Below are positions 1 to 64,000 of a stretch of DNA of 64,000 nt, one piece after another (positions within the stretch are counted from its first letter, which is position 1; every line of letters begins with the position of its first letter). Made by a program: the position numbers and the translations under genes. The DNA is from Candidatus Wolfebacteria bacterium RIFOXYD12_FULL_48_21 (lineage in GTDB: Bacteria > Patescibacteriota > Minisyncoccia > UBA6257 > UBA9933). The notes under the pieces are model-generated. The model saw only the letters and a list, made by a program, of their open reading frames with translations. It ran no database searches and had not been told where the DNA came from. Location of the stretch: the NCBI GenBank assembly GCA_001793945.1, contig MGIW01000006.1, forward strand, positions 1,584 through 65,583, given 5' to 3'.

Positions 1-30
1 GATGTGAGGTAAGGAAAAGAGAGGTGCGGG
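1..30. repeat. GA-rich low-complexity repeat unit ending in GAGGTGCGGG; near-identical 30-bp copy at 211-240
   Basis: direct reading: gatgtgaggtaaggaaaagagaggtgcggg vs gatgtgagataaggaaaagagaggtgcggg. Confidence 0.8.
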
Positions 31-31
31 G

Positions 32-190
32 ATGACAAAAACGCGTTGTCATCCCGAGTGCAGTGAAGCGAAGCGGAGCGAAATCGACCGCGTGCCGCCA
101 TAGCTTTAGCGGTGGAGCAGGGATCTGCATATTACAGACTCCTTCCGCCAGCCGGCGGACAGGCTTAAGCTCGGAATGACAATACGGGGG
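32..190. repeat. Palindromic GTCATTCC...GGAATGAC modular element (module A gtcatcccgagtgcaNcgaagcgRagcggag; module B cagattccttccgccagccggcggacaggcttaNNctcggaatgacaat)
   Basis: inverted termini gtcatcc/ggaatgac, internal palindrome ccgccagccggcgg; same modules recur at >15 loci in window. Confidence 0.8.
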
Positions 191-240
191 ATGAGAGATA
201 TGAGATATGAGATGTGAGATAAGGAAAAGAGAGGTGCGGG
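191..240. repeat. GA-rich repeat (gatgagagatatgagatatgagatgtgagataaggaaaagagaggtgcggg)
   Basis: direct reading; second copy of 30-bp unit flanking the palindromic element. Confidence 0.8.
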
Positions 241-324
241 TGTTTGACTTTATTTGTAAAAGTTGGTATGGAATAGGCAGGACATAACAATGTAGTTTAT
301 GGTAATACCTACGCAGAGGAGGAA

Positions 325-2028
325 GTGAACATGAAGTTAAGCGATTATGTGATGTGGTTCATCAAGGAGCAGGTTGCGGATACGGTATTCCTGATGTCGG
401 GTGGTGGCATTATGCATTTGGTCGATTCCCTTGGGAAGTCCGACCTGAAGGCAGTTTGCTGTCACCACGAACAGGCTGCGGCGATTGCCGCGGAAGGGTA
501 TGCCCGCATGAAGAATGTTCCGGGTGTCGTGTTGGTAACGACCGGCCCCGGCGGCACGAACGCTTTGACCGGTATTGCCGGCGCATGGCTCGACAGCATC
601 CCTATGCTGGTCATTGCCGGGCAGGTAAAGCGGGCCGACATTACGCCGCGGGAAGATGGCGTGCCTGTGGTGCGGCAAACAGGGTTTCAGGAGTTGAATG
701 TCATCGACATGATGAAACCGATCACCAAATATGCAGTGACGGTTGATAGACCGCAAAGTATCCGGCGTGTCTTGCAAAAGGCGGTCTACCTTGCGACGCA
801 TGGCAGACCCGGGCCGGTGTTTGTGGAAATCCCGCTCGATGCACAGGCTACGGAATTAGATCTTGCCGATTTGGAGGAGTGTGGAAGCTGGTATCCTGCA
901 ATGGATCTTCTGCCGGAGCAATCGGATGCCGTTTTGTGTTTTGCGTATAAAGTTGGACAGCTGTTGCGGAGCGCAAAGCGCCCGCTGTTGATGGCCGGCA
1001 ATGGCATCAGACTTGCGGGTGGTGTGGATGCGCTGAATCGGTTTTTGGAAAAGACATGGGTCAATACGGTTACTCCGATGTTTACCGCGGACGACTTGGT
1101 TACCCGCGATTATCCGTATTATCTTGGACGGCAAGGCATGTCGGGTAACAGGGCGGCGAACTATGCCGTGGATAACTGCGATGTGCTGCTGGTCATCGGC
1201 GAGCGGTTGCAGTTGACCCAAACATCGTACGACCACAAAAACTTCGCCACGCAGGCGACGAAGATCATGGTGGACATTGACTTGGGGGAGTTGCAGAAAA
1301 ACACCCTTTCGATCGATATGCCCATCTGGTGCGATGCAAAAACATTTCTTGAGGCGCTGTGCGCGGAGGATATTGATGTGCTGGCCCCATGGAGTGTACC
1401 TATCGAACGGATCGACCCTGCCGCGCATGAGTGCGCCAAAGGCTACCTCAATGTGTATCGGTTTTTGGAGCGGCTCAATACCTATCCGGACCCGATGCCC
1501 ATTGTAACCGCGAATGGCATGGCGAGTGTTGCTTCGCATCAGGCGCTGACTCTCAAGAACGGACAACGGTTTCTTACCAATGCCGGGCTTGGCCACATGG
1601 GTTCCGGATTGCCGATGGCGATTGGGGCTTGCATTGCAAACGGCTATAAGCCGGTGATCTGCATGGAGGGCGACGGATCCATTATGCTGAACCTGCAGGA
1701 ACTGCAGACGATCGAGCATCACAAACTGCCGATCAAGATCTTCATCTTCAACAACAACGGGTATTATTCCATTCGCAATACGCACCAGAATTATTTCAAC
1801 AATGTGTTCGCGGCCGATTCTACTTCGGGGGTTAGTTTTCCGAGTTTCTACCGGATCGCCCCCGCGTTCGGGTTGCCTATCGTGCGCATTTGCAACGACG
1901 ACGAACTCGACGTGGGACTTGATCAGGTCATGCGACATGGCGGACCTATCGTGTGCGAGTTGGCGCTCGACCCGGCCCAGCCGATGCTGGAGCGGTGGTC
2001 GGCTGGCATGTTGCGCGAAGCGCTGTAG
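325..2028 (+). CDS. ThDP-dependent enzyme, acetolactate-synthase-large-subunit-like (candidate YerE-like two-carbon branch transferase acting on an NDP-4-keto-sugar)
   Basis: 567 aa; N-terminal Pyr domain, central domain, C-terminal ThDP-binding GDGS...NN motif (ICMEGDGSIMLNLQELQT...FIFNNNGY); adjacent to E1 dehydrase gene. Confidence 0.8.
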   Translation: MNMKLSDYVMWFIKEQVADTVFLMSGGGIMHLVDSLGKSDLKAVCCHHEQAAAIAAEGYARMKNVPGVVLVTTGPGGTNALTGIAGAWLDSIPMLVIAGQVKRADITPREDGVPVVRQTGFQELNVIDMMKPITKYAVTVDRPQSIRRVLQKAVYLATHGRPGPVFVEIPLDAQATELDLADLEECGSWYPAMDLLPEQSDAVLCFAYKVGQLLRSAKRPLLMAGNGIRLAGGVDALNRFLEKTWVNTVTPMFTADDLVTRDYPYYLGRQGMSGNRAANYAVDNCDVLLVIGERLQLTQTSYDHKNFATQATKIMVDIDLGELQKNTLSIDMPIWCDAKTFLEALCAEDIDVLAPWSVPIERIDPAAHECAKGYLNVYRFLERLNTYPDPMPIVTANGMASVASHQALTLKNGQRFLTNAGLGHMGSGLPMAIGACIANGYKPVICMEGDGSIMLNLQELQTIEHHKLPIKIFIFNNNGYYSIRNTHQNYFNNVFAADSTSGVSFPSFYRIAPAFGLPIVRICNDDELDVGLDQVMRHGGPIVCELALDPAQPMLERWSAGMLREAL

Positions 2029-2052
2029 ACTACGGCGCGTGAGTTTTACCAA

Positions 2053-2080
2053 GGAGGGGCTATGGCCCCTCTTTTTTTGT
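2053..2080 (+). terminator. rho-independent terminator (aggggctatggcccct + T7)
   Basis: GC hairpin followed by ttttttt directly after stop of 325..2028. Confidence 0.6.
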
Positions 2081-2102
2081 TAGAATGTTAATTACTATAC
2101 TG

Positions 2103-2448
2103 CAGATTCCTCGACAAGCTCGGAATGACAATGCGGGAAAGGGGAGGGAGATACAAATGACAGCTTTCATTTGTCATCCCGAGCGCAACGAAGCGAAGCG
2201 GAGTGAAGTCGAGAGATCTGTAGTAAAAAGCAGATTCCTTCCGCCAGCCGGCGGACAGGCTTAGACTCGGAATGACAATGCGGGGAGGGTGTCATCCCGT
2301 GCCACGACACGGGATCCAGTGTTTTCTGCAGTGGTAACACGGGGACACCCGAGTGCTGGATACCGGCCGGATCCGTCGGCTGACGGACTGATCCGCCAGC
2401 TGGCGGACGAATGGGCCGGAATGACAATACGGGGAATGACAGAGAAAC
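2103..2448. repeat. Cluster of 3-4 palindromic GTCATTCC/GGAATGAC elements
   Basis: cagattcctcgacaagctcggaatgacaat; gtcatcccgagcgcaacgaagcgaagcggag; ccgccagccggcggacaggcttagactcggaatgacaat; ccgccagctggcggacgaatgggccggaatgacaat. Confidence 0.8.
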
Positions 2449-2471
2449 GCGGGAGTGATAAGATTATTATT

Positions 2472-2945
2472 ATGCTTACTAAAAAAGAGATCGATCAGCT
2501 TGCCGTGCTTTTAAAAAAAATAGACAACCCGCGTGGCGGATTGCCGCAGCCTGTGTTTGATGCGCTCTGTGGCGTTGTGCCGTTCGTTGCGTGTGAGCTT
2601 GCCATTATGAACAAAAAAGGGGAGCTGTTGCTTGCATGGCGGGAGGACCAATGGTGGAAGGGCTGGCATTTCCCCGGAGGGCTGATGCGCCACCGGGAAA
2701 CATTTGATGAGCGCATCAAAGCGACGGCATTGCGGGAGGTTGGTATTGATGTGAAAAAACATTCGTTTCTTTTTCCTATCAATTATTCCGAAGGAAGACG
2801 CGGACCAACGGTGTCACTTGTATTTTTGTGCCATGCAGAAACATCCACGGAGGGCAAGTTTTTTAAGACCATGCCAAAGGATATCATTCCCGAGCATCGG
2901 GAAATGTGGAGGGGGATTCGCAAGGCGATTAGGGATGAGGTGTGA
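2472..2945 (+). CDS. NUDIX-family hydrolase (start moved to internal Met; the ORF-track N-terminus 2289-2471 reads through repeat DNA)
   Basis: Nudix-box-like GGLMRHRETFDERIKATALREVGI; the N-terminal 61 aa of ORF 2289.. are translations of palindromic repeats. Confidence 0.5.
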   Translation: MLTKKEIDQLAVLLKKIDNPRGGLPQPVFDALCGVVPFVACELAIMNKKGELLLAWREDQWWKGWHFPGGLMRHRETFDERIKATALREVGIDVKKHSFLFPINYSEGRRGPTVSLVFLCHAETSTEGKFFKTMPKDIIPEHREMWRGIRKAIRDEV

Positions 2946-3010
2946 GGTGAGAGGTGAGAGGGGGGAGGTGTGAGATGAGAGGTGTGAGATGAGAGATGTG
3001 AGGAGAGAAG
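2938..3010. repeat. GA-rich repeat (gtgagaggtgagagg...gagatgagagatgtgagg)
   Basis: direct reading. Confidence 0.7.
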
Positions 3011-3027
3011 GGGGAGCATGCACTTGA

Positions 3028-3412
3028 GTGTCATCCCCGTCCGCCAGCTGGCGGAGGGATCCAGGGTGCACATGCGAAATACTGGATTCCCGTTTTCACG
3101 GGAATGACAATGCGGGAGGGATAGGGGAAATAACCGATGACTGATAACCGATGACTGATGACGGGGTGCGAGGAGTGTGTCATCCCGAGTGCAACGAAGC
3201 GGAGCGGAGTGAAGTCGAGGGATCTGTAGTTATTGGTGGTGGCAGATTCCTCGACTGTGCGGGGTACCGCGGAGTTTACCCTGAGCTTGTCGAACGGGCT
3301 CGGAATGACAATGCAAAATGCTGGATCTCGGCTTTCCTGCCCGCAGTTGCTACAGCGTTGCAGACGGGTGCAGGAATGACAGAAAGAGGGACAGGAATGA
3401 CAATACAACTCG
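3028..3412. repeat. Cluster of palindromic GTCATTCC elements interleaved with (ATAACCGATGAC)n unit at 3128-3172
   Basis: gtgtcatccccgtccgccagctggcgga; attcccgttttcacgggaatgacaat; gtcatcccgagtgcaacgaagcggagcggag; ctgcccgcagttgctacagcgttgcagacgggtgcaggaatgac (45-bp module repeated at 33320-33375). Confidence 0.8.
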
Positions 3413-3527
3413 TGGGGTGTTGCAAAGGCATTGAACCATTATAAAAAGTTGACAAAGCGGGGCAAATAGGCGATGCTATGGGCAGAAAAGCTTTGTCAAT
3501 TTCATAGATGCATTTAACTGCCTACTA

Positions 3528-4880
3528 TTGAGGAGGAGGTGTGTGATGGCACAAGATCGTGAGAGAATCATCAGTTTTGTGAAAAAGTATCTGAAAGATC
3601 GCCCGCAGCCGGGCCCGTTCATTCCCGGGCAAACGCCCGTGCCAGTTTCCGGCAAGGTTGTAAGCGGACTCGACATGCAGTACATGATCGAAGCGGTGCT
3701 GGACGGACATTGGACGGAAGGCAGGTTTGCTGAAGAATTTGAAGAGAGGCTTGCCTCATTTATTCGTGTACGATATTGTTCCATCGTCAATTCAGGCTCA
3801 TCTGCCAACTTGTTGGCGTTGACCGCATTGACATCGTTTCGTATTCCGGAGGATCGTCGGCTGAAAAAAGGCGACGAGGTCATAACCGTCGCGGCCGGGT
3901 TTCCGACGACCATCAATCCGATCATCCAAAACGGATTGCGGCCGGTGTTCGTTGATATCGAACCGGGAACATACAACGCATCGATCGATTCCATTATGGA
4001 GGCGGTGTCGAGTCGCACAAGAGCGGTATTTCTCGCTCACACGCTTGGCAACCCGTTCGAAGCGCAAACGCTCAGAACGCTGTGCGACGAGCTTGGATTG
4101 TGGCTCGTTGAAGACAATTGCGATGCGCTTGGTACGAAGCACCGCAGTGTGCATACCGGCGCATTTGGGCACTTGTCGACCTGCAGTTTTTATCCTGCCC
4201 ATCATATTACCATGGGGGAAGGGGGCGCGGTGTTGACCGATGACCCGCTGTTGCACAAAATAGTTCGATCGCTGCGCGACTGGGGGCGTGATTGTTCTTG
4301 TGCGACCGGTGCGGACAATGCCTGCGGCAAGCGGTTTACGCAACAGCATGGCGATCTGCCCTACGGGTATGACCATAAATATGTGTACTCCGAACTCGGG
4401 TACAATATGAAGGTCACCGACATGCAGGCGGCGCTTGGGCTGGCACAGCTTGAGCGGTTGCCTACATTCATTCGGCGTCGGCGCGAGAACTTTTCATTTC
4501 TGCATATGTTCTTTCGGGAACTGTATGACTCGTTCATATTGCCGGAGTGGAGCATGCATTCGCAGCCGAGCTGGTTTGGCTATCCGCTGACCATTCGGGA
4601 TACTGCCGGTTTTACGCGGGGCGAACTGTTGAAGTTTCTCGAGCAGAAAAAGATCGGCACGCGCCTGCTGTTCGCGGGCAATGTGACCAATCAACCGTAT
4701 TTCAAGAACTACGATTTCAGGTGGCGTAGCGTAGGGAAAGCGGAGGGGAACCGCATTGTGTTGCCCAACACCGACATTGTCATGGATCGCATGTTCTGGA
4801 TCGGCGTATATCCGGGCCTGAACATTGAAATGATCAACTATGTAACCAAGTCTTTTAAGGAGTTCTTGGCGAGCAGGTAA
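3528..4880 (+). CDS. rfbH: CDP-6-deoxy-D-xylo-4-hexulose-3-dehydrase-like (E1, DdhC/RfbH family; PMP/PLP-dependent DegT fold with Fe-S motif)
   Basis: 450 aa DegT-family; conserved PLP-Lys position replaced by His (SFYPAHHITMGEGG); cysteine pattern NCD...(57)...DCSCATGADNACGK = C-X57-C-X-C-X7-C typical of E1 [2Fe-2S]. Confidence 0.7.
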   Translation: MRRRCVMAQDRERIISFVKKYLKDRPQPGPFIPGQTPVPVSGKVVSGLDMQYMIEAVLDGHWTEGRFAEEFEERLASFIRVRYCSIVNSGSSANLLALTALTSFRIPEDRRLKKGDEVITVAAGFPTTINPIIQNGLRPVFVDIEPGTYNASIDSIMEAVSSRTRAVFLAHTLGNPFEAQTLRTLCDELGLWLVEDNCDALGTKHRSVHTGAFGHLSTCSFYPAHHITMGEGGAVLTDDPLLHKIVRSLRDWGRDCSCATGADNACGKRFTQQHGDLPYGYDHKYVYSELGYNMKVTDMQAALGLAQLERLPTFIRRRRENFSFLHMFFRELYDSFILPEWSMHSQPSWFGYPLTIRDTAGFTRGELLKFLEQKKIGTRLLFAGNVTNQPYFKNYDFRWRSVGKAEGNRIVLPNTDIVMDRMFWIGVYPGLNIEMINYVTKSFKEFLASR

Positions 4881-4902
4881 ATGCACGGTATATCGTTTGT
4901 GA

Positions 4903-4928
4903 AGCCCCGGGAAACTGGGGCTTTTTTG
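4903..4928 (+). terminator. rho-independent terminator (gccccgggaaactggggc + T6)
   Basis: hairpin plus T-run immediately after stop at 4880. Confidence 0.65.
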
Positions 4929-4994
4929 TTGCACGCACATACATTTCTTGTTTTTGCCCTTTTCGTGGCGTACAATTGAGGGGAAATAAACATT

Positions 4995-5080
4995 GAGATA
5001 AGAGATGAGAGAAGTGAAGTGTGAGGGATTTATTCCGCATTCTTCATATCTCCTACCTCCTATCTCTAACCTCTAACTCT
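4995..5080. repeat. Inverted pair: GA-rich repeat (gagataagagatgagagaagtgaagtgtgaggg) followed by its TC-rich complement (tcttcatatctcctacctcctatctctaacctctaactct)
   Basis: direct reading; can form long imperfect hairpin. Confidence 0.7.
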
Positions 5081-5081
5081 T

Positions 5082-7250
5082 ATGGCATTTTTTATCAAAC
5101 TTAGTTTATGGGCGTTGGCATTTGTGCCGCTTATTATTACAGAGTCTGTGTTCTTTCCGTTCATCTTCGGAAAGGTTGTTATGATTCGGGTGTTTGTTGC
5201 GCTTGTATCTATGTTGTTCGCGGTGCATGTCATCGCCGATGCAGAGTTTCGAAGGGGCGTTTATGGCAGACTAAAACTCGTCGCGAAAAATCCGCTCTTT
5301 GTAACAACGACCGCGTTCGTCGCACTATCCATCGCGAGTACCATCTTTGCAGCCAATCCGTTCCGGGCATTTTTTGGCGATGTTGAACGCGGGGAGGGGT
5401 TGACCGGCCTGCTCTATTTCTACGGGTTCTTTGTGTATTCCCTGCTGGTGTTTGAGAAAAAGGATTGGATTTGGTTCTTTCGGCTCAACCTGTTTACCGG
5501 CGTCATTTTGTTTACAAAGGCACTGGTTGAAATAAGCGAAGGTGCCGTGCGGCCGGGGTCGTTTACCGGAAACCCAGCGTTTCTTGGTGGGTATTTCTTG
5601 TTCGTCATTTTTGCCGCGTTGGTTTCTTTCTATTACAGCAAAAAAGAACCTGTATGGAAGTTCTTTTCTGCGGCCATGCTTCCGCTTGGAACCATTGGGC
5701 TTTTCTTGACTCAAACGCGCAGTGCTATGGCCGGACTTGTGGTGGGTGTGTTGGCGCTTATTATCTACGGAGCCTTTCACGGGAAAGCCATTATGCTATG
5801 GAAAGGTTTTTCATTGCGCACTGTGGCGTTTGCCACACTGACTGCGATGATCGTAGTAGGAAGTCTTTTCGGCACCACCAAAGAAAGTCCGCTTTGGCAA
5901 CGCGTTCCCGGATTCAATCGAATCGCAAACTTTACATTTATGGACGCCACCGTGCAAACGCGCTTGATCTCTTTGGGCGTCAGTAAAAATGCCATTGACC
6001 CTGCCAAGAATGGCATGCAGAAGTTTTTGATCGGTTGGGGGCCGGAAAACTTCAGCATTGCGTACAATAAATACTACAACCCTGAATATTACCGATATGA
6101 ACATACATGGTTCGATCGCGCGCATAACAAATTGATGGATGTCGCCGTTATGAACGGCGCGCTTGGGCTGCTTGCCTATATGGGCATGTGGATTTCCGTC
6201 GCGTGGCTCGTGTTCCGCAGAAAGGGCTTTTCGTTCGATATGATGGCGGCGTTGTTCTTTGGCGGCGCATTCTTCTTTAACCTGTTGTTCGTATTTGATC
6301 AGGTATCCACAATCATCCCTTTGTTCGCATTCTTTGCATTTCTTTCTCATGTTTCCACAGTGGAAGATGTGGCGCCTGCGACCGGAAAGGAGAAAAAAGC
6401 GTACGCCATTGCCGGCATGCGGGAATACGCAACTTATGGCTCGTTTGGCGCGGCGGGCTTGTTCTTCACATGGGCGCTTATCTTTTGGACGATCGTCCCG
6501 TATTCACAAATGAGCACCTATCTTACGGCTATTGGAACCAAAAATGTGGCGGGGATCCTGCAAAATCCGGAAGCCATATTTGAACCATATACATTCGCAC
6601 AGCAGGATATCCGCGGACACTTCTTGAACGGATTGACCCAATATTACGGCAAGGCGCCACAGTTAAATCCGTTAATTGATGATTCCATCCGACGCATGGA
6701 AGAGCTGATTGCAAAGGAACCAACCAATCCGCGCTATTTTTTGATGATTGCCGGTGCCTATGATCGCAGAGCCCGCGCGGGTGATGGGTTGGACTATTTC
6801 AAAAAAGCGGAGGTGTATTACCACAAGGCCGGCGAACTTGCGCCGATGCGCCAAGATGTCATGTATGCGATCGCATTTAACCTTTCGTTCCAAGGGCGGA
6901 CCGATGAAGCGATAGCGGTATTGCGCACTGTGCTGACGGTCGACGATGTGTCTCCGGAAACCCATTACTTCCTCGGCGCCATACTTAGTGAAAAGGGAGG
7001 GGATTATCGGGAAGCGCTCAAGGAAATGGAGATCGCTATGAGCAGTCCTACCTATATCAATTTCAGAGATGAGCAGACGGTGAATATTTATCAACTTTTT
7101 CTGAAGCGTACATACGCCGCGCGGGATAAGGATAACTTTCTCATCGTTGCAAAACGGCTTGAAATCGTCGACCCTGAGCAGGCTGAAATGGCGCGGCAGA
7201 TGGAAGATATGGTAAGAAAAGGGCAGTGGCCCGCGATCAACTTCAACTAA
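5082..7250 (+). CDS. O-antigen ligase (Wzy_C) family membrane protein with C-terminal TPR domain
   Basis: 722 aa, ~10 TM helices, Wzy_C-like motif FLTQTRSAMAGLVVG; C-terminal ~250 aa soluble TPR-like repeats. Confidence 0.7.
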   Translation: MAFFIKLSLWALAFVPLIITESVFFPFIFGKVVMIRVFVALVSMLFAVHVIADAEFRRGVYGRLKLVAKNPLFVTTTAFVALSIASTIFAANPFRAFFGDVERGEGLTGLLYFYGFFVYSLLVFEKKDWIWFFRLNLFTGVILFTKALVEISEGAVRPGSFTGNPAFLGGYFLFVIFAALVSFYYSKKEPVWKFFSAAMLPLGTIGLFLTQTRSAMAGLVVGVLALIIYGAFHGKAIMLWKGFSLRTVAFATLTAMIVVGSLFGTTKESPLWQRVPGFNRIANFTFMDATVQTRLISLGVSKNAIDPAKNGMQKFLIGWGPENFSIAYNKYYNPEYYRYEHTWFDRAHNKLMDVAVMNGALGLLAYMGMWISVAWLVFRRKGFSFDMMAALFFGGAFFFNLLFVFDQVSTIIPLFAFFAFLSHVSTVEDVAPATGKEKKAYAIAGMREYATYGSFGAAGLFFTWALIFWTIVPYSQMSTYLTAIGTKNVAGILQNPEAIFEPYTFAQQDIRGHFLNGLTQYYGKAPQLNPLIDDSIRRMEELIAKEPTNPRYFLMIAGAYDRRARAGDGLDYFKKAEVYYHKAGELAPMRQDVMYAIAFNLSFQGRTDEAIAVLRTVLTVDDVSPETHYFLGAILSEKGGDYREALKEMEIAMSSPTYINFRDEQTVNIYQLFLKRTYAARDKDNFLIVAKRLEIVDPEQAEMARQMEDMVRKGQWPAINFN

Positions 7251-7261
7251 TGATCATACAT

Positions 7262-7290
7262 AAAAATAACGCTTAAGGCGTTATTTTTAT
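7262..7290 (+). terminator. rho-independent terminator (aaaataacgcttaaggcgttatttt)
   Basis: perfect hairpin with flanking A/T runs after stop 7250. Confidence 0.65.
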
Positions 7291-7296
7291 GTGTGG

Positions 7297-7326
7297 TTGA
7301 CACCTTTTGACACCTTTTGATACAAT
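7297..7326 (+). promoter_or_regulatory. sigma70-like promoter: TTGACA (duplicated) - 18 nt - TACAAT
   Basis: ttgacaccttttgacaccttttgatacaat upstream of 7364 gene. Confidence 0.4.
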
Positions 7327-7330
7327 GTAT

Positions 7331-7363
7331 GGGTAATTTGAAGTTTTTAATTTAGAATTTAAA
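7331..7363. repeat. AT-rich boundary element GTAATTTGAAGTTTTTAATTTAGAATTTAAA (family GTAATTTGAAATTTAGAATT)
   Basis: 5 related copies: 7331, 7717, 15803, 58013, 60686. Confidence 0.75.
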
Positions 7364-7720
7364 ATGAATGAGAATGCATATAATCTTGAGCAGCGAACGC
7401 GAGAGTTTTCTGTTCAGGTAATACGATTTCTTAAAACATTACAACAGGATACTATAAGCAGGCCGATTATTGGTCAACTAATACGGTCTGCTACCAGTGT
7501 CGGTGCAAATTATTGTGAGGCAAATGGGGCAAGCTCAAAAAAAGATTTTTGCAATAAAATATTTATTTGCAAAAAAGAGGCCAAAGAAACACATTATTGG
7601 CTTGATCTTATCGAAGAATGTTGCGGATATAAGAAGGAGCTTAATCATTTAAGAAATGAATGTGTCGAGCTGATTAGAATATTTTCTAAAATAGCCGCAA
7701 GTAGCAAAGAGGAGAGGTAA
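7364..7720 (+). CDS. four-helix-bundle protein (23S rRNA intervening-sequence protein family, TIGR02436-like)
   Basis: 118 aa; signature SATSVGANYCEANGASSKKDF...KEAKETHYWL; two paralogs at 22429 and 63131. Confidence 0.8.
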   Translation: MNENAYNLEQRTREFSVQVIRFLKTLQQDTISRPIIGQLIRSATSVGANYCEANGASSKKDFCNKIFICKKEAKETHYWLDLIEECCGYKKELNHLRNECVELIRIFSKIAASSKEER

Positions 7721-7775
7721 TTTGAAATTTAGAATTTTTAATTTATATTTTCAAATTTCGAATTTCAAATTGTAA
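7717..7775. repeat. AT-rich boundary element (ggTAAtttgaaatttagaatttttaatttatattttcaaatttcgaatttcaaattg); supplies stop codon of 7364..7720
   Basis: direct repeat of element at 7331. Confidence 0.75.
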
Positions 7776-7787
7776 ATTATCCAATGT

Positions 7788-8033
7788 ATGTCTGAAATTC
7801 TACCTAACGAAGTGTATACGACCGGGGAGGCTGAGGCTCTCTTAAAAGTGAGCAACAGCACCATGAAGCGTCTTTTGAAAAAGGGGCTCCTTCGGGCAAA
7901 CAAAGTGGGTGGGCAATACAGGATATTGGGGCATGAATTGTTGCGATTGCTTTCGCCTGAGGTAGATCAAAAGGCGACCGATCTGTATCAAAAGGTAAAG
8001 ACCATAACAAGGGAGGCGACCAAACACTGGTAA
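7788..8033 (+). CDS. helix-turn-helix DNA-binding protein (excisionase/MerR-like HTH_17 family)
   Basis: 81 aa, TGEAEALLKVSNSTMKRLLKKGLLRANKVGGQYRI matches excisionase-family HTH. Confidence 0.55.
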   Translation: MSEILPNEVYTTGEAEALLKVSNSTMKRLLKKGLLRANKVGGQYRILGHELLRLLSPEVDQKATDLYQKVKTITREATKHW

Positions 8034-8038
8034 TACAT

Positions 8039-9508
8039 ATGGATATTGACAAGCAGGCGGGGAAAAACTTTGCATGGCTCTCGACCGCACAGGTTGGCAT
8101 ACGCATTTTGGGCGCGGCGTTTTTCTTTTTTCTGTCGTACATATTGAAAGATACCGGGCTGGGCCAGTACAGCTTCGTTGCTTCGTTGGTTCCGTTTTGG
8201 TTTATTTTGGTTGATTTTGGTGCTAGTGGATATTTGTATCGCGAGTGGACTCGTGGGAAGGATGATCTAAAAACGATGGATCGTGATTTTAATATTTTGT
8301 TCACAACGCGGCTTATTATTATTTCGGCCGTGTTCATTCCGTTCGTCGCAATCAACTATGTTTCCAATCGGGATATATTGAGCTCGTTGATCCTGCTGTT
8401 CATTGCGCTGTTCATATCCCAAATGGTCGGGCTTTACGACTTGTATCTGCAATCGGCTAACCGGTTTAATGTCGTCGCCATCCGACAGGTCATAGAAAAG
8501 CTTGTGGTCACTGCTGTTGCCACCGTGGGACTGTTGTTATTGCCAAAGGTCTATGTCGTCTTTTTTGCCATTTTGGTAAGTTACATCGGCGCACTTTTGT
8601 ATTATCGGTATCGCGCCAACTTGCCATTCAGGTTTCACCTTGTATTTGATTGGGCGCGTTCCAAAGAACTGTTTCGCAAAGGAATGCCGTTTGTTTTTTT
8701 GGGCATGTTCGCCGCCATTTATGGACGCATCGACATGATCATGCTCCGGTACTTCAGTGGATTTGAAGCGGTCGGCTGGTATAGTGTTGCGTACAAGTTT
8801 TTGGATATCTCGTTTGTGTTCCCGTCGCTTTTTCTCGCCTCTATATTTCCTTTGCTTTCTTCCCTGTATGCGCGGGAAGGATCGGCCGGGCAATTTGCCA
8901 AACTGTTCGAAAAAAGTTTTCGCGTACTGTTCTCGTTTGGTGTTCTTGTGGCCGTATTTTTTATGTTTTTTGCGCCGCGCGTCATCGATCTGTTCTTTAT
9001 TGATTCGTTCGCCCCGGCGGCTCCGGCGCTGCGCATATTGATGGTAGGGCAAATGTTCGCATTTTTGAGCCTGTTGTTCAGTAATCTACTCATCGTTCAG
9101 CGAAAGGAATATAAGGGTCTGTATGTCGTCATGGCGTGCGCGTTGCTTAATATCGCGCTCAACATTTTGTTGATTCCAAAGTTTTCGCTCTATGGCGCCG
9201 CATGGGCAACGGTCGCGGCCGAGCTGGTTAATCTTGCCATATTGCAACACTATGCCGAATGGAAGACCACTCGCAATACGCTTATGACGATGTTTGCCGT
9301 GAGCGCGGGCAATTTGGCGTTGTTTGCAATATTTCACATAGCCGGCCTATTGGATGTGCTGTGGTTGGGCATTGTGGCATTGCTCTGTAACTTTGCTTTG
9401 TTGTTTGCAGTACGCTTGGTAAATAAGAATGATATACTCCTGTTTCTTGATCCGTTCGTCATGAAATTCAAAAGCCTACTGCGAAGTAATCAAGTTGATA
9501 CCGTATGA
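8039..9508 (+). CDS. polysaccharide biosynthesis protein / oligosaccharide flippase (Wzx-like, MOP superfamily)
   Basis: 489 aa, 12-14 predicted TM helices, polysacc_synt-like organisation. Confidence 0.6.
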   Translation: MDIDKQAGKNFAWLSTAQVGIRILGAAFFFFLSYILKDTGLGQYSFVASLVPFWFILVDFGASGYLYREWTRGKDDLKTMDRDFNILFTTRLIIISAVFIPFVAINYVSNRDILSSLILLFIALFISQMVGLYDLYLQSANRFNVVAIRQVIEKLVVTAVATVGLLLLPKVYVVFFAILVSYIGALLYYRYRANLPFRFHLVFDWARSKELFRKGMPFVFLGMFAAIYGRIDMIMLRYFSGFEAVGWYSVAYKFLDISFVFPSLFLASIFPLLSSLYAREGSAGQFAKLFEKSFRVLFSFGVLVAVFFMFFAPRVIDLFFIDSFAPAAPALRILMVGQMFAFLSLLFSNLLIVQRKEYKGLYVVMACALLNIALNILLIPKFSLYGAAWATVAAELVNLAILQHYAEWKTTRNTLMTMFAVSAGNLALFAIFHIAGLLDVLWLGIVALLCNFALLFAVRLVNKNDILLFLDPFVMKFKSLLRSNQVDTV

Positions 9509-10437
9509 ACAAGCCAACCCTTACTATCGGCATACCTACTTATAATCACGGTCATTTTTTAAAGGAATGCCTTGCGTGTGTTACTGGCCAGTTCGCCGGT
9601 CAGGGTATTTTTGATCGCGTAGAGATCGTGGTGTCGGACAACGGCAGTATCGACAATACGGCGGATGTTGTCCGGGAATATCAGAAGAGATTTTCAAATA
9701 TCCGATATTCCCGAAATGAAAGAAATTTGGAATTCGACCGGAATGTCGATGCCGTGCTTTCCATGGCGCGCGGGCAATTTTGCTGGACGCTGAGCAGTAA
9801 TGAATATCTGAAACCGGGGAGTATCGCATTTGTTCTTTCGGCGATCGAGCAGAATCGCGACGCGGCATTTTTATGCATATCGAATCGGCGAGAGGATATT
9901 GGGAAATCGGAGCTTCGGCGGTTCGCCAACGGAAGCCAATGGTTGAAGGATATGGGGCTGTTTGGCGGACAAATCTCCCAATGCGTATTCAATATGGAAT
10001 ATTTGCCGAGCGAGCGGGCAAAATATTACGATAATTTCTGGATCCATCTTTCGCTTTTTTGGGAAGCAGCTATTCGCCATCCGGTTGTGTTGCTGCCGTG
10101 CCTGTTTGCGCTGCCAGATGTCGTTCCGGTCTGCAAGTGGGCATGGGATCGGGGCGGTGGGCAGAATCTGATGACATATGTGTATCTTAAAAAGAATGTG
10201 GAAGGCCTTCTTCGGCTCGGTTATACTTATGAGGTAGTAGATCCTATTGTGAGCGGGTTGGCGAAAGGATTGCCTCGTATGGTCGCGTCGGCAAGATTAT
10301 GCGGATTGCCGATCGAGTGGAACAGATTTTTTCTACTGGTAAGGGAATTTTACCGCTATCCTCTGTACCTACTTGCTTCACTCGTGATTTTCGTTGTTCC
10401 CGTTATGGCGTTGCGAATGGTAAAAAAATATAGTTGA
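9505..10437 (+). CDS. glycosyltransferase family 2
   Basis: N-terminal LTIGIPTYNHGHFLKECLACV GT-A signature; start overlaps upstream stop (ATGA). Confidence 0.7.
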   Translation: MNKPTLTIGIPTYNHGHFLKECLACVTGQFAGQGIFDRVEIVVSDNGSIDNTADVVREYQKRFSNIRYSRNERNLEFDRNVDAVLSMARGQFCWTLSSNEYLKPGSIAFVLSAIEQNRDAAFLCISNRREDIGKSELRRFANGSQWLKDMGLFGGQISQCVFNMEYLPSERAKYYDNFWIHLSLFWEAAIRHPVVLLPCLFALPDVVPVCKWAWDRGGGQNLMTYVYLKKNVEGLLRLGYTYEVVDPIVSGLAKGLPRMVASARLCGLPIEWNRFFLLVREFYRYPLYLLASLVIFVVPVMALRMVKKYS

Positions 10438-10438
10438 T

Positions 10439-11488
10439 ATGCATATTGATACCAATAAAAAAATAGTCGTGTTCGATGCGGGTATTCCCCAGCTTTTAGA
10501 CAATAAGGTCTTTGACCCCGTTGCGGCAAAGGCCATAAGCCATACGATATTGCCTGCCTGTTATTTGTATCAAGAAGCGCTTAAGCGGGGCATACAGCTG
10601 GTGACGCCGGATATCTATTTTGCCTTGCCGAACAAGCCCGCGCATGCGCCGTTGATCAGTAATTTGACGAGCGAATATACGCAGCGGCTCATCGATGCGG
10701 GCGTCGAACCGACCCTTCTTGCCTGTGGCGAATCGCCGTTCATCGCTACGCGATTTTATGTCGGTTTGAAACGCATTAGTGCGGCATTTGTGCATTCGTT
10801 TGTGTTTAAGGGGATGAAGAAGCGGCTGAGTAAAAAGACGATTTATCATCAAATGTTTTTTCCACAATCATTTGAAGTGGCTTCTTTTGCGCCGGTTCCG
10901 TTCGGACAAAAAAAGTTCATCACGATGATCAGCGGCAACAAGCGTGTCGATAATTGGAAAAAGAACATCGTACTCAAGTTGCTGTACGGATTCGGGGTGA
11001 CAGAAATCTATGGAAAACGACTGTCGGTCATTGATCATTTTTCGGGCAAGGGGTTCGACTTGTATGGATTTGGATGGGATGCGAGCACGCGGCTGAGCGT
11101 CGTTGCGGCATATCGGGGGACGGTGGAAGATAAAGGTGAAACATTGGCACGATACAAGTTTGCTTTTTGTCTTGAAAACTCTATTTTCGAGGGAAATGTG
11201 ACCGAGAAGATATTTGATGCCTTATTTGCCGCCTGTGTGCCCGTGTATTTGGGCGCACCGGACATTGCCGACTATGTTCCCAAAGATGCATTCATCGACA
11301 TGCGTGATTTTGCTTCGTATGATGCGCTGGAAACATTTTTGCGAGCCATGGATGGAAAAACATACAGCGGATACATCGAGCGCATACAAGCATTTTTACG
11401 GTCGGATCAGTACAAACGCTTTTCTCAGGAACAATATGCAAACGATGTACTTTCTATTCTTGAAGAATCATTCAACAACCATGCCTAA
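10439..11488 (+). CDS. alpha-1,3-fucosyltransferase-like glycosyltransferase (GT10)
   Basis: C-terminal motif YKFAFCLENSIFEGNVTEKIFDAL matches GT10 FucT motif (..CFENS..YVTEK..). Confidence 0.6.
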   Translation: MHIDTNKKIVVFDAGIPQLLDNKVFDPVAAKAISHTILPACYLYQEALKRGIQLVTPDIYFALPNKPAHAPLISNLTSEYTQRLIDAGVEPTLLACGESPFIATRFYVGLKRISAAFVHSFVFKGMKKRLSKKTIYHQMFFPQSFEVASFAPVPFGQKKFITMISGNKRVDNWKKNIVLKLLYGFGVTEIYGKRLSVIDHFSGKGFDLYGFGWDASTRLSVVAAYRGTVEDKGETLARYKFAFCLENSIFEGNVTEKIFDALFAACVPVYLGAPDIADYVPKDAFIDMRDFASYDALETFLRAMDGKTYSGYIERIQAFLRSDQYKRFSQEQYANDVLSILEESFNNHA

Positions 11489-12413
11489 AGTAACCGTCGC
11501 CATACCTACCTATAATAGAAGGGAGCATTTGCGGGAGGCCATTAAGAGTGTACTTGCGCAGACCTTTCAGGATTTTGTCATCATCGTGTTTGATAACCAT
11601 AGCGATTATGATGTCCGTGCGTTTTTGGACGAATTTAATGATAGTCGAATATCGGCAATCGTTGCACCCGTAAACGAAGGTAACTATAATCACATCTTTA
11701 TGCATGGGTTTGATTCTGAGTATGCCATTTTATTTCATGATGACGATGTGATGCATCCCGAATTGTTGGCGCGCGAGGTTGCCGTACTTGATGCGCACAC
11801 GGAGCTGGTATGGGTCGGGACCGATCTGCAATTCGTTCGAAGCGATGCACGCATGCATGACTTTGTGCCCGTTAAGAGCGACATCATTTTTACGCACGAT
11901 GCGGCAGGCATTGTACGGCTTATCCTGCAAGGCTTTAATTTATGTTATGATTCGGTCATGTATCGGACTGTTCATCTCGATGATGCCGCTCCACTTACCA
12001 ATCAATATTCCAAATGGGGCGATCGGCCGTATCTTGTCAGTTTGTTGCATGGCGGGAAGGCGGGCATCATAAAGGAAAGGCTGGTAAACTATCGCATCCA
12101 CCCCGGGCAGGATTCGCAGGCTGCGGCGCCCGACTCCGCGCAATATGCCATCAACCTTTTGTTGTTCTATAAAAAATGTTTGCATAATTTGCAAATAGCA
12201 TCGGACAGGCGATTGTTTTATAGGCATGTCGTCGACAGTCTTATCCCCGCGACGATCGTTTCTTCGCGTACCATCGCGGAGTTCAAGCAATTTCTTTTAC
12301 CGTATCGTCGTGTTGGCCTTGTGCGATTGCGTTACATTACCCCGAAAGGAGTATTTCGATCGTTGCGTGCCTTAGTGCGAACTATACAGAAAAAATTACC
12401 ATGGAAAAATTGA
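11481..12413 (+). CDS. glycosyltransferase family 2 (start at in-frame Met 11481 overlapping upstream stop by 8 nt; ORF track start 11214 overlaps previous gene)
   Basis: MPKVTVAIPTYNRREHLREAIKSVLAQTFQDFVIIVFDN GT2 signature. Confidence 0.7.
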   Translation: MPKVTVAIPTYNRREHLREAIKSVLAQTFQDFVIIVFDNHSDYDVRAFLDEFNDSRISAIVAPVNEGNYNHIFMHGFDSEYAILFHDDDVMHPELLAREVAVLDAHTELVWVGTDLQFVRSDARMHDFVPVKSDIIFTHDAAGIVRLILQGFNLCYDSVMYRTVHLDDAAPLTNQYSKWGDRPYLVSLLHGGKAGIIKERLVNYRIHPGQDSQAAAPDSAQYAINLLLFYKKCLHNLQIASDRRLFYRHVVDSLIPATIVSSRTIAEFKQFLLPYRRVGLVRLRYITPKGVFRSLRALVRTIQKKLPWKN

Positions 12414-13384
12414 CCATTTTGACCCGCCGTGTTTCCCTTGCATATGCATTGCTAAAAAAGGCAAGGAATATGTTGCGGTTTTTGCGCGCATTCGCAAAAG
12501 GCGGCATTATCGATTTTGATTATATTCGGTATGGCGGACATGTTGCCGTTACTCGAAGTTTGGTCCATGGGTTACGGGAGCTCGGCACGAGTTTTAATTA
12601 TAACCCTGTTTCGGTATCTGCCATCGGCGATGTGGTCGTCGTGTTAAGCGGTGTCGGTGCGGTACGGCAGGCCATCGAACTAAAAAAACAGGGAAAGATA
12701 AAGAAGCTGTTCGTGGGGCCCAATGTCGTTGAGATGTCTACCGAGTATGACAATCTTCTTGCGGCGCCTGAGATCGACGCCTGTCTTGTTCCATCCGACA
12801 TGACCGTCGCGATCTATGAGCGGCTTACGCCCGCGCTTCGTGGCCGATGTGTGTCGTGGTATGCGGGGGTCGGCGAGAAATATTGGAGTCCACTTGAGCA
12901 TGTATCGATCGCAAAAAATGTCGCGGTCTATTGGAAAAATGCTCCCAAGCCGTTTTGCATGGAAGTGGAGCGGTTGTTGACCGTGCATGGATACACCCCT
13001 TTGCGGATTGTGTATGGGCGATATAATAAAAAAGAGTTCAGGCGCAAGTTGCGCATGAGCGCCTTTTCCGTTTTTTTAAGCATTACGGAAACACAGGGAA
13101 TAGCCCTTGCCGAATCGTGGGCGGTAAATGTGCCGACGCTTGTGTGGGACCCGCAGATCGAGCATTATTATATACGCGGGTTGCAGACCACGGCGGCGCC
13201 GTATCTGACCGATGCAACGGGACTGCGGTGGAAGGAGTTGGGCGAGTTTGAAGCCGCCATAAAAAACTTTTCCGCAGACGGTTTTCAACCGCGAGCGTGG
13301 GTCATGGAGCATATGACCGATCGGGTATCAGCGGAACAACTCGTGCAATTGTGCAAAGCCACACCTGATACAAAAACATTATGA
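12401..13384 (+). CDS. glycosyltransferase, GT-B fold (GT1/GT4-like)
   Basis: C-terminal FSVFLSITETQGIALAESWAVNVPTLV resembles GT4 E-x7-E region; weak. Confidence 0.4.
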   Translation: MEKLTILTRRVSLAYALLKKARNMLRFLRAFAKGGIIDFDYIRYGGHVAVTRSLVHGLRELGTSFNYNPVSVSAIGDVVVVLSGVGAVRQAIELKKQGKIKKLFVGPNVVEMSTEYDNLLAAPEIDACLVPSDMTVAIYERLTPALRGRCVSWYAGVGEKYWSPLEHVSIAKNVAVYWKNAPKPFCMEVERLLTVHGYTPLRIVYGRYNKKEFRRKLRMSAFSVFLSITETQGIALAESWAVNVPTLVWDPQIEHYYIRGLQTTAAPYLTDATGLRWKELGEFEAAIKNFSADGFQPRAWVMEHMTDRVSAEQLVQLCKATPDTKTL

Positions 13385-14139
13385 TTAAACATCTCATTAA
13401 AAAAGCAATTCCCAAAAAACTGTTACCCAAGGTAAAGGCGATCAATTTTATTTTGCGCAATAAGGTGACTTACGCGCAGGATTGTTTGTATACGACCGTC
13501 AATGCCGATTTTATGAACGATGCGCGGTTTGCAAACGCGTACGCGAAAGGGCGCGCGCTCATGCTCGAGTCGTGGGGCGATTATCAATTCCATTGGCGTG
13601 CATATGTTGCGTGCTGGGCTGCTCAAAAGGCGAGCGGTATTGAAGGCGACTTTGTTGAGTGCGGCGTGAATACGGGCATGCTTGATAGGATGATCATCGA
13701 TTATGTTGATTTTGCGCACTTGCCTAAAAAGTTCTACCTTATGGATACATTTCAAGGCATGGACGAGGCGTACAGCACCGAGGCAGAAATGAAACGATCC
13801 CATACCATGGGATATGTCGATGTGTACGAGCAGGTGAAGAAAACATTCAAGGAGTTTCCGAATGTCGAATTGGTCAAGGGGCCTATTCCTGACACCTTGC
13901 CGCTGGTCCCGTCTAAGGCAATCGCGTATTTGTCGATCGACATGAATTGCGTCGCGCCCGAAGTCGCCGCACTGGAATATTTTTGGGACAGGATCGTTTC
14001 GGGCGGTGTTGTTTTGTTCGATGACTACGGCTTCCCGGGGCATGAACAACAAAAGACTGCCCATGATGCATTTGCCGCGAAAAAAGGAGTATCTATTTTG
14101 CCGCTTCCTACGGGGCAGGGGCTCATTATTAAACCTTGA
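13381..14139 (+). CDS. TylF/MycF-family sugar O-methyltransferase (class I SAM-dependent)
   Basis: 252 aa; GDFVECGVNTGM and VVLFDDYGFPGHEQQKTAHDAF motifs typical of macrocin-O-methyltransferase family. Confidence 0.65.
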   Translation: MIKHLIKKAIPKKLLPKVKAINFILRNKVTYAQDCLYTTVNADFMNDARFANAYAKGRALMLESWGDYQFHWRAYVACWAAQKASGIEGDFVECGVNTGMLDRMIIDYVDFAHLPKKFYLMDTFQGMDEAYSTEAEMKRSHTMGYVDVYEQVKKTFKEFPNVELVKGPIPDTLPLVPSKAIAYLSIDMNCVAPEVAALEYFWDRIVSGGVVLFDDYGFPGHEQQKTAHDAFAAKKGVSILPLPTGQGLIIKP

Positions 14140-14142
14140 TTC

Positions 14143-15066
14143 ATGCCATTGGTTTCCATCATCATTCCCACTTATAACAGTGCACGATTTCTCTCGCGAA
14201 CCATCGAGAGCGTGTTGGCGCAGACCTATCGGAACTTTGAATTGATCATCGTCGATGATGTTTCTACCGATGATACCGTTTCGATCATTCGCTCGTTCGC
14301 GGAAAAGGATTCGCGCATACGCTCTATTGTTTCGGATACCAATTCCGGCGGCCCTGCCCGGCCGACTAATAAAGGACTTGTCGTTGCGAAAGGGGACTTT
14401 GTCGCATTTCTGGATCATGACGATGAATGGTTGCCCGAAAAGCTGCAAGAGCAGGTTTCATTTTTACAGTCTGCATCAAAGGATGTCGGCGCCGTAGTTT
14501 GCGATGTCGATCTGTTGACGCCGGATGGTGCGCGCCGTCCCATGCATGTATTTCCCGATTATCCGACCAAAGAGAGTTTTCTTACCGCAGTCTTATGCGC
14601 GAAATTCTTTTTTATGTTTTCTGACCTGTGTATGCGCAGGGAAACACTGGATGCCGTAGGCTTGCTTGATGAACGCTATGTGCTGGGCGCGGATCATGAC
14701 TATTATGTTCGCATTGCGCAGGTTTGTTTGATCGGCGTGGTGCATAAGCCGTTGATCCGTTATGCCGTGCATCCGCAAAATCTTTCGCGCGGGTCGCTTT
14801 CTTTAACCAATGCCATAGCCGATCTGGAGCTGTCGCTTGATACGCATGCGGAGCTGTTTGCTCGATACCCTCGGTGTTATCGGCGCAGAGTGGTACAATT
14901 AGGTAGTGCGTTAATAGCCGTCGGAAATATGAAGCAGGCACGCAGCGCATTGCGTACTGCATTTTTCCTGAATCCGCTGGCGCTTGATGTTCCATTTTAT
15001 TTGCTCCTTTCTTTTTTGGGTAAGCGAATACATCGCGCATTGAAGACAATAAAAAATACGGTTTGA
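14143..15066 (+). CDS. glycosyltransferase family 2
   Basis: VSIIIPTYNSARFLSRTIESVLAQTYRNFELIIVDDVSTDDT. Confidence 0.75.
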   Translation: MPLVSIIIPTYNSARFLSRTIESVLAQTYRNFELIIVDDVSTDDTVSIIRSFAEKDSRIRSIVSDTNSGGPARPTNKGLVVAKGDFVAFLDHDDEWLPEKLQEQVSFLQSASKDVGAVVCDVDLLTPDGARRPMHVFPDYPTKESFLTAVLCAKFFFMFSDLCMRRETLDAVGLLDERYVLGADHDYYVRIAQVCLIGVVHKPLIRYAVHPQNLSRGSLSLTNAIADLELSLDTHAELFARYPRCYRRRVVQLGSALIAVGNMKQARSALRTAFFLNPLALDVPFYLLLSFLGKRIHRALKTIKNTV

Positions 15067-15070
15067 AACC

Positions 15071-15808
15071 ATGCTTAAAGCGATCGTCAAAAAAACAAAA
15101 AAAATTGCATTGCTTCCGCTTATTATTGGGGATTATTTTGCATTCAAAAAAGCAGCCGGCCGTAACGGGCGCTTTACCGTAAATCTTGGCGATGCTTATC
15201 CGTGTCCTTTTGACAAGACCATGTTGACCGGGTTTGATCGGCATTATGTGTATCATACCGCTTGGGCGGCGCGGAAGGTTGCGTACATAAAGCCGGAGGT
15301 CCATACGGATATATCTTCGAGTCTGTATTTTTCTTCCATCGTTTCGGCTTTTGTGCCGGTAACATTTTATGATTATCGGCCGGCCGATCTTCAGTTGAGC
15401 GGCTTGCTTAGTGAAAAGGCAGATCTGCTTGCATTGCCGTTTGCAGACAATAGTGTTGCGTCGCTTTCATGCATGCATACCGTGGAGCATGTGGGGCTGG
15501 GGCGCTATGGCGACCCTATCGACCTAGATGGCGACCTGAAGGCAATCAAGGAGTTGCAGCGGGTGCTTGCGCCGGGCGGATCGCTGTTGTTCGTAGTACC
15601 GATAGGCAAGGCAAAGATCCAATTTAATGCGCATCGCATCTATTCCTACGCCATGATCATGGAATATTTTAATGATCTTGAGTTGAGGGAGTTTTCGCTT
15701 ATTCCCGAAACAAGCGGCTCCATGATCGTCAATGCAACAAGAGAGCAGGCGGACGAGGAGGCATATGGATGTGGATGCTTTTGGTTTGTGAAGAAAGGGA
15801 ATGGGTAA
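15071..15808 (+). CDS. putative SAM-dependent methyltransferase (Methyltransf_11/DUF268-like); stop codon lies inside AT-rich boundary element
   Basis: LQRVLAPGGSLLFVVPIG motif II-like; weak overall. Confidence 0.4.
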   Translation: MLKAIVKKTKKIALLPLIIGDYFAFKKAAGRNGRFTVNLGDAYPCPFDKTMLTGFDRHYVYHTAWAARKVAYIKPEVHTDISSSLYFSSIVSAFVPVTFYDYRPADLQLSGLLSEKADLLALPFADNSVASLSCMHTVEHVGLGRYGDPIDLDGDLKAIKELQRVLAPGGSLLFVVPIGKAKIQFNAHRIYSYAMIMEYFNDLELREFSLIPETSGSMIVNATREQADEEAYGCGCFWFVKKGNG

Positions 15809-15852
15809 TTTGAAATTTAGAATTTTAAATTTTAAATTTATAATTTTATATA
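15803..15852. repeat. AT-rich boundary element (gggtaatttgaaatttagaattttaaattttaaatttataattttatat)
   Basis: same family as 7331/7717. Confidence 0.75.
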
Positions 15853-16718
15853 TGATCATCATCAAATTAAAAGGAGGGTTGGGGAATCAGATGTTCCAGT
15901 ATGCGTGCGCGAAGCATTTGGCCGAGCGTAATGGTGATGTATTGAAATTGGACATCAGCCTTTACCAACCGGGCAATGCTCCCGCGGGCGATACCGCGCG
16001 TTCGTATGCCTTGGGCGCGTTTTCCATTTCCGCACAGGTGGCGAGCAAAGAAGAGGTCCGGCGGGTCAGGGGGCTACTGTGGCACATTATGGCATTAGCC
16101 ATGAAGGTCATTAACAGGGTGCGGCCGATATCCAGTTACATGTTTGACCCGCAGGTATTAGAACGCAGAGGCAATGTGTATCTGGATGGATATTTTCAAA
16201 GCGAGCGATATTTTAAGGATATAAAAGCTTGCATCAGAAATGAATTCCGATTGCGTGAACCTATGGGTGAGCAGGCGCAGGCCATGTTGCGCGACATCGA
16301 CGGATCGGATTCCGTTTCCCTGCATATACGGCGAGGCGATTATGTGACAAATAAAAACGCCAATGCGTTTCATGGGACCTGCCCGCCCGAATATTATCAT
16401 GCGGCTATCAAGGAAATAGGTAAGCATGTACATTCGCCGAAGTTCTTCATATTTTCTGATGACATCGAATGGGCAAAAGCGGATGTCGGCATGCCGGCTC
16501 ATGCTACCTATGTGTCCCGCGATGGCATAGCAGATTATGAGGAGCTTTTATTGATGAGCAAGTGCAAGCACAACATCATCGCGAACAGCAGTTTTAGCTG
16601 GTGGGGTGCGTGGCTCAATGCAAACTCGAACAAGATCGTTGTTGCGCCGAAGCGGTGGATAAACGACGAGCGTGTCGATACGAGTGATGCGGTGCCTGTG
16701 GAATGGGTTAGTATGTGA
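15852..16718 (+). CDS. alpha-1,2-fucosyltransferase (GT11); start moved from 15801 (which reads through the AT-rich repeat) to Met 15852
   Basis: IIKLKGGLGNQMFQYACAKHLA = canonical GT11 N-terminal motif (FutC-like). Confidence 0.75.
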   Translation: MIIIKLKGGLGNQMFQYACAKHLAERNGDVLKLDISLYQPGNAPAGDTARSYALGAFSISAQVASKEEVRRVRGLLWHIMALAMKVINRVRPISSYMFDPQVLERRGNVYLDGYFQSERYFKDIKACIRNEFRLREPMGEQAQAMLRDIDGSDSVSLHIRRGDYVTNKNANAFHGTCPPEYYHAAIKEIGKHVHSPKFFIFSDDIEWAKADVGMPAHATYVSRDGIADYEELLLMSKCKHNIIANSSFSWWGAWLNANSNKIVVAPKRWINDERVDTSDAVPVEWVSM

Positions 16719-16734
16719 TTAAAAATCCCGGTCG

Positions 16735-17454
16735 TCAGATCGGGATTTTTAACCATATGCGCATGAATGCAAGAATGCGGATGATAATCGTTTTGCGTAT
16801 CATAGGTCCCCAATGCTTTTGCGTGACTGACCCTTCCGTAATGCGGTATTTAAAAAGATACTCGGGCAGGTTTGCGGTGTTGAATGTTGCGACTATGCGT
16901 GTCCAAAGCTCGTAGTCTTCTGCATGTTTGTATTCTTGCCGATAGCGACCGACTTTTTCGATTGCTTGTTTTGTGAACATCACGCTTGGGTGAATAAAAG
17001 GATTATGTCGCAGCATCGCGCGCTTTATTTCCGCATGTGTTGTCGAGGGATAGTCGTATGCGCCTGTTTCTTCCCCTGTATCGCTTATCGTCTTCGCCCA
17101 TGTGCCGCACAGGGCAATATCGGGGTGTCCTCTTAAAAAGGTAACCTGCTTTTCGAGGCGTACGGGCTCAGACATATCATCAGCGTCCATGCGGGCGATG
17201 TAGGTTCCTTGGGCGATTTTCAGCCCTGTGTTAAGTGCGCCAATGATTCCCGTATTGGATTGCGAGACCATATGAATACGCGGATCCGTAAAACTTTTTA
17301 TAATTTCTGCCGATCTATCCGATGATCCATCATTTATAATAATGAATTCAAAATCGGTAAATGTTTGATGGAGGATGCTCTCGATCGCTTCTTTTACAAA
17401 TCGCTCCGCGTTATATACCGGCATTATGACGCTTATGAGTGGCGTTTTATTCAT
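16735..17454 (-). CDS. glycosyltransferase family 2
   Basis: LISVIMPVYNAERFVKEAIESILHQTFTDFEFIIINDGSSDRS. Confidence 0.75.
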   Translation of the reverse strand: MNKTPLISVIMPVYNAERFVKEAIESILHQTFTDFEFIIINDGSSDRSAEIIKSFTDPRIHMVSQSNTGIIGALNTGLKIAQGTYIARMDADDMSEPVRLEKQVTFLRGHPDIALCGTWAKTISDTGEETGAYDYPSTTHAEIKRAMLRHNPFIHPSVMFTKQAIEKVGRYRQEYKHAEDYELWTRIVATFNTANLPEYLFKYRITEGSVTQKHWGPMIRKTIIIRILAFMRIWLKIPI

Positions 17455-18565
17455 ATATTTTTTCGTATTGCCTTACCATCGCTTCTCCTTCGAATTGGGC
17501 GCGGTGGTTTTTTTGTGCTTCGGAATATGTGCTGTCTTTTTGCGAATGAATCGTCTTTACCTTTATGATAAAATCTTCGACATCGTCGAGCTTATAGGTT
17601 TGTGCCGGATCACCGAGCAGTTCCGGTGTGCCGCCGACGCGGGAGGCTAAAATCGGCACTTCGGCAAACATTGCTTCTATGAGCGTTATCGACATACCTT
17701 CGTATTCGGAGGGAAGCGCAAATAGGTCAAATGCTTTGATGTATTGATATGCGTCAACCAGCTCGCCCACAAAAAATACATTGTTTGACAATTTTCTGAG
17801 CCCGATCATGCGCTCGTATTTTTCCCGCTCCGGTCCTTCGCCGATGACAAGTATGGTCGCGTCGGGGATATCGCGCAGGATATCAGGCAGCGTGTCTATA
17901 AGGAATTCATAATTCTTCGGATAGGCAAGGCGGCCTATGGAACCGATGATGAAACGGTTTGAGATGTCTGTTTTTGTCAGCGTGGAAAGGGAAATGCGGG
18001 CTTCATTGCGAGGCAAAAATCGCAATGCATTTGCGGCGATGCCATTGTGGATCACCGTGCCTTTCGCAAGCAGGCCCACCTTTTTCGCATACTCGAAGTT
18101 TTCTTTGCTTACAAATACGGATTCATCGACAAGCGACAGGAGGAACTTGAACAGAAGTCGATATAAGCCCTTTATGATCTTTGACGCGGAAAAATTTGGG
18201 TCTACTATTGAAAGGCCATGCAGTGTAAAAACGATCTTTGGACGATGGCGCAATAATCGTGTGCCGATGACGCCGAACAGCGCATTTGAACTGTTGAAAT
18301 GCACGACATCAAATGAATGTTGCGCGAGAAATGTCCGCAGCTCCCAGCCAAAAAACAGATTCGTGAGCGGGTTTTTTGTCCGACGCAATGAACTGAATCG
18401 AACAATAGAAATGCCTTCCGGGGCCAGCGTGTCGCGCAGGTAGTCTCCTTCGCCACAGGCAACGGTTATTTTGTGTCCTTGTTTGTGCAATATTTTTGCG
18501 AGCGTTGAAACAAAGACTTGCGCTCCGCCGATTTCCCCTTTGGTTATTACGATGAGAATGTTCAT
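17447..18565 (-). CDS. glycosyltransferase family 4 (GT-B)
   Basis: 372 aa, N-terminal NILIVITKGEIGGAQVFV, C-terminal EGMSITLIEAMFAEVPILASRVGG (E-x7-E region). Confidence 0.7.
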   Translation of the reverse strand: MNILIVITKGEIGGAQVFVSTLAKILHKQGHKITVACGEGDYLRDTLAPEGISIVRFSSLRRTKNPLTNLFFGWELRTFLAQHSFDVVHFNSSNALFGVIGTRLLRHRPKIVFTLHGLSIVDPNFSASKIIKGLYRLLFKFLLSLVDESVFVSKENFEYAKKVGLLAKGTVIHNGIAANALRFLPRNEARISLSTLTKTDISNRFIIGSIGRLAYPKNYEFLIDTLPDILRDIPDATILVIGEGPEREKYERMIGLRKLSNNVFFVGELVDAYQYIKAFDLFALPSEYEGMSITLIEAMFAEVPILASRVGGTPELLGDPAQTYKLDDVEDFIIKVKTIHSQKDSTYSEAQKNHRAQFEGEAMVRQYEKIYE

Positions 18566-18690
18566 GATGTGAGGTTGGAGATGTGAGATTAGAGGTGTGA
18601 GGTTGGAGATGGGAGGTATGAGATGCGAGATGAGAGATGAGAGGTGAGAGATGCGAGGTTAGGGGGTGGAGATATGAGACGGGGGGCGGA
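18566..18690. repeat. GA-rich repeat tract (gtgaggttggagatgtgagattagaggtgtgagg...gagatgcgaggttaggggg)
   Basis: direct reading, lies between two minus-strand genes. Confidence 0.7.
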
Positions 18691-20143
18691 GGCGGTGGAG
18701 GATTGGGTCGGTGATTTCTTTAAATGTTGGGTCTTGTAGTAGGTGCAGAATATATCCGTAGAGTGCAGCCGATGCAATGATAATAATGATTGCGTTGAGT
18801 TCGAGTAATGCAAGGCTTATGATGGACATGAAAAGAATAAATGACGCCGTAAGAATGTTCGGCAGTTTTTTTCGTATCGAGATGGATATTTCCTGTTTGA
18901 GCTTGGTGGATAGATAGACCGTGATGATGGTTTGGGTGATCAATGTAGAAAAGGCGGCGCCCGCGATGCCGAAGTGGGGTATCAGTGCCAAATTGAAGAA
19001 AAAGTTGCCGAAGATCCCGATAAGCGCATAGGCGAACAGACTGCGCTCCTTATTGAGCGCGAAAAGCGCGTTGCCCAATATCGGTGCAAGAAAACCTGTA
19101 ATGAATGTAAGCGACATGATCGCAAATGCAAACGAGCCTGCGAGGTACTGGTCGCCGTAGACGATGTATATGATGTCCTTTGCGAGTAGCGCTCCGCCGA
19201 TGGCCATGGGGATGCCTATCATGAGGAGCGCGAGTATCGATCGTTCAAGCGCATGCGTGAAGCGATCTTTGTCATGTGCGAATCGAGCAAGCGAAGGGAA
19301 GAGTGCGGTGCCGAGCAATGCCGGGATCATGAAGATGATCTGTGCTATGCGCAATCCTGCGGAATAATAACCGACATCGGTTATGTCACGAAACCAGCCT
19401 ATCATGATAGTATCGGTGTTGAGCATGGTCGCCGTCATGAGCCCGAGCATGCCAATGGGCCAGCTTGCGTAGAGGATGGGCTTGATGAGTTTCGGATCGA
19501 ATGTTTGGCGAATGTTTTTGAAATAGCGGCGGAATGGATGGAATGCCACAAGCATACCGATGCCGACACCAATGGTGTATCCGACGGAAAGGGAATAGGA
19601 AGTTCCGTAATAGGAGAGCGCAACAAGTCCGCCTATGACAATGGCTATATTGGTAATTATCTGTATTGCCGCTTCGATTTCCATTTTTTCCCATGCGCGG
19701 GAAAGCGATGCGGCAAAATCGCGCATACCGTCGAGACTGACGAGTAGGATAATGATTGGCAAAAGCGCCATAATAGCCTTTTGTTTTATGATGAACGGCG
19801 CGAGTGCAAGGAATATGATAATGGAGGCGACCGTCATGACGAGCTTAATGACGATCGAGGTGGAAAAATATTTTTCCTGCACGGAAAGATCCTTTGCCGA
19901 TTCGCGGGTTATGACCGTGCTGATGCCGAAGTCGGTAAATACCGTAAAGAACGCCGCCAAAGAAAGTGCATAGGAAAAGACACCCCACTCTCCTGCGCCA
20001 AGAATACGCGCAGCATAGATGATGATACCCGCCTTTATGAGCCGGGAGCTGATATTGCCAAAAAAGAGCCAAAATGTATTTTTTTCTATGGTCTGTCGGG
20101 TTGTTTTGTTCTCCAAGAGGAGGGATTTGGCTTTTGAAAACAT
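18659..20143 (-). CDS. polysaccharide flippase (Wzx-like); start moved to Met (MFSKAKSLL..), ORF-track N-terminal 45 aa is translation of repeat DNA
   Basis: multi-TM MOP-family organisation; N-terminus PPYTFYPHPFTPIPYTYYP is low-complexity read-through of GA/TC repeat. Confidence 0.6.
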   Translation of the reverse strand: MFSKAKSLLLENKTTRQTIEKNTFWLFFGNISSRLIKAGIIIYAARILGAGEWGVFSYALSLAAFFTVFTDFGISTVITRESAKDLSVQEKYFSTSIVIKLVMTVASIIIFLALAPFIIKQKAIMALLPIIILLVSLDGMRDFAASLSRAWEKMEIEAAIQIITNIAIVIGGLVALSYYGTSYSLSVGYTIGVGIGMLVAFHPFRRYFKNIRQTFDPKLIKPILYASWPIGMLGLMTATMLNTDTIMIGWFRDITDVGYYSAGLRIAQIIFMIPALLGTALFPSLARFAHDKDRFTHALERSILALLMIGIPMAIGGALLAKDIIYIVYGDQYLAGSFAFAIMSLTFITGFLAPILGNALFALNKERSLFAYALIGIFGNFFFNLALIPHFGIAGAAFSTLITQTIITVYLSTKLKQEISISIRKKLPNILTASFILFMSIISLALLELNAIIIIIASAALYGYILHLLQDPTFKEITDPILHRLRPPSHISTP

Positions 20144-20149
20144 GGGGGT

Positions 20150-20235
20150 AGGGATAGGAGGTGAGAGGGGAAGGGTGCGAGTAGAAAGTATAGGGTAGTA
20201 GGTATACGGTATAGGAGTGAAAGGGTGCGGGTAGA
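20150..20235. repeat. GA-rich repeat tract
   Basis: gggatagggataggaggtgagaggggaagggtgcgagtagaaagtatagggtagtaggtatacggtataggagtgaaagggtgcggg. Confidence 0.7.
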
Positions 20236-20239
20236 AGGT

Positions 20240-20280
20240 ATATGGGGGCTCGCCGGCTGGCGGACGGGAATGACACACAG
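20240..20280. repeat. palindromic element fragment (ccggctggcggacgggaatgacac)
   Basis: shares ccgccRgctggcgga + ggaatgaca modules. Confidence 0.6.
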
Positions 20281-20454
20281 GGAGCGGCTCTTATAGAGGT
20301 AATGATACCGTAAAAAGGGAGTGGGTTAAAGAGGAAAATTTGAGATTAGATGTATGAGATGAGAGATTGGAGGGTAAGGGCTAACTTTATAAAGTTATGA
20401 GTATTTTGACTAACATTTATAATGTTTGAGCATGTGCGAAATTCTTAGTATGCT

Positions 20455-20480
20455 TGCGCTTTTATGGTATACTATGTACA
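20455..20480 (+). promoter_or_regulatory. extended -10-like promoter motif TGGTATACT
   Basis: ttatggtatactatgtac 20 nt upstream of 20497; motif TGnTATACT recurs upstream of several genes (24222, 25705, 31671, 40795, 60762). Confidence 0.35.
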
Positions 20481-20496
20481 GTAACCCTATATATTT

Positions 20497-20862
20497 ATGA
20501 CCAAGATAAATACTAAAAAATCAGGAGTCGTAAGGACTATCATTTTCCCGATTCGTGGTGGATATAGGGCTGTTTGCCTTGATTTTGATATTATCGAGGA
20601 GGCAAGTACCCGGCTGGAGGTCGAGGAGCAGATCAAGGAGGTAATTGTTGGGTATGTGGCCAATATTTGCAAAAACAAGCTTAATGATGCGTTGCTTAAT
20701 AGACATGCAGATAAACGATACTGGGATATGTACGATTCGTATCAAAAGTTGATAACTGCGAAGAGGGAGGCTGTAAATACTTCGTCAGCTACGAATAAGG
20801 TTTCATTATTCACTACGCCGGTTGCCGATCTGTTTAAGCAATCGGCATATTGCTCCGCGTAA
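20497..20862 (+). CDS. HicB-like antitoxin (UPF0150/RNase-H-like fold), putative
   Basis: YRAVCLDFDIIEEASTRLEVEEQIKEVIVGYV resembles HicB N-domain pattern; adjacent HicA-like gene. Confidence 0.4.
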   Translation: MTKINTKKSGVVRTIIFPIRGGYRAVCLDFDIIEEASTRLEVEEQIKEVIVGYVANICKNKLNDALLNRHADKRYWDMYDSYQKLITAKREAVNTSSATNKVSLFTTPVADLFKQSAYCSA

Positions 20863-20869
20863 AGAAAAT

Positions 20870-21142
20870 ATGAGCAAGCTCAGGAATTGGTCGTTTCGCG
20901 ACCTTTGTAAATTCTTGGAGGCGTATGGATTTGTTCCGGGGTATATCAATGGGTCCCATCATTTTTATAATGGAAGCATTAACGGTTCGCAACGAGTTGT
21001 ACAGGCTATTTTGAGCAGTAAGGAGCGTCAGTGCCAAACCAATAAGACAATGAATATGGCGGTACGGCATACCGGAATTGAAAAGAAATATTTTGAAGAA
21101 TGGAAAAAGAAGGGGTTTGTACATGCTGAGATTATTTATTAA
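20870..21142 (+). CDS. HicA-like mRNA interferase toxin (YcfA family), putative
   Basis: KFLEAYGFVPGYINGSHHFY contains HicA hallmark G-S-H-H after dsRBD-like helix; start moved to MSKLRNW. Confidence 0.4.
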   Translation: MSKLRNWSFRDLCKFLEAYGFVPGYINGSHHFYNGSINGSQRVVQAILSSKERQCQTNKTMNMAVRHTGIEKKYFEEWKKKGFVHAEIIY

Positions 21143-21354
21143 AACTTGGATGTATGAAATCCGCTTCACATTGGCAGAGTTTTTAGCTCTGTATATTATC
21201 GTGCGTGATTGATATACTATAATATGTTCGGGATTTTCCCGCGGCCCTGCCTTTTGAATGGTGGGGAATATGGGGTAATTAAAGAGATGGAGGTATAATT
21301 TAAAATTACCAATTTTGAATTTTTAATGGGAGAATGCTTACTATCCGTTAGTGG

Positions 21355-21425
21355 ATAGACGGGTTTAGGACCGGAATGACCCCGTAAAGTCCGCCGGCGG
21401 GCGGACCACGGGGGCAAGCAATGCG
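21355..21425. repeat. palindromic element variant (ggaccggaatgacc...gtccgccggcgggcggac...gcaatgcgggg)
   Basis: direct reading. Confidence 0.55.
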
Positions 21426-21442
21426 GGGATAACAGAAATACT

Positions 21443-22363
21443 ATGATTGAAATCTATCGAAAATCATTGAAGGATGCCCATATCCAAAGGGGTAGCGTGG
21501 TGCAGAAGGGAAGTTGGGTTTCGGTGACCGACCCGTCGGAGCACGAGATCGAATTTTTGACCGATGACCTTAAGCTGGAGCGCGGGCATATTTCCGACGC
21601 ACTCGATCCGTTCGAGGTGCCGCGTTTTGAAGTGGAAGGTACGACCATGTACATCTTTTTGCGGTTTCCGTACGAAGATCGGGGAGCCATACAAACGATG
21701 CCCATCCTTTTTGTCGTAGCAGAGGATTTTTTGGTGACGGTCACGCGGGATCGCAAGGCGATGTTCGAAGACTTCCTTTCCGGAAAGATCGATTTTACGA
21801 CCACGCAAAAGGAAAAGTTTTTGCTACTGTTCTTTATCAAGATCAATGTGCTCTACCAAAGCTATCTGCATTCGATCAATAAAGATGTCCGCATAAAGCA
21901 ATCGAATATCGAACGCATTACCAACCGCGACATTATCGCATTCGTAGATCGCGAGCGCGTGCTGAATGATTTTGTGACCGCGTTGGTCCCGGCGGGAAAG
22001 ATCTATAATACCTTGCTTGGCAAGCAGCACCTTGCATTTATCAAGGAAGACAGCGACATCGTCGAGGATCTTACGCTGAGCAACGAAGAGGCTATCGACA
22101 TTTGCAATACGAGCATCAAGGCGATCTCGAATATTCGGCAGGCCTACTCGACCATTTTGACGAACGACCTGAACAAGACCATGAAGTTTTTGGCAGGTAT
22201 TACCATTCTTTTGACCCTGCCTACGATGATCGCAAGCATATTTGGCATGAATGTGCAGTTCCCGCTGCAGGAAAACCCAATGGCATTTACAGGGATTATA
22301 GGGTTAATCGCGCTTGTCTCGCTTATCGCGTTCTGGATTTTCTCGAAGAAAGACTGGTTTTGA
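21443..22363 (+). CDS. corA: magnesium/cobalt transporter CorA
   Basis: 306 aa, two C-terminal TM helices with GMN motif (IFGMNVQFP). Confidence 0.8.
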   Translation: MIEIYRKSLKDAHIQRGSVVQKGSWVSVTDPSEHEIEFLTDDLKLERGHISDALDPFEVPRFEVEGTTMYIFLRFPYEDRGAIQTMPILFVVAEDFLVTVTRDRKAMFEDFLSGKIDFTTTQKEKFLLLFFIKINVLYQSYLHSINKDVRIKQSNIERITNRDIIAFVDRERVLNDFVTALVPAGKIYNTLLGKQHLAFIKEDSDIVEDLTLSNEEAIDICNTSIKAISNIRQAYSTILTNDLNKTMKFLAGITILLTLPTMIASIFGMNVQFPLQENPMAFTGIIGLIALVSLIAFWIFSKKDWF

Positions 22364-22367
22364 TAAT

Positions 22368-22399
22368 GTGAGATTGGAGGTTAGAGGTATGAGGTGTGG
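22368..22399. repeat. GA-rich repeat, left inverted repeat flanking four-helix-bundle gene
   Basis: gtgagattggaggttagaggtatgaggtgtgg; reverse complement recurs at 22811-22855. Confidence 0.65.
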
Positions 22400-22428
22400 A
22401 ATGATAAAATGAAACGAATATATTTATT

Positions 22429-22809
22429 ATGAACGGAGAATCCTTAAAGATTAGATCGTTTACTGATTTACATGCGTGGCAAGAAGCGCATGCATTAGTG
22501 GTGGCTATTTATACGCTGACAAAGTTGTTTCCCAAGGAAGAGCTTTTTGGATTAACCTCTCAAGTTCGTCGTGCCGCCATATCGGTTCCTTCTAATATTG
22601 CCGAGGGGTTTAGTAGGGGTTCATATAAAGAACGCCATCAATTCTATTCAATAGCAAGGGGATCTCTTACCGAAGTGCAGAGCCAGCTACTTATTGCGCG
22701 AGATGTACATTATATTAATAGGGACATGTGTGAAAAGCTATTTTTGCAAACAGAGACAGTTAGTCGGATAATAAATGGACTTATGAAAAGCACTAAAGCA
22801 TTATGTTGA
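22429..22809 (+). CDS. four-helix-bundle protein (23S rRNA IVS protein family)
   Basis: 126 aa, LTSQVRRAAISVPSNIAEGFSRGSYKERHQFYSIARGSLTEVQSQL. Confidence 0.8.
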   Translation: MNGESLKIRSFTDLHAWQEAHALVVAIYTLTKLFPKEELFGLTSQVRRAAISVPSNIAEGFSRGSYKERHQFYSIARGSLTEVQSQLLIARDVHYINRDMCEKLFLQTETVSRIINGLMKSTKALC

Positions 22810-22810
22810 T

Positions 22811-22855
22811 TATCTTATCTCTCACCTCTGACCTCATACCTCTCATCTCACACCC
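22811..22855. repeat. TC-rich repeat, right inverted repeat partner (tatcttatctctcacctctgacctcatacctctcatctcacaccc)
   Basis: shares cctcatacctct and atctcac with reverse complement of 22368-22399. Confidence 0.65.
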
Positions 22856-24196
22856 ATGAACATTTCACGCGCAAAAATAACTGCCATATTGTTGGGTGAC
22901 ATCGCGTTGTTTTATGTATCGCTGTTTTTGTCGTTGCTTATTCGTTACAAGGGTGAGCACATCAGCGCGTTGTATAGTTTTGTATACGCACATGTTGTGC
23001 CGTTTTCGTTCGTATTGGTCTCGTGGGTCTTGGTATTTTATTTATTCGACCTGTATCGTGAAAAGAACTTCAAGCCGGATAGCCGTACGCTGACGGTGTT
23101 TGGGCAGGCGTTGGGCGTGAATGTCGCCGTCGCTATCGCGATCTTCTATTTCTTTTTTCCGGTCTTTGGTATTTCGCCTAAAACGAATCTGGTCATCTTC
23201 ACGGTTGTCTTTGCTGCGCTCGATTATGTCTATCGCCTCGGACTTGGCAAGGTGTTCGTACGCAGGGGAATGCGCAACAATGTTTTGTTTATCGGGGAAT
23301 CTCCGGAAATGACCTTGACCATGGATTTTATCAGGCAAAATCCGCAGGTAGGATATTCCGTGGCGATGCATATGGCCGGCGAAGATGGCGGGTTTGCACA
23401 TATCGAATCGATCATCGCCAATCGGCACATCAATACCCTGGTCATCCAATCAAATATCATTAAAAAATCTTCGACCGCAAAGATCGTGTATCGCCTGCTC
23501 CCCATGGGTGTGCGCATCGCCGATTTTGTCGATTTCTACGAGCAGATATTCCGGCAGATCCCGCTCAAGGAGATCGAAGAAAACTGGTTCATAGAAAACA
23601 TTCGACCTGCAGGATCGCTTTACTCGTTCACCCGTTCGGTGTTCGAGCGCCTGTTGGCCGTGGTGATGCTGGTTGCGTTGGCGCCTTTTATGGTGCTCGC
23701 CGCGCTTGCGGTAAAACTTACTTCGCGCGGGCCCGTTATTTACCGGCAAGCGCGAGTCGGTAAAAATGAGGTTTCGTTCGATATTTACAAATTCAGAAGC
23801 ATGCGCATGGATGCGGAAAAGCACGGAGCACAGTGGTCAAAGCCGGGGGATAATCGCGTGACGAATGTCGGCAAAATATTGCGCGCCACGCATATCGACG
23901 AATTTCCGCAATTGTGGAATGTGCTGCGAGGGGAGGTTTCGTTCGTCGGTCCGCGCCCTGAACGGCCGGAGTTTGTGGCCGATCTAAAAAAGAAGATCCC
24001 TTATTATGAAGTGCGGCATTTGATAAAGCCGGGCATTACCGGGTGGGCGCAGATCGGGTATCGCTATGGGTCGACCGTTGAGGATGCGTATCGCAAGCTT
24101 GAATTTGATATTTATTATTTAAAGAATATGTCTTTCACACTGGATATGCTGATCATCTTGAAAACGATCAAAACCGTATTCGTAAATGAGAAGTGA
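22856..24196 (+). CDS. undecaprenyl-phosphate sugar phosphotransferase (WbaP/exopolysaccharide polyprenyl glycosylphosphotransferase family), initiating enzyme
   Basis: 446 aa, N-terminal TM helices, C-terminal bacterial sugar transferase domain with EFPQLWNVLRGEVSFVGPRPERPEF. Confidence 0.8.
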   Translation: MNISRAKITAILLGDIALFYVSLFLSLLIRYKGEHISALYSFVYAHVVPFSFVLVSWVLVFYLFDLYREKNFKPDSRTLTVFGQALGVNVAVAIAIFYFFFPVFGISPKTNLVIFTVVFAALDYVYRLGLGKVFVRRGMRNNVLFIGESPEMTLTMDFIRQNPQVGYSVAMHMAGEDGGFAHIESIIANRHINTLVIQSNIIKKSSTAKIVYRLLPMGVRIADFVDFYEQIFRQIPLKEIEENWFIENIRPAGSLYSFTRSVFERLLAVVMLVALAPFMVLAALAVKLTSRGPVIYRQARVGKNEVSFDIYKFRSMRMDAEKHGAQWSKPGDNRVTNVGKILRATHIDEFPQLWNVLRGEVSFVGPRPERPEFVADLKKKIPYYEVRHLIKPGITGWAQIGYRYGSTVEDAYRKLEFDIYYLKNMSFTLDMLIILKTIKTVFVNEK

Positions 24197-24214
24197 GGGG
24201 GGTAGTATGTATTT

Positions 24215-24240
24215 GGTATATGGTATACTGTATAATAATT
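24215..24240 (+). promoter_or_regulatory. extended -10-like promoter motif (tggtatatggtatactgtataat)
   Basis: TGGTATACT/TATAAT-like upstream of 24261. Confidence 0.35.
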
Positions 24241-24260
24241 AAATTATTATACTAAATACT

Positions 24261-25070
24261 ATGGAACAACACGAAACAGAACAAACACAGGGGAGTGGCA
24301 ATGCGGCCGTTGAAGAAACGGCCCATGAAATAAAAAAGGAAGAAAAAAAGGAATGGATGTTGCCGGCAAGTATTGTATTTGCGGCCATCGTGATTGGCGC
24401 AGCATTTGTTTATGCATCGGGGCCGGGCGGCGCCGCTACAACCGGGCAACCCGAAAAGGCGGTGGCAACCGCTCCGCCGGTCACCGATAAAGATGTGATC
24501 GTTGGCGACCCGAATGCGCCGATGACCATCATTGAATATGGCGATTTTCAATGCCCGGGTTGTGTTTCATTTTTTGCCGTCGGAGAGGGGCTGATACGGC
24601 AGCAGCTTGTTGAGACCGGCAAGGCCAAATTTATCTTCAGGCCATTTCCTATAGTTGATAAGATTGTAGGCAAGGGGACCGAATCGGTCGATTCTTCGTT
24701 GGCACTTTTGTGCGCACGCGATCAAGGCAAATTTTGGGAAATGCACGACGGGTTGTACACTGCCGAAGCGAAAGATGAAGAAGCGATCGCGCGCACTGGA
24801 GTTGGTTCTTCCGAGGGCAATGGCAATCTGAACCGGGAACTTTTTGTGCAGATCGCAAAAAATAGCGGAGCGGATGTGAAAGCTTTTTCGGCATGTTACG
24901 ATGCGCGAACCCCGGCGGGTGAATTGAGCGAGATCGTTGCGAGCGCGAATGAGGCCGGTGTACAGGGCACTCCGACGCTTTTTGTAAATGGCGTCCTGTT
25001 CGATCTTGATCCCCGCCAATATCCTACATGGCAATCGGTGATCGATTATATCGCCCAATCCTCGAAGTAA
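24261..25070 (+). CDS. DsbA-family thiol:disulfide oxidoreductase (thioredoxin fold), membrane-anchored
   Basis: N-terminal TM, CPGC active site (FQCPGCVSF), DsbA-like C-terminal region. Confidence 0.65.
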   Translation: MEQHETEQTQGSGNAAVEETAHEIKKEEKKEWMLPASIVFAAIVIGAAFVYASGPGGAATTGQPEKAVATAPPVTDKDVIVGDPNAPMTIIEYGDFQCPGCVSFFAVGEGLIRQQLVETGKAKFIFRPFPIVDKIVGKGTESVDSSLALLCARDQGKFWEMHDGLYTAEAKDEEAIARTGVGSSEGNGNLNRELFVQIAKNSGADVKAFSACYDARTPAGELSEIVASANEAGVQGTPTLFVNGVLFDLDPRQYPTWQSVIDYIAQSSK

Positions 25071-25096
25071 GTTTATTGTGGTACACTATTACTATC

Positions 25097-25270
25097 ATGA
25101 ACTATTTTAGTTGGGCAAAACTTATTCTTGGTCTTTGGGTGTTCGTTTCTCCATGGGTGCTCGGGTTTGCCGGATATCCACTCGCATTGTGGAGCAACAT
25201 TCTGAGCGGCGCGGGCATTGTTGTTCTTGTGCTTTGGACCTTGTTTGGGAAGAGGGATGCTAACAGATAA
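25097..25270 (+). CDS. SPW-repeat small membrane protein
   Basis: MNYFSWAKLILGLWVFVSPWVLGF; start moved to internal Met. Confidence 0.4.
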   Translation: MNYFSWAKLILGLWVFVSPWVLGFAGYPLALWSNILSGAGIVVLVLWTLFGKRDANR

Positions 25271-25420
25271 CAGATAACCAATAACCGATAACGAGATGCG
25301 AGGGAATAACCAATAACCAATAACAGATAACCAATAACCAATAACGGGATGCGGGAAATAACCTATGACAGATAACTAATAACCGATAACGAGATGCGAG
25401 GGGAAAACATAAAATTATTT
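25262..25420. repeat. (ATAACCRATRAC)n low-complexity repeat, three units each ending in G(A/G)GATGCG(A/G)GG
   Basis: taacagataacagataaccaataaccgataacgagatgcgaggg...ataaccaataacgggatgcggg...ataaccgataacgagatgcgagggg. Confidence 0.8.
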
Positions 25421-25433
25421 TTATAATACAACC

Positions 25434-25661
25434 ATGGTAATTATCTACTCAACCAACACATGCCCATATTGCGTTATGGCAAAGGATTATTTCAAGGAGA
25501 AGGGTGTTGAATTTGTGGAAAAGAATGTGCAAATGGATCACGATGCCGCGAAAGAAATGGTGGAAAAGACGCACCAGCTTGGCGTGCCTGTCATTGATAT
25601 CAACGGAACCATTGTGCTTGGATTCGATCGGGAAGCGATCGATAAGGCTTTGGCCAACTAA
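25434..25661 (+). CDS. glutaredoxin-like protein (NrdH/YruB family)
   Basis: 75 aa, CPYC active site near N-terminus. Confidence 0.7.
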   Translation: MVIIYSTNTCPYCVMAKDYFKEKGVEFVEKNVQMDHDAAKEMVEKTHQLGVPVIDINGTIVLGFDREAIDKALAN

Positions 25662-25684
25662 AAATCCCTTCGGGGATTTTTAGT
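25661..25684 (+). terminator. rho-independent terminator (aaaatcccttcggggattttt)
   Basis: hairpin with UUCG loop + T-run. Confidence 0.65.
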
Positions 25685-25748
25685 TGGCAGAATGTATACG
25701 GTATACGGTATACTGTATACATACTACGCTTCTCTTATCTCTAACTAT

Positions 25749-26672
25749 ATGTACGATCTCATTATCATCGGGGGAGGGCCCGCGGGCGTTGCCGCAGGGG
25801 TCTATGCTTCTCGTAAAAAATTGAATGCGTTACTACTGACCAAGGATTTTGGCGGGCAGGCGGTCACATCGGCAAAGATCGAGAACTTTATTGGACACAT
25901 CGCTATTTCCGGGCTGGAGCTTGCCCGGGCGCTGGAAGCGCAACTGCGCGCACAAAAGCATATTGAGATCAGGGATGGGATAATGGTACAGAGCGTCAAA
26001 AAGATTGACGGCGGGTTTGAGGTTGCCGATTTAAAAGGAGGTACATACCAAACCAAGACGGTGTTGATGACACTCGGAAGCAGCTATAAACATTTAAATG
26101 TGCCCGGAGAAAAGGAATATTCCGGCAAAGGGGTATTTTATTGTTCTACATGCGATGCACCGCTTATGCAGGACAAGGCGGCTGTCGTGATCGGCGGGGG
26201 AAATAGCGGGCTTGAAGCGGCACGGGATCTGCTACCGTTCGCTTCAAAGATTACCATTTTAGAATTTGCGCCGACGCTAAAAGGCGATGCGGTAACGCAA
26301 GAGGCGTTGCGGAAAGATCCTAAGGTGGAGATCGTTACACAAGCGCAAACGAAGGAAATTTTGGGGAATGATTTTGTGAGCGGATTGATGTATGTCGATC
26401 TGGCGACCGGCGAAGAGAAAAAACTGGCTACCGAAGGCGTGTTTGTCGCCATCGGTATGCGGCCGAATTCCGATGTGATCAATGGGCTGGTTGATCTGAC
26501 ACCGACCGGAAATGTGATCGTCGATCATAAAACGATGCAGTCTTCGGCGAAAGGCATTTGGGCGGCGGGCGATATTACTGATGGTTCTTATAATCAGATC
26601 AATACAGCTATTGGGGAAGCCATCAAGGCAGTATTGAATATTCACGAATATTTGTTTACGGATAGGGTTTGA
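25749..26672 (+). CDS. trxB: thioredoxin-disulfide reductase
   Basis: IIIGGGPAGVAAGVYA FAD motif, CSTCDAPL-like redox centre (YCSTCDAPL), GGGNSGLEAA NADPH motif; start moved to MYDLIII. Confidence 0.85.
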   Translation: MYDLIIIGGGPAGVAAGVYASRKKLNALLLTKDFGGQAVTSAKIENFIGHIAISGLELARALEAQLRAQKHIEIRDGIMVQSVKKIDGGFEVADLKGGTYQTKTVLMTLGSSYKHLNVPGEKEYSGKGVFYCSTCDAPLMQDKAAVVIGGGNSGLEAARDLLPFASKITILEFAPTLKGDAVTQEALRKDPKVEIVTQAQTKEILGNDFVSGLMYVDLATGEEKKLATEGVFVAIGMRPNSDVINGLVDLTPTGNVIVDHKTMQSSAKGIWAAGDITDGSYNQINTAIGEAIKAVLNIHEYLFTDRV

Positions 26673-26751
26673 GCGGAGCGTGTTTTTTAAAAATAATTTC
26701 TTGTATACTATATTGTAATGAACACCAAGTTAAAACTCGGTTTGCAACTGT

Positions 26752-26964
26752 TTGCGATTACTAACGATGAGCATTGCCATTGCATTGGTCGCCCGCGAGG
26801 GTTTTGCGTGGACAAGCCCCGCCAGTAATCCGCCGTTAGGCTCAGGAGTATTGAAAGTAAGCGGTGGTAATGTCGGTATTGGGACATCAACACCAAGTTA
26901 TACATTGGAGGTCAACGGAACGATCAGCGGGGCTTCCGTATTAAACCCGACTTATGCTCCTTAA
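26752..26964 (+). CDS. small ORF resembling the N-terminal segment of tail-fiber-like/collagen-stalk proteins (GNVGIGTSTPSYTLEVNGTI); possible gene remnant
   Basis: 70 aa; motif NVGIGTxxPxxxLxVxG seen at N-termini of long fiber-like proteins; here no downstream continuation in frame. Confidence 0.25.
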   Translation: MRLLTMSIAIALVAREGFAWTSPASNPPLGSGVLKVSGGNVGIGTSTPSYTLEVNGTISGASVLNPTYAP

Positions 26965-27664
26965 TAGGAAACAAATTATTTACATAATTATTGTTATTGG
27001 AGTCGTGCTTGTCGCGGCTCTTTTGGGGTATGTGTATCGCGCGCAATTGAATAGTATTTTAAATAACCCCGAATTGCCCGCAGCGGAATCCCGTACCGAA
27101 CTGCAAATACAGGAGCAACTTGGCGAGCTTATAAAAGGAGGCAACTTCGACGACTGCGAAAAGATTGGCAATGCGTATTACGAAACGGTGTGTGTAAACA
27201 ACATTGCGTTGCAGTTGGCACAAGAGCGGCTCGATGTAAGCTATTGTCAAAAAATAGATAACAAACTTATTCCGATTGCTGATTGTGAGCGGCAGGTGGT
27301 GGTGAAAAAATCGATCGAACGCGAGAGTGTTGCCATTTGTGATGAGGCGACCGATGGCGATGTACGCGAACAATGCAAAGCGTCTTTTTTAATCGGGTTG
27401 GCATATAAAAAGAACGATGTCAGTATTTGCGACCGAGAGCAGGACAGTGTCCGTCGAAATGAGTGCGTTGATATGTATGTATTCCAGCGAGAATATGTTA
27501 CAAATTCTGTCGGGTTTGATTGCGGGCGTTTTTCCGATGGCGATGTACGCCGGGACTGCGTGCTTTTTGCGCAGCGATATGCCGTGCGTGATATGCAGGC
27601 ATGCGATGGATTAAGATCGGGATTATTCGTAAGCCATTGCATGATGCAGAATGTGTTTAGATAA
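26954..27664 (+). CDS. membrane-anchored cysteine-rich repeat protein (six C-x10-12-C modules, several with DGDVR)
   Basis: N-terminal TM helix; repeats CDEATDGDVREQC, CGRFSDGDVRRDC, CDREQDSVRRNEC etc. Confidence 0.45.
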   Translation: MLLNRKQIIYIIIVIGVVLVAALLGYVYRAQLNSILNNPELPAAESRTELQIQEQLGELIKGGNFDDCEKIGNAYYETVCVNNIALQLAQERLDVSYCQKIDNKLIPIADCERQVVVKKSIERESVAICDEATDGDVREQCKASFLIGLAYKKNDVSICDREQDSVRRNECVDMYVFQREYVTNSVGFDCGRFSDGDVRRDCVLFAQRYAVRDMQACDGLRSGLFVSHCMMQNVFR

Positions 27665-27715
27665 TCATATAAATAAACATATGTTGCGCGGAATGCGAAT
27701 AGCTTTAATTATAGT

Positions 27716-29227
27716 ATGAGATATTTTTTACAAACAATCTTTGCCGCTACTATTGTATTATTTTTTATTGCCAATGTTGGTACTGTTTTTGCCGCGGAGG
27801 GGGATTTGGTGTGGACGCAGGTCAATAACCCGAGTGCGATTTCTGATGCCGCGGGACCCATTGCCGTCGACGCGAGCGGCATTTATGTTGCGGGTTATGA
27901 TACAATCCCCGGCAATTACCAGTGGCGCATAGAAAAGCGCAGCCTTTCCGATGGTGCGGTTATATGGACCAAAACAAGTAACCCGAGTTCGGATACTGAT
28001 TATGCGACAGCCATTGCCATCGACGCGAGCGGCATTTATGTCGCTGGGTATGATTATGTTTCCGGCAGGTTCTTTCGATGGCGCATAGAAAAGCGCAGCC
28101 TTTCCGATGGCGCGGTCATATGGACCAAAACGAATGACCCGAGTGCGAGTCATGATATTGCTAACGCCATTACCATCGACGCGAGCGGTATTTATGTCGC
28201 CGGGTTTGATTCTATTCTCGCCAACTATCAATGGCGCATAGAAAAGCGCAGCCTTTCCGACGGCGCGATCATATGGACCAAAACGAACAACCCGAGTGCG
28301 GGCGGTGATTATGCGACAGCCATTACCGTCGACGCGAGCGGCATTTATGTCGCTGGGGTGGATGCTATTCCCGGAAACAATCAATGGCGCATAGAAAAGC
28401 GCAGCCTTTCCGACGGCGCGGTGATTTGGACCCAAACAAGCAATCCGAGTGCGCAACCTGAGGGTGTAGGCGCCATCACCGTCGACGCGAGCGGCATTTA
28501 TGTCGTCGGTGATGATTTTACTCCCGGTTTCGGCAATTCCCAATGGCGCATAGAAAAGCGCAGCCTTTCCGACGGCGCGGTGATTTGGACCCAAACAAGC
28601 AATCCGAGTGCGAGTTATGATGGCCCTGGATCCATTGCCATCAACGCGATCGGTATTTATGTCGCCGGGTTTGATTCTATTCTCGCCAACTATCAATGGC
28701 GCATAGAAAAGCACAGCCTTTCCGACGGTGCGGTCATATGGACTAAAACGAACAACCCGAGTGCGAGTTCTGATGTCCCGGGAGGCATTGCCGTTGATGC
28801 GATTGGTATTTATGTGGCGGGTAATGACCGTGCGTCCGTCAATGATCAATGGCGCATAGAAAAGCGTGAAAGAGCTTCCTTCATCTGCGCTGGTCCGTTT
28901 GCCGCATCTTGGACCGATTCGACCATTACCGCCAACAGCACCAAGATCCGCAAGGTGCACATCGACGAGTTGCGGAGCGCGATAAACACTCGTCGTATCG
29001 ACGCCGGGTTAACTAACTATTCTTGGACCGATCCGACGATCACAGCCAATTCCACCAAAATCCGTAAGGTGCACATTGATGACCTCCGCACGGCAATTTC
29101 GCAAGTCTATACGACCTGTGGGCAAGCGGCCCCGAGTTGGACCGATCCGACGATCACAGCCAACACCACCAAAATCCGCAAGGTGCATATTGATGAATTG
29201 CGGAGCGCGGTCAGTAATGCCCAATAA
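27716..29227 (+). CDS. secreted SBBP-type beta-propeller repeat protein with C-terminal triple 40-aa repeat
   Basis: signal peptide; 7-8 x ~50 aa blades WRIEKRSLSDGAVIWTKTNNPSA...IDASGIYVAGYD (SBBP-like DxSGnIYVTG); then 3 x SWTDPTITANSTKIRKVHIDELRSAI. Confidence 0.55.
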   Translation: MRYFLQTIFAATIVLFFIANVGTVFAAEGDLVWTQVNNPSAISDAAGPIAVDASGIYVAGYDTIPGNYQWRIEKRSLSDGAVIWTKTSNPSSDTDYATAIAIDASGIYVAGYDYVSGRFFRWRIEKRSLSDGAVIWTKTNDPSASHDIANAITIDASGIYVAGFDSILANYQWRIEKRSLSDGAIIWTKTNNPSAGGDYATAITVDASGIYVAGVDAIPGNNQWRIEKRSLSDGAVIWTQTSNPSAQPEGVGAITVDASGIYVVGDDFTPGFGNSQWRIEKRSLSDGAVIWTQTSNPSASYDGPGSIAINAIGIYVAGFDSILANYQWRIEKHSLSDGAVIWTKTNNPSASSDVPGGIAVDAIGIYVAGNDRASVNDQWRIEKRERASFICAGPFAASWTDSTITANSTKIRKVHIDELRSAINTRRIDAGLTNYSWTDPTITANSTKIRKVHIDDLRTAISQVYTTCGQAAPSWTDPTITANTTKIRKVHIDELRSAVSNAQ

Positions 29228-29245
29228 CCTTGATTTTTAAAGGGG

Positions 29246-29288
29246 ATTGCAAGAGCCGCCCGAATCGGGCTGCTCTTGCAATTTTAGG
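29246..29288 (+). terminator. rho-independent terminator (long hairpin ttgcaagagccgcccgaatcgggctgctcttgcaa + T)
   Basis: direct reading after stop 29227. Confidence 0.65.
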
Positions 29289-29344
29289 CCATTTTCAGTA
29301 GACTATCTGCACATTCCTTTAGTAAATAAGGAATTTATTAATTT

Positions 29345-30082
29345 ATGGATAACAAAATAACCACAGAAGCAGTCGAGGGGATGACCCAAGCCGACGAGAT
29401 CGATGTTGACATGACTCTTATCAAAGAGATGGCCGACAACGGTTTGTTGTATGGACACAAGAAACAGCGGACCCATCCGCGTTTCAAGCAGTTCATCTAC
29501 ACTACTAGGAATGGCGTGGAAATCATCGACTTGGCGAAAACGTCGAAAAAGATCGACGAAGCAGTAGCGTTTTTGAACGCGCAATTGCAGGAGAAGAAAA
29601 CCGTACTCGTGGTCGGGACTCAGGCGGCGAGCTGGGACGCGGTTGAAGCATTTGCGAAGAAATTCGGAATGCCGTATGTAAAGAACGGTTGGGTCGGAGG
29701 TTTGGTAACTAACTTTAAGGTGGTCGGACAGCGCTTGGATTATCTCCGCAAGGCGCTCGTGTCTATAGAGAAGGGCGAATTCGACAAATACACCAAAAAG
29801 GAGCGCGTGACTATCAACCGCAAGATCGACAAGATGAAGATCATGTTCGAAGGCTTGGACACATTGACCAAGGCCCCGGATGTCATGTTCGTCATCGATG
29901 GCTCGCTTAGGAACCATATTACCGCCATCAAGGAAGCGGCAACGCTGAAGATCCCGGTGGTCGCCATCATCGATAGCGATGACAATCCCGATCTGGTAAC
30001 CTATCCGATCCCGGCGAATGATCATGCTAAGTTGAGCATTACATGGCTTATGGATCACATCGGAAATCGTCTTAAAGCGTAA
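29345..30082 (+). CDS. rpsB: 30S ribosomal protein S2
   Basis: 245 aa, LLYGHKKQRTHPRFKQFIYTTRNGVEIIDLAKT matches S2 N-terminal region. Confidence 0.85.
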   Translation: MDNKITTEAVEGMTQADEIDVDMTLIKEMADNGLLYGHKKQRTHPRFKQFIYTTRNGVEIIDLAKTSKKIDEAVAFLNAQLQEKKTVLVVGTQAASWDAVEAFAKKFGMPYVKNGWVGGLVTNFKVVGQRLDYLRKALVSIEKGEFDKYTKKERVTINRKIDKMKIMFEGLDTLTKAPDVMFVIDGSLRNHITAIKEAATLKIPVVAIIDSDDNPDLVTYPIPANDHAKLSITWLMDHIGNRLKA

Positions 30083-30086
30083 TAGC

Positions 30087-30390
30087 ACTGTCATTCCCGT
30101 GAAAACGGGAATCCAGTTTTCTGTACTTTTTTCTAAGAAAAAAGTACCCGTCGGATTCGTGTAAGAATAATCGAATCCGACAGCCCGGCCCGCTGCACAC
30201 TCTCCGCCGGCCCTGCCTACCGGCAGGCAGGTGGCGGATCGTTAGCAACGCCAAGGGTAAAAAGTCGCGAGCGAATAAAAAATGCCGGAGTACCCTATGC
30301 TGTCATCCCGGGCTTGACCCGGGATCTCGATGATTATTGACGAGATTCTGGCTTCCGCTAGTCTGCGGACAGGCGTGGGCCGGAATGACA
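30087..30390. repeat. Cluster of palindromic elements between rpsB and tsf (gtcattcccgtgaaaacgggaatccag; ccgccggccctgcctaccggcaggcaggtggcgga; gtcatcccgggcttgacccgggat; ...ggccggaatgacat) plus two perfect hairpins 30124-30182
   Basis: direct reading. Confidence 0.8.
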
Positions 30391-30471
30391 TGAATTAGAT
30401 GTTGCCCCGCCATTTTCACAGGCTCGCACAGAGGGCTCAGGATAAAAAATAATTAAACCAATTTTATCACT

Positions 30472-30915
30472 ATGGCAATGGAAGATGTAGCAAAATTGCG
30501 GGAATTGACCGGAGCGGGTGTTGTGGAGTGCAAAAAGGCACTCGATGAGGCAGCGGGGGATTTCGACCGTGCAAAAGACATCATTTTTGAGCGCGGCATC
30601 GCCCGAGCCGAGAAAAAGAGCGATCGTGCGACTGGCGCAGGGCTGTTGGAGACCTATATTCACAATGGCCGCGTGTCCGTTATGCTTGAACTGCGTTGCG
30701 AGACCGATTTTGTGGCGCGCAATGAAAAGTTTCAAGCCTTGGCGCACGACATCGCTATGCATATCGCCGCGATGAATCCGGCGACCGTTGAGGAATTGTA
30801 CGCCCAGCAGTATGTAAAGGATCCCTCCATGACTGTTGAGGAGCTGATCAAAAATTTGATTGGAACCATCGGGGAGAATATGAAGGTGGAGAAGTTTGTG
30901 AGATTCGAGATCTGA
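30472..30915 (+). CDS. tsf: elongation factor Ts (short form)
   Basis: 147 aa, VAKLRELTGAGVVECKKALDEA UBA-like N-terminus, conserved TDFVARNE motif. Confidence 0.85.
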   Translation: MAMEDVAKLRELTGAGVVECKKALDEAAGDFDRAKDIIFERGIARAEKKSDRATGAGLLETYIHNGRVSVMLELRCETDFVARNEKFQALAHDIAMHIAAMNPATVEELYAQQYVKDPSMTVEELIKNLIGTIGENMKVEKFVRFEI

Positions 30916-30944
30916 GATAAGAGATTAGTGGTGAGAGGTAAGAT

Positions 30945-30982
30945 AAATCCCGAATGGCATGCCATTTGGGATTTGTTTTTTA
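30945..30982 (+). terminator. rho-independent terminator (aaatcccgaatggcatgccatttgggattt + T6)
   Basis: direct reading. Confidence 0.65.
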
Positions 30983-31011
30983 GGGGGTAATCGCCGTATA
31001 ATAAAGTAATT

Positions 31012-31467
31012 ATGTATCACTTTGTATTGCAAATTTTGATCATGATCTCGTTGGGTGTATTAGTCTATTTGGCTGCCCGCAAGATCCCGCAAATATCGGA
31101 CACGGTTGATGAAGATACCACCGGCCAGTCCAAGGGGGTTTGGTATCGAATAGAGCTCCTGCTTGGGCGGTTGCCGCTTGATCGGTTTGACCTTGCCGTG
31201 AGCCAATTTTTGGAAAAAAATGTCCGCAAGATGAAGCTGATACTTGCGCGGCTTGATAATTATCTGACCCATCATTTGGAGCAGTTTAAGAAGGTCAAAC
31301 AGCGCACACACCGCAAACAGCAAAAGAAATTTGCGCTGTTTGAGTCTGCGGAGACCGCGGAAGGGGAACCGGATCTGAAGGCGATCGCGGAGCTCGATGA
31401 GGCACAGACCCGCTCTACCGAGGCACCCGAGGCCATAAAAAAGGAGGAATCAGACCTTGCAAAATAA
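31012..31467 (+). CDS. hypothetical membrane protein
   Basis: 151 aa, one N-terminal TM helix, charged C-terminus; no recognisable family. Confidence 0.35.
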   Translation: MYHFVLQILIMISLGVLVYLAARKIPQISDTVDEDTTGQSKGVWYRIELLLGRLPLDRFDLAVSQFLEKNVRKMKLILARLDNYLTHHLEQFKKVKQRTHRKQQKKFALFESAETAEGEPDLKAIAELDEAQTRSTEAPEAIKKEESDLAK

Positions 31468-31494
31468 TTTCCAATAAGGCATTATTGGAAAACT

Positions 31495-31581
31495 GGGTGG
31501 GTAGTCCCGTAGGGGCCGGGAGCAGACTGTAAATCTGTCAGGCATGTACTCGCGTGAGTTCGACTCTCACCTCACCCACCA
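31495..31581 (+). tRNA. tRNA-Tyr (anticodon GTA), class II with long variable arm, CCA encoded
   Basis: acceptor GGGTGGG/CTCACCC, anticodon loop CTGTAAA, T-arm GTGAGTTCGACTCTCAC, 3' ACCA. Confidence 0.8.
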
Positions 31582-31612
31582 AAAAAATCCCGCGAGGGAT
31601 TTTTTTATTTTG
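31582..31612 (+). terminator. rho-independent terminator (atcccgcgagggat + T7)
   Basis: hairpin + T-run right after tRNA-Tyr. Confidence 0.6.
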
Positions 31613-31686
31613 TTTTAGTTGGTAGACATATATTTCCATTAAAACTTGCTTTGCTATCCCCGTGATTTATTGGTATACTATGAGTA

Positions 31687-32280
31687 ATGGATATCCAATT
31701 TACTCCTGACATATTAAAAAGACTTTATTTAGAAGAGAAAAAATCAACCTTTGATATTGCAGCGTTATTGCATTGCTCTGAAAATAAGATTAATTATTGG
31801 TTAAAGAAATTTGGTATTTCTAAACGCTCTATCAGTGAGGCAATCTATTTAAAAAAGAATCCTAACGGAGACCCTTTTGTTTTTCGTATGCCAAAAACTC
31901 GAGAAGAGGCTATTCTTTTTGGCATGGGTATCGGTTTATACTGGGGCGAGGGTACTAAAGCGAACGGAAATACTGTGCGATTGGGTAATTCAGATCCTAA
32001 ATTGATTCGAAAATTTATGGATTTTTTAGTCACATTTTTTGCTGTTGACGAGCGCGATTTTCGCTATCATTTGCATATTTTTACCGATATTGATATAAAG
32101 AAGGCATGTCAATTTTGGATGGATGAACTTGGTATTGAAGAAAATCAGTTCTATAAGCCAACCATAACGCGTACCGGTAAATTGGGAACCTATAGGCATA
32201 AAAGCGAATATGGGGTTTTGACAATTTACTACGGAAACATTAAACTGAGGAACAAATTAATAGAAATAGTGCCGATGTAG
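31687..32280 (+). CDS. hypothetical protein with N-terminal HTH-like region and a single LAGLIDADG-like motif (possible homing-endonuclease relative); stop overlaps first 10 nt of intron-containing tRNA
   Basis: 197 aa; EAILFGMGIGLYWGEGTKANG resembles LAGLIDADG block (GLxxGEG); weak. Confidence 0.3.
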   Translation: MDIQFTPDILKRLYLEEKKSTFDIAALLHCSENKINYWLKKFGISKRSISEAIYLKKNPNGDPFVFRMPKTREEAILFGMGIGLYWGEGTKANGNTVRLGNSDPKLIRKFMDFLVTFFAVDERDFRYHLHIFTDIDIKKACQFWMDELGIEENQFYKPTITRTGKLGTYRHKSEYGVLTIYYGNIKLRNKLIEIVPM

Positions 32281-32546
32281 CTCAGTTGGTAGAGCAGCTC
32301 CATGGTGGGTCGCAAACCCCCGCCCACTTCGATAGAGATGTCGAGGTGAATCCCGAATAACGGTTAAAGGCCAGTAATGGTTAAGACCGTGGCGCTCCGG
32401 CGCCCGAACGACTGACAAGGGGATCCTCATTGTTGTAAAAACGAAAGGTTCAAGATACAGTCTAGCCCGTCTATAATTCGCTTTGTGCGATGAAATGAAG
32501 GTGTAAGCGAAGGAGCAGGTCGAAGGTTCGAATCCTTTCATCGGCT
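32271..32546 (+). tRNA. tRNA-Thr (inferred anticodon GGT) interrupted by 203-nt group-I-like intron in anticodon loop (exons 32271-32306 and 32510-32546)
   Basis: 5' half GCCGATGTAGCTCAGTTGGTAGAGCAGCTCCATGGT; 3' half AAGGAGCAGGTCGAAGGTTCGAATCCTTTCATCGGCT; perfect 7-bp acceptor, anticodon stem GCTCC/GGAGC; 5' exon ends in U and intron ends in G. Confidence 0.7.
32307..32509 (+). ncRNA. putative group I intron (self-splicing) within tRNA-Thr
   Basis: 203 nt; contains S-element-like AAGATACAGTCT (cf. group I consensus AAGAUAUAGUC) preceded by GTTC, and R-like GACTGACAAGG; terminal G before 3' exon. Confidence 0.5.
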
Positions 32547-32564
32547 CATTTTTTGTGAAAAGTG

Positions 32565-32637
32565 GCCACCTTAGCTCAGCTGGTAGAGCAACGCATTTGT
32601 AATGCGTGGGTCCGCGGTTCGATCCCGCGAGGTGGCT
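32565..32637 (+). tRNA. tRNA-Thr (anticodon TGT)
   Basis: acceptor GCCACCT/AGGTGGC, anticodon stem-loop ACGCA-TTTGTAA-TGCGT, T-arm CGCGGTTCGATCCCGCG. Confidence 0.8.
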
Positions 32638-32681
32638 CAAAGGTTGCAAAACCGTAAAAATAGTGATATATAATAAAGACT

Positions 32682-32852
32682 ATGGCGAAATCAAAGCTTA
32701 AAGAACAACTGACCCGTTTGCGCTGTGCGACCTGTAAGCATGTTAATTATCATACCCGGAAGAACAAGAAGTCCGTTTCCCGGAAGATCGAACTGAACAA
32801 GTTCTGTGATTGGTGCCGTGTTCATACCACCCATAAGGAGGCACGCAGATAA
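32682..32852 (+). CDS. rpmG: 50S ribosomal protein L33
   Basis: 56 aa MAKSKLKEQLTRLRCATCKHVNYHTRKNKKSVSRKIELNKFCDWCRVHTTHKEARR with C4 zinc ribbon; below ORF-track length cutoff. Confidence 0.75.
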   Translation: MAKSKLKEQLTRLRCATCKHVNYHTRKNKKSVSRKIELNKFCDWCRVHTTHKEARR

Positions 32853-32994
32853 TTTAGAACTTTCACATTTGGCGAATTACTGCGTTGCGGGGCCCCGTTG
32901 GCTTGGGCACCGTACTATTAGTACGGCTTCTGCGCCAACTTCCCCGCGCCTTGTACTTCATCCAAATGTGCGCGTTCTAAGCGTTTATATTGCA

Positions 32995-33054
32995 TAAAAA
33001 ATGCGCCATAAGTATACTGAATATGCTTTTGGCGCATTTTTTATAATATATTCA
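32995..33054 (+). terminator. rho-independent terminator (aaaaaatgcgccat...ttggcgcattttttat)
   Basis: long hairpin with T-run after rpmG. Confidence 0.55.
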
Positions 33055-33061
33055 ATCAATC

Positions 33062-33123
33062 TGTCATTCCCGCGGAGGCGGGAATCCAGTATTATATAGA
33101 TTCCCGCCTCCGCGGGAATGACA
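33062..33123. repeat. palindromic element: gtcattcccgcggaggcgggaatccag...gattcccgcctccgcgggaatgacac (nested inverted copies)
   Basis: direct reading. Confidence 0.8.
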
Positions 33124-33160
33124 CGCAAGAAGATCGTCATAGTGCGATAAGCCCATAAAC

Positions 33161-33231
33161 GGGGGATTAGTTAAATGGTATAATTTCTCTCTCCAAAAGA
33201 GAAGTCGATGGTTCGATTCCTTCATCCCCCG
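33161..33231 (+). tRNA. tRNA-Trp (anticodon CCA)
   Basis: acceptor GGGGGAT/ATCCCCC, anticodon stem-loop TCTCT-CTCCAAA-AGAGA, T-loop GGTTCGATTCC. Confidence 0.75.
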
Positions 33232-33236
33232 CATTT

Positions 33237-33270
33237 AAGAAAATAGACCTTTTGAGGTCTATTTTCTTAA
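33237..33270 (+). terminator. rho-independent terminator (aagaaaatagaccttttgaggtctattttctt)
   Basis: hairpin after tRNA-Trp. Confidence 0.55.
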
Positions 33271-33278
33271 TGGCGTTT

Positions 33279-33378
33279 TTGTCATTCCTGCGAAAGCAGG
33301 AATCTACATCGCCGCAGATTCCTGCTTTCCTGCCCGCAGTTGCTACAGCGTTGCAGACGGGCGCAGGAATGAAAGTGC
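33279..33378. repeat. palindromic element (gtcattcctgcgaaagcaggaatc ... ctttcctgcccgcagttgctacagcgttgcagacgggcgcaggaatga)
   Basis: 45-bp module nearly identical to 3330-3380. Confidence 0.8.
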
Positions 33379-33446
33379 GCCTCACTTTTTGCTTACCGTT
33401 GTTAGTTATGGGTTGTTAGTTATAGGTTATTTAGTATACTAAAACC

Positions 33447-35462
33447 ATGAATCGAAAGAACTATACTCCGGAAGATTTTGCATGGGTGAACTGGACCCCC
33501 GAGATCATCAAGAAAAAAATACAGGAAGCGATCGAAGCAAAGAAGGCCCGCTACGCGACCATCAAGGCGATTACTCCCGAAGCGCGCACTTTTGAAAACA
33601 CGATCGTTGCCATTGAATCATCGAGCTATGACTATGATGATGCCACAGAGGCGATCGGCCTATTGACGCATGTTAGCTCTGTCAAAGAGGTGCGCAGTGC
33701 CGCGCAATCAGCCGTCGAAGAATTGCAAAAAGCGATGATCGATATCGAATACGATGAGGCAATGTATCGTGCCGTGCAGGAATATGCGGCAAAGAATGAA
33801 CAGCTCGAAGGCGCCGATGCGCAATTGTTCGCCGATACGATGCGTGCCTATAAACGCATGGGTTTTGCTCTCGACCCCGAGAAGCAAAAGCAGCTCAAGA
33901 ACAATCTTAAGGAGATAGCCGAGCTTGCGTCCGGATTTGAAAAGGCGATTGCGGACCATACGGATCGCATCCTTGTTCGTCGGGAAGAGCTTCGCGGATT
34001 GCCCGAGGCCTACATTAACGGGTTGAAGCGTGATGAGGAGGGGAATTATATCGTATCGTTGGCCTACCCCGATTACATTCCATTTTGCGAACGGTGTGAT
34101 TCCGCTCAGCGACGCAAGGAATTGATGGATAAGTTCAATCGCCGCGGTGGCGTGGTGAACATGGAGCGCCTGAAGCGCATTCTTGAGTTGCGTGGCGAAA
34201 ATGCAGTATTGCTTGGCTATCCGCACCATGCGGCATTCAAGCTGGAAGATCGTATGGCAAAAACGGTCGATACCGTAAATGCGTTTTACGATGATCTTCG
34301 CGCCGCGATCGGTAATCCGGCGAAGTTTGACCTGCAACTGCTTGCCGCCATGAAACAGAAAGATTTGGGTGATCCGTCTGCGCGCCTTGCGTATTATGAT
34401 ATCGGCTATTATATCCAGCAGGACAAAATGAACGGCTATGCCGTCGATGACGAAGCGGTACGGGAGTATTTTCCCTTGGAAATGGTCAAGGCGACCATGT
34501 TTGATCTTTACTCGACCGTGCTTGGACTTTCATTCTCTGTGGAACAATTTCCCACATGGCATGAGAGCGTGCAATGGTATCGGGTCAATAATACGGACGG
34601 TTCGTTGGTCGGGTATTTTGCGCTCGACCTGTTCCCGCGCGAAGGTAAATATGGTCATGCGATGATGCAACCGATCGTGCAGGGGCGCATGGTTTCGCGC
34701 AAGCCGCAATCGGCCTATGCTACGCCGACCTGCGCGGTGGTCGCGAATTTTAATCCTTCCGCTGGTGATACTCCTGCATTGTTGAGCCACGGAGAAGTGC
34801 AAACGCTGTTCCATGAATTTGGTCATGCCATACATACATTGGTTACCGTTGCGCCGTATGCATCCCAAGCGGGCACAAGCACGGCGCGCGATTTTGTGGA
34901 GGCACCATCGCAGATGTTTGAATATTGGGTATGGGAAAAAGATCTGCTTAAGAAGATGTCAAAGCATTACGCAACGGGCGAGCCGTTGTCCGATGATCTG
35001 ATCGATCGGATCATCCGCGCAAAGAACCATGCGCAAGGGTATTCCGTGTTGCGGCAGTTGTTTTTGGGCACATTTGACATGGCATTGCATACGACCGTTG
35101 AACCGGTTGATCCGGTACAGGTCTATGCCGATCTGTATAAAAAGACATTCGAGCTGGATTCGTCGGCCGACCAATTGTGGGCTGCGGGCTTTGGGCATTT
35201 AATGGGGTACGATGCAGGCTATTATGGGTACCTGTGGTCCGAGGTCTATGCGGCGGACATGTTCGCCCGTTTCCGTGCGGAAGGCGTGCTTGACCCGAAG
35301 GTCGGCATGGACTATCGAAAAAAGATATTGGAAGTCGGTTCGAGCCGCGATGAGATGGAATCGGTCAAAGATTTTCTTGGTCGGACTCCGAATAACAAAG
35401 CATTCCTGCAAGACATGGGTCTTGCTACTCGCGACGAGCACGGAGAAGCGGCGGGGGAATGA
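33447..35462 (+). CDS. M3-family zinc metallo-oligopeptidase (oligoendopeptidase/thimet-like)
   Basis: 671 aa, HEFGH zinc motif (LFHEFGHAIHTL) plus downstream E ligand region. Confidence 0.85.
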   Translation: MNRKNYTPEDFAWVNWTPEIIKKKIQEAIEAKKARYATIKAITPEARTFENTIVAIESSSYDYDDATEAIGLLTHVSSVKEVRSAAQSAVEELQKAMIDIEYDEAMYRAVQEYAAKNEQLEGADAQLFADTMRAYKRMGFALDPEKQKQLKNNLKEIAELASGFEKAIADHTDRILVRREELRGLPEAYINGLKRDEEGNYIVSLAYPDYIPFCERCDSAQRRKELMDKFNRRGGVVNMERLKRILELRGENAVLLGYPHHAAFKLEDRMAKTVDTVNAFYDDLRAAIGNPAKFDLQLLAAMKQKDLGDPSARLAYYDIGYYIQQDKMNGYAVDDEAVREYFPLEMVKATMFDLYSTVLGLSFSVEQFPTWHESVQWYRVNNTDGSLVGYFALDLFPREGKYGHAMMQPIVQGRMVSRKPQSAYATPTCAVVANFNPSAGDTPALLSHGEVQTLFHEFGHAIHTLVTVAPYASQAGTSTARDFVEAPSQMFEYWVWEKDLLKKMSKHYATGEPLSDDLIDRIIRAKNHAQGYSVLRQLFLGTFDMALHTTVEPVDPVQVYADLYKKTFELDSSADQLWAAGFGHLMGYDAGYYGYLWSEVYAADMFARFRAEGVLDPKVGMDYRKKILEVGSSRDEMESVKDFLGRTPNNKAFLQDMGLATRDEHGEAAGE

Positions 35463-35473
35463 GTATATGTAAA

Positions 35474-35503
35474 GAAAACCTGCGCATTGCGCAGGTTTTT
35501 TTA
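35474..35503 (+). terminator. rho-independent terminator (aacctgcgcattgcgcaggtt + T7)
   Basis: direct reading. Confidence 0.65.
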
Positions 35504-35640
35504 GGCAGATGGCGGCCATGTTGTCGGCTACTTCTTCTTGCCGGCGGAGGAGCCGCCGATGCCGTGTTTTACCACATGGTCGTGGTCTCTCTTGTCACCT
35601 TGAATTACGAAACTCTCTTGTTTTGGCATAAGCCAGACCA

Positions 35641-35742
35641 TTGTCATTCCGAGCGTATCCGCCAGTAGGCGGAGCAGTCGAGGAATCTGCAGCGTTTTTA
35701 CTACAGATCCCTCGGCTCCGTTTCACTACACTCGGGATGACA
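35641..35742. repeat. palindromic element (ttgtcattccgagcgtatccgccagtaggcggagcagtcgaggaatctgcag...ctcgggatgacat)
   Basis: direct reading. Confidence 0.75.
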
Positions 35743-35842
35743 TGCCAAGTGTAGTAATCGAGAGTCGTCAGGTTGTCGTGGTGTAGGATGCTAGTACATT
35801 GCCTTGACCTTTTGTACTATAATAGCTATACAGACCATACAT

Positions 35843-37114
35843 ATGCAGCGCATTTATTTGGACAATGCGGCGACCACGCCGCTGGATAGCGAAGTAAAAC
35901 AGGCCATGGAGCCTTATTTTGGCGATACATACGGCAATCCGAACTCGTTGCATTGGTTCGGCCAGCAGGCGCGGGCGGCCGTTGACCGGGCACGCGAAAC
36001 GATCGCCAACGCCATTGGTTCCCGATTTAGAGAGGTCATTTTTACCGGGTCGGCGACCGAAGCGAACAACTTGGCAATACGGGGTGCCATTATGCATGCG
36101 CGTGAGACTTTTAACAAAATTGCCGATGGCCGGCCTATGAAGGTTATTGTTTCGACCATAGAGCATGATTCCATTTTGGCCGCCGTGCGGGACATTGAAA
36201 AAGAAGGTGTGGAGGTGGTGCGCATTCCGGTCGATGGCCGTGGATTTGTGGATGTGCAAAAACTTGAGGCGGCGCTCGACGAACGCACCGTGCTGGTATC
36301 GATCATGTATGCGAACAACGAGATTGGGTCCATACAGCCGATCAAAGAAATCGCGAATATACTTAAAAAGTTTCGCGAACGGGAACATGCGTTGCCCTAT
36401 TATCCGCTATTGCATACCGACGCGGTGCAGGCGTTTCAATTTTTGGATTGCACTGTCGATGAACTGGGTGTCGATTTGATGACGCTTTCGGCACATAAGC
36501 TCTACGGACCGAAAGGCATCGGTGCGTTGTATGCACGCACCATGAATACGGTCATGCACGCAAAGGACAACCGCGTCCACATGATACGCCCTCGCGTATC
36601 GGGAGGCGGGCAGGAGTTTGGCATGCGTTCAGGCACGGAAAATGTGGCCGCCATCGCGGGCTTCGCGAAAGCGGTTGAACTGGCGCAAGTGCATCGCACC
36701 AATGAGGGGGAGCGACTTGTGGGATTGCAAAAACGCTTGTGGATTGGGATTCAGGATGCATGCCCCGAAGCAATCATAAACGGGGTTGAAGTGGATTCCC
36801 GCCTCCGCGGGAATGACAGAGGGGAGGGTGGGAATGACAATACAAAAGAGATGACGCTCCCGAACATTCTTAATGTACATGTGCCCGGTAAAAAGGGAGG
36901 GGATCTGCTCATCGCGCTCGATATGCGCGGCATTGCGGTTTCCAGTGGGTCCGCATGCGCGGCATTTTCCGCAAAGCCGTCCCATGTGCTTATGGCACTT
37001 GGGTTTACCGATGCCCGCGCGGGTGGCAGTCTGCGGTTCAGTTTCGGGCGCCACACGACCCAGGAGGACATCGATGGCGCCGTTGAAGCGCTGCGTGCCG
37101 TTTTGCGGGCCTAA
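35843..37114 (+). CDS. iscS: cysteine desulfurase (IscS/NifS family, class V aminotransferase) carrying an in-frame 48-nt palindromic-repeat insertion
   Basis: MQRIYLDNAATTPLD..., PLP Lys in SAHKLYGPKGIGALY, active-site SSGSACA; insertion DSRLRGNDRGEGGNDN encoded by gattcccgcctccgcgggaatgacagaggggagggtgggaatgacaat. Confidence 0.85.
   Translation: MQRIYLDNAATTPLDSEVKQAMEPYFGDTYGNPNSLHWFGQQARAAVDRARETIANAIGSRFREVIFTGSATEANNLAIRGAIMHARETFNKIADGRPMKVIVSTIEHDSILAAVRDIEKEGVEVVRIPVDGRGFVDVQKLEAALDERTVLVSIMYANNEIGSIQPIKEIANILKKFREREHALPYYPLLHTDAVQAFQFLDCTVDELGVDLMTLSAHKLYGPKGIGALYARTMNTVMHAKDNRVHMIRPRVSGGGQEFGMRSGTENVAAIAGFAKAVELAQVHRTNEGERLVGLQKRLWIGIQDACPEAIINGVEVDSRLRGNDRGEGGNDNTKEMTLPNILNVHVPGKKGGDLLIALDMRGIAVSSGSACAAFSAKPSHVLMALGFTDARAGGSLRFSFGRHTTQEDIDGAVEALRAVLRA
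36794..36841. repeat. palindromic GGAATGACA element embedded in frame in iscS-like CDS
   Basis: sequence identical in style to intergenic copies (cf. 46040-46101, 33062-33123). Confidence 0.8.
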
Positions 37115-37243
37115 GGGTTGCGGCATTGCGATTTGTGCGGTTTATTGCTAAGGTTTGCAGTACTCTTTTTCGGGCTATTAGCGTTGTGCTATAGTATAAT
37201 AGTAGAAAGAAAACATAACACTCTATCGATATTTTAGGTTTAC

Positions 37244-39910
37244 ATGAATAATTTTAATCGGTTTACAATCAAGGCACAGGAAGCGTTGCAGAACGCGCAG
37301 GATTTCGCCGCGAAAGAAAACCACGGCGAACTCAAGGCGCTCCATTTGTTGGTGGCGCTCGTGAGCGATGAAAGTACATTGGTGCGGCCGTTGCTTGCCA
37401 AGGCGGGTGTGAGTTCCGACGATGTGCGCTCCGAAGCCATCGTGGAATTGATGAACGAGCCCAAGGCCATGGGCAATGTTAATTTGTCGCAGTTGTATCT
37501 GTCGCAGGAATTGATGAATATCCTCGACAAGGCGGGGAAGATCGCCCAGCATCAAAAGGATGAATATATTTCATGCGAGCATTTGTTGCTCGCCATTCTT
37601 GAAGCAGGGTCGTCGAAAGCGTCCCGTATTTTGGTAACGCTCGGGTTGAAGCGCGACGCGGCCATTCGCATTTTGGCGCAGTTGCGCGGTTCTTCGCGGG
37701 TTACCGATGAAACGCCGGAAACAAAGTTTCAGGTTCTCGAAAAGTACGGCGTCAACCTTACCGACATGGCGCGGGACGGCAAGCTTGACCCGGTCATCGG
37801 CCGCGATGAAGAATTGCGCCGTGTGATACAGGTGCTGAGCCGCCGCACGAAAAACAATCCGGTATTGATCGGCGAACCGGGCGTCGGAAAAACGGCGGTC
37901 GTTGAAGGCCTCGCACAGCGCATCATTACGGGCGATGTCCCCGAGCCGCTGAAAGGAAAAGAAATAGTCATGCTTGATCTTGGTTCGCTGATCGCGGGAA
38001 CAAAGTTTCGCGGTGAATTTGAAGACCGCCTGAAGGCGTTCATGCGCGAAGTGCAAAACTCCGCAGGGCGCATCATTTTGTTCATAGACGAGATCCACAT
38101 GATCGTAGGCGCAGGCGCCGCAGAGGGCGCCATCGATGCATCGAACTTGCTGAAGCCGCCATTGGCGCGCGGAGAATTGCATGCCATTGGTGCAACGACC
38201 ATCACTGAATACCAGCGGCATATCGAAAAGGATATGGCGCTTGAGCGCCGGTTCCAGCCTATTATGGTTGAAGAACCTACTATTGAAGACAGTATCGCCA
38301 TTTTGCGTGGACTGAAAGGAAAATACGAATTGCACCACGGCATCCGCATCAGCGATGAAGCCATTGTGTCCGCGGTAAATTTGTCTGCCCGTTATTTGAC
38401 GGACCGCTTTTTGCCGGACAAAGCCATCGACCTGATCGATGAAGCGGCTGCGGCCCGCCGACTTGAATCTGAAAGTCTGCCGTCTGAAATAGACAAGGTG
38501 CGTCACGAGATCATTAAGCTGGAAATCGAAAAGTCCGCGCTGTCCACAGAGACCGCCGACAAGGCGAAGGTCCGTTTGAAGGCGATCGAAAAGGAGCTGA
38601 ACGCGCTCAAAGATCGCAACGATGAACTGTCTGCGAAGTGGCATGCCGAAAAGCTGACCTTCGAAGAGTTTCATAATTTGAAAAAGAAGATCGAAGACCT
38701 GCGTCGCCAGGCGGAGCTGGCCGAACGCGAGGGAAGTCTCGATAAGGTTGCAAAGATCCTCTACGGTGAATTGCCACAGGCGGAAAAGGACCTTAAGGTG
38801 TTTGAAAAGAAGTTTGTTGAAACCGGTAAACCAAAGGGAAAGAAAATAAAGGCAGGCGATGAAAAGTTCATCAAGGAGGCTATCGATGAACACGATGTTG
38901 CCGCCGTGGTTTCTAAGTGGACCCATATTCCGGTCATGAAGATGGTCGAGTCGGAAGCGAACAAACTTTCGACCATCGAAGACCAGCTGCGGGCTCGGGT
39001 CGTCGGGCAGGAAGATGCCGTCAAGGCCATCGCCAATGCCTTGCGCCGCGCCCGTACGGGCCTTTCCGATGAAAAGCGCCCGTTTGGTTCCTTTATGTTC
39101 TTGGGGCCCACGGGGGTTGGAAAAACGGAGCTTGCCAAGGCGCTTGCCGAAATCATGTTCAACGACGAAAGGGCGTTGGTCCGCGTGGACATGTCCGAAT
39201 ATATGGAACGGCACTCGGTGTCCCGTCTAATCGGTTCGCCCCCGGGCTATGTCGGCCACGAAGAGGGCGGCAAACTGACGGAAGCCATGCGTCATCGTCC
39301 ATACAGTCTTGTATTGTTCGATGAAATAGAAAAGGCGCACCCTGATGTGTTTAACATTCTGTTGCAGGTACTTGATGATGGCCGCTTGACCGACAGCAAA
39401 GGCAAGAGCGTGAACTTCAGGAACTCCATCATCATTCTTACATCGAATGTAGGCAGCGAATTCTTCCATGAAATGTCCAAGCTCGGGTTTGATACGGGTA
39501 AAGACGAAGAAGTTGTCGAGCGACAAGAAGAATTGTTCAAGGAGCGGGTCAACGCATCGTTGAAAGATACATTCCGTCCGGAGTTTCTGAACCGATTAGA
39601 CGAGATCATTGTGTTTAATCCGCTGACCCAAAAGGAAATAGGGGAGATCGTGGAAATACAGGTCAACGAGGTGCTGCGCAGACTTGCCCAGCGCAATCTG
39701 AATGTTACCATCGACGCGTCGGTGAAAAAGTACATTGCCGAGCACGGGTTTGATCCCGATTACGGCGCGCGGCCGATCAAGCGATTGATCCAAAAGACCA
39801 TCTTGGACCAGCTTGCCGATAAGATCATCAAAGGCGAATTCAACAATGTTAAAAAGATTAAGATCAGTTTCAAGGATCATCGTCTCAACATCGTTTCCGC
39901 TCGCGCTTAG
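37244..39910 (+). CDS. clpB: ATP-dependent chaperone ClpB (Hsp100, two AAA+ modules with M-domain)
   Basis: 888 aa; Clp_N repeats, Walker A GEPGVGKT and GPTGVGKT, coiled-coil middle domain. Confidence 0.9.
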
Positions 39911-39980
39911 GGCGGGGAGATATTTTGGCAAAACAGCCACCGCTTCCGCGTCGCGTCTTGCGCGGCGGTTGCGGTTGCCT

Positions 39981-40721
39981 ATGTTGATGCCCTCCATCAT
40001 AAAGTCGGCGTTGTTTGCGATCGCACTTGCGGTCGCCGTGTTTGAGGGCGGATTCTTTTGGGGAGCGGTTTTCTTCGGACTTGCGTTCTACTGGTACTTT
40101 CGCTCGTCATTCGAATGGGGCACATTCTTTTGCTCGTTCCTCATCTTGACATTGTATGCGTATCTCGACACTTCGTTTCTGTATTATGCGACGGAAACGA
40201 ATGTTTCTTCGGGCGTTGCACCGGTATGGCTTGCATCCGCGTTGTTTGGCGCCCTATTTTTTCTATTGCTCGGCATTAAGGAATTTGTGTTCTTGCGGCG
40301 ACAGGCCATCTTCAATTTTCTTTCCGGCTCACTTTACTTCTTTGTCGGCGGCACATTTTTCGTAGCCGATAAAGACGCCGGTGGTCCGTTTCTTTTATAC
40401 GCGTTGCTTTCATCGGTGGTGTTTTACCTGCTCATAAAGGAATCTATTGATTTTTTCATGGAAGATGCGCCAAAGCGCAAAAAGGAAGTGCTCGCCATCG
40501 GTTCGACCTTGTTGATCATGGAGTTCCTCGGTGTCGTCGGCATATTGCCGATCGGGTTCCTTAATTCCGCGGCATTGATCGTGCTGATCGTATTCGTTTT
40601 TGAGGATCTTATTTATCATCACTTGAAAGGAGCTCTTAGCCGGCAGATTGTGTTGAACAATGCGACTATTTTGATCGTTTGTTTGTTATTTATCTTTGCC
40701 ACATCAAAATTGACCCTGTAG
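39981..40721 (+). CDS. hypothetical polytopic membrane protein (start moved downstream of clpB stop)
   Basis: 6-7 TM helices; no family recognised. Confidence 0.35.
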   Translation: MLMPSIIKSALFAIALAVAVFEGGFFWGAVFFGLAFYWYFRSSFEWGTFFCSFLILTLYAYLDTSFLYYATETNVSSGVAPVWLASALFGALFFLLLGIKEFVFLRRQAIFNFLSGSLYFFVGGTFFVADKDAGGPFLLYALLSSVVFYLLIKESIDFFMEDAPKRKKEVLAIGSTLLIMEFLGVVGILPIGFLNSAALIVLIVFVFEDLIYHHLKGALSRQIVLNNATILIVCLLFIFATSKLTL

Positions 40722-40817
40722 GGGGGGTATTTTGGGGAGTTTGACCGAGTGGGCGGAATGGCAAATAGCCCCATTCCACGGCTTTATTCTTTATACGGTA
40801 TACCGTATACTAAGCGT

Positions 40818-41792
40818 ATGGCCAGGGTTATTGCGGTATACAACCAAAAGGGGGGAGTGGCAAAAACGACGACATGTGTAAACCTGTCGGCGTACCTGGC
40901 GCTTGAAGGAAAAAAAGTCTTGTTGATTGATTTTGATCCGCAGGCCAATGCGAGTTCCGGTTTGGGCCATCCTGCAAAATTGAATGAGGGCAGTATTTAT
41001 CACGGCTTGTTCGGTCTTGCCGAGCCCGATGCGCTCACCAAGCCGACCATTTTTTATAATTACCATCTTATCCCGTCGAGCCAGCATCTTGCTGGTGCGC
41101 TTATCGAATTGGTAAACATCCCTGAGCGGGAGCATAAGTTGCGACAGTTTATCGACAAGATACGCGACAAATATGACTATATATTCATCGACATGCCGCC
41201 GTCTTTGAGCCTGTTGACCATCAACGGGTTGGTTGCTGCCGACGAAATAGTCATTCCGGTGCAGAGTCATTACTTTAGTATGGAAGGGTTGAGTCAGTTG
41301 CTCGAGATTATCGAACTGGTTCATAAAAATATTTCCACACGGGGGCTAAAGGTATCGGGTGCCGTCATGACCATGTTCGACGAAAACGAACCGTTGTCCC
41401 ATAAGATCGCCGGCGACATTGCGGCGAGTTTTCCACATAATGTCTTTAAGACGCGCATCCCGCGTTCCTCCGCCCTTTCCGAGGCGCCGAGCTATGGTCG
41501 CCCGGTCATTTTGCACGATCCAAACTCCACCGGTGCGCGTGCATACGAACAACTCGCAAAAGAATTGATCGCGCAGGAAACGCCCAAGCAGTTTCAGATG
41601 CCCAGTCAAATGGTTTCCGCGGTCGAGCCAAAGCAAGAACAGATCGTAACCCCGTTGCCAAACGAATCGGATATTTTGATAGACATAAAACCGCAGTCGC
41701 AGCCTGAGCAACCACCCGTTGTAGCGACGGAAGCTCCGATCCGTGATGAAGCCCTTCGACAGGCTCAGGGTGATTCCACTTTTTATTTTTAG
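40818..41792 (+). CDS. parA: chromosome partitioning ATPase ParA/Soj with long Pro/Gln-rich C-terminal extension
   Basis: MARVIAVYNQKGGVAKTTT deviant Walker A; start moved to this Met. Confidence 0.8.
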   Translation: MARVIAVYNQKGGVAKTTTCVNLSAYLALEGKKVLLIDFDPQANASSGLGHPAKLNEGSIYHGLFGLAEPDALTKPTIFYNYHLIPSSQHLAGALIELVNIPEREHKLRQFIDKIRDKYDYIFIDMPPSLSLLTINGLVAADEIVIPVQSHYFSMEGLSQLLEIIELVHKNISTRGLKVSGAVMTMFDENEPLSHKIAGDIAASFPHNVFKTRIPRSSALSEAPSYGRPVILHDPNSTGARAYEQLAKELIAQETPKQFQMPSQMVSAVEPKQEQIVTPLPNESDILIDIKPQSQPEQPPVVATEAPIRDEALRQAQGDSTFYF

Positions 41793-41802
41793 ATACACGC
41801 GA

Positions 41803-41892
41803 TTGTCATTCCGAGCGAAGAAGTACTCTTCGTAGTCGAGGAATCTGCTTTATGACTTCAGATTCCTCGACAAGCTCGGAATGACAATACAC
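41803..41892. repeat. palindromic element pair (ttgtcattccgagcgaagaagtactcttcgtagtcgaggaatctg...cagattcctcgacaagctcggaatgacaat)
   Basis: direct reading. Confidence 0.8.
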
Positions 41893-41912
41893 AAGCATTT
41901 AACTCATTAATC

Positions 41913-43295
41913 ATGATAGGACAGGGACTTAATTCATTAATACCGCCAAGGGAACCGCAACGCCCCGAGCAGCCCGCTGGACAAGCGCAGGGCTCAACCC
42001 TTCGGCAAGCTCAGGACATGGCGCAACCACAGGTACCGCAAGCGCAGCCTCAAGTGCCTGTTTCTGCTATTCCTGCTCCAAACCTCTCACCGTCCATTCG
42101 ACAAGCTCAGGATGCTCCGCGAATAGCGGAAGTGATCCATGTGGACCCGGAACAGATGCGGGCCGATGAGCATGCCGAGATTTCGATCAAAGCAATACGC
42201 GAAGCGGGCGAACATCCGAATGTCGTGGGTATCGAAGTGACCCCGCAGGAACGCGAAGTATTTTTTGCGGACCAGCGACGCGAAAATATCCCAGTCGATT
42301 CCGCATATGCCATGGATCAGCCAAGCGTAGTTGGTGTGCGCATCTCCGAGCAAGACCGCGCCGACATTGCACGCGATGTTGCGTATCATACGCTTGCGCA
42401 AGATGATTCCGAATTTGCCGCAACCAAGCGGGCGGTTGGGTTTTCTAAAAAAACGGCGCTTCACGATGCTATCTTTCACATAGAGGTAGACAAGATCAAG
42501 CCGAACCCGTACCAGCCACGCAAGCATTTTGACGAGGGCGCGTTGAAGGACCTTGCAAGCTCCATTCGTGAGTTTGGCATTTTGCAGCCGTTGGTCGTTT
42601 CCAAGATAGAAACGGAAACCGACAGCGGAACAAAAGTAGAGTACCAGCTCATCGCGGGGGAGCGCCGATTGATGGCGTCGAAGCGTGCCGGCTTGGAGCG
42701 TGTGCCGGTCATCATCCGTCAGGCCGCGGAGCGCGCCGAACAGCTCGAGCTTGCCATCATCGAAAACCTCCAGCGCGAAAACTTGGACACCATTGAAATG
42801 GCGCGTTCATACGCGCGGTTGCAGGATGAATTTGGCATGACCCAGCGTGAGGTGGCCGCCCGGCTTGGCAAGAGCCGCGAGGTCATCGGCAACGCATTGC
42901 GGTTGTTGAGCTTGCCGGTAGAAATACAAGATGCGTTGGCGCACAATCAGATCAACGAAAGCCAAGCTCGATTGCTGCTTTCCATTCCGAACATGACGGT
43001 GCAGAAGCAACTATTTGCCGACCTGTTGACCAAAAACTTCAGTGTGCGCGAACTGAAGGCGAAAATAAAGAACATTCATAACCCGCCCATGCCACAGGGC
43101 GCACGGGTTGATTTTGCCGGCCAACAGGGCGAAGACCTCGAAATGCGCGACTTGCAAAATAGACTCAAAAGCGCCCTGGGCACCGATGTGCGCATAGACA
43201 AGCGCGGCGACAGCGGCAAGATCGTAATCAGCTTCTATTCCCCCGAGGAATTGTACGGAGTTGTGAAGAGGATAAACCCGGGAGGGGAGATATAA
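41913..43295 (+). CDS. parB: chromosome partitioning protein ParB/Spo0J with disordered N-terminal extension
   Basis: ParB box GERRLMASKRAG, HTH region QREVAARLGKSREVIGNALRLL. Confidence 0.8.
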   Translation: MIGQGLNSLIPPREPQRPEQPAGQAQGSTLRQAQDMAQPQVPQAQPQVPVSAIPAPNLSPSIRQAQDAPRIAEVIHVDPEQMRADEHAEISIKAIREAGEHPNVVGIEVTPQEREVFFADQRRENIPVDSAYAMDQPSVVGVRISEQDRADIARDVAYHTLAQDDSEFAATKRAVGFSKKTALHDAIFHIEVDKIKPNPYQPRKHFDEGALKDLASSIREFGILQPLVVSKIETETDSGTKVEYQLIAGERRLMASKRAGLERVPVIIRQAAERAEQLELAIIENLQRENLDTIEMARSYARLQDEFGMTQREVAARLGKSREVIGNALRLLSLPVEIQDALAHNQINESQARLLLSIPNMTVQKQLFADLLTKNFSVRELKAKIKNIHNPPMPQGARVDFAGQQGEDLEMRDLQNRLKSALGTDVRIDKRGDSGKIVISFYSPEELYGVVKRINPGGEI

Positions 43296-43300
43296 AGCCT

Positions 43301-44047
43301 ATGTTTATAACGGGCCCGACATCGACAATTATTACCGGAGAAACTTTACTTGATTGGCAGCTAGAATGGTCAAGACATCTAAGCACACAATCAGTTGAGT
43401 ATCTCGGAATAGCTATTGGCGTGATAACCTTACTCGGTGGAGGTTTTTATTTCTTTTCCTTAAGACCTTTGGAAAAAGGGCTTGATGAGCAAGAAAAACA
43501 AATAGAAAATCAGAAAAAAGAAGTAGAGCGATTGATAAAGGAGGAAATAGAAAAAGCAAAGAAAGACATTAAAGCATTAGTTGTTGAATCAACGGTTAAA
43601 GATATTAGCATTGCTGTTTCTCAAAGCCGAGAGAGTATCGAAAAAGAGTTGAATGGAATTCGAACAAAATTAAGTTCATTAGATATTACGCGTGCCGAGC
43701 AAAGTAAAGAGGTGCAGTCAATAAAGAAGGATCAAGGTGCTACAAAAACTTATTTAAGAGATGTTGATTTTAGATTGCGAGACCTGGAAATATATAAATA
43801 CTCCAAGGAGGGGCAAATGGGTGCAATTTATGTCGCCATTGAAACAATTAAAAAGGCAATAGGGACGCTGGAGGATTGGCGCATCCCTTATCTGCTTGAT
43901 TCGCTTGAAAAGGAAATAGATGGCCTTACTCTTGATTTCGATATTAAGAACAAGATAGGGGATATATTATCCTCAATAGAGAATACAGAGCATAAACAGC
44001 TTACTGTAAAATTGCGTGGCATACTTAGAGAAAGCGAAAAGAAATAA
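43301..44047 (+). CDS. hypothetical coiled-coil protein with N-terminal TM helix
   Basis: 248 aa, heptad-rich, Lys/Glu-rich. Confidence 0.35.
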   Translation: MFITGPTSTIITGETLLDWQLEWSRHLSTQSVEYLGIAIGVITLLGGGFYFFSLRPLEKGLDEQEKQIENQKKEVERLIKEEIEKAKKDIKALVVESTVKDISIAVSQSRESIEKELNGIRTKLSSLDITRAEQSKEVQSIKKDQGATKTYLRDVDFRLRDLEIYKYSKEGQMGAIYVAIETIKKAIGTLEDWRIPYLLDSLEKEIDGLTLDFDIKNKIGDILSSIENTEHKQLTVKLRGILRESEKK

Positions 44048-44140
44048 TGCACCCCACTTACCACGCAATTGATGCGATGATAGAGGTGCCACTGGAGCCG
44101 GATCGGGGGATTTGTGCGAAGATATAAGATAAATACATAA

Positions 44141-44178
44141 ACGCCCCAGCCAGCCGAAAGGTCCGCTGGGGTTTTTGT
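44141..44178 (+). terminator. rho-independent terminator (ccccagccagccgaaaggtccgctgggg + T5)
   Basis: direct reading. Confidence 0.6.
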
Positions 44179-44229
44179 TTACGCATTCGATCTAATAGTA
44201 TTGACTTGCGATGTCGATAATTCGGGAGT

Positions 44230-44420
44230 GGACTCCTGCTTTGGAATGTACGCCTTGCGAAGGCGTACATATTGAATTTTGGGAGAAGGCCCTGTGTTGA
44301 TATGTACGCCTTGCGAAGGCATACATATTTGTTGTTATCTTTTGCGGTCGCAAAAGATAACAACAAAATGGAGGGGGGGGAGAGGGGGGGGTAAACATTC
44401 CGTCTTGCGATGACGGAAAA
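44230..44420. other. cluster of GNRA-capped hairpins (2 x atgtacgccttgcgaaggcRtacat; gttgttatcttttgcggtcgcaaaagataacaac; ccgtcttgcgatgacgg) plus G8-GAGAG-G8 tract; candidate structured ncRNA or compound terminator in convergent intergenic region
   Basis: direct reading; small minus-strand ORFs here (MYAFARRT...) are repeat artefacts. Confidence 0.3.
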
Positions 44421-44437
44421 TTATGTTAATAGGTGAT

Positions 44438-44487
44438 GGATTCCTCCGCCGGCCCTGCCTGCCGGCAGGCAGGTGGCGGACGGGAAT
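44438..44487. repeat. palindromic element (ccgccggccctgcctgccggcaggcaggtggcggacgggaatgacaa)
   Basis: near-identical to 30205-30239 module. Confidence 0.75.
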
Positions 44488-44561
44488 GACAAACATATGG
44501 GAATAAAAAACCCCGACTCTTGCGAGTCGGGGTGGTTATCAAAAAAGGGAACGGATGTCGG

Positions 44562-45905
44562 TCAGAGCGCGATGCCGAGCTCTTCGGTCATGACGCGCTT
44601 GAGTTCAGCTGCCGGATCGGGGGCTCGCAGAAATTGCCGGCCGGCGACGAGGTGTGTTGCTCCGTTTTTCAGTGCCTCGGCGTGGGTGACCACATTTTTT
44701 TGGTCATGTGTCTCCGCGCCGGGCGAACGCGTTCCGGGGGTAACGAATATCCGGCCGGGGAAGGTCGCGCGAAGCGCGGCTACTTCCTTTTTGCCCGAGC
44801 AGACAAAGCCGTGGCACCCGCCGTCTTCGCTTGCGATGGCTGCCAAGTTCTCTACCGTGCGGGGGCGTTTGTTCCCGTAGATCGTTTTGCATGCGTTGTC
44901 GTCCAACGAGGTAAGTGCCGTAACGGCCAACACCTTGGTGGGTGTGCCCGTGAATGCCTTCATGGCGGCGCGAACCATTTCGCTATTGCCGCTGGCATGC
45001 ACGGTGACCGCCCAGGGCGGGTGCTCCCGGTAACGCAGACAGGTGTTGTACACGGTTTCCGGGATGTCATGGCCTTTAAAGTCGACCATGACCTTGCCGT
45101 AGACGCCGATATCGCGGACGATGTGCGTGCGATGTTGATCGTGCAACAGGTCGTTGATCTTGAAGATTGAACCGGACGGCCGAAGCACATCGATGAGCGG
45201 GAGGATTTCCTCCCATGGTTTGCCGTCGAGCGAGACGATGAACGGGTTCTTTGCTTCCATCGCGGGGTCGCACCGTCGCATGAGTTTGAAGGTGTCGATG
45301 ACATGGCGACGGACGGTGTGCAGATCGGTGGCTGACCAGACGGGCATGTTGATGCCGAGCTGAGCGAACTTTTGCTTCCAGCCCTGCTGTCGATCGACCA
45401 TGACGATCAAATACGGCATGATTCCCATCGCAGAGAGTGCGAAGTAGGGAGCAGCTTTCGAGCCGCCATCGGTGATGACGTCGTCGAAAATCGCTACCCG
45501 GTCGCTCGGCTTTATATCGCCGATAATGAGCCCTTTCGTTGCGCGCCCTTCCTTTGCTTGTTCACGGATGGTGATCATAGGCAGGCGCGTGCGCTCGGCT
45601 ATGGAGCCGGTCAGATGACTTACTGCTTGGGGTATGTCCGCAAAGCGGTTGACCCCCAGGCGTGTCATTGCCGGAGCATAGAGACTGGCGAGGAACGCGG
45701 TCGCTTCGTGATTGTTGCGGGAATCACGGATGTTGATGTAGATGTCCGTGAAGCCGCCCTTTTTCAGGGGCAGGTCTCGTGCGTTGGACAGCTTAAGCAG
45801 TCCGTAGTAAGCGAGGCCTGCCACGAGCTGTTTCTGCTCCGACGGGTCCAAGAAATGGCCCACCGGAAAATCGGGATTGTATAACGCCTCTTTGAGATTC
45901 GTCAA
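44562..45905 (-). CDS. bifunctional orotate phosphoribosyltransferase / orotidine-5'-phosphate decarboxylase (PyrE-PyrF fusion)
   Basis: N-terminal PRPP-binding motif VAIFDDVITDGGS; C-terminal ODCase region ALTSLDD...IFVTPGTRSPG. Confidence 0.7.
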   Translation of the reverse strand: MTNLKEALYNPDFPVGHFLDPSEQKQLVAGLAYYGLLKLSNARDLPLKKGGFTDIYINIRDSRNNHEATAFLASLYAPAMTRLGVNRFADIPQAVSHLTGSIAERTRLPMITIREQAKEGRATKGLIIGDIKPSDRVAIFDDVITDGGSKAAPYFALSAMGIMPYLIVMVDRQQGWKQKFAQLGINMPVWSATDLHTVRRHVIDTFKLMRRCDPAMEAKNPFIVSLDGKPWEEILPLIDVLRPSGSIFKINDLLHDQHRTHIVRDIGVYGKVMVDFKGHDIPETVYNTCLRYREHPPWAVTVHASGNSEMVRAAMKAFTGTPTKVLAVTALTSLDDNACKTIYGNKRPRTVENLAAIASEDGGCHGFVCSGKKEVAALRATFPGRIFVTPGTRSPGAETHDQKNVVTHAEALKNGATHLVAGRQFLRAPDPAAELKRVMTEELGIAL

Positions 45906-46002
45906 TTGCTACTCCTCCTGTGTTTTTTTGATAAAAATTGTTGTTGGGTACTGGATTACTTATGACATATAATTTTAGAAATGTAAAGACCATAATGCGG
46001 GG

Positions 46003-46101
46003 CAGATTCCTCGTCCGCCGGCTGGCGGATCGGAATGGCAATGCAACATGCTGGATTCCCGCCTCCGCGGGAATGACAGAGAGATGGATGGGAATGACAC
46101 C
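46003..46101. repeat. palindromic elements (cagattcctcgtccgccggctggcggatcggaatggcaat; gattcccgcctccgcgggaatgacagagagatggatgggaatgacac)
   Basis: direct reading; forms spurious N-terminal extension of ORF 45938.. Confidence 0.8.
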
Positions 46102-46141
46102 AATAGAGAAATTGGTGTGGCAAAAGTGGTATACTTATGAC

Positions 46142-47887
46142 ATGAGGATCACCAATGCCGAGATCGCACAATTGTTGAGTGAAATAGCGGAATATCTTGA
46201 AATGGACGATGTGCTATTTAAGCCGCGTGCGTACCAAAAGGTGGCAGATGCCATCGCGGCTTTGGATGAAGAAATTGTCGAGATCCATAAAAAGGGCGGT
46301 TTAAAAGCAGTTAGCAGTATTCCCGGTGTGGGCGCTTCCATTGCAAAAACGATCGAAGAATACATACAAACGGGACGCATCGCCCAATACGAAGAATTGA
46401 AGAAAAAGATCCCTGTCGATCTGCGTAGTTTGACGGCGGTCGAAGGCTTGGGCCCGAAGAAGATCAAGAAATTGTACAAGGCGCTTGATGTTAAAACTTT
46501 GGACGATCTGGAAAAGGCGGCGGCCTCGGGCGCGCTTGCAAAAGTGGAAGGATTTGGCGCGAAGTCGGTGGAGAATATTTTGAAAGGGATCGAATTTGTA
46601 AAGACATCGGGAGGCCGACTTATTTTGGGCAATGCATTTCCCGTGATCGAATATATCAGGGACGGACTTGCGAAAGTCAAAGGAGTGGAGCGCGTGGATA
46701 TTGTTGGTTCGGCGCGGCGGAAAAAGGAAACGGTGGGCGATTTTGACCTGTTGGTCATTGCGAAAGATTCCGGCCCTGTGATGCACTTTTTTGTGCATAT
46801 GGACGAGGTTGTGCTCGTACATGCGCAAGGCGAAACAAAAGCTTCGGTGCGCATTAAGGCGGGCATCGATGTGGATGTTCGCGTTGTCGCGCGGGAATCA
46901 TATGGCGCCGCGCTGTTGTATTTTACCGGGTCAAAGGCGCACAATGTCGCCTTGCGGCAAATGGCCATTAAAAAAGGGTTGAAGCTGAACGAATATGGAC
47001 TGTTCCGCATGAAGGGAGGGAAGGAAGAAAAGATGATCGCTGGCGATACGGAGGAGGGTATTTATAACGCATTGGGTCTTACCTATGTGGAGCCGGAAAT
47101 GCGCGAAGATGTCGGAGAACTTGAGCTTGCACAAAATCATAAACTGCCGGTATTGGTCGATTACGATGCCATGAAAGGAGATATGCAGATGCATACCAAC
47201 TGGAGCGATGGCGCAAATACGATCGAGGAGCTTGCTTATGCGGCCATGGCTTTGGGTTTGGAATATATTGTCATTACGGATCATACGAAGCGATTGACCG
47301 TTGCCAACGGGCTTGATGAGACCCGACTGCTTGAGCATATGAAAGCGGTTGATGCAGTAAATGCGAAACTGAAAAAAGAAGGGAAGAAGTTCACCGTACT
47401 TAAAGGGAGCGAAGTGGACATTTTGAAGGATGGATCCCTCGACATGTCCGATGCAGTTTTGGCGAAGCTGGATGTGGCGGGTGCCTCGGTGCATTCGTAT
47501 TTTAACTTGCCGCGCGAAGCGCAAACGAAACGCATTATTGCTGCTATGGAAAATCCGCATGTGGATATCATTTTTCATCCGACGGGGCGGGTCATTAACA
47601 GGCGACCTGCATATGATGTAGATATGGATGCCATTATCGAGGCGGCGAAGCGCACCAAGACGGTGCTCGAGATCAATGCATTTCCCGATCGGCTCGATCT
47701 TAAAGATGAATATGTACGCAAGTGCGTACGCGCGGGAGTAAAGTTGTCCATCGGTACCGATGCGCATGCCATCGCGCATTTGTCGTATCTTGCGTGGGGT
47801 GTGGGGCAGGCCCGCAGGGGTTGGGCGGAGCGAAGCGATATTGTGAATGCATGGCCTGTGGAGAAGATGAAGAAGATGCTTAAATAA
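46142..47887 (+). CDS. polX: DNA polymerase X family protein with C-terminal PHP phosphoesterase domain (PolX); start moved to MRITNAEIAQLL (alternative Met at 46094 lies inside repeat)
   Basis: HhH motifs (GVGASIAKTIEE, GLGPKKIKKLY), pol-beta-like nucleotidyltransferase GSARRKKETVGDFDLLV, PHP His-rich C-terminus. Confidence 0.8.
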   Translation: MRITNAEIAQLLSEIAEYLEMDDVLFKPRAYQKVADAIAALDEEIVEIHKKGGLKAVSSIPGVGASIAKTIEEYIQTGRIAQYEELKKKIPVDLRSLTAVEGLGPKKIKKLYKALDVKTLDDLEKAAASGALAKVEGFGAKSVENILKGIEFVKTSGGRLILGNAFPVIEYIRDGLAKVKGVERVDIVGSARRKKETVGDFDLLVIAKDSGPVMHFFVHMDEVVLVHAQGETKASVRIKAGIDVDVRVVARESYGAALLYFTGSKAHNVALRQMAIKKGLKLNEYGLFRMKGGKEEKMIAGDTEEGIYNALGLTYVEPEMREDVGELELAQNHKLPVLVDYDAMKGDMQMHTNWSDGANTIEELAYAAMALGLEYIVITDHTKRLTVANGLDETRLLEHMKAVDAVNAKLKKEGKKFTVLKGSEVDILKDGSLDMSDAVLAKLDVAGASVHSYFNLPREAQTKRIIAAMENPHVDIIFHPTGRVINRRPAYDVDMDAIIEAAKRTKTVLEINAFPDRLDLKDEYVRKCVRAGVKLSIGTDAHAIAHLSYLAWGVGQARRGWAERSDIVNAWPVEKMKKMLK

Positions 47888-48075
47888 CCTACAACCGACA
47901 ACTAACGACCTATAACGGGATGCAAAGGTTGTCATTCCGGCCTACGAGCCGGAATCTCATGAAAAAATCATGGGATTATAGATCAAGAAATTTGAAAATT
48001 AATGACATTTAATGTCGTTAAAAATATGCGGGTGCTATTGTCGACGAGATCCCGGGTCAAGCCCGGGATGACAAA
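47887..48075. repeat. (ACAACCGACAACTAACGACCTATAAC)GGGATGC unit followed by palindromic element fragments (ttgtcattccggcctacgagccggaat; gatcccgggtcaagcccgggatgacaa)
   Basis: direct reading. Confidence 0.7.
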
Positions 48076-48122
48076 CTTCTGGGCCTGTGGAAATACAGCA
48101 AAAAATGTTAAAATAACGGCAT

Positions 48123-48791
48123 ATGAAGCATCCGCATTGCAATCGATCTCTCGCATCTCATTTGTTTTGGTGTCGTGGGTTTGCGCCTACATTTTTCGTT
48201 ATTGTGGTTGCGTTGTTCGTAGTTTCCGTCGGAAGCGGATTTTATTTCGCATCGCGGCCTGATTCGGCGCTTGCTCCGAGCGAGCCGATTGCCGTTGCGG
48301 AACAAAAGATCGAGGATATCGCGGCATCGACTCAAGATGCGGTTGTTGTGGAACCTGTAACTGCGAAGCCCGCCGTTGTTGTTGCTACTCCGGTTGCAAA
48401 GCCTGCCACTGCGCCTGTTGTCGCGCCGAAGCCTGTACAGGCCAAGCCTGTCGATTGTGGGTTGGGAGCGGCTGCTGATGCGTGCATGTTCGAAAGTATC
48501 GCCAACTGTACACCCGCAAAGGCAATGCTTTTTGATGAGCGTACCGGGGTGCGCGTCGAGCATGTCATTAGCGGATTGGTGAATGGAAAATGCCTTTATC
48601 AGTCGGTGATCGCGTCTGCTCCGGGAGATTTCGCCTTGCTTGAGGGACTTACCGTGCGCTGCCTTCTTCCGAAAGAGCAATTACTGCAAGTAGTACAGGA
48701 GGCCGATGAAGCCGAACTGTTAAAGGTGTGTACCGGTTCATATATCGATATCTTGCGTCAGGCCCGGGGCATGGAACCGACCGCCCAATAA
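48123..48791 (+). CDS. hypothetical membrane-anchored protein with Ala/Pro/Val-rich linker and Cys-containing C-terminal domain
   Basis: 222 aa; TM helix, AKPAVVVATPVAKPATAPVVAPKP linker. Confidence 0.35.
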   Translation: MKHPHCNRSLASHLFWCRGFAPTFFVIVVALFVVSVGSGFYFASRPDSALAPSEPIAVAEQKIEDIAASTQDAVVVEPVTAKPAVVVATPVAKPATAPVVAPKPVQAKPVDCGLGAAADACMFESIANCTPAKAMLFDERTGVRVEHVISGLVNGKCLYQSVIASAPGDFALLEGLTVRCLLPKEQLLQVVQEADEAELLKVCTGSYIDILRQARGMEPTAQ

Positions 48792-48794
48792 CAT

Positions 48795-49973
48795 ATGAAA
48801 AACCTTTCCGCATTGTACGACCGGAATCTTTCCGAAGAGATCGTCATCGTTCGCGTCGATCTGAATATTAATAACAAGACCTTGCGTGTAAGCGGGCCTA
48901 ATTTGCGCGTCACCTCCATTATCCCAACGATCAAATTCTTGACCAAGCGTGGCGCAAAGGTCGTGCTGGTCAGCCATCGGGGAAGACCGGCTGGCGTAAC
49001 CAATAACCAACGACCAATAACCGATAACATAAAAGAATTTACATTGAAACCGTTTGCGAAGATCCTTGGTGGATTACTGAAGAAAGATGTTTCGTTTATT
49101 CCGCACGATACGAAAGAATATCGTTTGTTTTCGGATGCGAGCGCCGAGAAGATCAAAAAAGCCTCAAAGGGTTCCGTGTTCCTGCTTGAAAACATGCGTT
49201 TCTTTGCCGGCGAAGAGAAGAACGACCCCGCCGTCGTGCGTCCGCTTGCGGAGCTGGGTACATTTTATGTGAATGACGCATTTGCCGTCAGTCATCGCAA
49301 GAACGCTTCGGTGGTCGCCATCACCAAGCTATTGCCTTCGTGCGCGGGGCTTCTGTTGGAAAAGGAAGTGTTTCATATGGACGAAGCAATCAATAACCAT
49401 AAACATCCGTTTGTGGTCATTTTGGGTGGCGCAAAAATGACCGACAAGATGGGGCTGATCAAGCGCTTTATCGGCAAAGCCGATTACTTTCTCGCGGGGG
49501 GTGGCGTGGCCAATACATTTTTTGCGGCCGACGGCCTGCCGATCGGCGATTCCATTTATGAATCGCACATGATCCCCGTTGCAAAAAAGATCATGAAAAC
49601 GAACAAGGTCATTATGCCTATGGATGTTGCCATTTTCGAACGAAAGATCGTAGACAACGGCCCGGGAACGACCGACGAGTGGGTGGAGATCATCAAAAAC
49701 GCAAAGACGATCATTTGGAATGGGCCGGTAGGCGTTATTGAAAACAAAAAATTTGCCAAGGGTTCCGTTGGCATTGCGCAGGCCATCGCCAAGAGCAAGG
49801 CGTTTTCTGTGGTGGGTGGTGGTGAAACAGCACTTGCCTTTACAGGCGTTCCGCTTAAAAAGAACACATTTCTTTCTACGGGGGGTGGTGCGATGTTGGA
49901 GTACCTTTCTGGCATCAAGCTGCCTGGAATAGAGGCGCTGCGCGAGAAAAAAGGAAAAGGAAAAAAGAAATAA
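48795..49973 (+). CDS. pgk: phosphoglycerate kinase carrying an in-frame (ATAACC)-repeat insertion
   Basis: 392 aa; VRVDLNI, SHRGRP, VFLLENMRFFAGEEKNDP, YVNDAFAVSHR motifs; between GRP and EFTLKPF sits GVTNNQRPITDNIK encoded by aaccaataaccaacgaccaataaccgataac. Confidence 0.9.
   Translation: MKNLSALYDRNLSEEIVIVRVDLNINNKTLRVSGPNLRVTSIIPTIKFLTKRGAKVVLVSHRGRPAGVTNNQRPITDNIKEFTLKPFAKILGGLLKKDVSFIPHDTKEYRLFSDASAEKIKKASKGSVFLLENMRFFAGEEKNDPAVVRPLAELGTFYVNDAFAVSHRKNASVVAITKLLPSCAGLLLEKEVFHMDEAINNHKHPFVVILGGAKMTDKMGLIKRFIGKADYFLAGGGVANTFFAADGLPIGDSIYESHMIPVAKKIMKTNKVIMPMDVAIFERKIVDNGPGTTDEWVEIIKNAKTIIWNGPVGVIENKKFAKGSVGIAQAIAKSKAFSVVGGGETALAFTGVPLKKNTFLSTGGGAMLEYLSGIKLPGIEALREKKGKGKKK
48998..49029. 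repeat. (ATAACCRAYRAC)n repeat embedded in frame in pgk
   Basis: sequence matches intergenic repeat units at 25262-25420. Confidence 0.75.
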
Positions 49974-49978
49974 GGAAA

Positions 49979-50112
49979 CTTGTCATTCCGAGCGGAGAAG
50001 TACCCTTCGCAGGCGAGGAATCTGCAGTTATGTTACTGCAGATCCTTCGTCCGCCAGCTGGCGGATCAGGATGACGATGTACTGGATTCCGGCCTCCGCC
50101 GGAATGACAAAG
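49979..50112. repeat. palindromic element cluster (cttgtcattccgagcggagaagtacccttcgcaggcgaggaatctgcag...ccgccagctggcggatcaggatgacgat...gattccggcctccgccggaatgacaaa)
   Basis: direct reading; creates spurious TTG-initiated N-terminal extension of ORF 49980.. Confidence 0.8.
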
Positions 50113-50135
50113 AATGGAATTTGGATGATAATGCG

Positions 50136-50993
50136 ATGAAACAGCAACAAACAAAACTGAAAAATATCGTCGTGCTTTATCATAACGGGTGCAGCGATGG
50201 GTTTGGTGGTGCGTGGGCGGCATGGCAGATATTTAAGAATAAGGCCACCTATGTTCCTGTCGATCACGGCAGGGTCATGACGGACGATCTTGTCGATAAA
50301 GAGGTCTATCTGATAGACCTTTGTTTTTCTATAGAGGTTATGCGCGACCTGTTGGCAAAGAACAAAAAGGTGATCGTACTTGACCATCATATCAGCCAGC
50401 GTGATGCCGTCGGTATTTCTACGGAACATGTATACGATAACAACCGATCCGGTGCGATGATCGCATGGCAGTATTTTTCCCCCGATGCGCCGATTCCGAA
50501 ATTATTGAAACATATCCAGGATATTGATCTGTGGAAGTTCAAGATATCGCATACCCGGGAATTGATGGCCGCATTGAATGAATATCCGTTCGAGTTCAGA
50601 ACATGGAACAAGATCGCGCAGGAATGGGAAGACAAGGAAACCATAAAAAAGTATATCGGGGACGGGAAGTCCATTTTAAAATACGAAGATCGCATTGTTG
50701 ATCGTTTGATTCGGCATGCCGAGCGCGTCGAGTTTGAAGGAAAGACCGCGTATGCGGTCAATTCGCCCATTCTTGAATCGGAGATCGGGAATTGGATCGT
50801 GAAACACAGAAAAGCGATCGGGATCGTTTGGGCATATAAAGGACGCGATGTGCGTGTATCGTTGCGTTCCGACGGCAAGACCGATGTTTCCGAGCTTGCC
50901 CAGCGGTATGGCGGAGGAGGGCACAAGGCGTCGGCCGGGTTTGCATTTGATGTACAGTTGGCGTTTCCATGGGTCAAGCATGTGCCAAAGTAA
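50136..50993 (+). CDS. DHH-family phosphoesterase (NrnA-like bifunctional oligoribonuclease/pAp phosphatase)
   Basis: VVLYHNGCSDGFGGAWAAW DHH motif I, VIVLDHH motif, C-terminal GGGHKASAG DHHA1 motif. Confidence 0.7.
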   Translation: MKQQQTKLKNIVVLYHNGCSDGFGGAWAAWQIFKNKATYVPVDHGRVMTDDLVDKEVYLIDLCFSIEVMRDLLAKNKKVIVLDHHISQRDAVGISTEHVYDNNRSGAMIAWQYFSPDAPIPKLLKHIQDIDLWKFKISHTRELMAALNEYPFEFRTWNKIAQEWEDKETIKKYIGDGKSILKYEDRIVDRLIRHAERVEFEGKTAYAVNSPILESEIGNWIVKHRKAIGIVWAYKGRDVRVSLRSDGKTDVSELAQRYGGGGHKASAGFAFDVQLAFPWVKHVPK

Positions 50994-51052
50994 GCGAGCC
51001 ATTGGTTTGACATGATTTGCATTTTAGGGTATTAATATATCAGTTGTAATTA

Positions 51053-51580
51053 CCGCTATGTCGGTAGGGAGGCGATTACCTTTTTGCTTCGGCAAAGGGG
51101 AGGAAGGTCCGGACACTCATTTGTCCCACCGATCAGGCCAATGTCTTGCGGCAACGGTTGAAGCAACCGCGCTACCGCTTCGTGTTGTCGTGGGATGTTG
51201 ATCTGATCGGTGGGATATCTAACAAGATAGCGGCTAACAGCCGTCGGGAGCGATCCTCGAGGTGCGAGCAGAGACGCCGCAATTTGAAAAAATTGCGGGC
51301 CCTGTACCGCATGGTACAGGGTAGCTCTTATGGAAACATAGGAGGTGAAACGGCTAAATCCTTATCGGGTGCAAGGTCGTACTCTTGTCCTTCGGACAAG
51401 AACTTATAACCAATGACCTATAACTAATAACGGGAATTCTCGTTATGAGTTAATGGTCATGAGTTTTTGGTTCTTGCCCGGAGGGCAGGGGGGTACCGCA
51501 CGAACTTTGGAGCGATCCAAGGTCCAGATACATTATCGTCGAGACACAGAATCCGGCCTATCACCTGCCGATATAGCGGT
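51053..51580 (+). ncRNA. rnpB: RNase P RNA (bacterial type) containing a ~70-nt (ATAACC)-family repeat insertion at 51397-51470
   Basis: P4 strands GGAGGAAGGTCCGGACACTC and ACAGAATCCGGCCTA; terminal P1 pairing ccgctatgtcggtagggagg / cctatcacctgccgatatagcgg; followed by terminator. Confidence 0.75.
51397..51470. repeat. (ATAACC)-family hairpin element inside rnpB (cttataaccaatgacctataactaataacgggaattctcgttatgagttaatggtcatgag)
   Basis: shares ataaccaatgac / ataactaataac words with intergenic repeats; internal palindromes ataacg..cgttat and tgacc..ggtca. Confidence 0.6.
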
Positions 51581-51592
51581 GACTACAACATA

Positions 51593-51626
51593 AAAACAGC
51601 CCCCCTCACGGGCTGTTTTTATATGT
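51593..51626 (+). terminator. rho-independent terminator (aaaaacagcccccctcacgggctgttttt)
   Basis: direct reading after rnpB. Confidence 0.65.
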
Positions 51627-51668
51627 ATGCTTTGCATTACGAAACTTCATTTGCTGCTTTAAAATAGC

Positions 51669-51752
51669 ACTGTCATCCTGAATTTATTTCAGGATCTCTC
51701 AGTGATATCAATCAGATTCTGAATCCGCCGGCTGGCGGATCAGAATGACAAA
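51669..51752. repeat. palindromic element variant (ctgtcatcctgaatttatttcaggatctc...cagattctgaatccgccggctggcggatcagaatgacaaa)
   Basis: direct reading. Confidence 0.75.
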
Positions 51753-51785
51753 ATGAGTTTTGTAATTCAAAGTGTATAGGCTATA

Positions 51786-53141
51786 TCAAATAAACGATAC
51801 CAATAGTGCAATAGCAAATATTGCCATGATCGCGAATGCCGTCCACAGGCCCAGCTTTGAAAGCCATCCGCTTTTGTATTCTCCCATAACATCCTCCCGG
51901 CTCGAGATGCGTGCTATGAGGAAAATGAGCGGTACGGCTGCTATGCCGTTAAACACCGCCGTAAAGACAAGCGCCTTGATGGGATTGAAGCCGATGAAAT
52001 TAAACAGTAGTCCTGCCAAGGTGCCAAAGATGATCACGAAATAGAAATTGCGCGATTGCCGAAACTTTCTATACAGTCCTTCGCGCCAACTGAACGTTTC
52101 CGCCACGGCATAGGCCGAGGAGCCTGCGAGAACGGGAATGCTTTGCAGTCCTATGCCGATGATACCTATGGCAAAGATTAGCTTTGCGAGGAAGCCGGCG
52201 TTGGGAAATGTATGTACGAGCGGTTCGAGCGCGCGAGCGGCATCGGCAGCTGTTTCTATTGTAGTAATGCCTGCTTGGTTTAGTACTACGGCGCCTACGA
52301 TGATGATGAACCATGCGGTGACATTGGAAAATAGCATGCCGATGGCCGTATCGATACGCAACCGTTTTAGGTACGATCGTGTAAGATGGGGGATGCCGCC
52401 GCGCTGAGGGAGTCTATGGTTTGCTATTTCTTCCTCTACGACATTGCTTGTCTGCCAAAAAAACAAATAGGGTGAAATGGTCGTGCCGAAAATGGCAACA
52501 ATGATATAAAGGTATGTGGCACTCCACTCCACGCGCGGCGTGAAGGTTGCCTTGAGTACTGTGAGCCACGGAACATCAATCAAAAAAGCGGTGATGAAAT
52601 AGGCAAACAAGGCCATCGACAGCCACTTCAAGATGCGGATGTATGTCCGATAGGAAATAAATACCTCGAGCAATATGATGAGCAGTGCAAAGGCGATTGC
52701 GAGTAGCGGGAATGGCAGCGCAGGCACGAGCAATTCCGCGCTGGCGGCCATTGCACCGATGTCCGAGCCGATGTTAAGCGTGTTGGCAAGCACCACCAGC
52801 CCGACAACCGGGTAGAGTATTTTTTTCGGATAATGTTCGCGTACCGCCGCGGCCAAACCCTTGCCTGTAATGGCTCCTATGCGCATGCACGCTTCCTGTA
52901 CCGCTGTCATGAGCGGATAGGTAACAAGCATGGTCCACGGCATTTGAAAACCGAATTGTGCGCCTGCTTGCGAGTAGGTTGCGATGCCCGACGGATCGTC
53001 GTCAGCCGCGCCCGTTACGATGCCGGGGCCAAGGATCCGCAAAAAGCGGCTGAACCGTTTCAGACGCTTATGCTCTACGGGTTTTTCTTCCACTTTTTGC
53101 CCTACTGCCTCGTTGAGTATTTCGTCGGGGAACTGGACCAT
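51786..53141 (-). CDS. mntH: Nramp-family divalent metal (Mn2+/Fe2+) transporter
   Basis: 451 aa, 11 TM, N-terminal GPGIVTGAADDDPSGIATYSQAGAQFGF Nramp signature. Confidence 0.85.
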   Translation of the reverse strand: MVQFPDEILNEAVGQKVEEKPVEHKRLKRFSRFLRILGPGIVTGAADDDPSGIATYSQAGAQFGFQMPWTMLVTYPLMTAVQEACMRIGAITGKGLAAAVREHYPKKILYPVVGLVVLANTLNIGSDIGAMAASAELLVPALPFPLLAIAFALLIILLEVFISYRTYIRILKWLSMALFAYFITAFLIDVPWLTVLKATFTPRVEWSATYLYIIVAIFGTTISPYLFFWQTSNVVEEEIANHRLPQRGGIPHLTRSYLKRLRIDTAIGMLFSNVTAWFIIIVGAVVLNQAGITTIETAADAARALEPLVHTFPNAGFLAKLIFAIGIIGIGLQSIPVLAGSSAYAVAETFSWREGLYRKFRQSRNFYFVIIFGTLAGLLFNFIGFNPIKALVFTAVFNGIAAVPLIFLIARISSREDVMGEYKSGWLSKLGLWTAFAIMAIFAIALLVSFI

Positions 53142-53169
53142 ATGCGATAATTATACTGGAAAACATGAA

Positions 53170-53208
53170 TAAAAAATACCGACTGGCTGAGCCAGTCGGT
53201 ATTTTTTA
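53170..53208. terminator. bidirectional rho-independent terminator (aaaaaataccgactggctgagccagtcggtatttttt)
   Basis: perfect hairpin flanked by A-run and T-run. Confidence 0.6.
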
Positions 53209-53225
53209 TATTGAAGTCGTGTGAC

Positions 53226-53582
53226 TTAGTAGCTGCTGCGATATCCACCGCCGAAGCCTCCTCGTCCACCACGGTCTCCGCCACGTCCTCCGCCGAAGCC
53301 ACCGCCTCCGCCTTCACGGCGAGGTGCGCGCTCTTCCATCGGACGAGCAACGTTCACGGTCAAAGAACGTCCTTCGAAGTCCTTTCCGTTGAACATGTCG
53401 ATCGCTTTCTCGGCGTCCTCATCGGATGCCATTTCTACAAAGCCAAAACCCTTCGAGCGGCCGGTCATCTTATCGATGATGATCATGGCTGACTCTACGG
53501 TTCCTGCCTGGGAGAACAGATCGTTCAATGCGTCTTGGGTGGTTGCATACGGCAATCCACCTACGTATAATTTTTTGCCCAT
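53226..53582 (-). CDS. RRM-type glycine-rich RNA-binding protein
   Basis: KLYVGGLPY (RNP2) and KGFGFVEM (RNP1); C-terminal RGG/GGG tail. Confidence 0.8.
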   Translation of the reverse strand: MGKKLYVGGLPYATTQDALNDLFSQAGTVESAMIIIDKMTGRSKGFGFVEMASDEDAEKAIDMFNGKDFEGRSLTVNVARPMEERAPRREGGGGGFGGGRGGDRGGRGGFGGGYRSSY

Positions 53583-53776
53583 ATTGAGATAGTATATTTA
53601 ATTCTGTAAGTCGACCCTTCTCATAGGCCTCGAGAGCGCATAAAACAAAAACGTTTTACCTTCATTATCCACATCCGCTACAGCAGTTCAGGATTGGAAG
53701 CAAACTGAGAAAACTTACTGTTCACAGTATAAACCACCTCTCTATAAATAGCAAATGGCGTTGGGGGGGAGGGGGG

Positions 53777-53820
53777 ATAACTGATGACTGATGACTAATG
53801 ACCGATGACGGGATGCGGGG
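53777..53820. repeat. (ATAACTGATGAC)n repeat ending GGGATGCGGGG
   Basis: gataactgatgactgatgactaatgaccgatgacgggatgcgggg; preceded by G-tracts. Confidence 0.75.
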
Positions 53821-53829
53821 AGTTGCATA

Positions 53830-54579
53830 ATGGCTGTAAATGCGTATGCTCAATACATGGAACCGATTGAATACCCCATTCGTATAAACCGCTATCTTGC
53901 CTTGCAGCAATATGCCAGTCGCCGCGAGGCTGACCGGCTTATTGCCGACAAGCAGGTGCATATCAACGGCAACATTGCCGTGGTGGGTGATAAGGTTCAA
54001 AAAGGAGACAAGGTGACGGTAGGTAGCGGGGTAAAGGCGCTCGCGAAGAAGCGCGTGTATCTTGCGTTTTGCAAGCCGGAGGGCATTGTGACCCATAGCC
54101 CCGAGCGGGGTCAAAAAAGCATCGCCGATATTTTTGATTTCGGGGAGCGGCTGTTTCCGATTGGACGGCTGGATAAGGATTCCCGCGGGTTGATCATATT
54201 GACCAACGACGGACGCATTACCGACAAACTGCTTAACCCCGAGGGCGAACATGAAAAGGAATATCTTGTGCGCGTCGACAAGCCGGTCAATCCGGAGTTT
54301 ATTGAAAAGATGGGTAACCGTGTAAAGCTCGATGACGGGTATGTGACAAAAAAATGCGTTGTGGAATCCACGGGCGCAAAACAATTTCGCATCGTTTTGA
54401 CCGAAGGGAAAAAGCGGCAGATCCGCCGCATGTGCGAAGCACTTGGCTATGGAGTTACCGACCTGTTGCGCATTCGCATCATGAATGTGCGTTTGCGCGA
54501 TCTGCGCGCGGGCGAGTTTCGCCAGCTGAAAGGTGCGGAATTGCAAACCTTGTTGAAAGGCATCGGCATGGGCCAATAA
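53830..54579 (+). CDS. pseudouridine synthase, RsuA/RluB family (S4 domain + catalytic domain)
   Basis: RINRYLA S4-like N-terminus; catalytic Asp motif GRLDKDSRGLIILTNDG. Confidence 0.8.
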   Translation: MAVNAYAQYMEPIEYPIRINRYLALQQYASRREADRLIADKQVHINGNIAVVGDKVQKGDKVTVGSGVKALAKKRVYLAFCKPEGIVTHSPERGQKSIADIFDFGERLFPIGRLDKDSRGLIILTNDGRITDKLLNPEGEHEKEYLVRVDKPVNPEFIEKMGNRVKLDDGYVTKKCVVESTGAKQFRIVLTEGKKRQIRRMCEALGYGVTDLLRIRIMNVRLRDLRAGEFRQLKGAELQTLLKGIGMGQ

Positions 54580-54580
54580 A

Positions 54581-54614
54581 TAAAAACCGTACGCCCAAGG
54601 CGTACGGTTTTTTA
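54581..54614. terminator. bidirectional rho-independent terminator (aaaaaccgtacgcccaaggcgtacggtttttt)
   Basis: direct reading. Confidence 0.6.
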
Positions 54615-55349
54615 ATCGCGCGTTTCAGAACAGAGAACGAATTTGTCGTGATAGCGTAGCATCATGACATTGATAATGATGAGCGATATGAGTACGACCG
54701 GGCCGGTGGCTATGAGCGCAATTGCCATCCACGATTCAACATTCAAGAATAACAATCCGAATACGACCCCCGTTACGACCGTCGACAGCAATACGCTGAA
54801 TCCGATCGCCGAATACAGCGGAGACGGGGATTTTTTTGCGCATTTATATGCAAGGTAGGTGTGGGGAGTGATGACGCACAGTAGGCTTACGAGAACAAAA
54901 AGCGTAATAAAGAATGGGAATGATGTCATGGCCCGGTTGACCAGGTCGGTAAACGGCATGTAGTCGATGAACCGGTTCAGCTCAGGGTGTTGCGTGCTGA
55001 AATAGTGCTCAACCTGCGCATAGAAATAGGTGATTGCCGGAAATGCGAACAGCAATACGAATAGCGATGTGAATTCGTACCCGAGTACCAGTTTCTGCCC
55101 CTCGATCGTTTTTGTGCTTATCCTTTGTGGGATACAGGCAAAGAAGTTCTTTATTTTTTTTGCGTTGATGATGAGCATCAAGCCGATGCAGACCATGTAG
55201 ATCCACGAGCCGTTAAATGCGAGCGCATCGATGATGATGGGCAGTATGGGGGCGGGCGATAGTTCGCGCATGAGGATCGCTGCGCTATGGATGATCGCCG
55301 CAATCACGATGCCCGAGAGAATTGGTTTTTTGTAAAATTCTTTTAGCAT
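54612..55349 (-). CDS. hypothetical polytopic membrane protein
   Basis: 245 aa, ~7 TM helices. Confidence 0.35.
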   Translation of the reverse strand: MLKEFYKKPILSGIVIAAIIHSAAILMRELSPAPILPIIIDALAFNGSWIYMVCIGLMLIINAKKIKNFFACIPQRISTKTIEGQKLVLGYEFTSLFVLLFAFPAITYFYAQVEHYFSTQHPELNRFIDYMPFTDLVNRAMTSFPFFITLFVLVSLLCVITPHTYLAYKCAKKSPSPLYSAIGFSVLLSTVVTGVVFGLLFLNVESWMAIALIATGPVVLISLIIINVMMLRYHDKFVLCSETRD

Positions 55350-55372
55350 TGTCGTGTTATAGGGATGGCTGT

Positions 55373-56002
55373 TTATCGTTGTGTCGTTTCCGCTTTGATG
55401 ATGGTAAATATGCCGAATACTTTATCGTTCAAATATTGCCAAAAGCGTTTTGCGCGCCTGTAGAACAGGAAGGAGCCCAATAGGGAAAGCAGGAAGAATG
55501 CCAAGACCGTCGGCGTGTAGGCAACGACCAACAGGTAGCCAAGCAATATTGCCTCCAACAGGAGCGCGGTAAACCAACCGCGATACAGATTGTAATATGC
55601 GCTAAAGGTTTCCACCTGGCCCGTTGCATCCTTTCCTATTGCAAACAAATAGCAAAGATTCCATAGATAATCGGCTTTGTGTTCCTGATCGTTTTGTTTG
55701 AAATAGGTTTTTGCTTCTTCGAACAGTTTCTTTTCGTGCGGCAGGTAGCTCGGCGTCGCTTCCCATCCGAGCAAAGGGATCAGCGGGATGTCGCGGATCG
55801 CGTTGGATAGGATCTGTATCAGGTGTCCGGCGAAGTAGGCGATTGCCAACCAAGCCAATGCCGATCCGAGATCGATCACGGGAAGCGGCATGGTGAATAG
55901 GTACGCCGCATCCAATACGACGATGATCGTTGCTATTGCACCGACCATGAGAAAGCTGATCTGATCAAAAAGGCTTGTTCTGGGAAATAGTTTGTGGTCC
56001 AT
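55373..56002 (-). CDS. hypothetical membrane protein
   Basis: 209 aa, 4-5 TM helices. Confidence 0.35.
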   Translation of the reverse strand: MDHKLFPRTSLFDQISFLMVGAIATIIVVLDAAYLFTMPLPVIDLGSALAWLAIAYFAGHLIQILSNAIRDIPLIPLLGWEATPSYLPHEKKLFEEAKTYFKQNDQEHKADYLWNLCYLFAIGKDATGQVETFSAYYNLYRGWFTALLLEAILLGYLLVVAYTPTVLAFFLLSLLGSFLFYRRAKRFWQYLNDKVFGIFTIIKAETTQR

Positions 56003-56114
56003 ATGTTGCTTTATAATCTATATGGGTAAGTATATCATGTTTTTAATTCCTCGCTAACTAATGGGTCTATTGGGTTCGCCAACTATAAAAAACAGCCCAG
56101 TAGGCGGGCTGTTT

Positions 56115-58010
56115 TTAGTTGAAGGTCAGTGCATCAACGATCTCATCGATGTTTGCGGTGGCAACTCCTACCACCTTGTCCGCTCCGCCGTAGTAGATAA
56201 ATAGCTTTTTGCCATTGACGGTGCTTCCGCAGGGGAATACCACATTGGGTATGATTCCGTTCTTTTCGTAATCCGTTTCCGGTGCGAAGATATAGTCGGT
56301 CGTTCGCGCCAGTACGATCATCGGATCGTGCAGATCGAGCAATAGGGCGCCGACTCGATAGATGCCTTCTTCGGAAACGCCATGATAGAGGAGGAGCCAT
56401 CCCTTTGTTGTTTTGATCGGTACCGATGCGATACCGACTTTTCGGCCATCCCACATCCCGCGCCGTGGTCCGATGATTGGCGTGAAGGTGTCTATCTTAT
56501 TAGTATCAAAATCAAGTGATTTGATTGGGTCGAGGCAGATATGCTCATGCGTACGGTGGAACACAAGATAGTTGTCGCCAATCTTTTCCGGGAACAGGCA
56601 GGAATCCTTGTCGTCCACGGTCGCCGGTGTAATGATTGCCGGCCAGGACCAGTTCCAATTCTTTTTTAGAAAATCTGCCGTCGATATGCTTGTTGCCGCA
56701 ACCGCCGGGGAATGGGTGCCATCGTAAGCCGTATAGAACATATACAGCATGTCATCTATCTGGGTAATGCGCGGATCTTCGCACCCTGAGTTTCCCGGAT
56801 GCGTCTTTTTTTCAAACGATTCGCGGGGAACATAGATCGGATGATCAACGCGTTCTGTTATTTTCATGCCATCTTTGCTGCATGCGTATCCCAGTACCGA
56901 TGTATCATCGTCGCCCATGGCGCGATATATGATATGTATCTTGCCTCCGATTTCCACGGCAGTCGGGTTGAATACCGCCTTATTTTCCCACGCATGTTCC
57001 TTGATTGGTTCGAGAATGGGATTCTTTTTATACCGGGTAACCACCGGCTCTTTTTTCATGCTCTTGAGTAGTGCCTCAAGATTCACATCGGCCCGGCAGC
57101 AGGTCGTATCGGTCGCGCCATAATAGATATACAGTTCGTTTCCTTTGATAGTCGCGCCGGATGGGAAGATGACATTTGGGATCTGCCCAAACTCCTCGTA
57201 GGTTTCTTCGGGAATGAGTAATGGACTGTCGGTGCGGGCAATGATCTTTTTGGGATCTTTTAGGTCGAGTAAAAGTGCTTCAATGCCGAAGATCTTGTTG
57301 TCGCTGAAGTAATTCTGAATATGCGAATAGATGACCAGCCAGCCATCTTTCGTCTTAAGCGGCACGGCTCCGATCTCGACTTGATCGCTATCTTTTCTGC
57401 GAACGATCATGCGATGAGATTCTATTTCGTTGTGCCATTTGTCCCAATATGCCGTTGACCATATTTGGTCGATGGTATCGAATTCTGCCAAGGCTATTTT
57501 TACCGGCGGCATATCGGTGTGCGCCGCCAAAAGGGCTACATATTTGCCGTTGATCTTTTCGGGGAACAGCGCCATCGCCTTTGCATTGAAGGGTGTTACC
57601 AAATGCCGTTCGGTGATCGTTTCGAAGTCCTTGGTCATCGCCACGGCGATGCGGATACCTTCCGCACTGAATGGGAATGTGCCGAGCGCGGTATAAAAAA
57701 TATAATAGGTGTCGTCGATCTTCGTGACGCGTGGATCTTCACATCCGTATTTTTCCCACTCATATTTGGGTGTGATCAACGGTTTGCGGGGTTCGTACCA
57801 GTGGCCGTCCTTGCTTACGCCGTATCCGATGGTCGAGAGGCGGAGTTCGTGCCCTTTGATATATTTCATCTCGGACATCGCCCGGTAGACGCAATGGAAT
57901 TTGTTCTTGTCTTGGATCGGGCACCAATTAAAGGCAGCGAATGATTCCCATGGATGGTCTATGGTTGGACTAATGATGGGGTTATAGAGTGAGCGTTTTA
58001 CTACGAACAT
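56115..58010 (-). CDS. GH130-like (DUF377) beta-propeller glycoside phosphorylase/hydrolase-family protein with two tandem propeller domains
   Basis: 631 aa; each half carries GCEDPR(V/I)T..IDD.YY.FYTA motif typical of GH130/GH43-type 5-bladed propellers. Confidence 0.5.
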   Translation of the reverse strand: MFVVKRSLYNPIISPTIDHPWESFAAFNWCPIQDKNKFHCVYRAMSEMKYIKGHELRLSTIGYGVSKDGHWYEPRKPLITPKYEWEKYGCEDPRVTKIDDTYYIFYTALGTFPFSAEGIRIAVAMTKDFETITERHLVTPFNAKAMALFPEKINGKYVALLAAHTDMPPVKIALAEFDTIDQIWSTAYWDKWHNEIESHRMIVRRKDSDQVEIGAVPLKTKDGWLVIYSHIQNYFSDNKIFGIEALLLDLKDPKKIIARTDSPLLIPEETYEEFGQIPNVIFPSGATIKGNELYIYYGATDTTCCRADVNLEALLKSMKKEPVVTRYKKNPILEPIKEHAWENKAVFNPTAVEIGGKIHIIYRAMGDDDTSVLGYACSKDGMKITERVDHPIYVPRESFEKKTHPGNSGCEDPRITQIDDMLYMFYTAYDGTHSPAVAATSISTADFLKKNWNWSWPAIITPATVDDKDSCLFPEKIGDNYLVFHRTHEHICLDPIKSLDFDTNKIDTFTPIIGPRRGMWDGRKVGIASVPIKTTKGWLLLYHGVSEEGIYRVGALLLDLHDPMIVLARTTDYIFAPETDYEKNGIIPNVVFPCGSTVNGKKLFIYYGGADKVVGVATANIDEIVDALTFN

Positions 58011-58012
58011 GA

Positions 58013-58045
58013 GAAAGTAATTTGAAATTTAAAATTCGAAATGAC
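58013..58045. repeat. AT-rich boundary element (gaaagtaatttgaaatttaaaattcgaaatgac) abutting start codon of 56115..58010
   Basis: same family as 7331/7717/15803/60686. Confidence 0.7.
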
Positions 58046-58095
58046 ACACCCTGTCATTTCGATTCGCCAGCTGGCGGACGAGGAATCTGCAGGAT
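58041..58095. repeat. palindromic element fragment (ctgtcatttcgattcgccagctggcggacgaggaatctgcag)
   Basis: direct reading. Confidence 0.7.
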
Positions 58096-58101
58096 GGATG
58101 T

Positions 58102-59958
58102 TTACGCGAGTTTTGTCAGGGTGATGTGCGCCGTTTTGATCGGCACTGTGGTTTCGGGTGTCGATTCTTTCATGACCGCTTCGAGAAACTCGTCGAGTGG
58201 TGCGGTTGCCACACATGCGACACTGTCGGCTCCGCCATAGTAGACAAAGAGCGTATCGTCTTTGATGACACTGCCGCAGGCGAAGACTACGCCACGCTTT
58301 GCGCCCTCGTTTTCGTACCATTCGTTCGGTTCCAACAAGGGGATATTTGAACGATAGAGTATCTTTGTGGGGTCGTCATGGTCCAATATCATTGCGCCGA
58401 CTTTGTACCGATTCGGATCACGCTTGTCCATTGCATGGTAGAGTACTAACCACCCCTCTTTTGTTTTGAGTGGTGGCGTTGCCGCGCCGCGCATAAGGTT
58501 ATCCCATCGTGTCCGGTCTCCACTGCAGGAAAACGGACTTTCAATCGCCATTTCTGCGTCCATCGGGTCGTCGAAGTAATCGATTCGGATCGTAGGATTG
58601 ATGCCGTGCAGAAATGCATATTTGCCGTGGATCTTTTCCGGAAACATGACCCAGTTTTTTTGGATCTGTTCCGGTTTTGATATCAGGATCGGTTCTGCCC
58701 AATTCCAGTTTTTTTCAAGAAAGTCAGATACCGGTATCGAGGTAAGTGCCATTCCGGGCGGATGATATCCGTCGAATGCGGTGTAGGTCATGTAGATCGT
58801 GTCGTCCACCTTGACCATGCGCGGATCTTCGCAACCGCTCCAACTGCCACCCGACATATAAAAGTTCACATAGCGTTCCTTTTTAGCTTTTGGCTCCCCG
58901 TAATGTTCCTTGGCGATATAGACCGGCTTTTCCGACCGTTCTTCAAAATTGATACCGTCTTCACTGGACGCGTGGCCGATATATGACATGCCGTTTGCGC
59001 CGATCGCCCGATAGAGCAGGTGTACTCTGCCATCGAGATAGATGGCCGCGGGGTTGAATGTCGCTTCACATTCCCAATGATTGTCGGGATTTGGCGTGAT
59101 GATCGGATTGGCGGGGTGCCGCACGAGTGCTACCGCAGGTTCCACCGGTTGTGGACCGAACAGGGACACGGGGAGTGTGACGGATATGACCTTATTTTTT
59201 TGCGTTCGCCAGTAGTGTTGGATCTGTCCATTGCGATAGACCGTGCCGAGGGAAACTGCCGGAGCGGATCCCTTTGCAAGTGTGGTTTCCCAAATAGGGA
59301 ATGCCGAGCGCCATATCGGGCGGTAGGGTTGGTCGTATGCAAACAGTGCCGCTCCCATAAGGATATGGTTTGCATTGTGTTCGTAGTCGGTTGCATCGTA
59401 GATTGTCAGGATACCCGCGCTGATCGCAGCGGCTCCGATGACGCTCAGTGTCGCACTGTCGAACTCTTCATTGCGCCTATCGAGCAGGGGGCCGGTGATG
59501 TTCCAGTTTTGAAAATCTTTTGTTGCCGCCGCGCGAATTGAACCGTTTCCAAGATATGCGATAAAGTGATCCTTGTATGCGTGGTTTGGAACAATAACAA
59601 GCGGTTCGTTTGCAAAAGGCGTTTTACTGATGACGCGAAAGGTTGTTAGGTCGCTTGAGGCGGCGACGATCCGTTCTGTTTTATTGCGTATGGTGCGCGT
59701 ATAGGTGAGGTACTGCGTAGGGCCGTCATTTGTGATTTGGAAGTGAGTGGCATGGGTGAGCGGTTCCGGCTCTCCGATTGTCGTAAGAACGGCAACTTCG
59801 TTCGCCAATGCAAAATTTACTCCGTCGGAGGCGGTAAAAAGAAACAGTTTCGTTTTTGAAGCGAGCGGGAGCACATACAGGAGTGCGAGTGTATCACCAA
59901 TAGAGGTGACGGCGACGGAGATCATTTGATTTTTGTCGGGTGTAACTGCTTTTTTCAT
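58102..59958 (-). CDS. GH130-like (DUF377) beta-propeller family protein, paralog of 56115..58010, with distinct N-terminal beta-rich domain
   Basis: 618 aa; C-terminal half has SGCEDPRMVKVDDTIYMTYTAFDG and NWNW motifs shared with neighbour. Confidence 0.5.
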   Translation of the reverse strand: MKKAVTPDKNQMISVAVTSIGDTLALLYVLPLASKTKLFLFTASDGVNFALANEVAVLTTIGEPEPLTHATHFQITNDGPTQYLTYTRTIRNKTERIVAASSDLTTFRVISKTPFANEPLVIVPNHAYKDHFIAYLGNGSIRAAATKDFQNWNITGPLLDRRNEEFDSATLSVIGAAAISAGILTIYDATDYEHNANHILMGAALFAYDQPYRPIWRSAFPIWETTLAKGSAPAVSLGTVYRNGQIQHYWRTQKNKVISVTLPVSLFGPQPVEPAVALVRHPANPIITPNPDNHWECEATFNPAAIYLDGRVHLLYRAIGANGMSYIGHASSEDGINFEERSEKPVYIAKEHYGEPKAKKERYVNFYMSGGSWSGCEDPRMVKVDDTIYMTYTAFDGYHPPGMALTSIPVSDFLEKNWNWAEPILISKPEQIQKNWVMFPEKIHGKYAFLHGINPTIRIDYFDDPMDAEMAIESPFSCSGDRTRWDNLMRGAATPPLKTKEGWLVLYHAMDKRDPNRYKVGAMILDHDDPTKILYRSNIPLLEPNEWYENEGAKRGVVFACGSVIKDDTLFVYYGGADSVACVATAPLDEFLEAVMKESTPETTVPIKTAHITLTKLA

Positions 59959-59984
59959 GCGCGCTTAAATACTTTTGTTGCGGG

Positions 59985-60332
59985 TTATGAAGAAGTTCTT
60001 CCGTATGAGTCTTCGAGTCGCACTATATCGTTTTCATTGAATGCGCCAAAGGCCAGCTCAAGGATGCGAACGGTTTGTTCATTTGCCTTTATGCGGTGGT
60101 GCGTTTTTTTAGGAACAACAAATTCATCGCCTTCTTTTGCGATCGTTTCATTTTCACCAATGATAATAGTCGGATTGCCGTCGAGTACCCTCCAAAATTC
60201 CTCGCGGTCATTATGATATTGCAAGCTCAGTTGCTTGCCGGCAGTAACGGTGACCAATTTGACGGTGCTTGGCTCGTTTACTGTGAACCGACGAAAGGAG
60301 CCCCATGGCCGTTGTTCATCTTGGATATCCAT
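59985..60332 (-). CDS. cupin-domain protein (mannose-6-phosphate isomerase type II C-terminal-like)
   Basis: 115 aa; QRPWGSF...SLQYHNDREEFWRVLDG cupin motifs. Confidence 0.6.
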   Translation of the reverse strand: MDIQDEQRPWGSFRRFTVNEPSTVKLVTVTAGKQLSLQYHNDREEFWRVLDGNPTIIIGENETIAKEGDEFVVPKKTHHRIKANEQTVRILELAFGAFNENDIVRLEDSYGRTSS

Positions 60333-60436
60333 AGTTCAATAGATAAAATTGATATTTTTTCGATGCCTGTTCTATAAGTATACTATATCTGACAGGCAAA
60401 AGAAAAAGTAACATTGACCCGCGATGGGTGGGATTT

Positions 60437-60685
60437 TTATGTCGATCCGATCAGGCACAGTTTTTGTGCGCGGGTCAATGTTTTAATAAAGGCTTCCCGC
60501 TTGAGCGCTTCGTTGCGCGAGGGCGCTTCTTCCGTATATGCTATGCGCTTTGCTCCACGGGCATGGACATATTTTGAGCCTTTGCCCGCGGCGTGTTCGG
60601 CAAAGCGGCGATCGACATCGGTTGCTATGCCTGTGTAGAGGGACCCGTCCGAGCATTCGAGAATATAAACGAAATAACAAGGCAT
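60437..60685 (-). CDS. GIY-YIG nuclease-family protein (UPF0213-like)
   Basis: 82 aa; YFVYILECSDGSLYTGIATDVDRRFAEH = GIY-YIG signature. Confidence 0.7.
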   Translation of the reverse strand: MPCYFVYILECSDGSLYTGIATDVDRRFAEHAAGKGSKYVHARGAKRIAYTEEAPSRNEALKREAFIKTLTRAQKLCLIGST

Positions 60686-60724
60686 AGGGTAATTTGAAAT
60701 TTAGAATTCGAAATTTGAAATAAA
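60686..60724. repeat. AT-rich boundary element (gggtaatttgaaatttagaattcgaaatttgaaataaaag) abutting GIY-YIG start
   Basis: same family. Confidence 0.7.
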
Positions 60725-60759
60725 AGGGGAGGGTCTTAAATTTCCGCAGGCTGTACTTT

Positions 60760-62007
60760 ATGATATACTATTACAGTATGGCCGCAATAGACAAAGATTC
60801 GATCGACAAGCTGTTAAAACAGCCGGAAGAGACCATTTCCATTATTGACCTGGTAAAGAGTCTTATTGAATTTGCCTACGCTTCCCGCGCATCCGACATC
60901 CACCTTGATCCGTCTGAGGATAAGCTTATCGTGCGGTTTCGCATCGACGGGGTAATGCATGATGTTTTTCATGTTCCGAAAGCGATTCACCCCGAGGTTA
61001 TTAGTCGTATCAAGGTGCTGTCCGGTCTGCGCACGGATGAACATCAAATTCCGCAAGACGGGCGTCTGCAATTCATAACATCCGATAAGGTAAAATTTGA
61101 TATTCGCGTTTCCATCGTGCCAACCTACCATGAAGAAAATACCGTCATGCGACTTTTGATCCAAGAGGGTCAGGCGGCGCGTGAACTTGAAACGCTCGGG
61201 TTTTCCGAGCGCGATCTTGGCATCGTGCGAAACGCCATCGCAAAACCGTACGGCATGTTGTTGATCACCGGTCCGACCGGCTCGGGAAAGACCACGACGC
61301 TGTACACGATGTTGAAAAAATTGAACCAGCCCGATGTTTCCATTATTACTATCGAAGATCCGGTGGAGTTTTCACTTGAGGGCGTGGATCAAATACAGGT
61401 AAATGCCCAAACCGGCCTTACCTTTGCAAACGGTCTGCGCGCCATTTTGCGGCAAGATCCGAACATCATCATGGTGGGCGAGATCCGCGATGAAGAGACC
61501 GCTTCCATTGCCGTGAACGCCGCGCTTACGGGGCATTTGCTGTTGTCCACCTTGCACACGAACGATGCCGCCACTACACTGCCTCGGTTACTCGATATGG
61601 GTATCGAACCGTTTTTGATCGCTTCCACCGTGAACATTGCCATTGCCCAACGCTTGGTCCGCAAGATATGCCCAGTTTGCAAGGAAGAAGAAAAATATTC
61701 CGTTTCTGCACTGGAAACGCTTGGTGCCGCTTTTCCGGTAGGCACCATTTCTGCAGATATGAACTTTTTCAAAGGAAAGGGCTGCAAAACATGCAACAAC
61801 ACGGGCTATCTTGGTAGGCTTCCTATCTACGAGGTCATGGATGTGTCCGATGCCGTTCGTGAGGCGATTATCGGTCGCGTGAGCGCCGATGAACTGAAAA
61901 AGATCGCCGTACATGAAGGCATGACCACCATGTTGCAAGACGGCATTCGCAAGTCCACGCAAGGACTTACGACACTTGAAGAAATTCTTCGCGTTATTCA
62001 TGGCTAA
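60760..62007 (+). CDS. pilB: type IV pilus assembly ATPase PilB / GspE family
   Basis: Walker A GPTGSGKTTT, Asp box, His box, tetracysteine CPVC...CKTC motif. Confidence 0.85.
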   Translation: MIYYYSMAAIDKDSIDKLLKQPEETISIIDLVKSLIEFAYASRASDIHLDPSEDKLIVRFRIDGVMHDVFHVPKAIHPEVISRIKVLSGLRTDEHQIPQDGRLQFITSDKVKFDIRVSIVPTYHEENTVMRLLIQEGQAARELETLGFSERDLGIVRNAIAKPYGMLLITGPTGSGKTTTLYTMLKKLNQPDVSIITIEDPVEFSLEGVDQIQVNAQTGLTFANGLRAILRQDPNIIMVGEIRDEETASIAVNAALTGHLLLSTLHTNDAATTLPRLLDMGIEPFLIASTVNIAIAQRLVRKICPVCKEEEKYSVSALETLGAAFPVGTISADMNFFKGKGCKTCNNTGYLGRLPIYEVMDVSDAVREAIIGRVSADELKKIAVHEGMTTMLQDGIRKSTQGLTTLEEILRVIHG

Positions 62008-63094
62008 CTTCATCGCTTCGCTCAATCAATCGTTTACCAATGCATTCACGAGAGTTTCGCTCGCGGAGCGTATTATGTTCGTGAAGCACATGTCCATGAT
62101 GATCCATTCGGGCATGACCGAGGTGGAGAGCTTGCGGCTTATCCGAAGTCAGATTAGGAACAAGGGATTTTTGACCATACTCGATGACATCATCGTGAGT
62201 GTTGAAAACGGACAGGCGCTTTCCACCGCGCTTGCGCGATATAACCGCGTGTTTGGGGACCTGTTTGTCAATATCATCAAAATAGGCGAGCTGAGTGGAA
62301 CGCTATCGGAAAACCTTGACTACCTTGCGCTTGAAATGAGAAAAAACCAGTCGCTTCGCTCGAAGGTACGCGGCGCGCTTATTTATCCGGCGGTCATCTT
62401 TGCAGCCACCATCGGCGTGGTCGGCGGTTTGATCTTTTTCATTCTTCCGAAGATTCTGCCGATATTCAAAAGTCTCAAGGTCACGCTTCCGTTCACGACG
62501 CGCGCGCTGATGGCCGTGTCCGACGCGTTGCGGTCGCATACCATTCTTATCGGAATTTTACTTATTGCCTTTATCGCACTGATGTTCGTCTTGCGGCGCA
62601 TCCCCGCAACGCGCTATATATTGCATCGCGTATTGCTTTCGTTGCCGATCTTCGGGAACATATCCATCGGCTTCAATATGGCAAATATGACGCGCATATT
62701 GGGCATGTTGCTCAAGAGCGGTGAAAAGATCGTGCAGGCCATTTCCATTACCGCGGATGCTTCATCCAACATGGTCTATCGCAAGGCGTTACAGGAAGCC
62801 GTCGTCGAGATTCAAAAAGGAAAGACGCTGTATGCTTATTTTGAAGAGCACGAGCGCCTGTTCCCGCCCACGGTCGGGCGCATGATCGAGGTAGGGGAAA
62901 AGACGGGCAACCTCGACAACAACCTTGCCTACCTTGCCGAGTTTTACGAAAATGAGGTAGACGAGGTGACGAAGAACCTGTCGGGCATTCTTGAGCCGCT
63001 TTTGTTGGTGGTCATGGGTGTTGCGGTGGGGTTTGTGGCGTTGGCGATTATTACGCCGATATACGGAATCACCCAAGGCTTGAAAACCAAATAG
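61976..63094 (+). CDS. pilC: type IV pilus platform protein PilC / GspF family
   Basis: 372 aa, two T2SSF repeats, 3 TM segments. Confidence 0.8.
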   Translation: MKKFFALFMANFIASLNQSFTNAFTRVSLAERIMFVKHMSMMIHSGMTEVESLRLIRSQIRNKGFLTILDDIIVSVENGQALSTALARYNRVFGDLFVNIIKIGELSGTLSENLDYLALEMRKNQSLRSKVRGALIYPAVIFAATIGVVGGLIFFILPKILPIFKSLKVTLPFTTRALMAVSDALRSHTILIGILLIAFIALMFVLRRIPATRYILHRVLLSLPIFGNISIGFNMANMTRILGMLLKSGEKIVQAISITADASSNMVYRKALQEAVVEIQKGKTLYAYFEEHERLFPPTVGRMIEVGEKTGNLDNNLAYLAEFYENEVDEVTKNLSGILEPLLLVVMGVAVGFVALAIITPIYGITQGLKTK

Positions 63095-63130
63095 TTCACA
63101 GGAGATAGTTCACGGTTAATTGGTGAGCAT

Positions 63131-63484
63131 ATGCATAATTTTGAACACTTGGATGTGTATAACAAATCGCTGGATATCGTCAATCGTATCTATGGGGTGG
63201 TTAGGGCGTTTCCGAGAGAGGAGCTTTTTTCTTTATCGGATCAATTTAGGCGCGCTGCAACTTCCATTGTTTTGAATATCGCCGAAGGAAGCGGAAGAAG
63301 CAGAAAAGAATTCGCCCATTTCCTTACCGTATCCAGATCGTCTGCATATGAATGCAGTGCTATCGCCGAGATAGCACGAAGGAGGACATATGTCAGCGAA
63401 ACAGAGTTTAAAGAGCTTTATTGTGAATTGGAAGTGATTATCAAGATGCTTAATAGGCTCAGGCAATCCATCCGTGAACTGTGA
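63131..63484 (+). CDS. four-helix-bundle protein (23S rRNA IVS protein family), inserted between pilC and pilin gene
   Basis: LSDQFRRAATSIVLNIAEGSGRSRKEFAHFLTVSRSSAYECSAIAEI; flanked by inverted agttcacgg / ccgtgaact. Confidence 0.8.
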   Translation: MHNFEHLDVYNKSLDIVNRIYGVVRAFPREELFSLSDQFRRAATSIVLNIAEGSGRSRKEFAHFLTVSRSSAYECSAIAEIARRRTYVSETEFKELYCELEVIIKMLNRLRQSIREL

Positions 63485-63515
63485 ACCGTCGACCGTAAAC
63501 GGTGCCGTAGTTAAT

Positions 63516-64000
63516 ATGCAATTACAACATCATCAAAAAAGAACAGGTAGGAGTGCATTTACGCTCATTGAAATGCTTATTTCGGCGTCGTTGTTCGTGG
63601 TCATCGGTACGACGACATACTTTGCGTTTCAAAATGTTCTTGAGGCCATTTCGCGCAGTCAGGTGCGGAGCGATGCCATAGCGCTTGTGAAAGGAGAAAT
63701 AGAAACGGTTCGCAACATGCCCTATGTTGATGTGGGTATTTTAGGCGGTTATCCGGCGGGGAAACTGTCGGCAAGCAAAGATCTTTCGTATGAAGGTAAT
63801 ACATTTGCATTGACCACTACGGTGCGCAATATCGACGATCCATTCGACGGAACGCTGGGCGGCTCGCCAAACGATACCGCTCCGGCCGATTACAAAATAG
63901 TGGAGTTCGAGATCGCATGCACCACATGCGGAACATTTGTGCCAATCGCCATGACCACGACCATTTCCGCGAAAGGGTTGGAAAGTGCGAGTACGAACGG
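63516..64000 (+). CDS. type IV (pseudo)pilin with prepilin N-terminal cleavage/methylation motif; 3' end beyond window
   Basis: MQLQHHQKRTGRSAFTLIEMLISASLFVVIG = class III signal (G|FTLIEM). Confidence 0.65.
   Translation, partial: MQLQHHQKRTGRSAFTLIEMLISASLFVVIGTTTYFAFQNVLEAISRSQVRSDAIALVKGEIETVRNMPYVDVGILGGYPAGKLSASKDLSYEGNTFALTTTVRNIDDPFDGTLGGSPNDTAPADYKIVEFEIACTTCGTFVPIAMTTTISAKGLESASTN

What the first reader, a model, noticed from the sequence alone, without database searches (positions are those of the whole stretch)
31687..32546. tRNA-Thr(GGU) split by a 203-nt group-I-like intron, with a LAGLIDADG-like ORF abutting the 5' exon
The exons 32271-32306 and 32510-32546 reconstruct a canonical 73-nt tRNA with a perfect acceptor stem. 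The only splice that gives a 7-nt anticodon loop and obeys the group I rules (5' exon ends in U, intron ends in G) yields anticodon GGU. The intervening sequence carries an S-element-like AAGATACAGTCT. Group I introns in bacterial tRNA anticodon loops are known but uncommon. The upstream ORF ends 10 nt into the tRNA. It has an HTH-like N-terminus and a single LAGLIDADG-like block (GMGIGLYWGEG). It could be a homing-endonuclease-derived or maturase-like gene associated with the intron, although it is encoded outside it.
Basis: partly seen in the sequence, partly recalled or inferred. Interest (0 to 1): 0.65.

Follow-up and report, generated by a model that had tools for sequence, protein, structure and literature searches.

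The report
Split tRNA-Thr gene with neighbouring selfish-looking gene
A threonine tRNA gene of an ultrasmall (Patescibacteria) bacterium is interrupted by an already-described kind of self-splicing intron. The gene butting against it belongs to a large unstudied family that always sits at the front edge of tRNA genes and looks like a selfish DNA-cutting element.

Summary
Exons 32271-32306 and 32510-32546 form a tRNA-Thr(GGU) split at position 36/37 by a 203-nt intron.

Rfam's group I model misses the intron. However, 48 homologous introns show a conserved core and strong covariation for P1-P9, including the P3/P7 pseudoknot, U.G at the 5' splice site and a terminal G. A model built from them cross-detects Rfam-positive tRNA introns.

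This intron class is already published for Patescibacteria (Williams 2020; Nakagawa 2026), including its invisibility to RF00028 and ARAGORN's mislabelling of it as Arg(GCG).

The new part is the ORF (31687-32280).
- It belongs to a family of at least 798 protein clusters under strong purifying selection.
- Its N-terminal HTH module is shared with phage HNH homing endonucleases.
- Its C-terminal domain is only weakly LAGLIDADG-like.
- It abuts tRNA-Thr(GGU) whether or not the intron is present.
- Paralogues abut tRNA-Tyr, Thr(UGU), Trp, Met and Gln, and distant relatives sit in jumbo-phage tRNA clusters.
- Introns also occur without the ORF, and decayed ORF remnants exist.

[quoted passage not shown] Nuclease activity is not shown.

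The parts
31495..31581 (+). tRNA-Tyr(GTA), upstream neighbour in the tRNA cluster
   Evidence: ARAGORN
31581..31606 (+). Terminator-like hairpin plus T-run after tRNA-Tyr. It separates tRNA-Tyr from the ORF unit.
   Evidence: Consensus scan only
31651..31679 (+). Promoter-like site TTGCTA-17-TATACT with an extended -10 TG, ending 7 nt before the ATG. A leaderless mRNA is likely.
   Evidence: A strong -10 element ends 6-9 nt before the ATG in 43 of 94 homologous loci.
31687..32280 (+). ORF of 197 aa, a member of an uncharacterised tRNA-flanking family. The stop codon TAG is tRNA nucleotides 8-10.
   Evidence: dN/dS is 0.03-0.16.
31705..31857 (+). N-terminal helix-turn-helix DNA-binding module (about residues 7-57)
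   Evidence: Matches PHROG 'HNH endonuclease' families phrog_8446 (1.9e-7) and phrog_7545. Pfam HTH_23/HTH_28/NUMOD1 hit many members. AF2 predicts four helices.
31921..31953 (+). LAGLIDADG-like motif GMGIGLYWGEG (residues 79-89) at the end of a long helix. YW-x-EG-x-K is kept in all paralogues.
   Evidence: The Pfam LAGLIDADG_3 hit is sub-threshold.
31900..32277 (+). C-terminal domain of about 125 aa, the putative catalytic domain. Its fold is confidently predicted but has no significant match to a solved structure.
   Evidence: AF2 pLDDT 91. Foldseek against PDB gives no hit at E<=1e-3; the best TM is 0.44, to an intein homing-endonuclease entry.
32218..32246 (+). Promoter-like site TTGACA-17-TAAACT inside the ORF 3' end, 25 nt before the tRNA start
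   Evidence: A site scoring >=9/12 lies in the last 90 nt before the tRNA in 50% of 94 loci, against 5% of control windows.
32271..32306 (+). 5' exon of tRNA-Thr(GGU) (positions 1-36), ending in the anticodon GGU
32307..32509 (+). 203-nt ORF-less group I-type intron at tRNA position 36/37
   Evidence: Literature: PMC13011429.
32304..32324 (+). P1: GGU|GGG pairs with CCCGCC. U32306.G32322 is the wobble pair at the 5' splice site, and the guide sequence pairs with the anticodon itself.
   Evidence: UG in 48/48 sequences; the intron-side pairs covary (AU/GU/GC).
32325..32348 (+). P2 hairpin with GNRA loop (GAGA)
   Evidence: 9 of 10 pairs show compensatory changes
32351..32354 (+). P3 5' strand (UCCC), pairing with 32419-32422 to form a pseudoknot
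   Evidence: 3 of 4 pairs show compensatory changes
32360..32404 (+). P4 (32360-65 with 32385-90), P5 with GUAA loop (32369-82), P6 with UCCG loop (32391-404)
   Evidence: P4 is invariant; P5 and P6 covary
32410..32414 (+). P7 5' strand GACUG, pairing with 32458-32462 (CAGUC)
   Evidence: Invariant in 48/48, so it gives no covariation evidence
32419..32422 (+). P3 3' strand (GGGG)
32423..32450 (+). P8 hairpin
   Evidence: The five outer pairs all show compensatory changes; 73.5% of cells are paired
32451..32462 (+). J8/7 (UCAAGAUA) plus the P7 3' strand.
   Evidence: Invariant block AAGATACAGTC
32467..32501 (+). P9 hairpin region
   Evidence: 4 of 5 pairs are compensatory; 98% of cells are paired
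32509..32509 (+). Terminal G of the intron (omega G)
   Evidence: G in all 48 genome and 109 metagenome homologues. For the metagenome set this was required by the model, and it was also visible in the alignment.
32510..32546 (+). 3' exon of tRNA-Thr(GGU) (positions 37-73). The discriminator is U and no CCA is encoded.
32565..32638 (+). tRNA-Thr(UGU), downstream neighbour, with the same U73 discriminator

Best explanation
Two separable genetic elements sit on one tRNA gene of a Patescibacteria (Parcubacteria-like) genome.

**(1) The intron.** tRNA-Thr(GGU) is interrupted between positions 36 and 37 by a small ORF-less group I intron.
- Its guide sequence (GCC) pairs with the anticodon GGU to form P1, with a U.G wobble at the splice site.
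- The core (P3-P8, P4-P6, P7) folds, and splicing presumably proceeds by the usual two transesterifications ending at the terminal G. This rejoins GGU|AA to give a normal 73-nt tRNA.

**(2) The ORF.** Directly upstream is a free-standing gene with its own promoter, its stop codon inside the tRNA, and often a tRNA promoter embedded in its 3' end.
- It encodes an HTH DNA-binding module of the type found in phage homing endonucleases.
- This is fused to a conserved C-terminal domain with a LAGLIDADG-like helix ending in an invariant Glu.

**Most likely reading.** I consider the ORF most likely a site-specific, homing-endonuclease-like selfish gene whose family specialises in tRNA genes. Its subfamilies serve Thr-GGU, Thr-UGU, Tyr, Trp, Met and Gln, and relatives sit in phage tRNA clusters. 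The intron and the ORF are gained and lost independently but co-occur far more than expected. That fits a 'collaborative homing' relationship, or simply shared preference for the same conserved target.

**Shown:** the anatomy, the RNA structure by covariation, the family-wide tRNA adjacency, the presence/absence polymorphism, purifying selection and the homology of the HTH module.

**Inferred:** self-splicing, nuclease activity, the cleavage target and any cooperation between ORF and intron.
For: **Intron**
- The split tRNA is found once introns are allowed.
- All 48 genome loci and 109 of 120 metagenome loci fit GGU|intron...G|AA.
- The core is conserved.
- 91.6% of cells are paired against 32-46% in slid controls, and 33 of 55 pairs are compensatory, including P3 of the pseudoknot.
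- Model R1 cross-detects the RF00028-positive tRNA-Tyr intron of L035 over nearly its full length (20.3 bits, E about 1e-4).
- The literature describes the same Thr(GGU) 36/37 introns.

**tRNA identity**
- 21 intron-less orthologues at the same position are tRNA-Thr(GGU).
- U73 is present in all 178 alleles and in the neighbouring Thr(UGU).

**ORF**
- At least 798 protein clusters, all from Patescibacteria where a source is named, and 294 species.
- The stop overlaps the tRNA by exactly 10 nt in 47 of 69 loci.
- dN/dS is 0.03-0.16.
- The HTH module matches PHROG HNH-endonuclease families at 1e-7 to 1e-8, and NUMOD1 hits 15 of 120 members.
- Three weak, independent LAGLIDADG signals: Pfam LAGLIDADG_3, BFVD top hits, and the best PDB TM of 0.44 to an intein homing endonuclease.
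- 12 of 13 divergent paralogues abut other tRNAs.
- An independent sample gave Met and Gln.
- 7 of 7 phage relatives lie in tRNA clusters.

**Selfish-element signs**
- The intron occurs without the ORF in 48 loci, and about 7 loci carry internal ORF remnants.
- L118 keeps a 48-nt remnant of the ORF 3' end.
- Orphan tRNA 5' fragments lie upstream of the ORF in 3 of 91 loci, against a background of 0.0006 per window.

**Association of ORF and intron**
- The intron is present in 48 of 69 ORF+ loci, against 3 of 95 complete Patescibacteria genomes (PMC13011429 Table 1).
- At least 10 intron gains or losses are needed on the ORF tree.
Against: - No nuclease fold or family is significantly matched: Foldseek against PDB and BFVD gives no hit at E<=1e-3, a profile search of PDB sequences finds nothing for the C-domain, and hhalign against I-CreI finds nothing.
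- The predicted C-domain topology is not a textbook alpha-beta-beta-alpha-beta-beta-alpha.
- ORF divergence tracks flank divergence, and I found no near-identical ORFs in unrelated contexts. Recent horizontal transfer is therefore not shown.
- Very strong purifying selection also fits a host-beneficial gene.
- 3 of 21 ORF+ intron-less alleles keep the exact exon context CCATGGTAAGG seen around the intron. That argues against the ORF product cutting that site.
- RF00028 gives no hit even at E<=10.
- Self-splicing of the Thr(GGU) intron class has not been tested experimentally. The published assays covered the Asn and Asp introns only.
- The enrichment of introns among ORF+ loci is not corrected for phylogeny.
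Confidence: 0.55

Rival explanations
1. The ORF is a host-domesticated DNA-binding protein with no nuclease activity. It could be a regulator or a promoter-carrying cassette for tRNA transcription. It would be inherited mainly vertically, and its position next to tRNA genes would reflect co-transcription rather than mobility.
For: - dN/dS is 0.03-0.16.
- ORF identity tracks flank identity.
- The HTH domain is the only significantly recognised part, and JGI names some paralogues 'transcriptional regulator'.
- Promoter-like sites are conserved before the ORF and inside its 3' end.
- No nuclease fold match was found.
Against: - The distribution is patchy, with empty sites and decayed remnants.
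- Separate subfamilies are each locked to the 5' edge of a different tRNA type.
- Relatives lie inside jumbo-phage tRNA clusters.
- The HTH module specifically matches homing-endonuclease families.
- Orphan tRNA 5' fragments flank some insertions.
Confidence: 0.22
2. The ORF is an RNA-binding maturase or chaperone, derived from a LAGLIDADG protein, that helps the intron splice or helps the pre-tRNA mature.
For: - The intron is present in 48 of 69 ORF+ loci.
- A Tyr-type paralogue sits upstream of an intron-containing tRNA-Tyr.
- The ORF carries a weak LAGLIDADG-like motif.
- From general knowledge: LAGLIDADG maturases exist in organelles.
Against: - 21 of 69 ORF+ loci have no intron.
- At least 48 intron+ loci have no ORF, so the intron does not need it.
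- Paralogues flank intron-less Met, Trp, Gln, Thr(UGU) and Tyr genes.
- The HTH module is a DNA-binding type.
Confidence: 0.07
3. The inserted 203 nt is not a functional group I intron. It would be a decayed insertion that makes this copy a tRNA pseudogene, or an intron of another type.
For: - No Rfam group I hit, even at E<=10.
- None of 13 homologous introns reaches the RF00028 gathering score.
- Splicing is untested for this class.
Against: - Strong conservation and covariation across 48 species.
- U.G at -1 and a terminal G are invariant.
- The gene sits in the canonical tRNA cluster as the only Thr(GGU) in the window.
- Cross-detection of Rfam-positive group I introns.
- A bacterial-tRNA-specific group I model detects this class according to PMC13011429.
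Confidence: 0.04
4. The ORF belongs to a different kind of mobile element, such as an integrative or transposon-like cassette. Such a cassette would insert into the 5' part of tRNA genes and carry a replacement 5' tRNA segment. It would not be a homing endonuclease acting by double-strand-break repair.
For: - Orphan tRNA 5' fragments lie directly upstream of the ORF: 25 nt identical to the Thr(GGU) 5' end in L026, a chimeric pseudo-tRNA in L039, and a half-tRNA in L047.
- The ORF always includes the first 10 nt of the tRNA.
Against: - Only 3 of 91 loci show clean fragments.
- No match to any transposase or integrase family.
- The HxH motif that suggested an HUH enzyme is not conserved in paralogues.
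Confidence: 0.1

Closest known systems
Divergent group I introns at position 36/37 of tRNA-Thr(GGU) in Patescibacteria (Williams 2020, bioRxiv 10.1101/2020.01.27.920355; Nakagawa et al. 2026, PMC13011429)
   Same: - Same host tRNA, same insertion site and same phylum.
- Same failure of RF00028.
- Same ARAGORN mislabelling as Arg(GCG) 34/35.
   Different: Nothing substantive for the intron itself; this window is another member. Those papers report that most tRNA introns lack endonuclease genes, and they do not mention the upstream ORF.
Small tRNA group I introns inserted 3' of the anticodon (Azoarcus tRNA-Ile, Agrobacterium tRNA-Arg; from my own knowledge, plus the review PMC3984707)
   Same: - About 200 nt and ORF-less.
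- P1 is formed with anticodon-loop nucleotides.
- GNRA loops on P2 and P5.
- In many homologues, an 11-nt-receptor-like motif in P8.
   Different: The core sequence is too divergent for RF00028. Nakagawa et al. class nearly all Patescibacteria tRNA introns as IA rather than IC. I did not assign a subgroup.
[quoted passage not shown]
   Same: - The nuclease-like gene is encoded outside the intron and next to the interrupted gene.
- The intron lacks an ORF.
- The two co-occur strongly.
   Different: - This is a bacterial chromosome and a tRNA gene, not a phage protein gene.
- The target site and the nuclease activity are unknown.
- The ORF also occurs with intron-less tRNAs, and some of those keep the intron-site sequence.
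Phage T4 SegB, a free-standing GIY-YIG homing endonuclease in the tRNA gene cluster (PMC2330249)
   Same: A free-standing gene embedded among tRNA genes. SegB recognises a conserved tRNA-gene motif and drives inheritance of the tRNA region. Phage relatives of the ORF also lie in tRNA clusters.
   Different: - Different catalytic family, with no GIY-YIG domain here.
- The ORF family has a fixed position abutting the tRNA 5' end and is mostly chromosomal in Patescibacteria.
LAGLIDADG_3 / intein-associated LAGLIDADG endonuclease domains (Pfam PF14528; PDB 7qss)
   Same: - A long helix rich in small residues, ending in an acidic residue followed by a strand and a helix.
- Weak sequence and structure signals.
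   Different: - Below every significance threshold.
- Only one motif, shortened hairpins and extra C-terminal strands.
- Membership is not demonstrated.

Membership tests
Group I intron | U at -1 forming a G.U wobble in P1 with an internal guide sequence | tested here: met
   U.G in 48/48 sequences, flanked by two invariant G-C pairs. The intron-side P1 pairs covary.
Group I intron | Terminal G (omega G) at the 3' splice site | tested here: met
   G at the last intron position in all 48 aligned introns. The window residue is G32509.
Group I intron | Conserved core of P3-P8 and P4-P6 domains with a P3/P7 pseudoknot | tested here: met
   Hand-derived structure: 91.6% of cells paired against 32-46% when slid, and 33 of 55 pairs compensatory. 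P3 covaries. P4 and P7 are invariant and so uninformative.
Group I intron | Match to the curated covariance model RF00028 | tested here: not met
   No hit at gathering score or at E<=10 in the window, and none in 13 homologous introns. This is a known false negative for this class (PMC13011429).
Group I intron | Detectable similarity to accepted group I introns | tested here: met
   Model R1, built from the Thr introns, hits the RF00028-positive tRNA-Tyr intron of L035 (20.3 bits, model positions 6-208 of 213) and the L176 Tyr intron (15.2 bits). The scores are modest.
Group I intron | Guanosine-dependent self-splicing | not testable with these tools
   Needs an in vitro assay. The published assays covered the Asn and Asp introns only.
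tRNA-Thr(GGU) | Canonical cloverleaf with a 7-nt loop and anticodon GGU after removal of the intron | tested here: met
   Alternative boundaries (Arg GCG, Pro GGG) violate the U(-1)/G(omega) rule.
tRNA-Thr(GGU) | Orthology to uninterrupted tRNA-Thr(GGU) genes | tested here: met
   21 loci have an intron-less tRNA-Thr(GGT) in the same position after the ORF. G1-C72, C2-G71 and U73 are shared by all alleles.
LAGLIDADG homing endonuclease | Significant match to a LAGLIDADG profile (Pfam LAGLIDADG_1/2/3) | tested here: not met
   LAGLIDADG_3 scores 16.9 bits against a cutoff of 22.5. Only 5 of 120 relatives hit it, with a best E of 0.0014.
LAGLIDADG homing endonuclease | Alpha-beta-beta-alpha-beta-beta-alpha fold | tested here: inconclusive
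LAGLIDADG homing endonuclease | Conserved acidic residue at the C-terminal end of the motif helix | tested here: met
   Glu88 in YWGEG is conserved in at least 90% of members, and in the Tyr, Trp, Met and Thr(UGU) paralogues.
LAGLIDADG homing endonuclease | Site-specific DNA cleavage | not testable with these tools
   Needs biochemistry.
Free-standing homing endonuclease gene (including collaborative homing) | Encoded outside the intron, adjacent to a conserved target gene, with presence/absence polymorphism and decayed copies | tested here: met
   All four ORF/intron combinations except the untested double-negative were observed. Remnants occur in about 7 loci, plus L118.
Free-standing homing endonuclease gene (including collaborative homing) | DNA-binding module shared with known homing endonucleases | tested here: met
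   PHROG HNH-endonuclease families at 1e-7 to 1e-8, NUMOD1 in 15 of 120 members, and a phage HNH endonuclease by tblastn at 3e-3.
Free-standing homing endonuclease gene (including collaborative homing) | Evidence of horizontal spread (incongruent or near-identical copies in unrelated genomes) | tested here: inconclusive
   No near-identical ORFs in unrelated flanks. The family does span Patescibacteria classes, an Acidimicrobiales-labelled MAG and jumbo phages.
Free-standing homing endonuclease gene (including collaborative homing) | Recognition site coincides with the intron insertion site | not testable with these tools
   Indirect evidence is mixed. Exon positions 29-31 and 39-41 are conserved only in intron+ alleles, but 3 ORF+ intron-less alleles keep that sequence.
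Intron maturase | Occurs only with, and is needed by, its intron | tested here: not met
   21 of 69 ORF+ loci are intron-less, and at least 48 intron+ loci lack the ORF.

The most novel reading that the evidence does not exclude
The ORF represents a previously unrecognised family of homing-endonuclease-like genes. Its catalytic domain would be either extremely divergent LAGLIDADG or new.

The family specifically colonises the 5' boundary of tRNA genes. It does so in Patescibacteria, in at least one Acidimicrobiales-labelled MAG, and in the tRNA clusters of jumbo phages. Subfamilies are tuned to individual tRNAs.

Members borrow the tRNA's U8-A9-G10 as their stop codon and carry the tRNA's promoter inside their own coding sequence. 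In tRNA-Thr(GGU) and tRNA-Tyr they would cooperate with, or be blocked by, ORF-less group I introns in the anticodon loop. That would be a chromosomal, RNA-gene version of collaborative homing.
Probability: 0.4. Interest if true: 0.75.

Novelty: new variant of a known kind. Interest (0 to 1): 0.55.

Why it matters
**The intron.** By itself it adds one more member to a class already described for Patescibacteria. Its practical value is as a reminder that standard tools miss or misname this tRNA: default ARAGORN does not call it, ARAGORN with introns allowed names it Arg(GCG), and Rfam is silent on the intron.

**The ORF.** This is the more valuable lead.
- Published work concluded that tRNA introns in this phylum mostly lack endonuclease genes and are therefore barely mobile. 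That work looked only inside the introns.
- A conserved nuclease-like gene parked just outside the tRNA, in hundreds of species, could supply mobility in trans and would change that conclusion.
- The gene is enriched more than twenty-fold at intron-bearing alleles.

**If its activity is confirmed,** it would define a tRNA-gene-specific family of selfish elements shared by ultrasmall bacteria and jumbo phages. It might also add a new endonuclease scaffold with long, natural DNA targets.

Tried and rejected
**Rfam**
- Searching at gathering score and at E<=10 gave no group I hit. I rejected this as refutation after finding the literature explanation and the covariation evidence.

**HUH (Rep/transposase-like) enzyme idea**
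- The idea came from 'HLH' on a strand plus conserved Tyr residues.
- Rejected because the HxH motif is not conserved in paralogues (YLYCY, LSIN) and no Y1/Rep family matches.

**Sequence and structure searches that found nothing for the C-domain**
- Profile search of PDB sequences; only HTH-type hits appeared.
- NCBIfam, which gave only a weak IS630 HTH hit.

**Recent horizontal transfer of the ORF**
- A search for identical ORFs in unrelated flanks found none.

**Upstream remnant in the window**
- A tRNA 5'-half-like remnant (AGTTGGTAGA ... TCCAT at about 31620-31650) does not exceed shuffled controls, so it is not claimed.

**Maturase reading**
- Rejected on distribution.

**Anticodon-nuclease plus resistant-tRNA addiction module**
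- Considered and set aside, because the linked tRNA is the canonical single copy in the conserved tRNA cluster.
Full report
**1. The observation**

The window around 31.5-33.3 kb is a tRNA cluster. It contains tRNA-Tyr(GTA) at 31495-31581, a 197-aa ORF at 31687-32280, the split gene, tRNA-Thr(UGU) at 32565-32638, rpmG, and tRNA-Trp.

Default ARAGORN and Rfam's tRNA model do not call the split gene. With introns allowed, ARAGORN finds a perfect cloverleaf at 32271-32547 with a 203-nt insertion in the anticodon loop.

The boundary can slide by two bases because of sequence redundancy.
- ARAGORN prefers Arg(GCG) at 34/35.
- The placement after GGU (5' exon 32271-32306, intron 32307-32509, 3' exon 32510-32546) is the only one with U before the 5' splice site and G as the last intron base.

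**2. Identity of the tRNA**

I retrieved 80 species-level loci through the ORF protein.
- In 69 of them I could model the gene that follows the ORF. It is always tRNA-Thr(GGU).
- 48 carry an intron of 165-241 nt at the same 36/37 position, and 21 are uninterrupted.
- All alleles share G1-C72, C2-G71 and a U73 discriminator. The neighbouring tRNA-Thr(UGU) also has U73.

The Arg and Pro readings are artefacts of boundary ambiguity.

**3. Is it a group I intron?**

Rfam is negative.
- RF00028 gives nothing in the window, even at E<=10.
- It gives nothing for 13 homologous Thr introns.
- In the same run it does detect a tRNA-Tyr intron (L035, 61.7 bits) and a tRNA-Asp intron (L177, 52.9 bits).

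The sequence nevertheless folds well (z = -3.7) into P1, P2, P4-P6, P7/P8 and P9.

An alignment of 48 introns shows invariant blocks: GCCC, UCCCGAAUAACGGUUAA, AAGACCGU, CGAACGACUGACAAGGG and AAGAUACAGUCUAG. The peripheral helices are variable.

I wrote out a full group I structure, including the P3 and P7 pseudoknot strands, and counted pairs.
- 91.6% of cells form standard pairs, against 32-46% when partners are slid by 1-3 columns.
- 33 of 55 pairs show compensatory changes.
- The covariation score is 0.42, against 0.07-0.12 in the slid controls.
- The splice-site pair is U.G in 48/48 sequences, and the intron ends in G in 48/48.
- P3 covaries (CCC/GGG to CCU/AGG, UCC/GGA).
- P4 and P7 never vary, so they say nothing either way.

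A covariance model built from this alignment finds the Rfam-positive Tyr intron of L035 over almost its full length. The score is 20.3 bits and the rough E-value is 1e-4.

I conclude that the intron has group I architecture, and that the Rfam miss is a sensitivity problem.

**4. The intron is already known**

Nakagawa et al. 2026 (PMC13011429) list tRNA-Thr(GGU) 36/37 introns in three complete Patescibacteria genomes.
- ARAGORN labels two of the three as Arg(GCG) 34/35.
- They are found by tFind's bacterial-tRNA intron model (Williams 2020).

The same paper reports that about 40% of Patescibacteria genomes carry group I introns. Splicing was shown experimentally only for Asn and Asp introns. 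The intron in this window is therefore a new member of a known kind.

**5. The ORF**

*Family and conservation.*
- The protein has at least 798 relatives of about 197 aa.
- All are unnamed. Where a source is given, they come from Patescibacteria lineages: Wolfe-, Lipton-, Ryan-, Moranbacteria, Saccharimonadales and Peribacteria.
- The closest named relative is 84% identical and comes from a Wolfebacteria MAG.
- Identity of 50-64% across classes and dN/dS of 0.03-0.16 show strong purifying selection.

*N-terminal module.* Residues about 7-57 form a helix-turn-helix module.
- It matches PHROG families annotated as HNH endonucleases (E of 1.9e-7 and 1.7e-8).
- It matches Pfam HTH_23 and HTH_28 in about half of members and NUMOD1 in 15 of 120.
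- It matches phage HNH and homing endonucleases by tblastn.

*C-terminal domain.*
- It is confidently modelled (pLDDT 88 for the whole protein, 91 for the domain alone).
- It has no significant match. Foldseek gives no hit at E<=1e-3 in PDB or BFVD, and a profile search of PDB sequences finds nothing.
- Three weak signals point the same way: sub-threshold Pfam LAGLIDADG_3 hits, LAGLIDADG and 'DNA endonuclease' proteins among the top BFVD hits, and the highest TM-score in PDB (0.44) to an intein-associated homing endonuclease.
- The motif helix ends in a Glu (YWGEG-x-K) that is conserved even in distant paralogues.

LAGLIDADG membership is therefore possible but not demonstrated.

**6. What the ORF is really linked to**

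The ORF abuts tRNA-Thr(GGU) regardless of the intron. The stop overlaps the tRNA by exactly 10 nt in 47 of 69 loci, which is 31 of 48 intron+ and 16 of 21 intron-less loci.

Scanning all fetched loci with the family profile found 13 divergent paralogues. Twelve lie within -37 to +23 nt of the 5' end of another tRNA gene on the same strand, or read into it:
- Tyr (three intron-less, one with a 35/36 intron);
- Thr(UGU);
- Trp;
- Met.

An independent search seeded with a Met-type paralogue found 57 clusters. The contexts I looked up show the ORF touching tRNA-Met (L201, L203). In an Acidimicrobiales-labelled MAG it overlaps tRNA-Gln by 15 nt (L205, L206).

Seven distant relatives on jumbo-phage contigs all sit inside phage tRNA clusters.

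The family-wide rule is therefore 'next to a tRNA gene', not 'next to an intron'.

**7. Relation between the ORF and the intron**

I scanned metagenomes with an intron-core pattern, which gave 120 loci. Of these, 109 fit the split tRNA-Thr(GGU) model. Upstream of those 109:
- 33 have an intact ORF;
- 48 have none, despite enough flanking sequence;
- about 7 have internal ORF fragments;
- the rest are too short to judge or have the ORF cut off by a contig end.

L118 lacks the ORF but keeps about 48 nt of its 3' end next to a tRNA+intron that is 98% identical to that of ORF+ L192.

On the ORF tree, the presence of the intron changes at least 10 times among 90 tips. The two elements are therefore separable.

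They also co-occur far more than expected. The intron is present in 70% of ORF+ loci, against 3 of 95 complete genomes in the published survey. This comparison is not corrected for phylogeny.

The exon bases next to the insertion site (TCCAUGGU|AAGGA) are conserved only in intron+ alleles, while the acceptor and T stems vary equally in both sets. This fits either splicing constraints or co-conversion. However, three ORF+ intron-less alleles keep that sequence, which argues against the ORF product cleaving exactly there.

**8. Other anatomy**

- A promoter-like extended -10 element ends 6-9 nt before the ATG in 43 of 94 loci, including this window (31651-31679). This suggests leaderless mRNAs.
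- A sigma-70-like site lies inside the last 90 nt before the tRNA in 50% of loci, against 5% of control windows. In the window it is at 32218-32246. The cassette therefore seems to carry the tRNA's promoter.
- In three loci an orphan tRNA 5' fragment lies just upstream of the ORF: L026, L039 and L047. That is 3 of 91 loci, against a background of 0.0006 per window. It hints at recombination within the tRNA gene during insertion.

**9. Explanation and comparison with known systems**

The most economical reading has two parts.
- A free-standing, homing-endonuclease-like gene of an uncharacterised family that targets tRNA genes.

The closest precedents are phage T4 SegB and 'collaborative homing'.
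- SegB is a free-standing endonuclease in a tRNA cluster that recognises a tRNA-gene motif (PMC2330249).
- In collaborative homing, a free-standing endonuclease and an ORF-less intron converge on one site in phages (PMC3984707).

I found no paper describing this ORF family. The Patescibacteria intron paper does not mention it.

The arguments against the selfish-nuclease reading are:
- the lack of any significant nuclease match;
- very strong purifying selection;
- no detected recent horizontal transfer.

A domesticated DNA-binding protein therefore remains a serious rival. A maturase role is unlikely on distribution.

**10. Verdict**

- The intron is ordinary for this phylum.
- The ORF family's systematic placement at tRNA 5' ends appears unreported and is worth experimental follow-up.

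Noticed in passing
L110 574-1227; L127 1381-2031(-); L148 10281-10904(-); L176 139-759; L100 3-470; L144 295-942; L061 4139-4819; L117 480-1145(-); L011 5180-5974; L104 10166-10867(-); L177 2396-3100: Divergent paralogues of the ORF (24-48% identity) each lie directly 5' of another tRNA gene on the same strand: Tyr, Thr(UGU), Trp or Met. They often read into it.
   Followed up: yes
L205 1501-2301 and L206 425-1225 (GCA_036261495.1, labelled Acidimicrobiales); L207 339-1139: Family members overlap tRNA-Gln(TTG) by 15 nt in a MAG labelled as an actinobacterium, next to rsmA/ispE-like genes. The family may extend beyond Patescibacteria, or the contig may be mis-binned.
   Followed up: partly
L209-L215 (IMG/VR contigs of 100-497 kb): Seven distant relatives carrying the GLYWGEG motif (23-29% identity) on jumbo-phage contigs all lie inside phage tRNA gene clusters.
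   Followed up: partly
Proteins P0133, P0135, P0139, P0158, P0160-P0162 and others: Long proteins of 350-820 aa consist of 5-14 tandem repeats of the ORF's N-terminal HTH module (query residues about 6-55). Their function is unknown.
   Followed up: no
L026 about 2914-2940; L039 about 2875-2945; L047 about 737-765: Orphan tRNA 5' fragments lie just upstream of the ORF. L026 has 25 nt identical to the 5' end of its own tRNA-Thr(GGU). L039 has a chimeric pseudo-tRNA made of a Thr(GGU) 5' part joined to a Thr(UGU) 3' part. This suggests recombination within tRNA genes.
   Followed up: partly
window 32218-32246, and the equivalent region in 50% of 94 homologous loci: A sigma-70-like promoter is embedded in the last codons of the ORF, 10-30 nt before the tRNA start. 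It is ten-fold enriched over ORF-internal control windows, which suggests dual coding of protein and tRNA promoter.
   Followed up: partly
window 31674-31689, and 43 of 94 homologous loci: A strong -10 element ends 6-9 nt before the ORF's ATG, with no room for a ribosome-binding site. The mRNA is probably leaderless.
   Followed up: partly
window 32310-32313 with 32507-32510; A3 columns 12-14 with 308-310: Nucleotides in the P1 loop (UCGC, or UCAU in other species) covary with the last intron bases and the first exon base (GCG|A or AUG|A). The pairing spans the 3' splice site and includes the terminal G. It is not a standard P10 or P9.0, and its role is unexplained.
   Followed up: partly
A3 columns about 202-243 (P8) and 47-50 (L2): Many homologous introns have a GAAA loop on P2 together with a CUAAG...UAUG 11-nt-receptor-like internal loop in P8. 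The window's intron has GAGA and lacks the receptor motif.
   Followed up: no
L035 2626-2920; L177 4073-4368; L126 9694-10032; L176 766-1036: Other intron-containing tRNA genes occur in neighbouring positions: Tyr (a 212-nt intron, RF00028 61.7 bits), Asp (RF00028 52.9 bits), Leu(CAG) (a 267-nt intron) and Tyr with an intron at 35/36.
   Followed up: partly
L118 3669-3716 compared with L192 697-742: An ORF-less locus keeps about 48 nt homologous to the ORF's 3' end upstream of a tRNA+intron that is 98% identical to that of an ORF+ locus. All further flanks are unrelated, which indicates ORF deletion and possibly transfer of the tRNA/intron segment.
   Followed up: partly
L176 1744-1859: Rfam LOOT RNA (RF03000) hit at 49.8 bits, just above its gathering score, downstream of the tRNA cluster.
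   Followed up: no
window 32547-32564: The split tRNA encodes no CCA and is followed by a T-run (CATTTTTTG) 18 nt before tRNA-Thr(UGU). It is unclear whether this terminates transcription or whether the two Thr tRNAs are co-transcribed.
   Followed up: no

What the first reader, a model, noticed from the sequence alone, without database searches (positions are those of the whole stretch)
36794..36841. Palindromic repeat inserted in frame inside the cysteine desulfurase (IscS/NifS-like) gene
A 48-nt segment (gattcccgcctccgcgggaatgacagaggggagggtgggaatgacaat) matches the intergenic palindromic family. It sits within the CDS 35843..37114 and is translated as DSRLRGNDRGEGGNDN. It lies between the conserved ING and RLPN blocks, where homologs have only a few residues, and the reading frame is preserved downstream through the active-site SSGSACA motif. 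This matches the behaviour of Rickettsia palindromic elements, which insert in frame into protein-coding genes and appear as surface loops. The same DNA words also recur inside the spurious N-terminal ORF extensions at 2289, 45938 and 49980.
Basis: partly seen in the sequence, partly recalled or inferred. Interest (0 to 1): 0.8.

Follow-up and report, generated by a model that had tools for sequence, protein, structure and literature searches.

The report
Hairpin repeat inside cysteine desulfurase gene
A 27-base hairpin repeat that otherwise lies between genes in this tiny-genome (Candidate Phyla Radiation) bacterium sits in frame, with a 21-base partial copy, in a disordered loop of an intact cysteine desulfurase gene, and relatives carry variant hairpins at the same codon; this is a small-scale counterpart of the Rickettsia palindromic elements, built from a different, recently described repeat family.

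Summary
CDS 35843..37114 is an intact IscS/NifS-type cysteine desulfurase from a Wolfebacteria-like CPR genome. At 36792-36839 it carries a 27-nt hairpin unit (palindrome 36795-36814) plus a 21-nt head-only module, translated as DSRLRGNDRGEGGND. Solved homologues and 13 of the 29 aligned relatives lack the segment. AlphaFold2 models it as low-confidence coil between a helix and a strand.

The repeat is not an RPE. On the minus strand it reads TGTCATTCCCGCGGAGGCGGGAATCCAC, which matches 25/28 positions of the Neisseria NTS/dRS3 consensus. That places it by sequence among the Ssn-related motif (SRM) hairpins, the ssDNA substrates of GIY-YIG Ssn nucleases.

Nine orthologues carry a 27-nt unit at the same codon, phase and orientation, but with stem subfamilies that always stay paired. 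The unit averages 84% pairwise identity, against about 42% at flanking third codon positions, so the constraint or homogenisation acts on the DNA.

A strain with about 95% DNA identity carries a different SRM cassette within a ~210-bp divergent block centred on the insert.

How the element moves is unknown. No Ssn-type gene or transposase was found in the window.

It is a new member of a known kind, of moderate interest.

The parts
35843..37114 (+). IscS/NifS-type cysteine desulfurase CDS (423 aa) that hosts the insert
   Evidence: Pfam PF00266 at 2e-69. PDB IscS/NFS1 matches at 1e-73 to 1e-79. Foldseek to NFS1/IscS with TM 0.78-0.85. Catalytic residues are invariant in alignment A1. Orthologues share ClpB downstream and Peptidase_M3 upstream.
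36792..36818 (-). 27-nt SRM/NTS-type hairpin unit. The minus strand reads TGTCATTCCCGCGGAGGCGGGAATCCA; the plus strand is translated as (V)DSRLRGND.
   Evidence: 3 mismatches to the 28-nt Neisseria NTS consensus, with 0 matches expected. Same length, codon phase and orientation in nine orthologues. Deleting the equivalent 27 nt from L161 restores the 10-residue loop length of the empty allele in L170.
36795..36814 (.). Perfect palindrome with an 8-bp stem (ATTCCCGC/GCGGGAAT) and a 4-nt loop
   Evidence: The ssDNA fold is -8.9 kcal/mol, z = -2.6. All 72 stem cells are paired across nine orthologues, and 3 pairs change on both sides.
36819..36839 (-). 21-nt head-only module (minus strand TGTCATTCCCACCCTCCCCTC), translated as RGEGGND
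   Evidence: A second TGTCATTCC head lies 21 nt from the first. The same 21-nt spacing is seen in the intergenic copies 46070/46091 and 3373/3394.
36840..36845 (.). Possible 3' extension of the inserted element (ATACAA)
   Evidence: The string GGAATGACAATACAA is shared with intergenic copy 3394-3408 (family D18). This is weak evidence.
36670..36880 (.). Divergent block within the gene, centred on the insert, when compared with a closely related strain
   Evidence: Window versus L001 is 93-100% identical across the gene and its flanks but only 20-63% identical here. L171 is 100% identical here. A tree of the helix-plus-loop segment groups sequences by loop type rather than by the rest of the gene.
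46051..46099 (-). Closest intergenic copy of the same two-module element, upstream of a PolX-like gene
33062..33123 (.). Two intergenic copies of the same hairpin in opposite orientations, upstream of tRNA-Trp
50083..50109 (-). Intergenic subfamily copy with stem ATTCCGGC/GCCGGAAT, the same stem as the orthologue insert in L168
3082..3109 (-). Intergenic subfamily copy with stem ATTCCCGT/ACGGGAAT and loop TTTC. Its 20-nt palindrome is identical to the orthologue insert in L169. An inverted twin lies at 30089-30116.

Best explanation
The segment is a copy of a short, non-autonomous hairpin repeat of the NTS/dRS3/SRM type. This genome is littered with such modules between genes. They share a TGTCAT(T/C)CC head, a GC-rich 8-bp stem, a 4-nt loop and a GG(A/G)ATC(C/T) tail.

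In an ancestor of a Wolfebacteria subclade, one 27-nt unit landed in the loop that joins the large PLP domain to the small C-terminal domain of the IscS-like cysteine desulfurase. Later a 21-nt head-only module was added.

The insertion was tolerated for three reasons:
- The unit is 9 codons long.
- It is open in 5 of 6 reading frames.
- In the frame used it encodes a hydrophilic peptide (DSRLRGND) placed in a permissive, disordered loop.

The enzyme therefore stays functional and the repeat is translated as an extra loop.

The DNA, not the peptide, is what is kept. Orthologues hold the same 27-nt unit at the same codon, and its stem switches between the same subfamilies that circulate in intergenic DNA. 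This implies homogenisation from the genomic repeat pool (conversion or re-insertion), exchange of whole helix-plus-loop cassettes by homologous recombination between lineages, or both.

Shown here: the identity of the repeat family, the in-frame insertion, the disordered loop in the model, the polymorphism, the DNA-level conservation and the mosaic block.

Inferred: that the insert is translated, that it is neutral or selfish, and that a hairpin-specific ssDNA enzyme (Ssn-type GIY-YIG nuclease or similar) drives its spread and homogenisation.
For: Family identity:
- The iscS copy matches the Neisseria NTS consensus CGTCATTCCCGCGMAVGCGGGAATCYRG at 25/28 positions, and intergenic copies at 26/28. 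There are 6 window matches against 0 expected (consensus from PMC11893778).
- The oriented flanks that the paper found critical are present: GTC before the palindrome and C directly after it.
- Five other window sites fit the published degenerate SRM pattern, against 0.16 expected.

Insertion:
- The segment is absent from PDB homologues and from 13 of the 29 aligned relatives.
- L161 minus the 27 nt has the same 10-residue loop length as the empty allele L170.

Intact gene:
- Catalytic residues are invariant, and the model has the IscS/NFS1 fold.

Loop:
- Residues 316-336 have pLDDT below 50 and no secondary structure, while the flanking 10-residue blocks average 88-94.

DNA-level constraint:
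- The 27-nt unit has the same phase in all 9 orthologues.
- Mean pairwise identity is 0.84, against 0.71 and 0.69 for the most conserved flanking coding blocks and 0.43 and 0.41 at their third codon positions.
- The stem is 100% paired, with 3 pairs changed on both sides.
- The palindromes of L169 and L168 are identical to the intergenic window subfamilies at 3086 and 50086.

Turnover and recombination:
- L001 is 93-100% identical elsewhere but carries a different SRM composite (TCCTGAA/TTCAGGA stem) within a ~210-bp divergent block.
- L163 has three modules in both orientations at the site.
- Presence and absence are patchy on the gene tree, and the helix-plus-loop segment clusters by loop type.
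- The intergenic SRM block 35577-35790 is present in the window but replaced by unrelated sequence in L001 and L171.
Against: - No Ssn-type (cd10448) gene, RAYT or transposase was found in the 64-kb window. The only GIY-YIG ORF (60437-60685) is UPF0213/YhbQ-like and is not flanked by SRMs. The proposed enzymatic driver is therefore unsupported here.
- The iscS copy itself fails the strict published SRM regular expression at one loop position.
- Only one of about 14 family hairpins in the window is inside a real CDS. No other in-CDS case turned up in about 1 Mb of fetched loci. Insertion into genes therefore looks rare rather than systematic.
- Translation of the insert rests on frame conservation in called proteins, which are a biased sample. 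No expression data are available.
- The same site, phase and orientation in all orthologues would also fit a single ancient insertion kept by selection.
Confidence: 0.7

Rival explanations
1. The intragenic hairpin is a functional cis-element kept by selection. One possibility is a recognition and cleavage site for an Ssn-type ssDNA nuclease that limits or punctuates recombination tracts during natural transformation. Another is an mRNA hairpin that pauses translation at the domain boundary. Under either version the peptide is only a by-product.
For: - The 27-nt unit is more conserved than the best-conserved coding blocks and far more than synonymous sites.
- All stem variants stay fully paired, with changes on both sides.
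- The GTC and C flanks needed for Ssn cleavage and binding in Neisseria are retained.
- The divergent block between near-identical strains is centred on the element.
- The window encodes type IV pilus / T2SS-type ATPase and platform genes, which is compatible with competence.
- In Neisseria, NTS/Ssn interaction modulates transformation, and genes next to dRS3 are more diverse (PMC11893778).
Against: - Thirteen of the 29 aligned relatives, including close ones (P0010, P0014, P0017), lack the element entirely, so it is dispensable.
- No Ssn gene has been shown in this organism.
- The stem variants coincide with pre-existing genomic subfamilies, which fits homogenisation or replacement as well as it fits selection.
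- The RNA fold of the surrounding 101 nt is not exceptional (z = -0.9).
Confidence: 0.18
2. There was one ancient insertion, followed purely by in-situ compensatory evolution of the stem, with no further input from other repeat copies.
For: Site, codon phase, orientation and 27-nt length are identical in all nine orthologues. Paired changes occur on both sides of the stem.
Against: - The palindromes of L169 and L168, including their loops, are identical to independent intergenic subfamilies in the window. L169 differs from the window's insert at 4 positions and L168 at 2. Reaching exactly these forms by chance is unlikely.
- L001 holds an unrelated SRM subfamily together with divergent flanks.
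- Presence and absence do not follow the gene tree.
Confidence: 0.08
3. The extra loop is an adaptive protein feature, for example a new interaction surface of the desulfurase. The resemblance to the repeat would then reflect recruitment followed by selection on the peptide.
For: The frame used gives a hydrophilic, charged peptide suited to a surface. The insert persists across lineages that share only 70-78% protein identity.
Against: - Peptide content beyond the hairpin-encoded octamer varies freely in length and sequence, from 8 to about 45 residues.
- Conservation follows DNA pairing rather than amino-acid similarity: DSRLRGND, DTGLRRYD and DSRFHGND all occur.
- The model predicts disorder.
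- Many close relatives lack the insert.
Confidence: 0.03
4. The feature is an artefact: a chance palindrome, a misassembly, or a decaying pseudogene.
For: None was found beyond the general risk of chimeric assembly in metagenome-derived genomes.
Against: - Matches to the family far exceed the shuffled expectation.
- The identical insert occurs in an independent groundwater assembly (L171), and variants occur in eight other independent assemblies.
- The ORF is intact, with all catalytic residues.
Confidence: 0.01

Closest known systems
Neisseria NTS / dRS3 repeats and the wider Ssn-related motifs (SRM), substrates of GIY-YIG ssDNA nucleases of the Ssn family (Chenal et al. 2025, PMC11893778)
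   Same: - Near-identical sequence: 25-26 of 28 positions of CGTCATTCCCGCGMAVGCGGGAATCYRG.
- Same 8-bp ATTCCCGC stem and same oriented flanks (GTC upstream, C downstream).
- Multi-copy and clustered.
- Several stem subfamilies share the same termini.
- Associated with locally elevated sequence diversity and mosaicism between strains.
   Different: - The host is a CPR/Patescibacteria genome, a group not mentioned in that paper's main text.
- This copy lies inside a coding sequence and is translated. The paper describes copies that surround genes and says nothing about copies inside coding sequences.
- No cd10448 Ssn gene was found in the window.
- The loop (GGAG) falls just outside the published degenerate SRM pattern.
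Rickettsia palindromic elements (RPE; Ogata et al. 2000 Science, as summarised in PMC10969869)
   Same: - A palindromic repeat present both between genes and in frame inside unrelated housekeeping genes.
- Compatible with protein fold and function.
- Ends up as an extra peptide segment.
   Different: - RPEs are about 100-150 bp and encode 30-50 residues, and 44 insertions into genes were counted in one genome. This element is a 27-nt unit (48-54 nt as a composite).
- It is of an unrelated repeat family, from an unrelated phylum.
- It is the only in-CDS case among about 14 window copies.
REP/BIME elements with RAYT (Y1) transposases of Gammaproteobacteria
   Same: Short (20-40 nt) GC-rich imperfect palindromes with an oriented conserved head, clustered in intergenic mosaics, and presumed to be handled as ssDNA hairpins.
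   Different: - REPs are by definition extragenic.
- They have a GTAG-type head and are linked to a RAYT gene flanked by REPs.
- No Y1 transposase was detected in the window, and the head here is TGTCAT.
Small dispersed repeats of heterocyst-forming cyanobacteria (Elhai et al. 2008; cited from my own knowledge, not checked here)
   Same: Very short (about 21-27 nt) palindromic mobile repeats that nest within each other and are occasionally found inside coding sequences without breaking the frame.
   Different: Different sequence families and phylum. No link to NTS/SRM is known.

Membership tests
NTS/SRM (Ssn-related motif) hairpin repeats | Match to the 28-nt NTS consensus CGTCATTCCCGCGMAVGCGGGAATCYRG | tested here: met
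   The iscS copy matches 25/28 positions and intergenic copies 26/28. There are 6 window matches at up to 3 mismatches against 0 in 100 shuffles.
NTS/SRM (Ssn-related motif) hairpin repeats | Match to the published degenerate SRM pattern HGTCWYN(0-2)YYVSBRHN(0-5)WNVSBRGN(0-2)RNCYNB | tested here: not met
   The iscS copy and its exact intergenic twins fail at one loop position (G where H is required). Five sibling hairpins in the window do match, against 0.16 expected.
NTS/SRM (Ssn-related motif) hairpin repeats | Hairpin-forming palindrome with oriented, non-palindromic flanks: three conserved bases upstream and a C directly after the palindrome | tested here: met
   The minus strand reads tGTC-ATTCCCGCGGAGGCGGGAAT-Cca. 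The importance of these flanks is taken from PMC11893778.
NTS/SRM (Ssn-related motif) hairpin repeats | Many copies per genome, enriched over chance | tested here: met
   8 palindrome matches against 0.05 expected. 35 TGTCATYCC heads against 1.09 expected. About 14 strict hairpins in 64 kb.
NTS/SRM (Ssn-related motif) hairpin repeats | Genome encodes an SsnA homologue (GIY-YIG, cd10448), often flanked by the repeats | tested here: inconclusive
   The only GIY-YIG ORF in the window (60437-60685) is closest to UPF0213 proteins (1zg2, 2.8e-20) and has no SRM flanks. None was found in 1 Mb of fetched loci. The rest of the genome was not available.
NTS/SRM (Ssn-related motif) hairpin repeats | Specific cleavage of the single-stranded repeat by the cognate Ssn nuclease | not testable with these tools
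   This needs a biochemical assay.
Rickettsia palindromic elements (RPE) | In-frame insertion in protein-coding genes, compatible with fold and function | tested here: met
Rickettsia palindromic elements (RPE) | Element of about 100-150 bp belonging to one of the RPE sequence families of Rickettsia | tested here: not met
   The unit is 27 nt (48-54 nt as a composite). The host is a CPR bacterium. The sequence belongs to the NTS/SRM family. RPE sizes are taken from PMC10969869. No direct alignment to RPE consensus sequences was possible.
REP/BIME with RAYT | Extragenic palindromes associated with a REP-flanked Y1 transposase (RAYT) | tested here: not met
   This copy is intragenic. No Y1_Tnp or other transposase Pfam hit was found in about 50 window ORFs. 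Genome-wide absence was not tested.
IscS/NifS group I cysteine desulfurases (host gene) | Fold-type I PLP enzyme with the PLP lysine, the SSGSAC(A) cysteine loop and conserved His, Asp, Gln and Arg residues | tested here: met
   PF00266. NCBIfam NifS/IscS models score 257-368 bits but stay below the equivalog cut-offs. Invariant K219, C372, H108, D193, Q196 and R398. Foldseek TM 0.78-0.85 to NFS1/IscS.

The most novel reading that the evidence does not exclude
SRM hairpins embedded in essential genes of CPR bacteria are not passive passengers. They would be maintained sites for a hairpin-specific ssDNA nuclease or recombination system that defines cassette boundaries during natural transformation. 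A housekeeping enzyme would then carry an exchangeable helix-plus-loop cassette whose hairpin co-evolves with the genome-wide repeat pool. This would extend the Neisseria NTS/Ssn transformation-control system into coding sequences and into the Candidate Phyla Radiation.
Probability: 0.12. Interest if true: 0.7.

Novelty: new member of a known kind. Interest (0 to 1): 0.45.

Why it matters
- It identifies the abundant TGTCAT...GGAATC hairpins of a CPR genome as close sequence relatives of the Neisseria NTS/dRS3 repeats. Those repeats are the only members of this family with a known interacting enzyme, so a repeat class so far characterised mainly in Pseudomonadati is extended to Patescibacteria.
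- It shows that such a unit can live inside an intact housekeeping gene as a translated loop, because it is 27 nt long and open in 5 of 6 frames.
- The orthologue series is a natural experiment in which nucleotide-level constraint (pairing, subfamily identity) can be separated from protein-level constraint.
- The sharp mosaic block between about 95% identical strains makes a link between these hairpins and recombination testable.
- In practice, peptides such as DSRLRGND, VIPAEAGI and SFPRRRES in CPR protein predictions flag repeat-derived segments or spurious ORF extensions.

Tried and rejected
1. The metagenome contigs and genome-contig scans for close orthologues returned only one close relative, L001. 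Orthologue DNA had to be fetched one protein at a time.
2. I searched for other proteins that carry the repeat peptide in frame. The 30-residue query against 1.84 billion representatives gave 6 hits: five short ORFs made of tandem LDSRLRGND-type repeats, and one unrelated repeat protein. None is an evident real enzyme. This is uninformative about how general the phenomenon is.
3. I tested whether the other variable inserts of CPR IscS homologues (hotspots after residues 91, 183 and 239) derive from repeats in their own flanks. Shared-word lengths were no better than controls given only about 6 kb of flank, so this is inconclusive.
4. A scan of about 1 Mb of fetched loci for SRM-like hairpins inside long ORFs found only the iscS site of the Wolfebacteria clade.
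5. A phmmer search for further GIY-YIG genes in all loci found none.
6. Rfam had no family at the site. The only hit was a meaningless NEAT1 match at E = 0.9.
7. The RNA fold of the 101-nt context is not exceptional (z = -0.9), so there is no support for a larger structured RNA.
8. Literature searches for CPR palindromic or in-frame repeats found nothing relevant. The supplements of the Ssn paper are not held, so its taxon lists could not be checked for CPR.
9. Rejected after alignment and independent assemblies: conserved ancestral loop, pseudogene, misassembly, and membership in the RPE family.
Full report
**Observation.** This ORF is a class-V aminotransferase of the IscS/NifS cysteine-desulfurase type. 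Support comes from Pfam PF00266 at 2e-69, NCBIfam NifS/IscS models at 257-368 bits, and the best PDB hits 9wep, 1p3w, 3lvj and NFS1 at 1e-73 to 1e-79. Its closest database relatives are annotated Candidatus Wolfebacteria, that is CPR/Patescibacteria. The 20-nt perfect palindrome ATTCCCGCCTCCGCGGGAAT (36795-36814) recurs exactly at 33066, 33100 and 46055, and with two mismatches at four more sites. That is 8 matches against 0.05 expected. The stretch 36792-36852 is 84% identical to intergenic 46052-46112.

**Anatomy of the insert.** Alignment with intergenic copies puts the left edge at 36792 (TGGATTCC...) and the right edge at 36839, or possibly 36845. The insert has two modules. The first is a 27-nt hairpin unit at 36792-36818. 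The second is a 21-nt module at 36819-36839 that repeats only the head word TGTCATTCC on the minus strand. The same head-21-nt-head arrangement occurs at 46070/46091 and 3373/3394. Reading the 27-nt unit directly shows that five of its six frames are open. The frame used gives DSRLRGND.

**What repeat family it is.** On the minus strand the unit reads TGTCATTCCCGCGGAGGCGGGAATCCAC. Chenal et al. 2025 (PMC11893778) define the Neisseria Transformation Sequence as CGTCATTCCCGCGMAVGCGGGAATCYRG. It contains the classic dRS3 palindrome ATTCCC-N8-GGGAAT.
- In that paper NTS is the ssDNA substrate of the GIY-YIG nuclease SsnA (cd10448).
- Related Ssn-related motifs (SRM) are reported across several phyla, usually together with an ssnA homologue.
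- The iscS copy matches NTS at 25/28 positions and the intergenic copies at 26/28. There are six window matches against none in shuffles.
- The three bases before the palindrome and the C directly after it, which the paper found critical for cleavage and binding, are present.
- Five sibling hairpins in the window fit the published degenerate SRM expression, against 0.16 expected. The iscS copy misses that expression by one loop base.
- More generally, the intergenic DNA of the window is a mosaic of modules that share the TGTCAT(T/C)CC head (35 occurrences against 1.09 expected) and a GG(A/G)ATC tail, with varied stems.

By sequence the element belongs to the NTS/SRM family, not to the Rickettsia RPEs.

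**Is it an insertion, and is the gene intact?**
- In the HMMER alignments to solved IscS proteins the segment faces gaps.
- In a 30-sequence alignment of the window protein and 29 relatives, 13 relatives have no insert. Examples are NGAEYKTIPN in P0014 and NNPFVDGGAYLPN in P0010 and P0015-22.
- In L161 (Wolfebacteria GW2011_GWC2_39_22), deleting exactly the 27-nt unit restores a 10-residue loop of the same length as the empty allele in L170.
- The PLP lysine, the SSGSAC cysteine and the other invariant residues are conserved.
- AlphaFold2 (pTM 0.79) reproduces the IscS/NFS1 fold, with Foldseek TM 0.78-0.85.
- The model gives residues 316-336 pLDDT below 50 and no secondary structure, between helix 285-306 and strand 342-346. 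The flanking 10-residue blocks average 88-94.
- The identical insert occurs in an independent groundwater assembly (L171), which excludes an assembly artefact.

**Orthologue series.** I fetched DNA for eleven orthologues. Nine genes (the window and eight of the orthologues) carry a 27-nt unit at the same codon, in the same phase and in the same orientation, with the NTS strand being the template strand. Their stems differ:

| Stem | Where found |
|---|---|
| ATTCCCGC/GCGGGAAT | window, L161, L166 |
| ATTCTCGC/GCGGGAAT | L165 (one G-T pair) |
| ATTCCCGT/ACGGGAAT | L169 |
| ATTCCGGC/GCCGGAAT | L168 |
| ATACCGGC/GCCGGTAT | L162, L163, L167 |

- All 72 stem cells pair, and three pairs change on both sides.
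- The L169 and L168 palindromes, loops included, are identical to the intergenic window subfamilies at 3086 and 50086. The variants are therefore members of circulating subfamilies rather than private compensatory drift.
- L163 has accumulated three modules in both orientations at the site.
- The 27-nt unit averages 84% pairwise identity. The most conserved flanking coding blocks average 71% and 69%, and their third codon positions 43% and 41%. What is conserved or homogenised is the DNA, not the peptide.

**Mosaicism.**
- The window and L001 (Wolfebacteria RIFOXYB1_FULL_54_12) are 93-100% identical across the gene and its flanks, apart from two blocks.
- The first block is the intergenic stretch 35600-35790. 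In the window it holds two long SRM-type modules, and in L001 and L171 it holds unrelated sequence.
- The second block is a ~210-bp stretch at 36670-36880, centred on the insert. There L001 carries a different SRM composite (TCCTGAA/TTCAGGA stem, 34 extra residues) and a diverged preceding helix.
- L171 shares the window's iscS cassette but shares L001's upstream block, so the two blocks assort independently.
- On neighbour-joining trees, insert presence is patchy and the helix-plus-loop segment clusters by loop type rather than with the rest of the gene.

This pattern fits cassette exchange by homologous recombination. It echoes the elevated diversity reported next to dRS3/NTS in Neisseria.

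**Mechanism.**
- Best supported (about 0.7): a selfish or neutral SRM unit landed in a permissive inter-domain loop. It was tolerated because it is 9 codons long, open in the frame used and hydrophilic. It is translated as a disordered loop. It is kept similar to the genomic pool by conversion or re-insertion, and by exchange of whole cassettes.
- The enzymatic driver is inferred only. The window's single GIY-YIG ORF (60437-60685) is UPF0213/YhbQ-like (1zg2, 2.8e-20), it is not flanked by SRMs, and it is not shown to be cd10448. No transposase or RAYT appears among about 50 ORFs scanned.
- Main rival (about 0.18): the hairpin is a maintained cis-site, either an Ssn target that punctuates recombination or an mRNA pause. 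The DNA-level conservation and the centred mosaic block favour this rival. The many insert-free close relatives weaken it.
- Pure in-situ compensation, an adaptive peptide loop and an artefact are each unlikely for the reasons listed under the rivals.

**How general is it?** Only one of about 14 strict family hairpins in the window lies in a real CDS. The copies at 46055 and 50086 are upstream of the true starts. No other in-CDS case appeared in about 1 Mb of fetched loci. A 120-homologue alignment shows four variable-insert hotspots in CPR IscS proteins, after residues 91, 183, 239 and 320. A repeat origin for the other three could not be shown. The peptide search of 1.84 billion representatives returned five short ORFs made of tandem LDSRLRGND-type repeats and one unrelated repeat protein. 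This confirms that the peptide is a common translation artefact of this repeat family, but it does not reveal further real insertions.

**Comparison and novelty.**
- In behaviour the element resembles RPEs: in-frame, tolerated and forming an extra loop (PMC10969869). It fails RPE membership on size, family and host.
- By sequence it belongs with NTS/dRS3/SRM. The functional criterion of a cognate Ssn is untested.
- I found no report in the held literature of SRM/NTS units inside coding sequences, or of this family in CPR. The paper's supplements were unavailable.

I rate it a new member of a known kind, namely short palindromic repeats that colonise coding sequences. It carries an interesting and testable twist in the subfamily turnover and the mosaic block at a fixed codon. 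Interest is 0.45.

Noticed in passing
window 7364-7720, 22429-22809, 63131-63484 (all +): There are three genes of the PF05635 '23S rRNA-intervening sequence protein' family (four-helix bundle). Each is bracketed by arrays of heptanucleotide repeats that differ between the genes. For two of them the arrays on the two sides are inverted relative to each other: 22368-22399 against 22813-22855, and 63093-63120 against 63472-63512. The third gene has AT-rich heptad arrays on both sides (7330-7370 and 7716-7772), and their relative orientation is less clear. They look like cassettes inserted between housekeeping genes.
   Followed up: partly
window 2936-3016, 18550-18706, 25258-25404, 3128-3166, 47882-47920, 53775-53813, 15794-15864, 58017-58042, 60678-60730: Intergenic DNA is full of tandem heptad arrays of at least three types (GAGRTGW, RATAACY and AATTTRA), often next to gene starts and next to the SRM hairpins. 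Their function is unknown.
   Followed up: no
window 60437-60685 (-): An 82-aa GIY-YIG ORF (PF01541, 2.4e-17) is closest to the UPF0213/YhbQ-like structures 1zg2 and 1ywl. It is the only GIY-YIG gene in the window, it is not flanked by SRM hairpins, and it is not shown to be an Ssn (cd10448) nuclease.
   Followed up: partly
window 35577-35790: The intergenic block just upstream of the desulfurase gene holds two long SRM-type modules (35641-35692 and 35702-35742). In the two closest strains (L001, L171) it is replaced by unrelated sequence, although the flanks are 95-100% identical. This is evidence of recent repeat turnover.
   Followed up: partly
window 36545-36580 (protein residues ~236-246) and residues 235-265: A second, clade-specific extra segment (TVMHAKDNRVH) is shared by the Wolfebacteria orthologues and absent from more distant homologues. 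It lies within a stretch of pLDDT below 50. No repeat origin was detected.
   Followed up: partly
window 33062-33303 around tRNA-Trp 33161-33232: SRM hairpins flank the tRNA-Trp gene on both sides: 33062-33089 and 33096-33123 upstream, and 33280-33303 downstream. tRNA-Tyr (31495-31581) and tRNA-Thr (32565-32638) lie nearby.
   Followed up: no
window 27716-29227 (+): This ORF contains seven tandem 153-nt (51-residue) repeats and three 114-nt repeats. It has only weak Pfam hits and is probably a repeat-rich surface protein.
   Followed up: no
homologues P0026-P0120 (no window coordinates): CPR IscS homologues range from 386 to 491 residues. Variable low-complexity inserts concentrate at four hotspots, after window residues 91, 183, 239 and 320. 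Some insert peptides look like translated repeats, for example ...FSFPSAAEPRL... and ...NSKFLIHNSEL....
   Followed up: partly
window 60760-63094 (+): A type II/IV secretion ATPase (T2SSE) gene and a platform (T2SSF) gene could belong to a type IV pilus. This would matter if the hairpins relate to natural transformation.
   Followed up: no
L163 3070-3227: One orthologue (P0008) has three hairpin modules in both orientations in the same loop: DTGLRRYD, VTPAEAGVQ and NSRLRGDG. Together they add about 45 residues, which shows that modules accumulate next to existing ones.
   Followed up: partly
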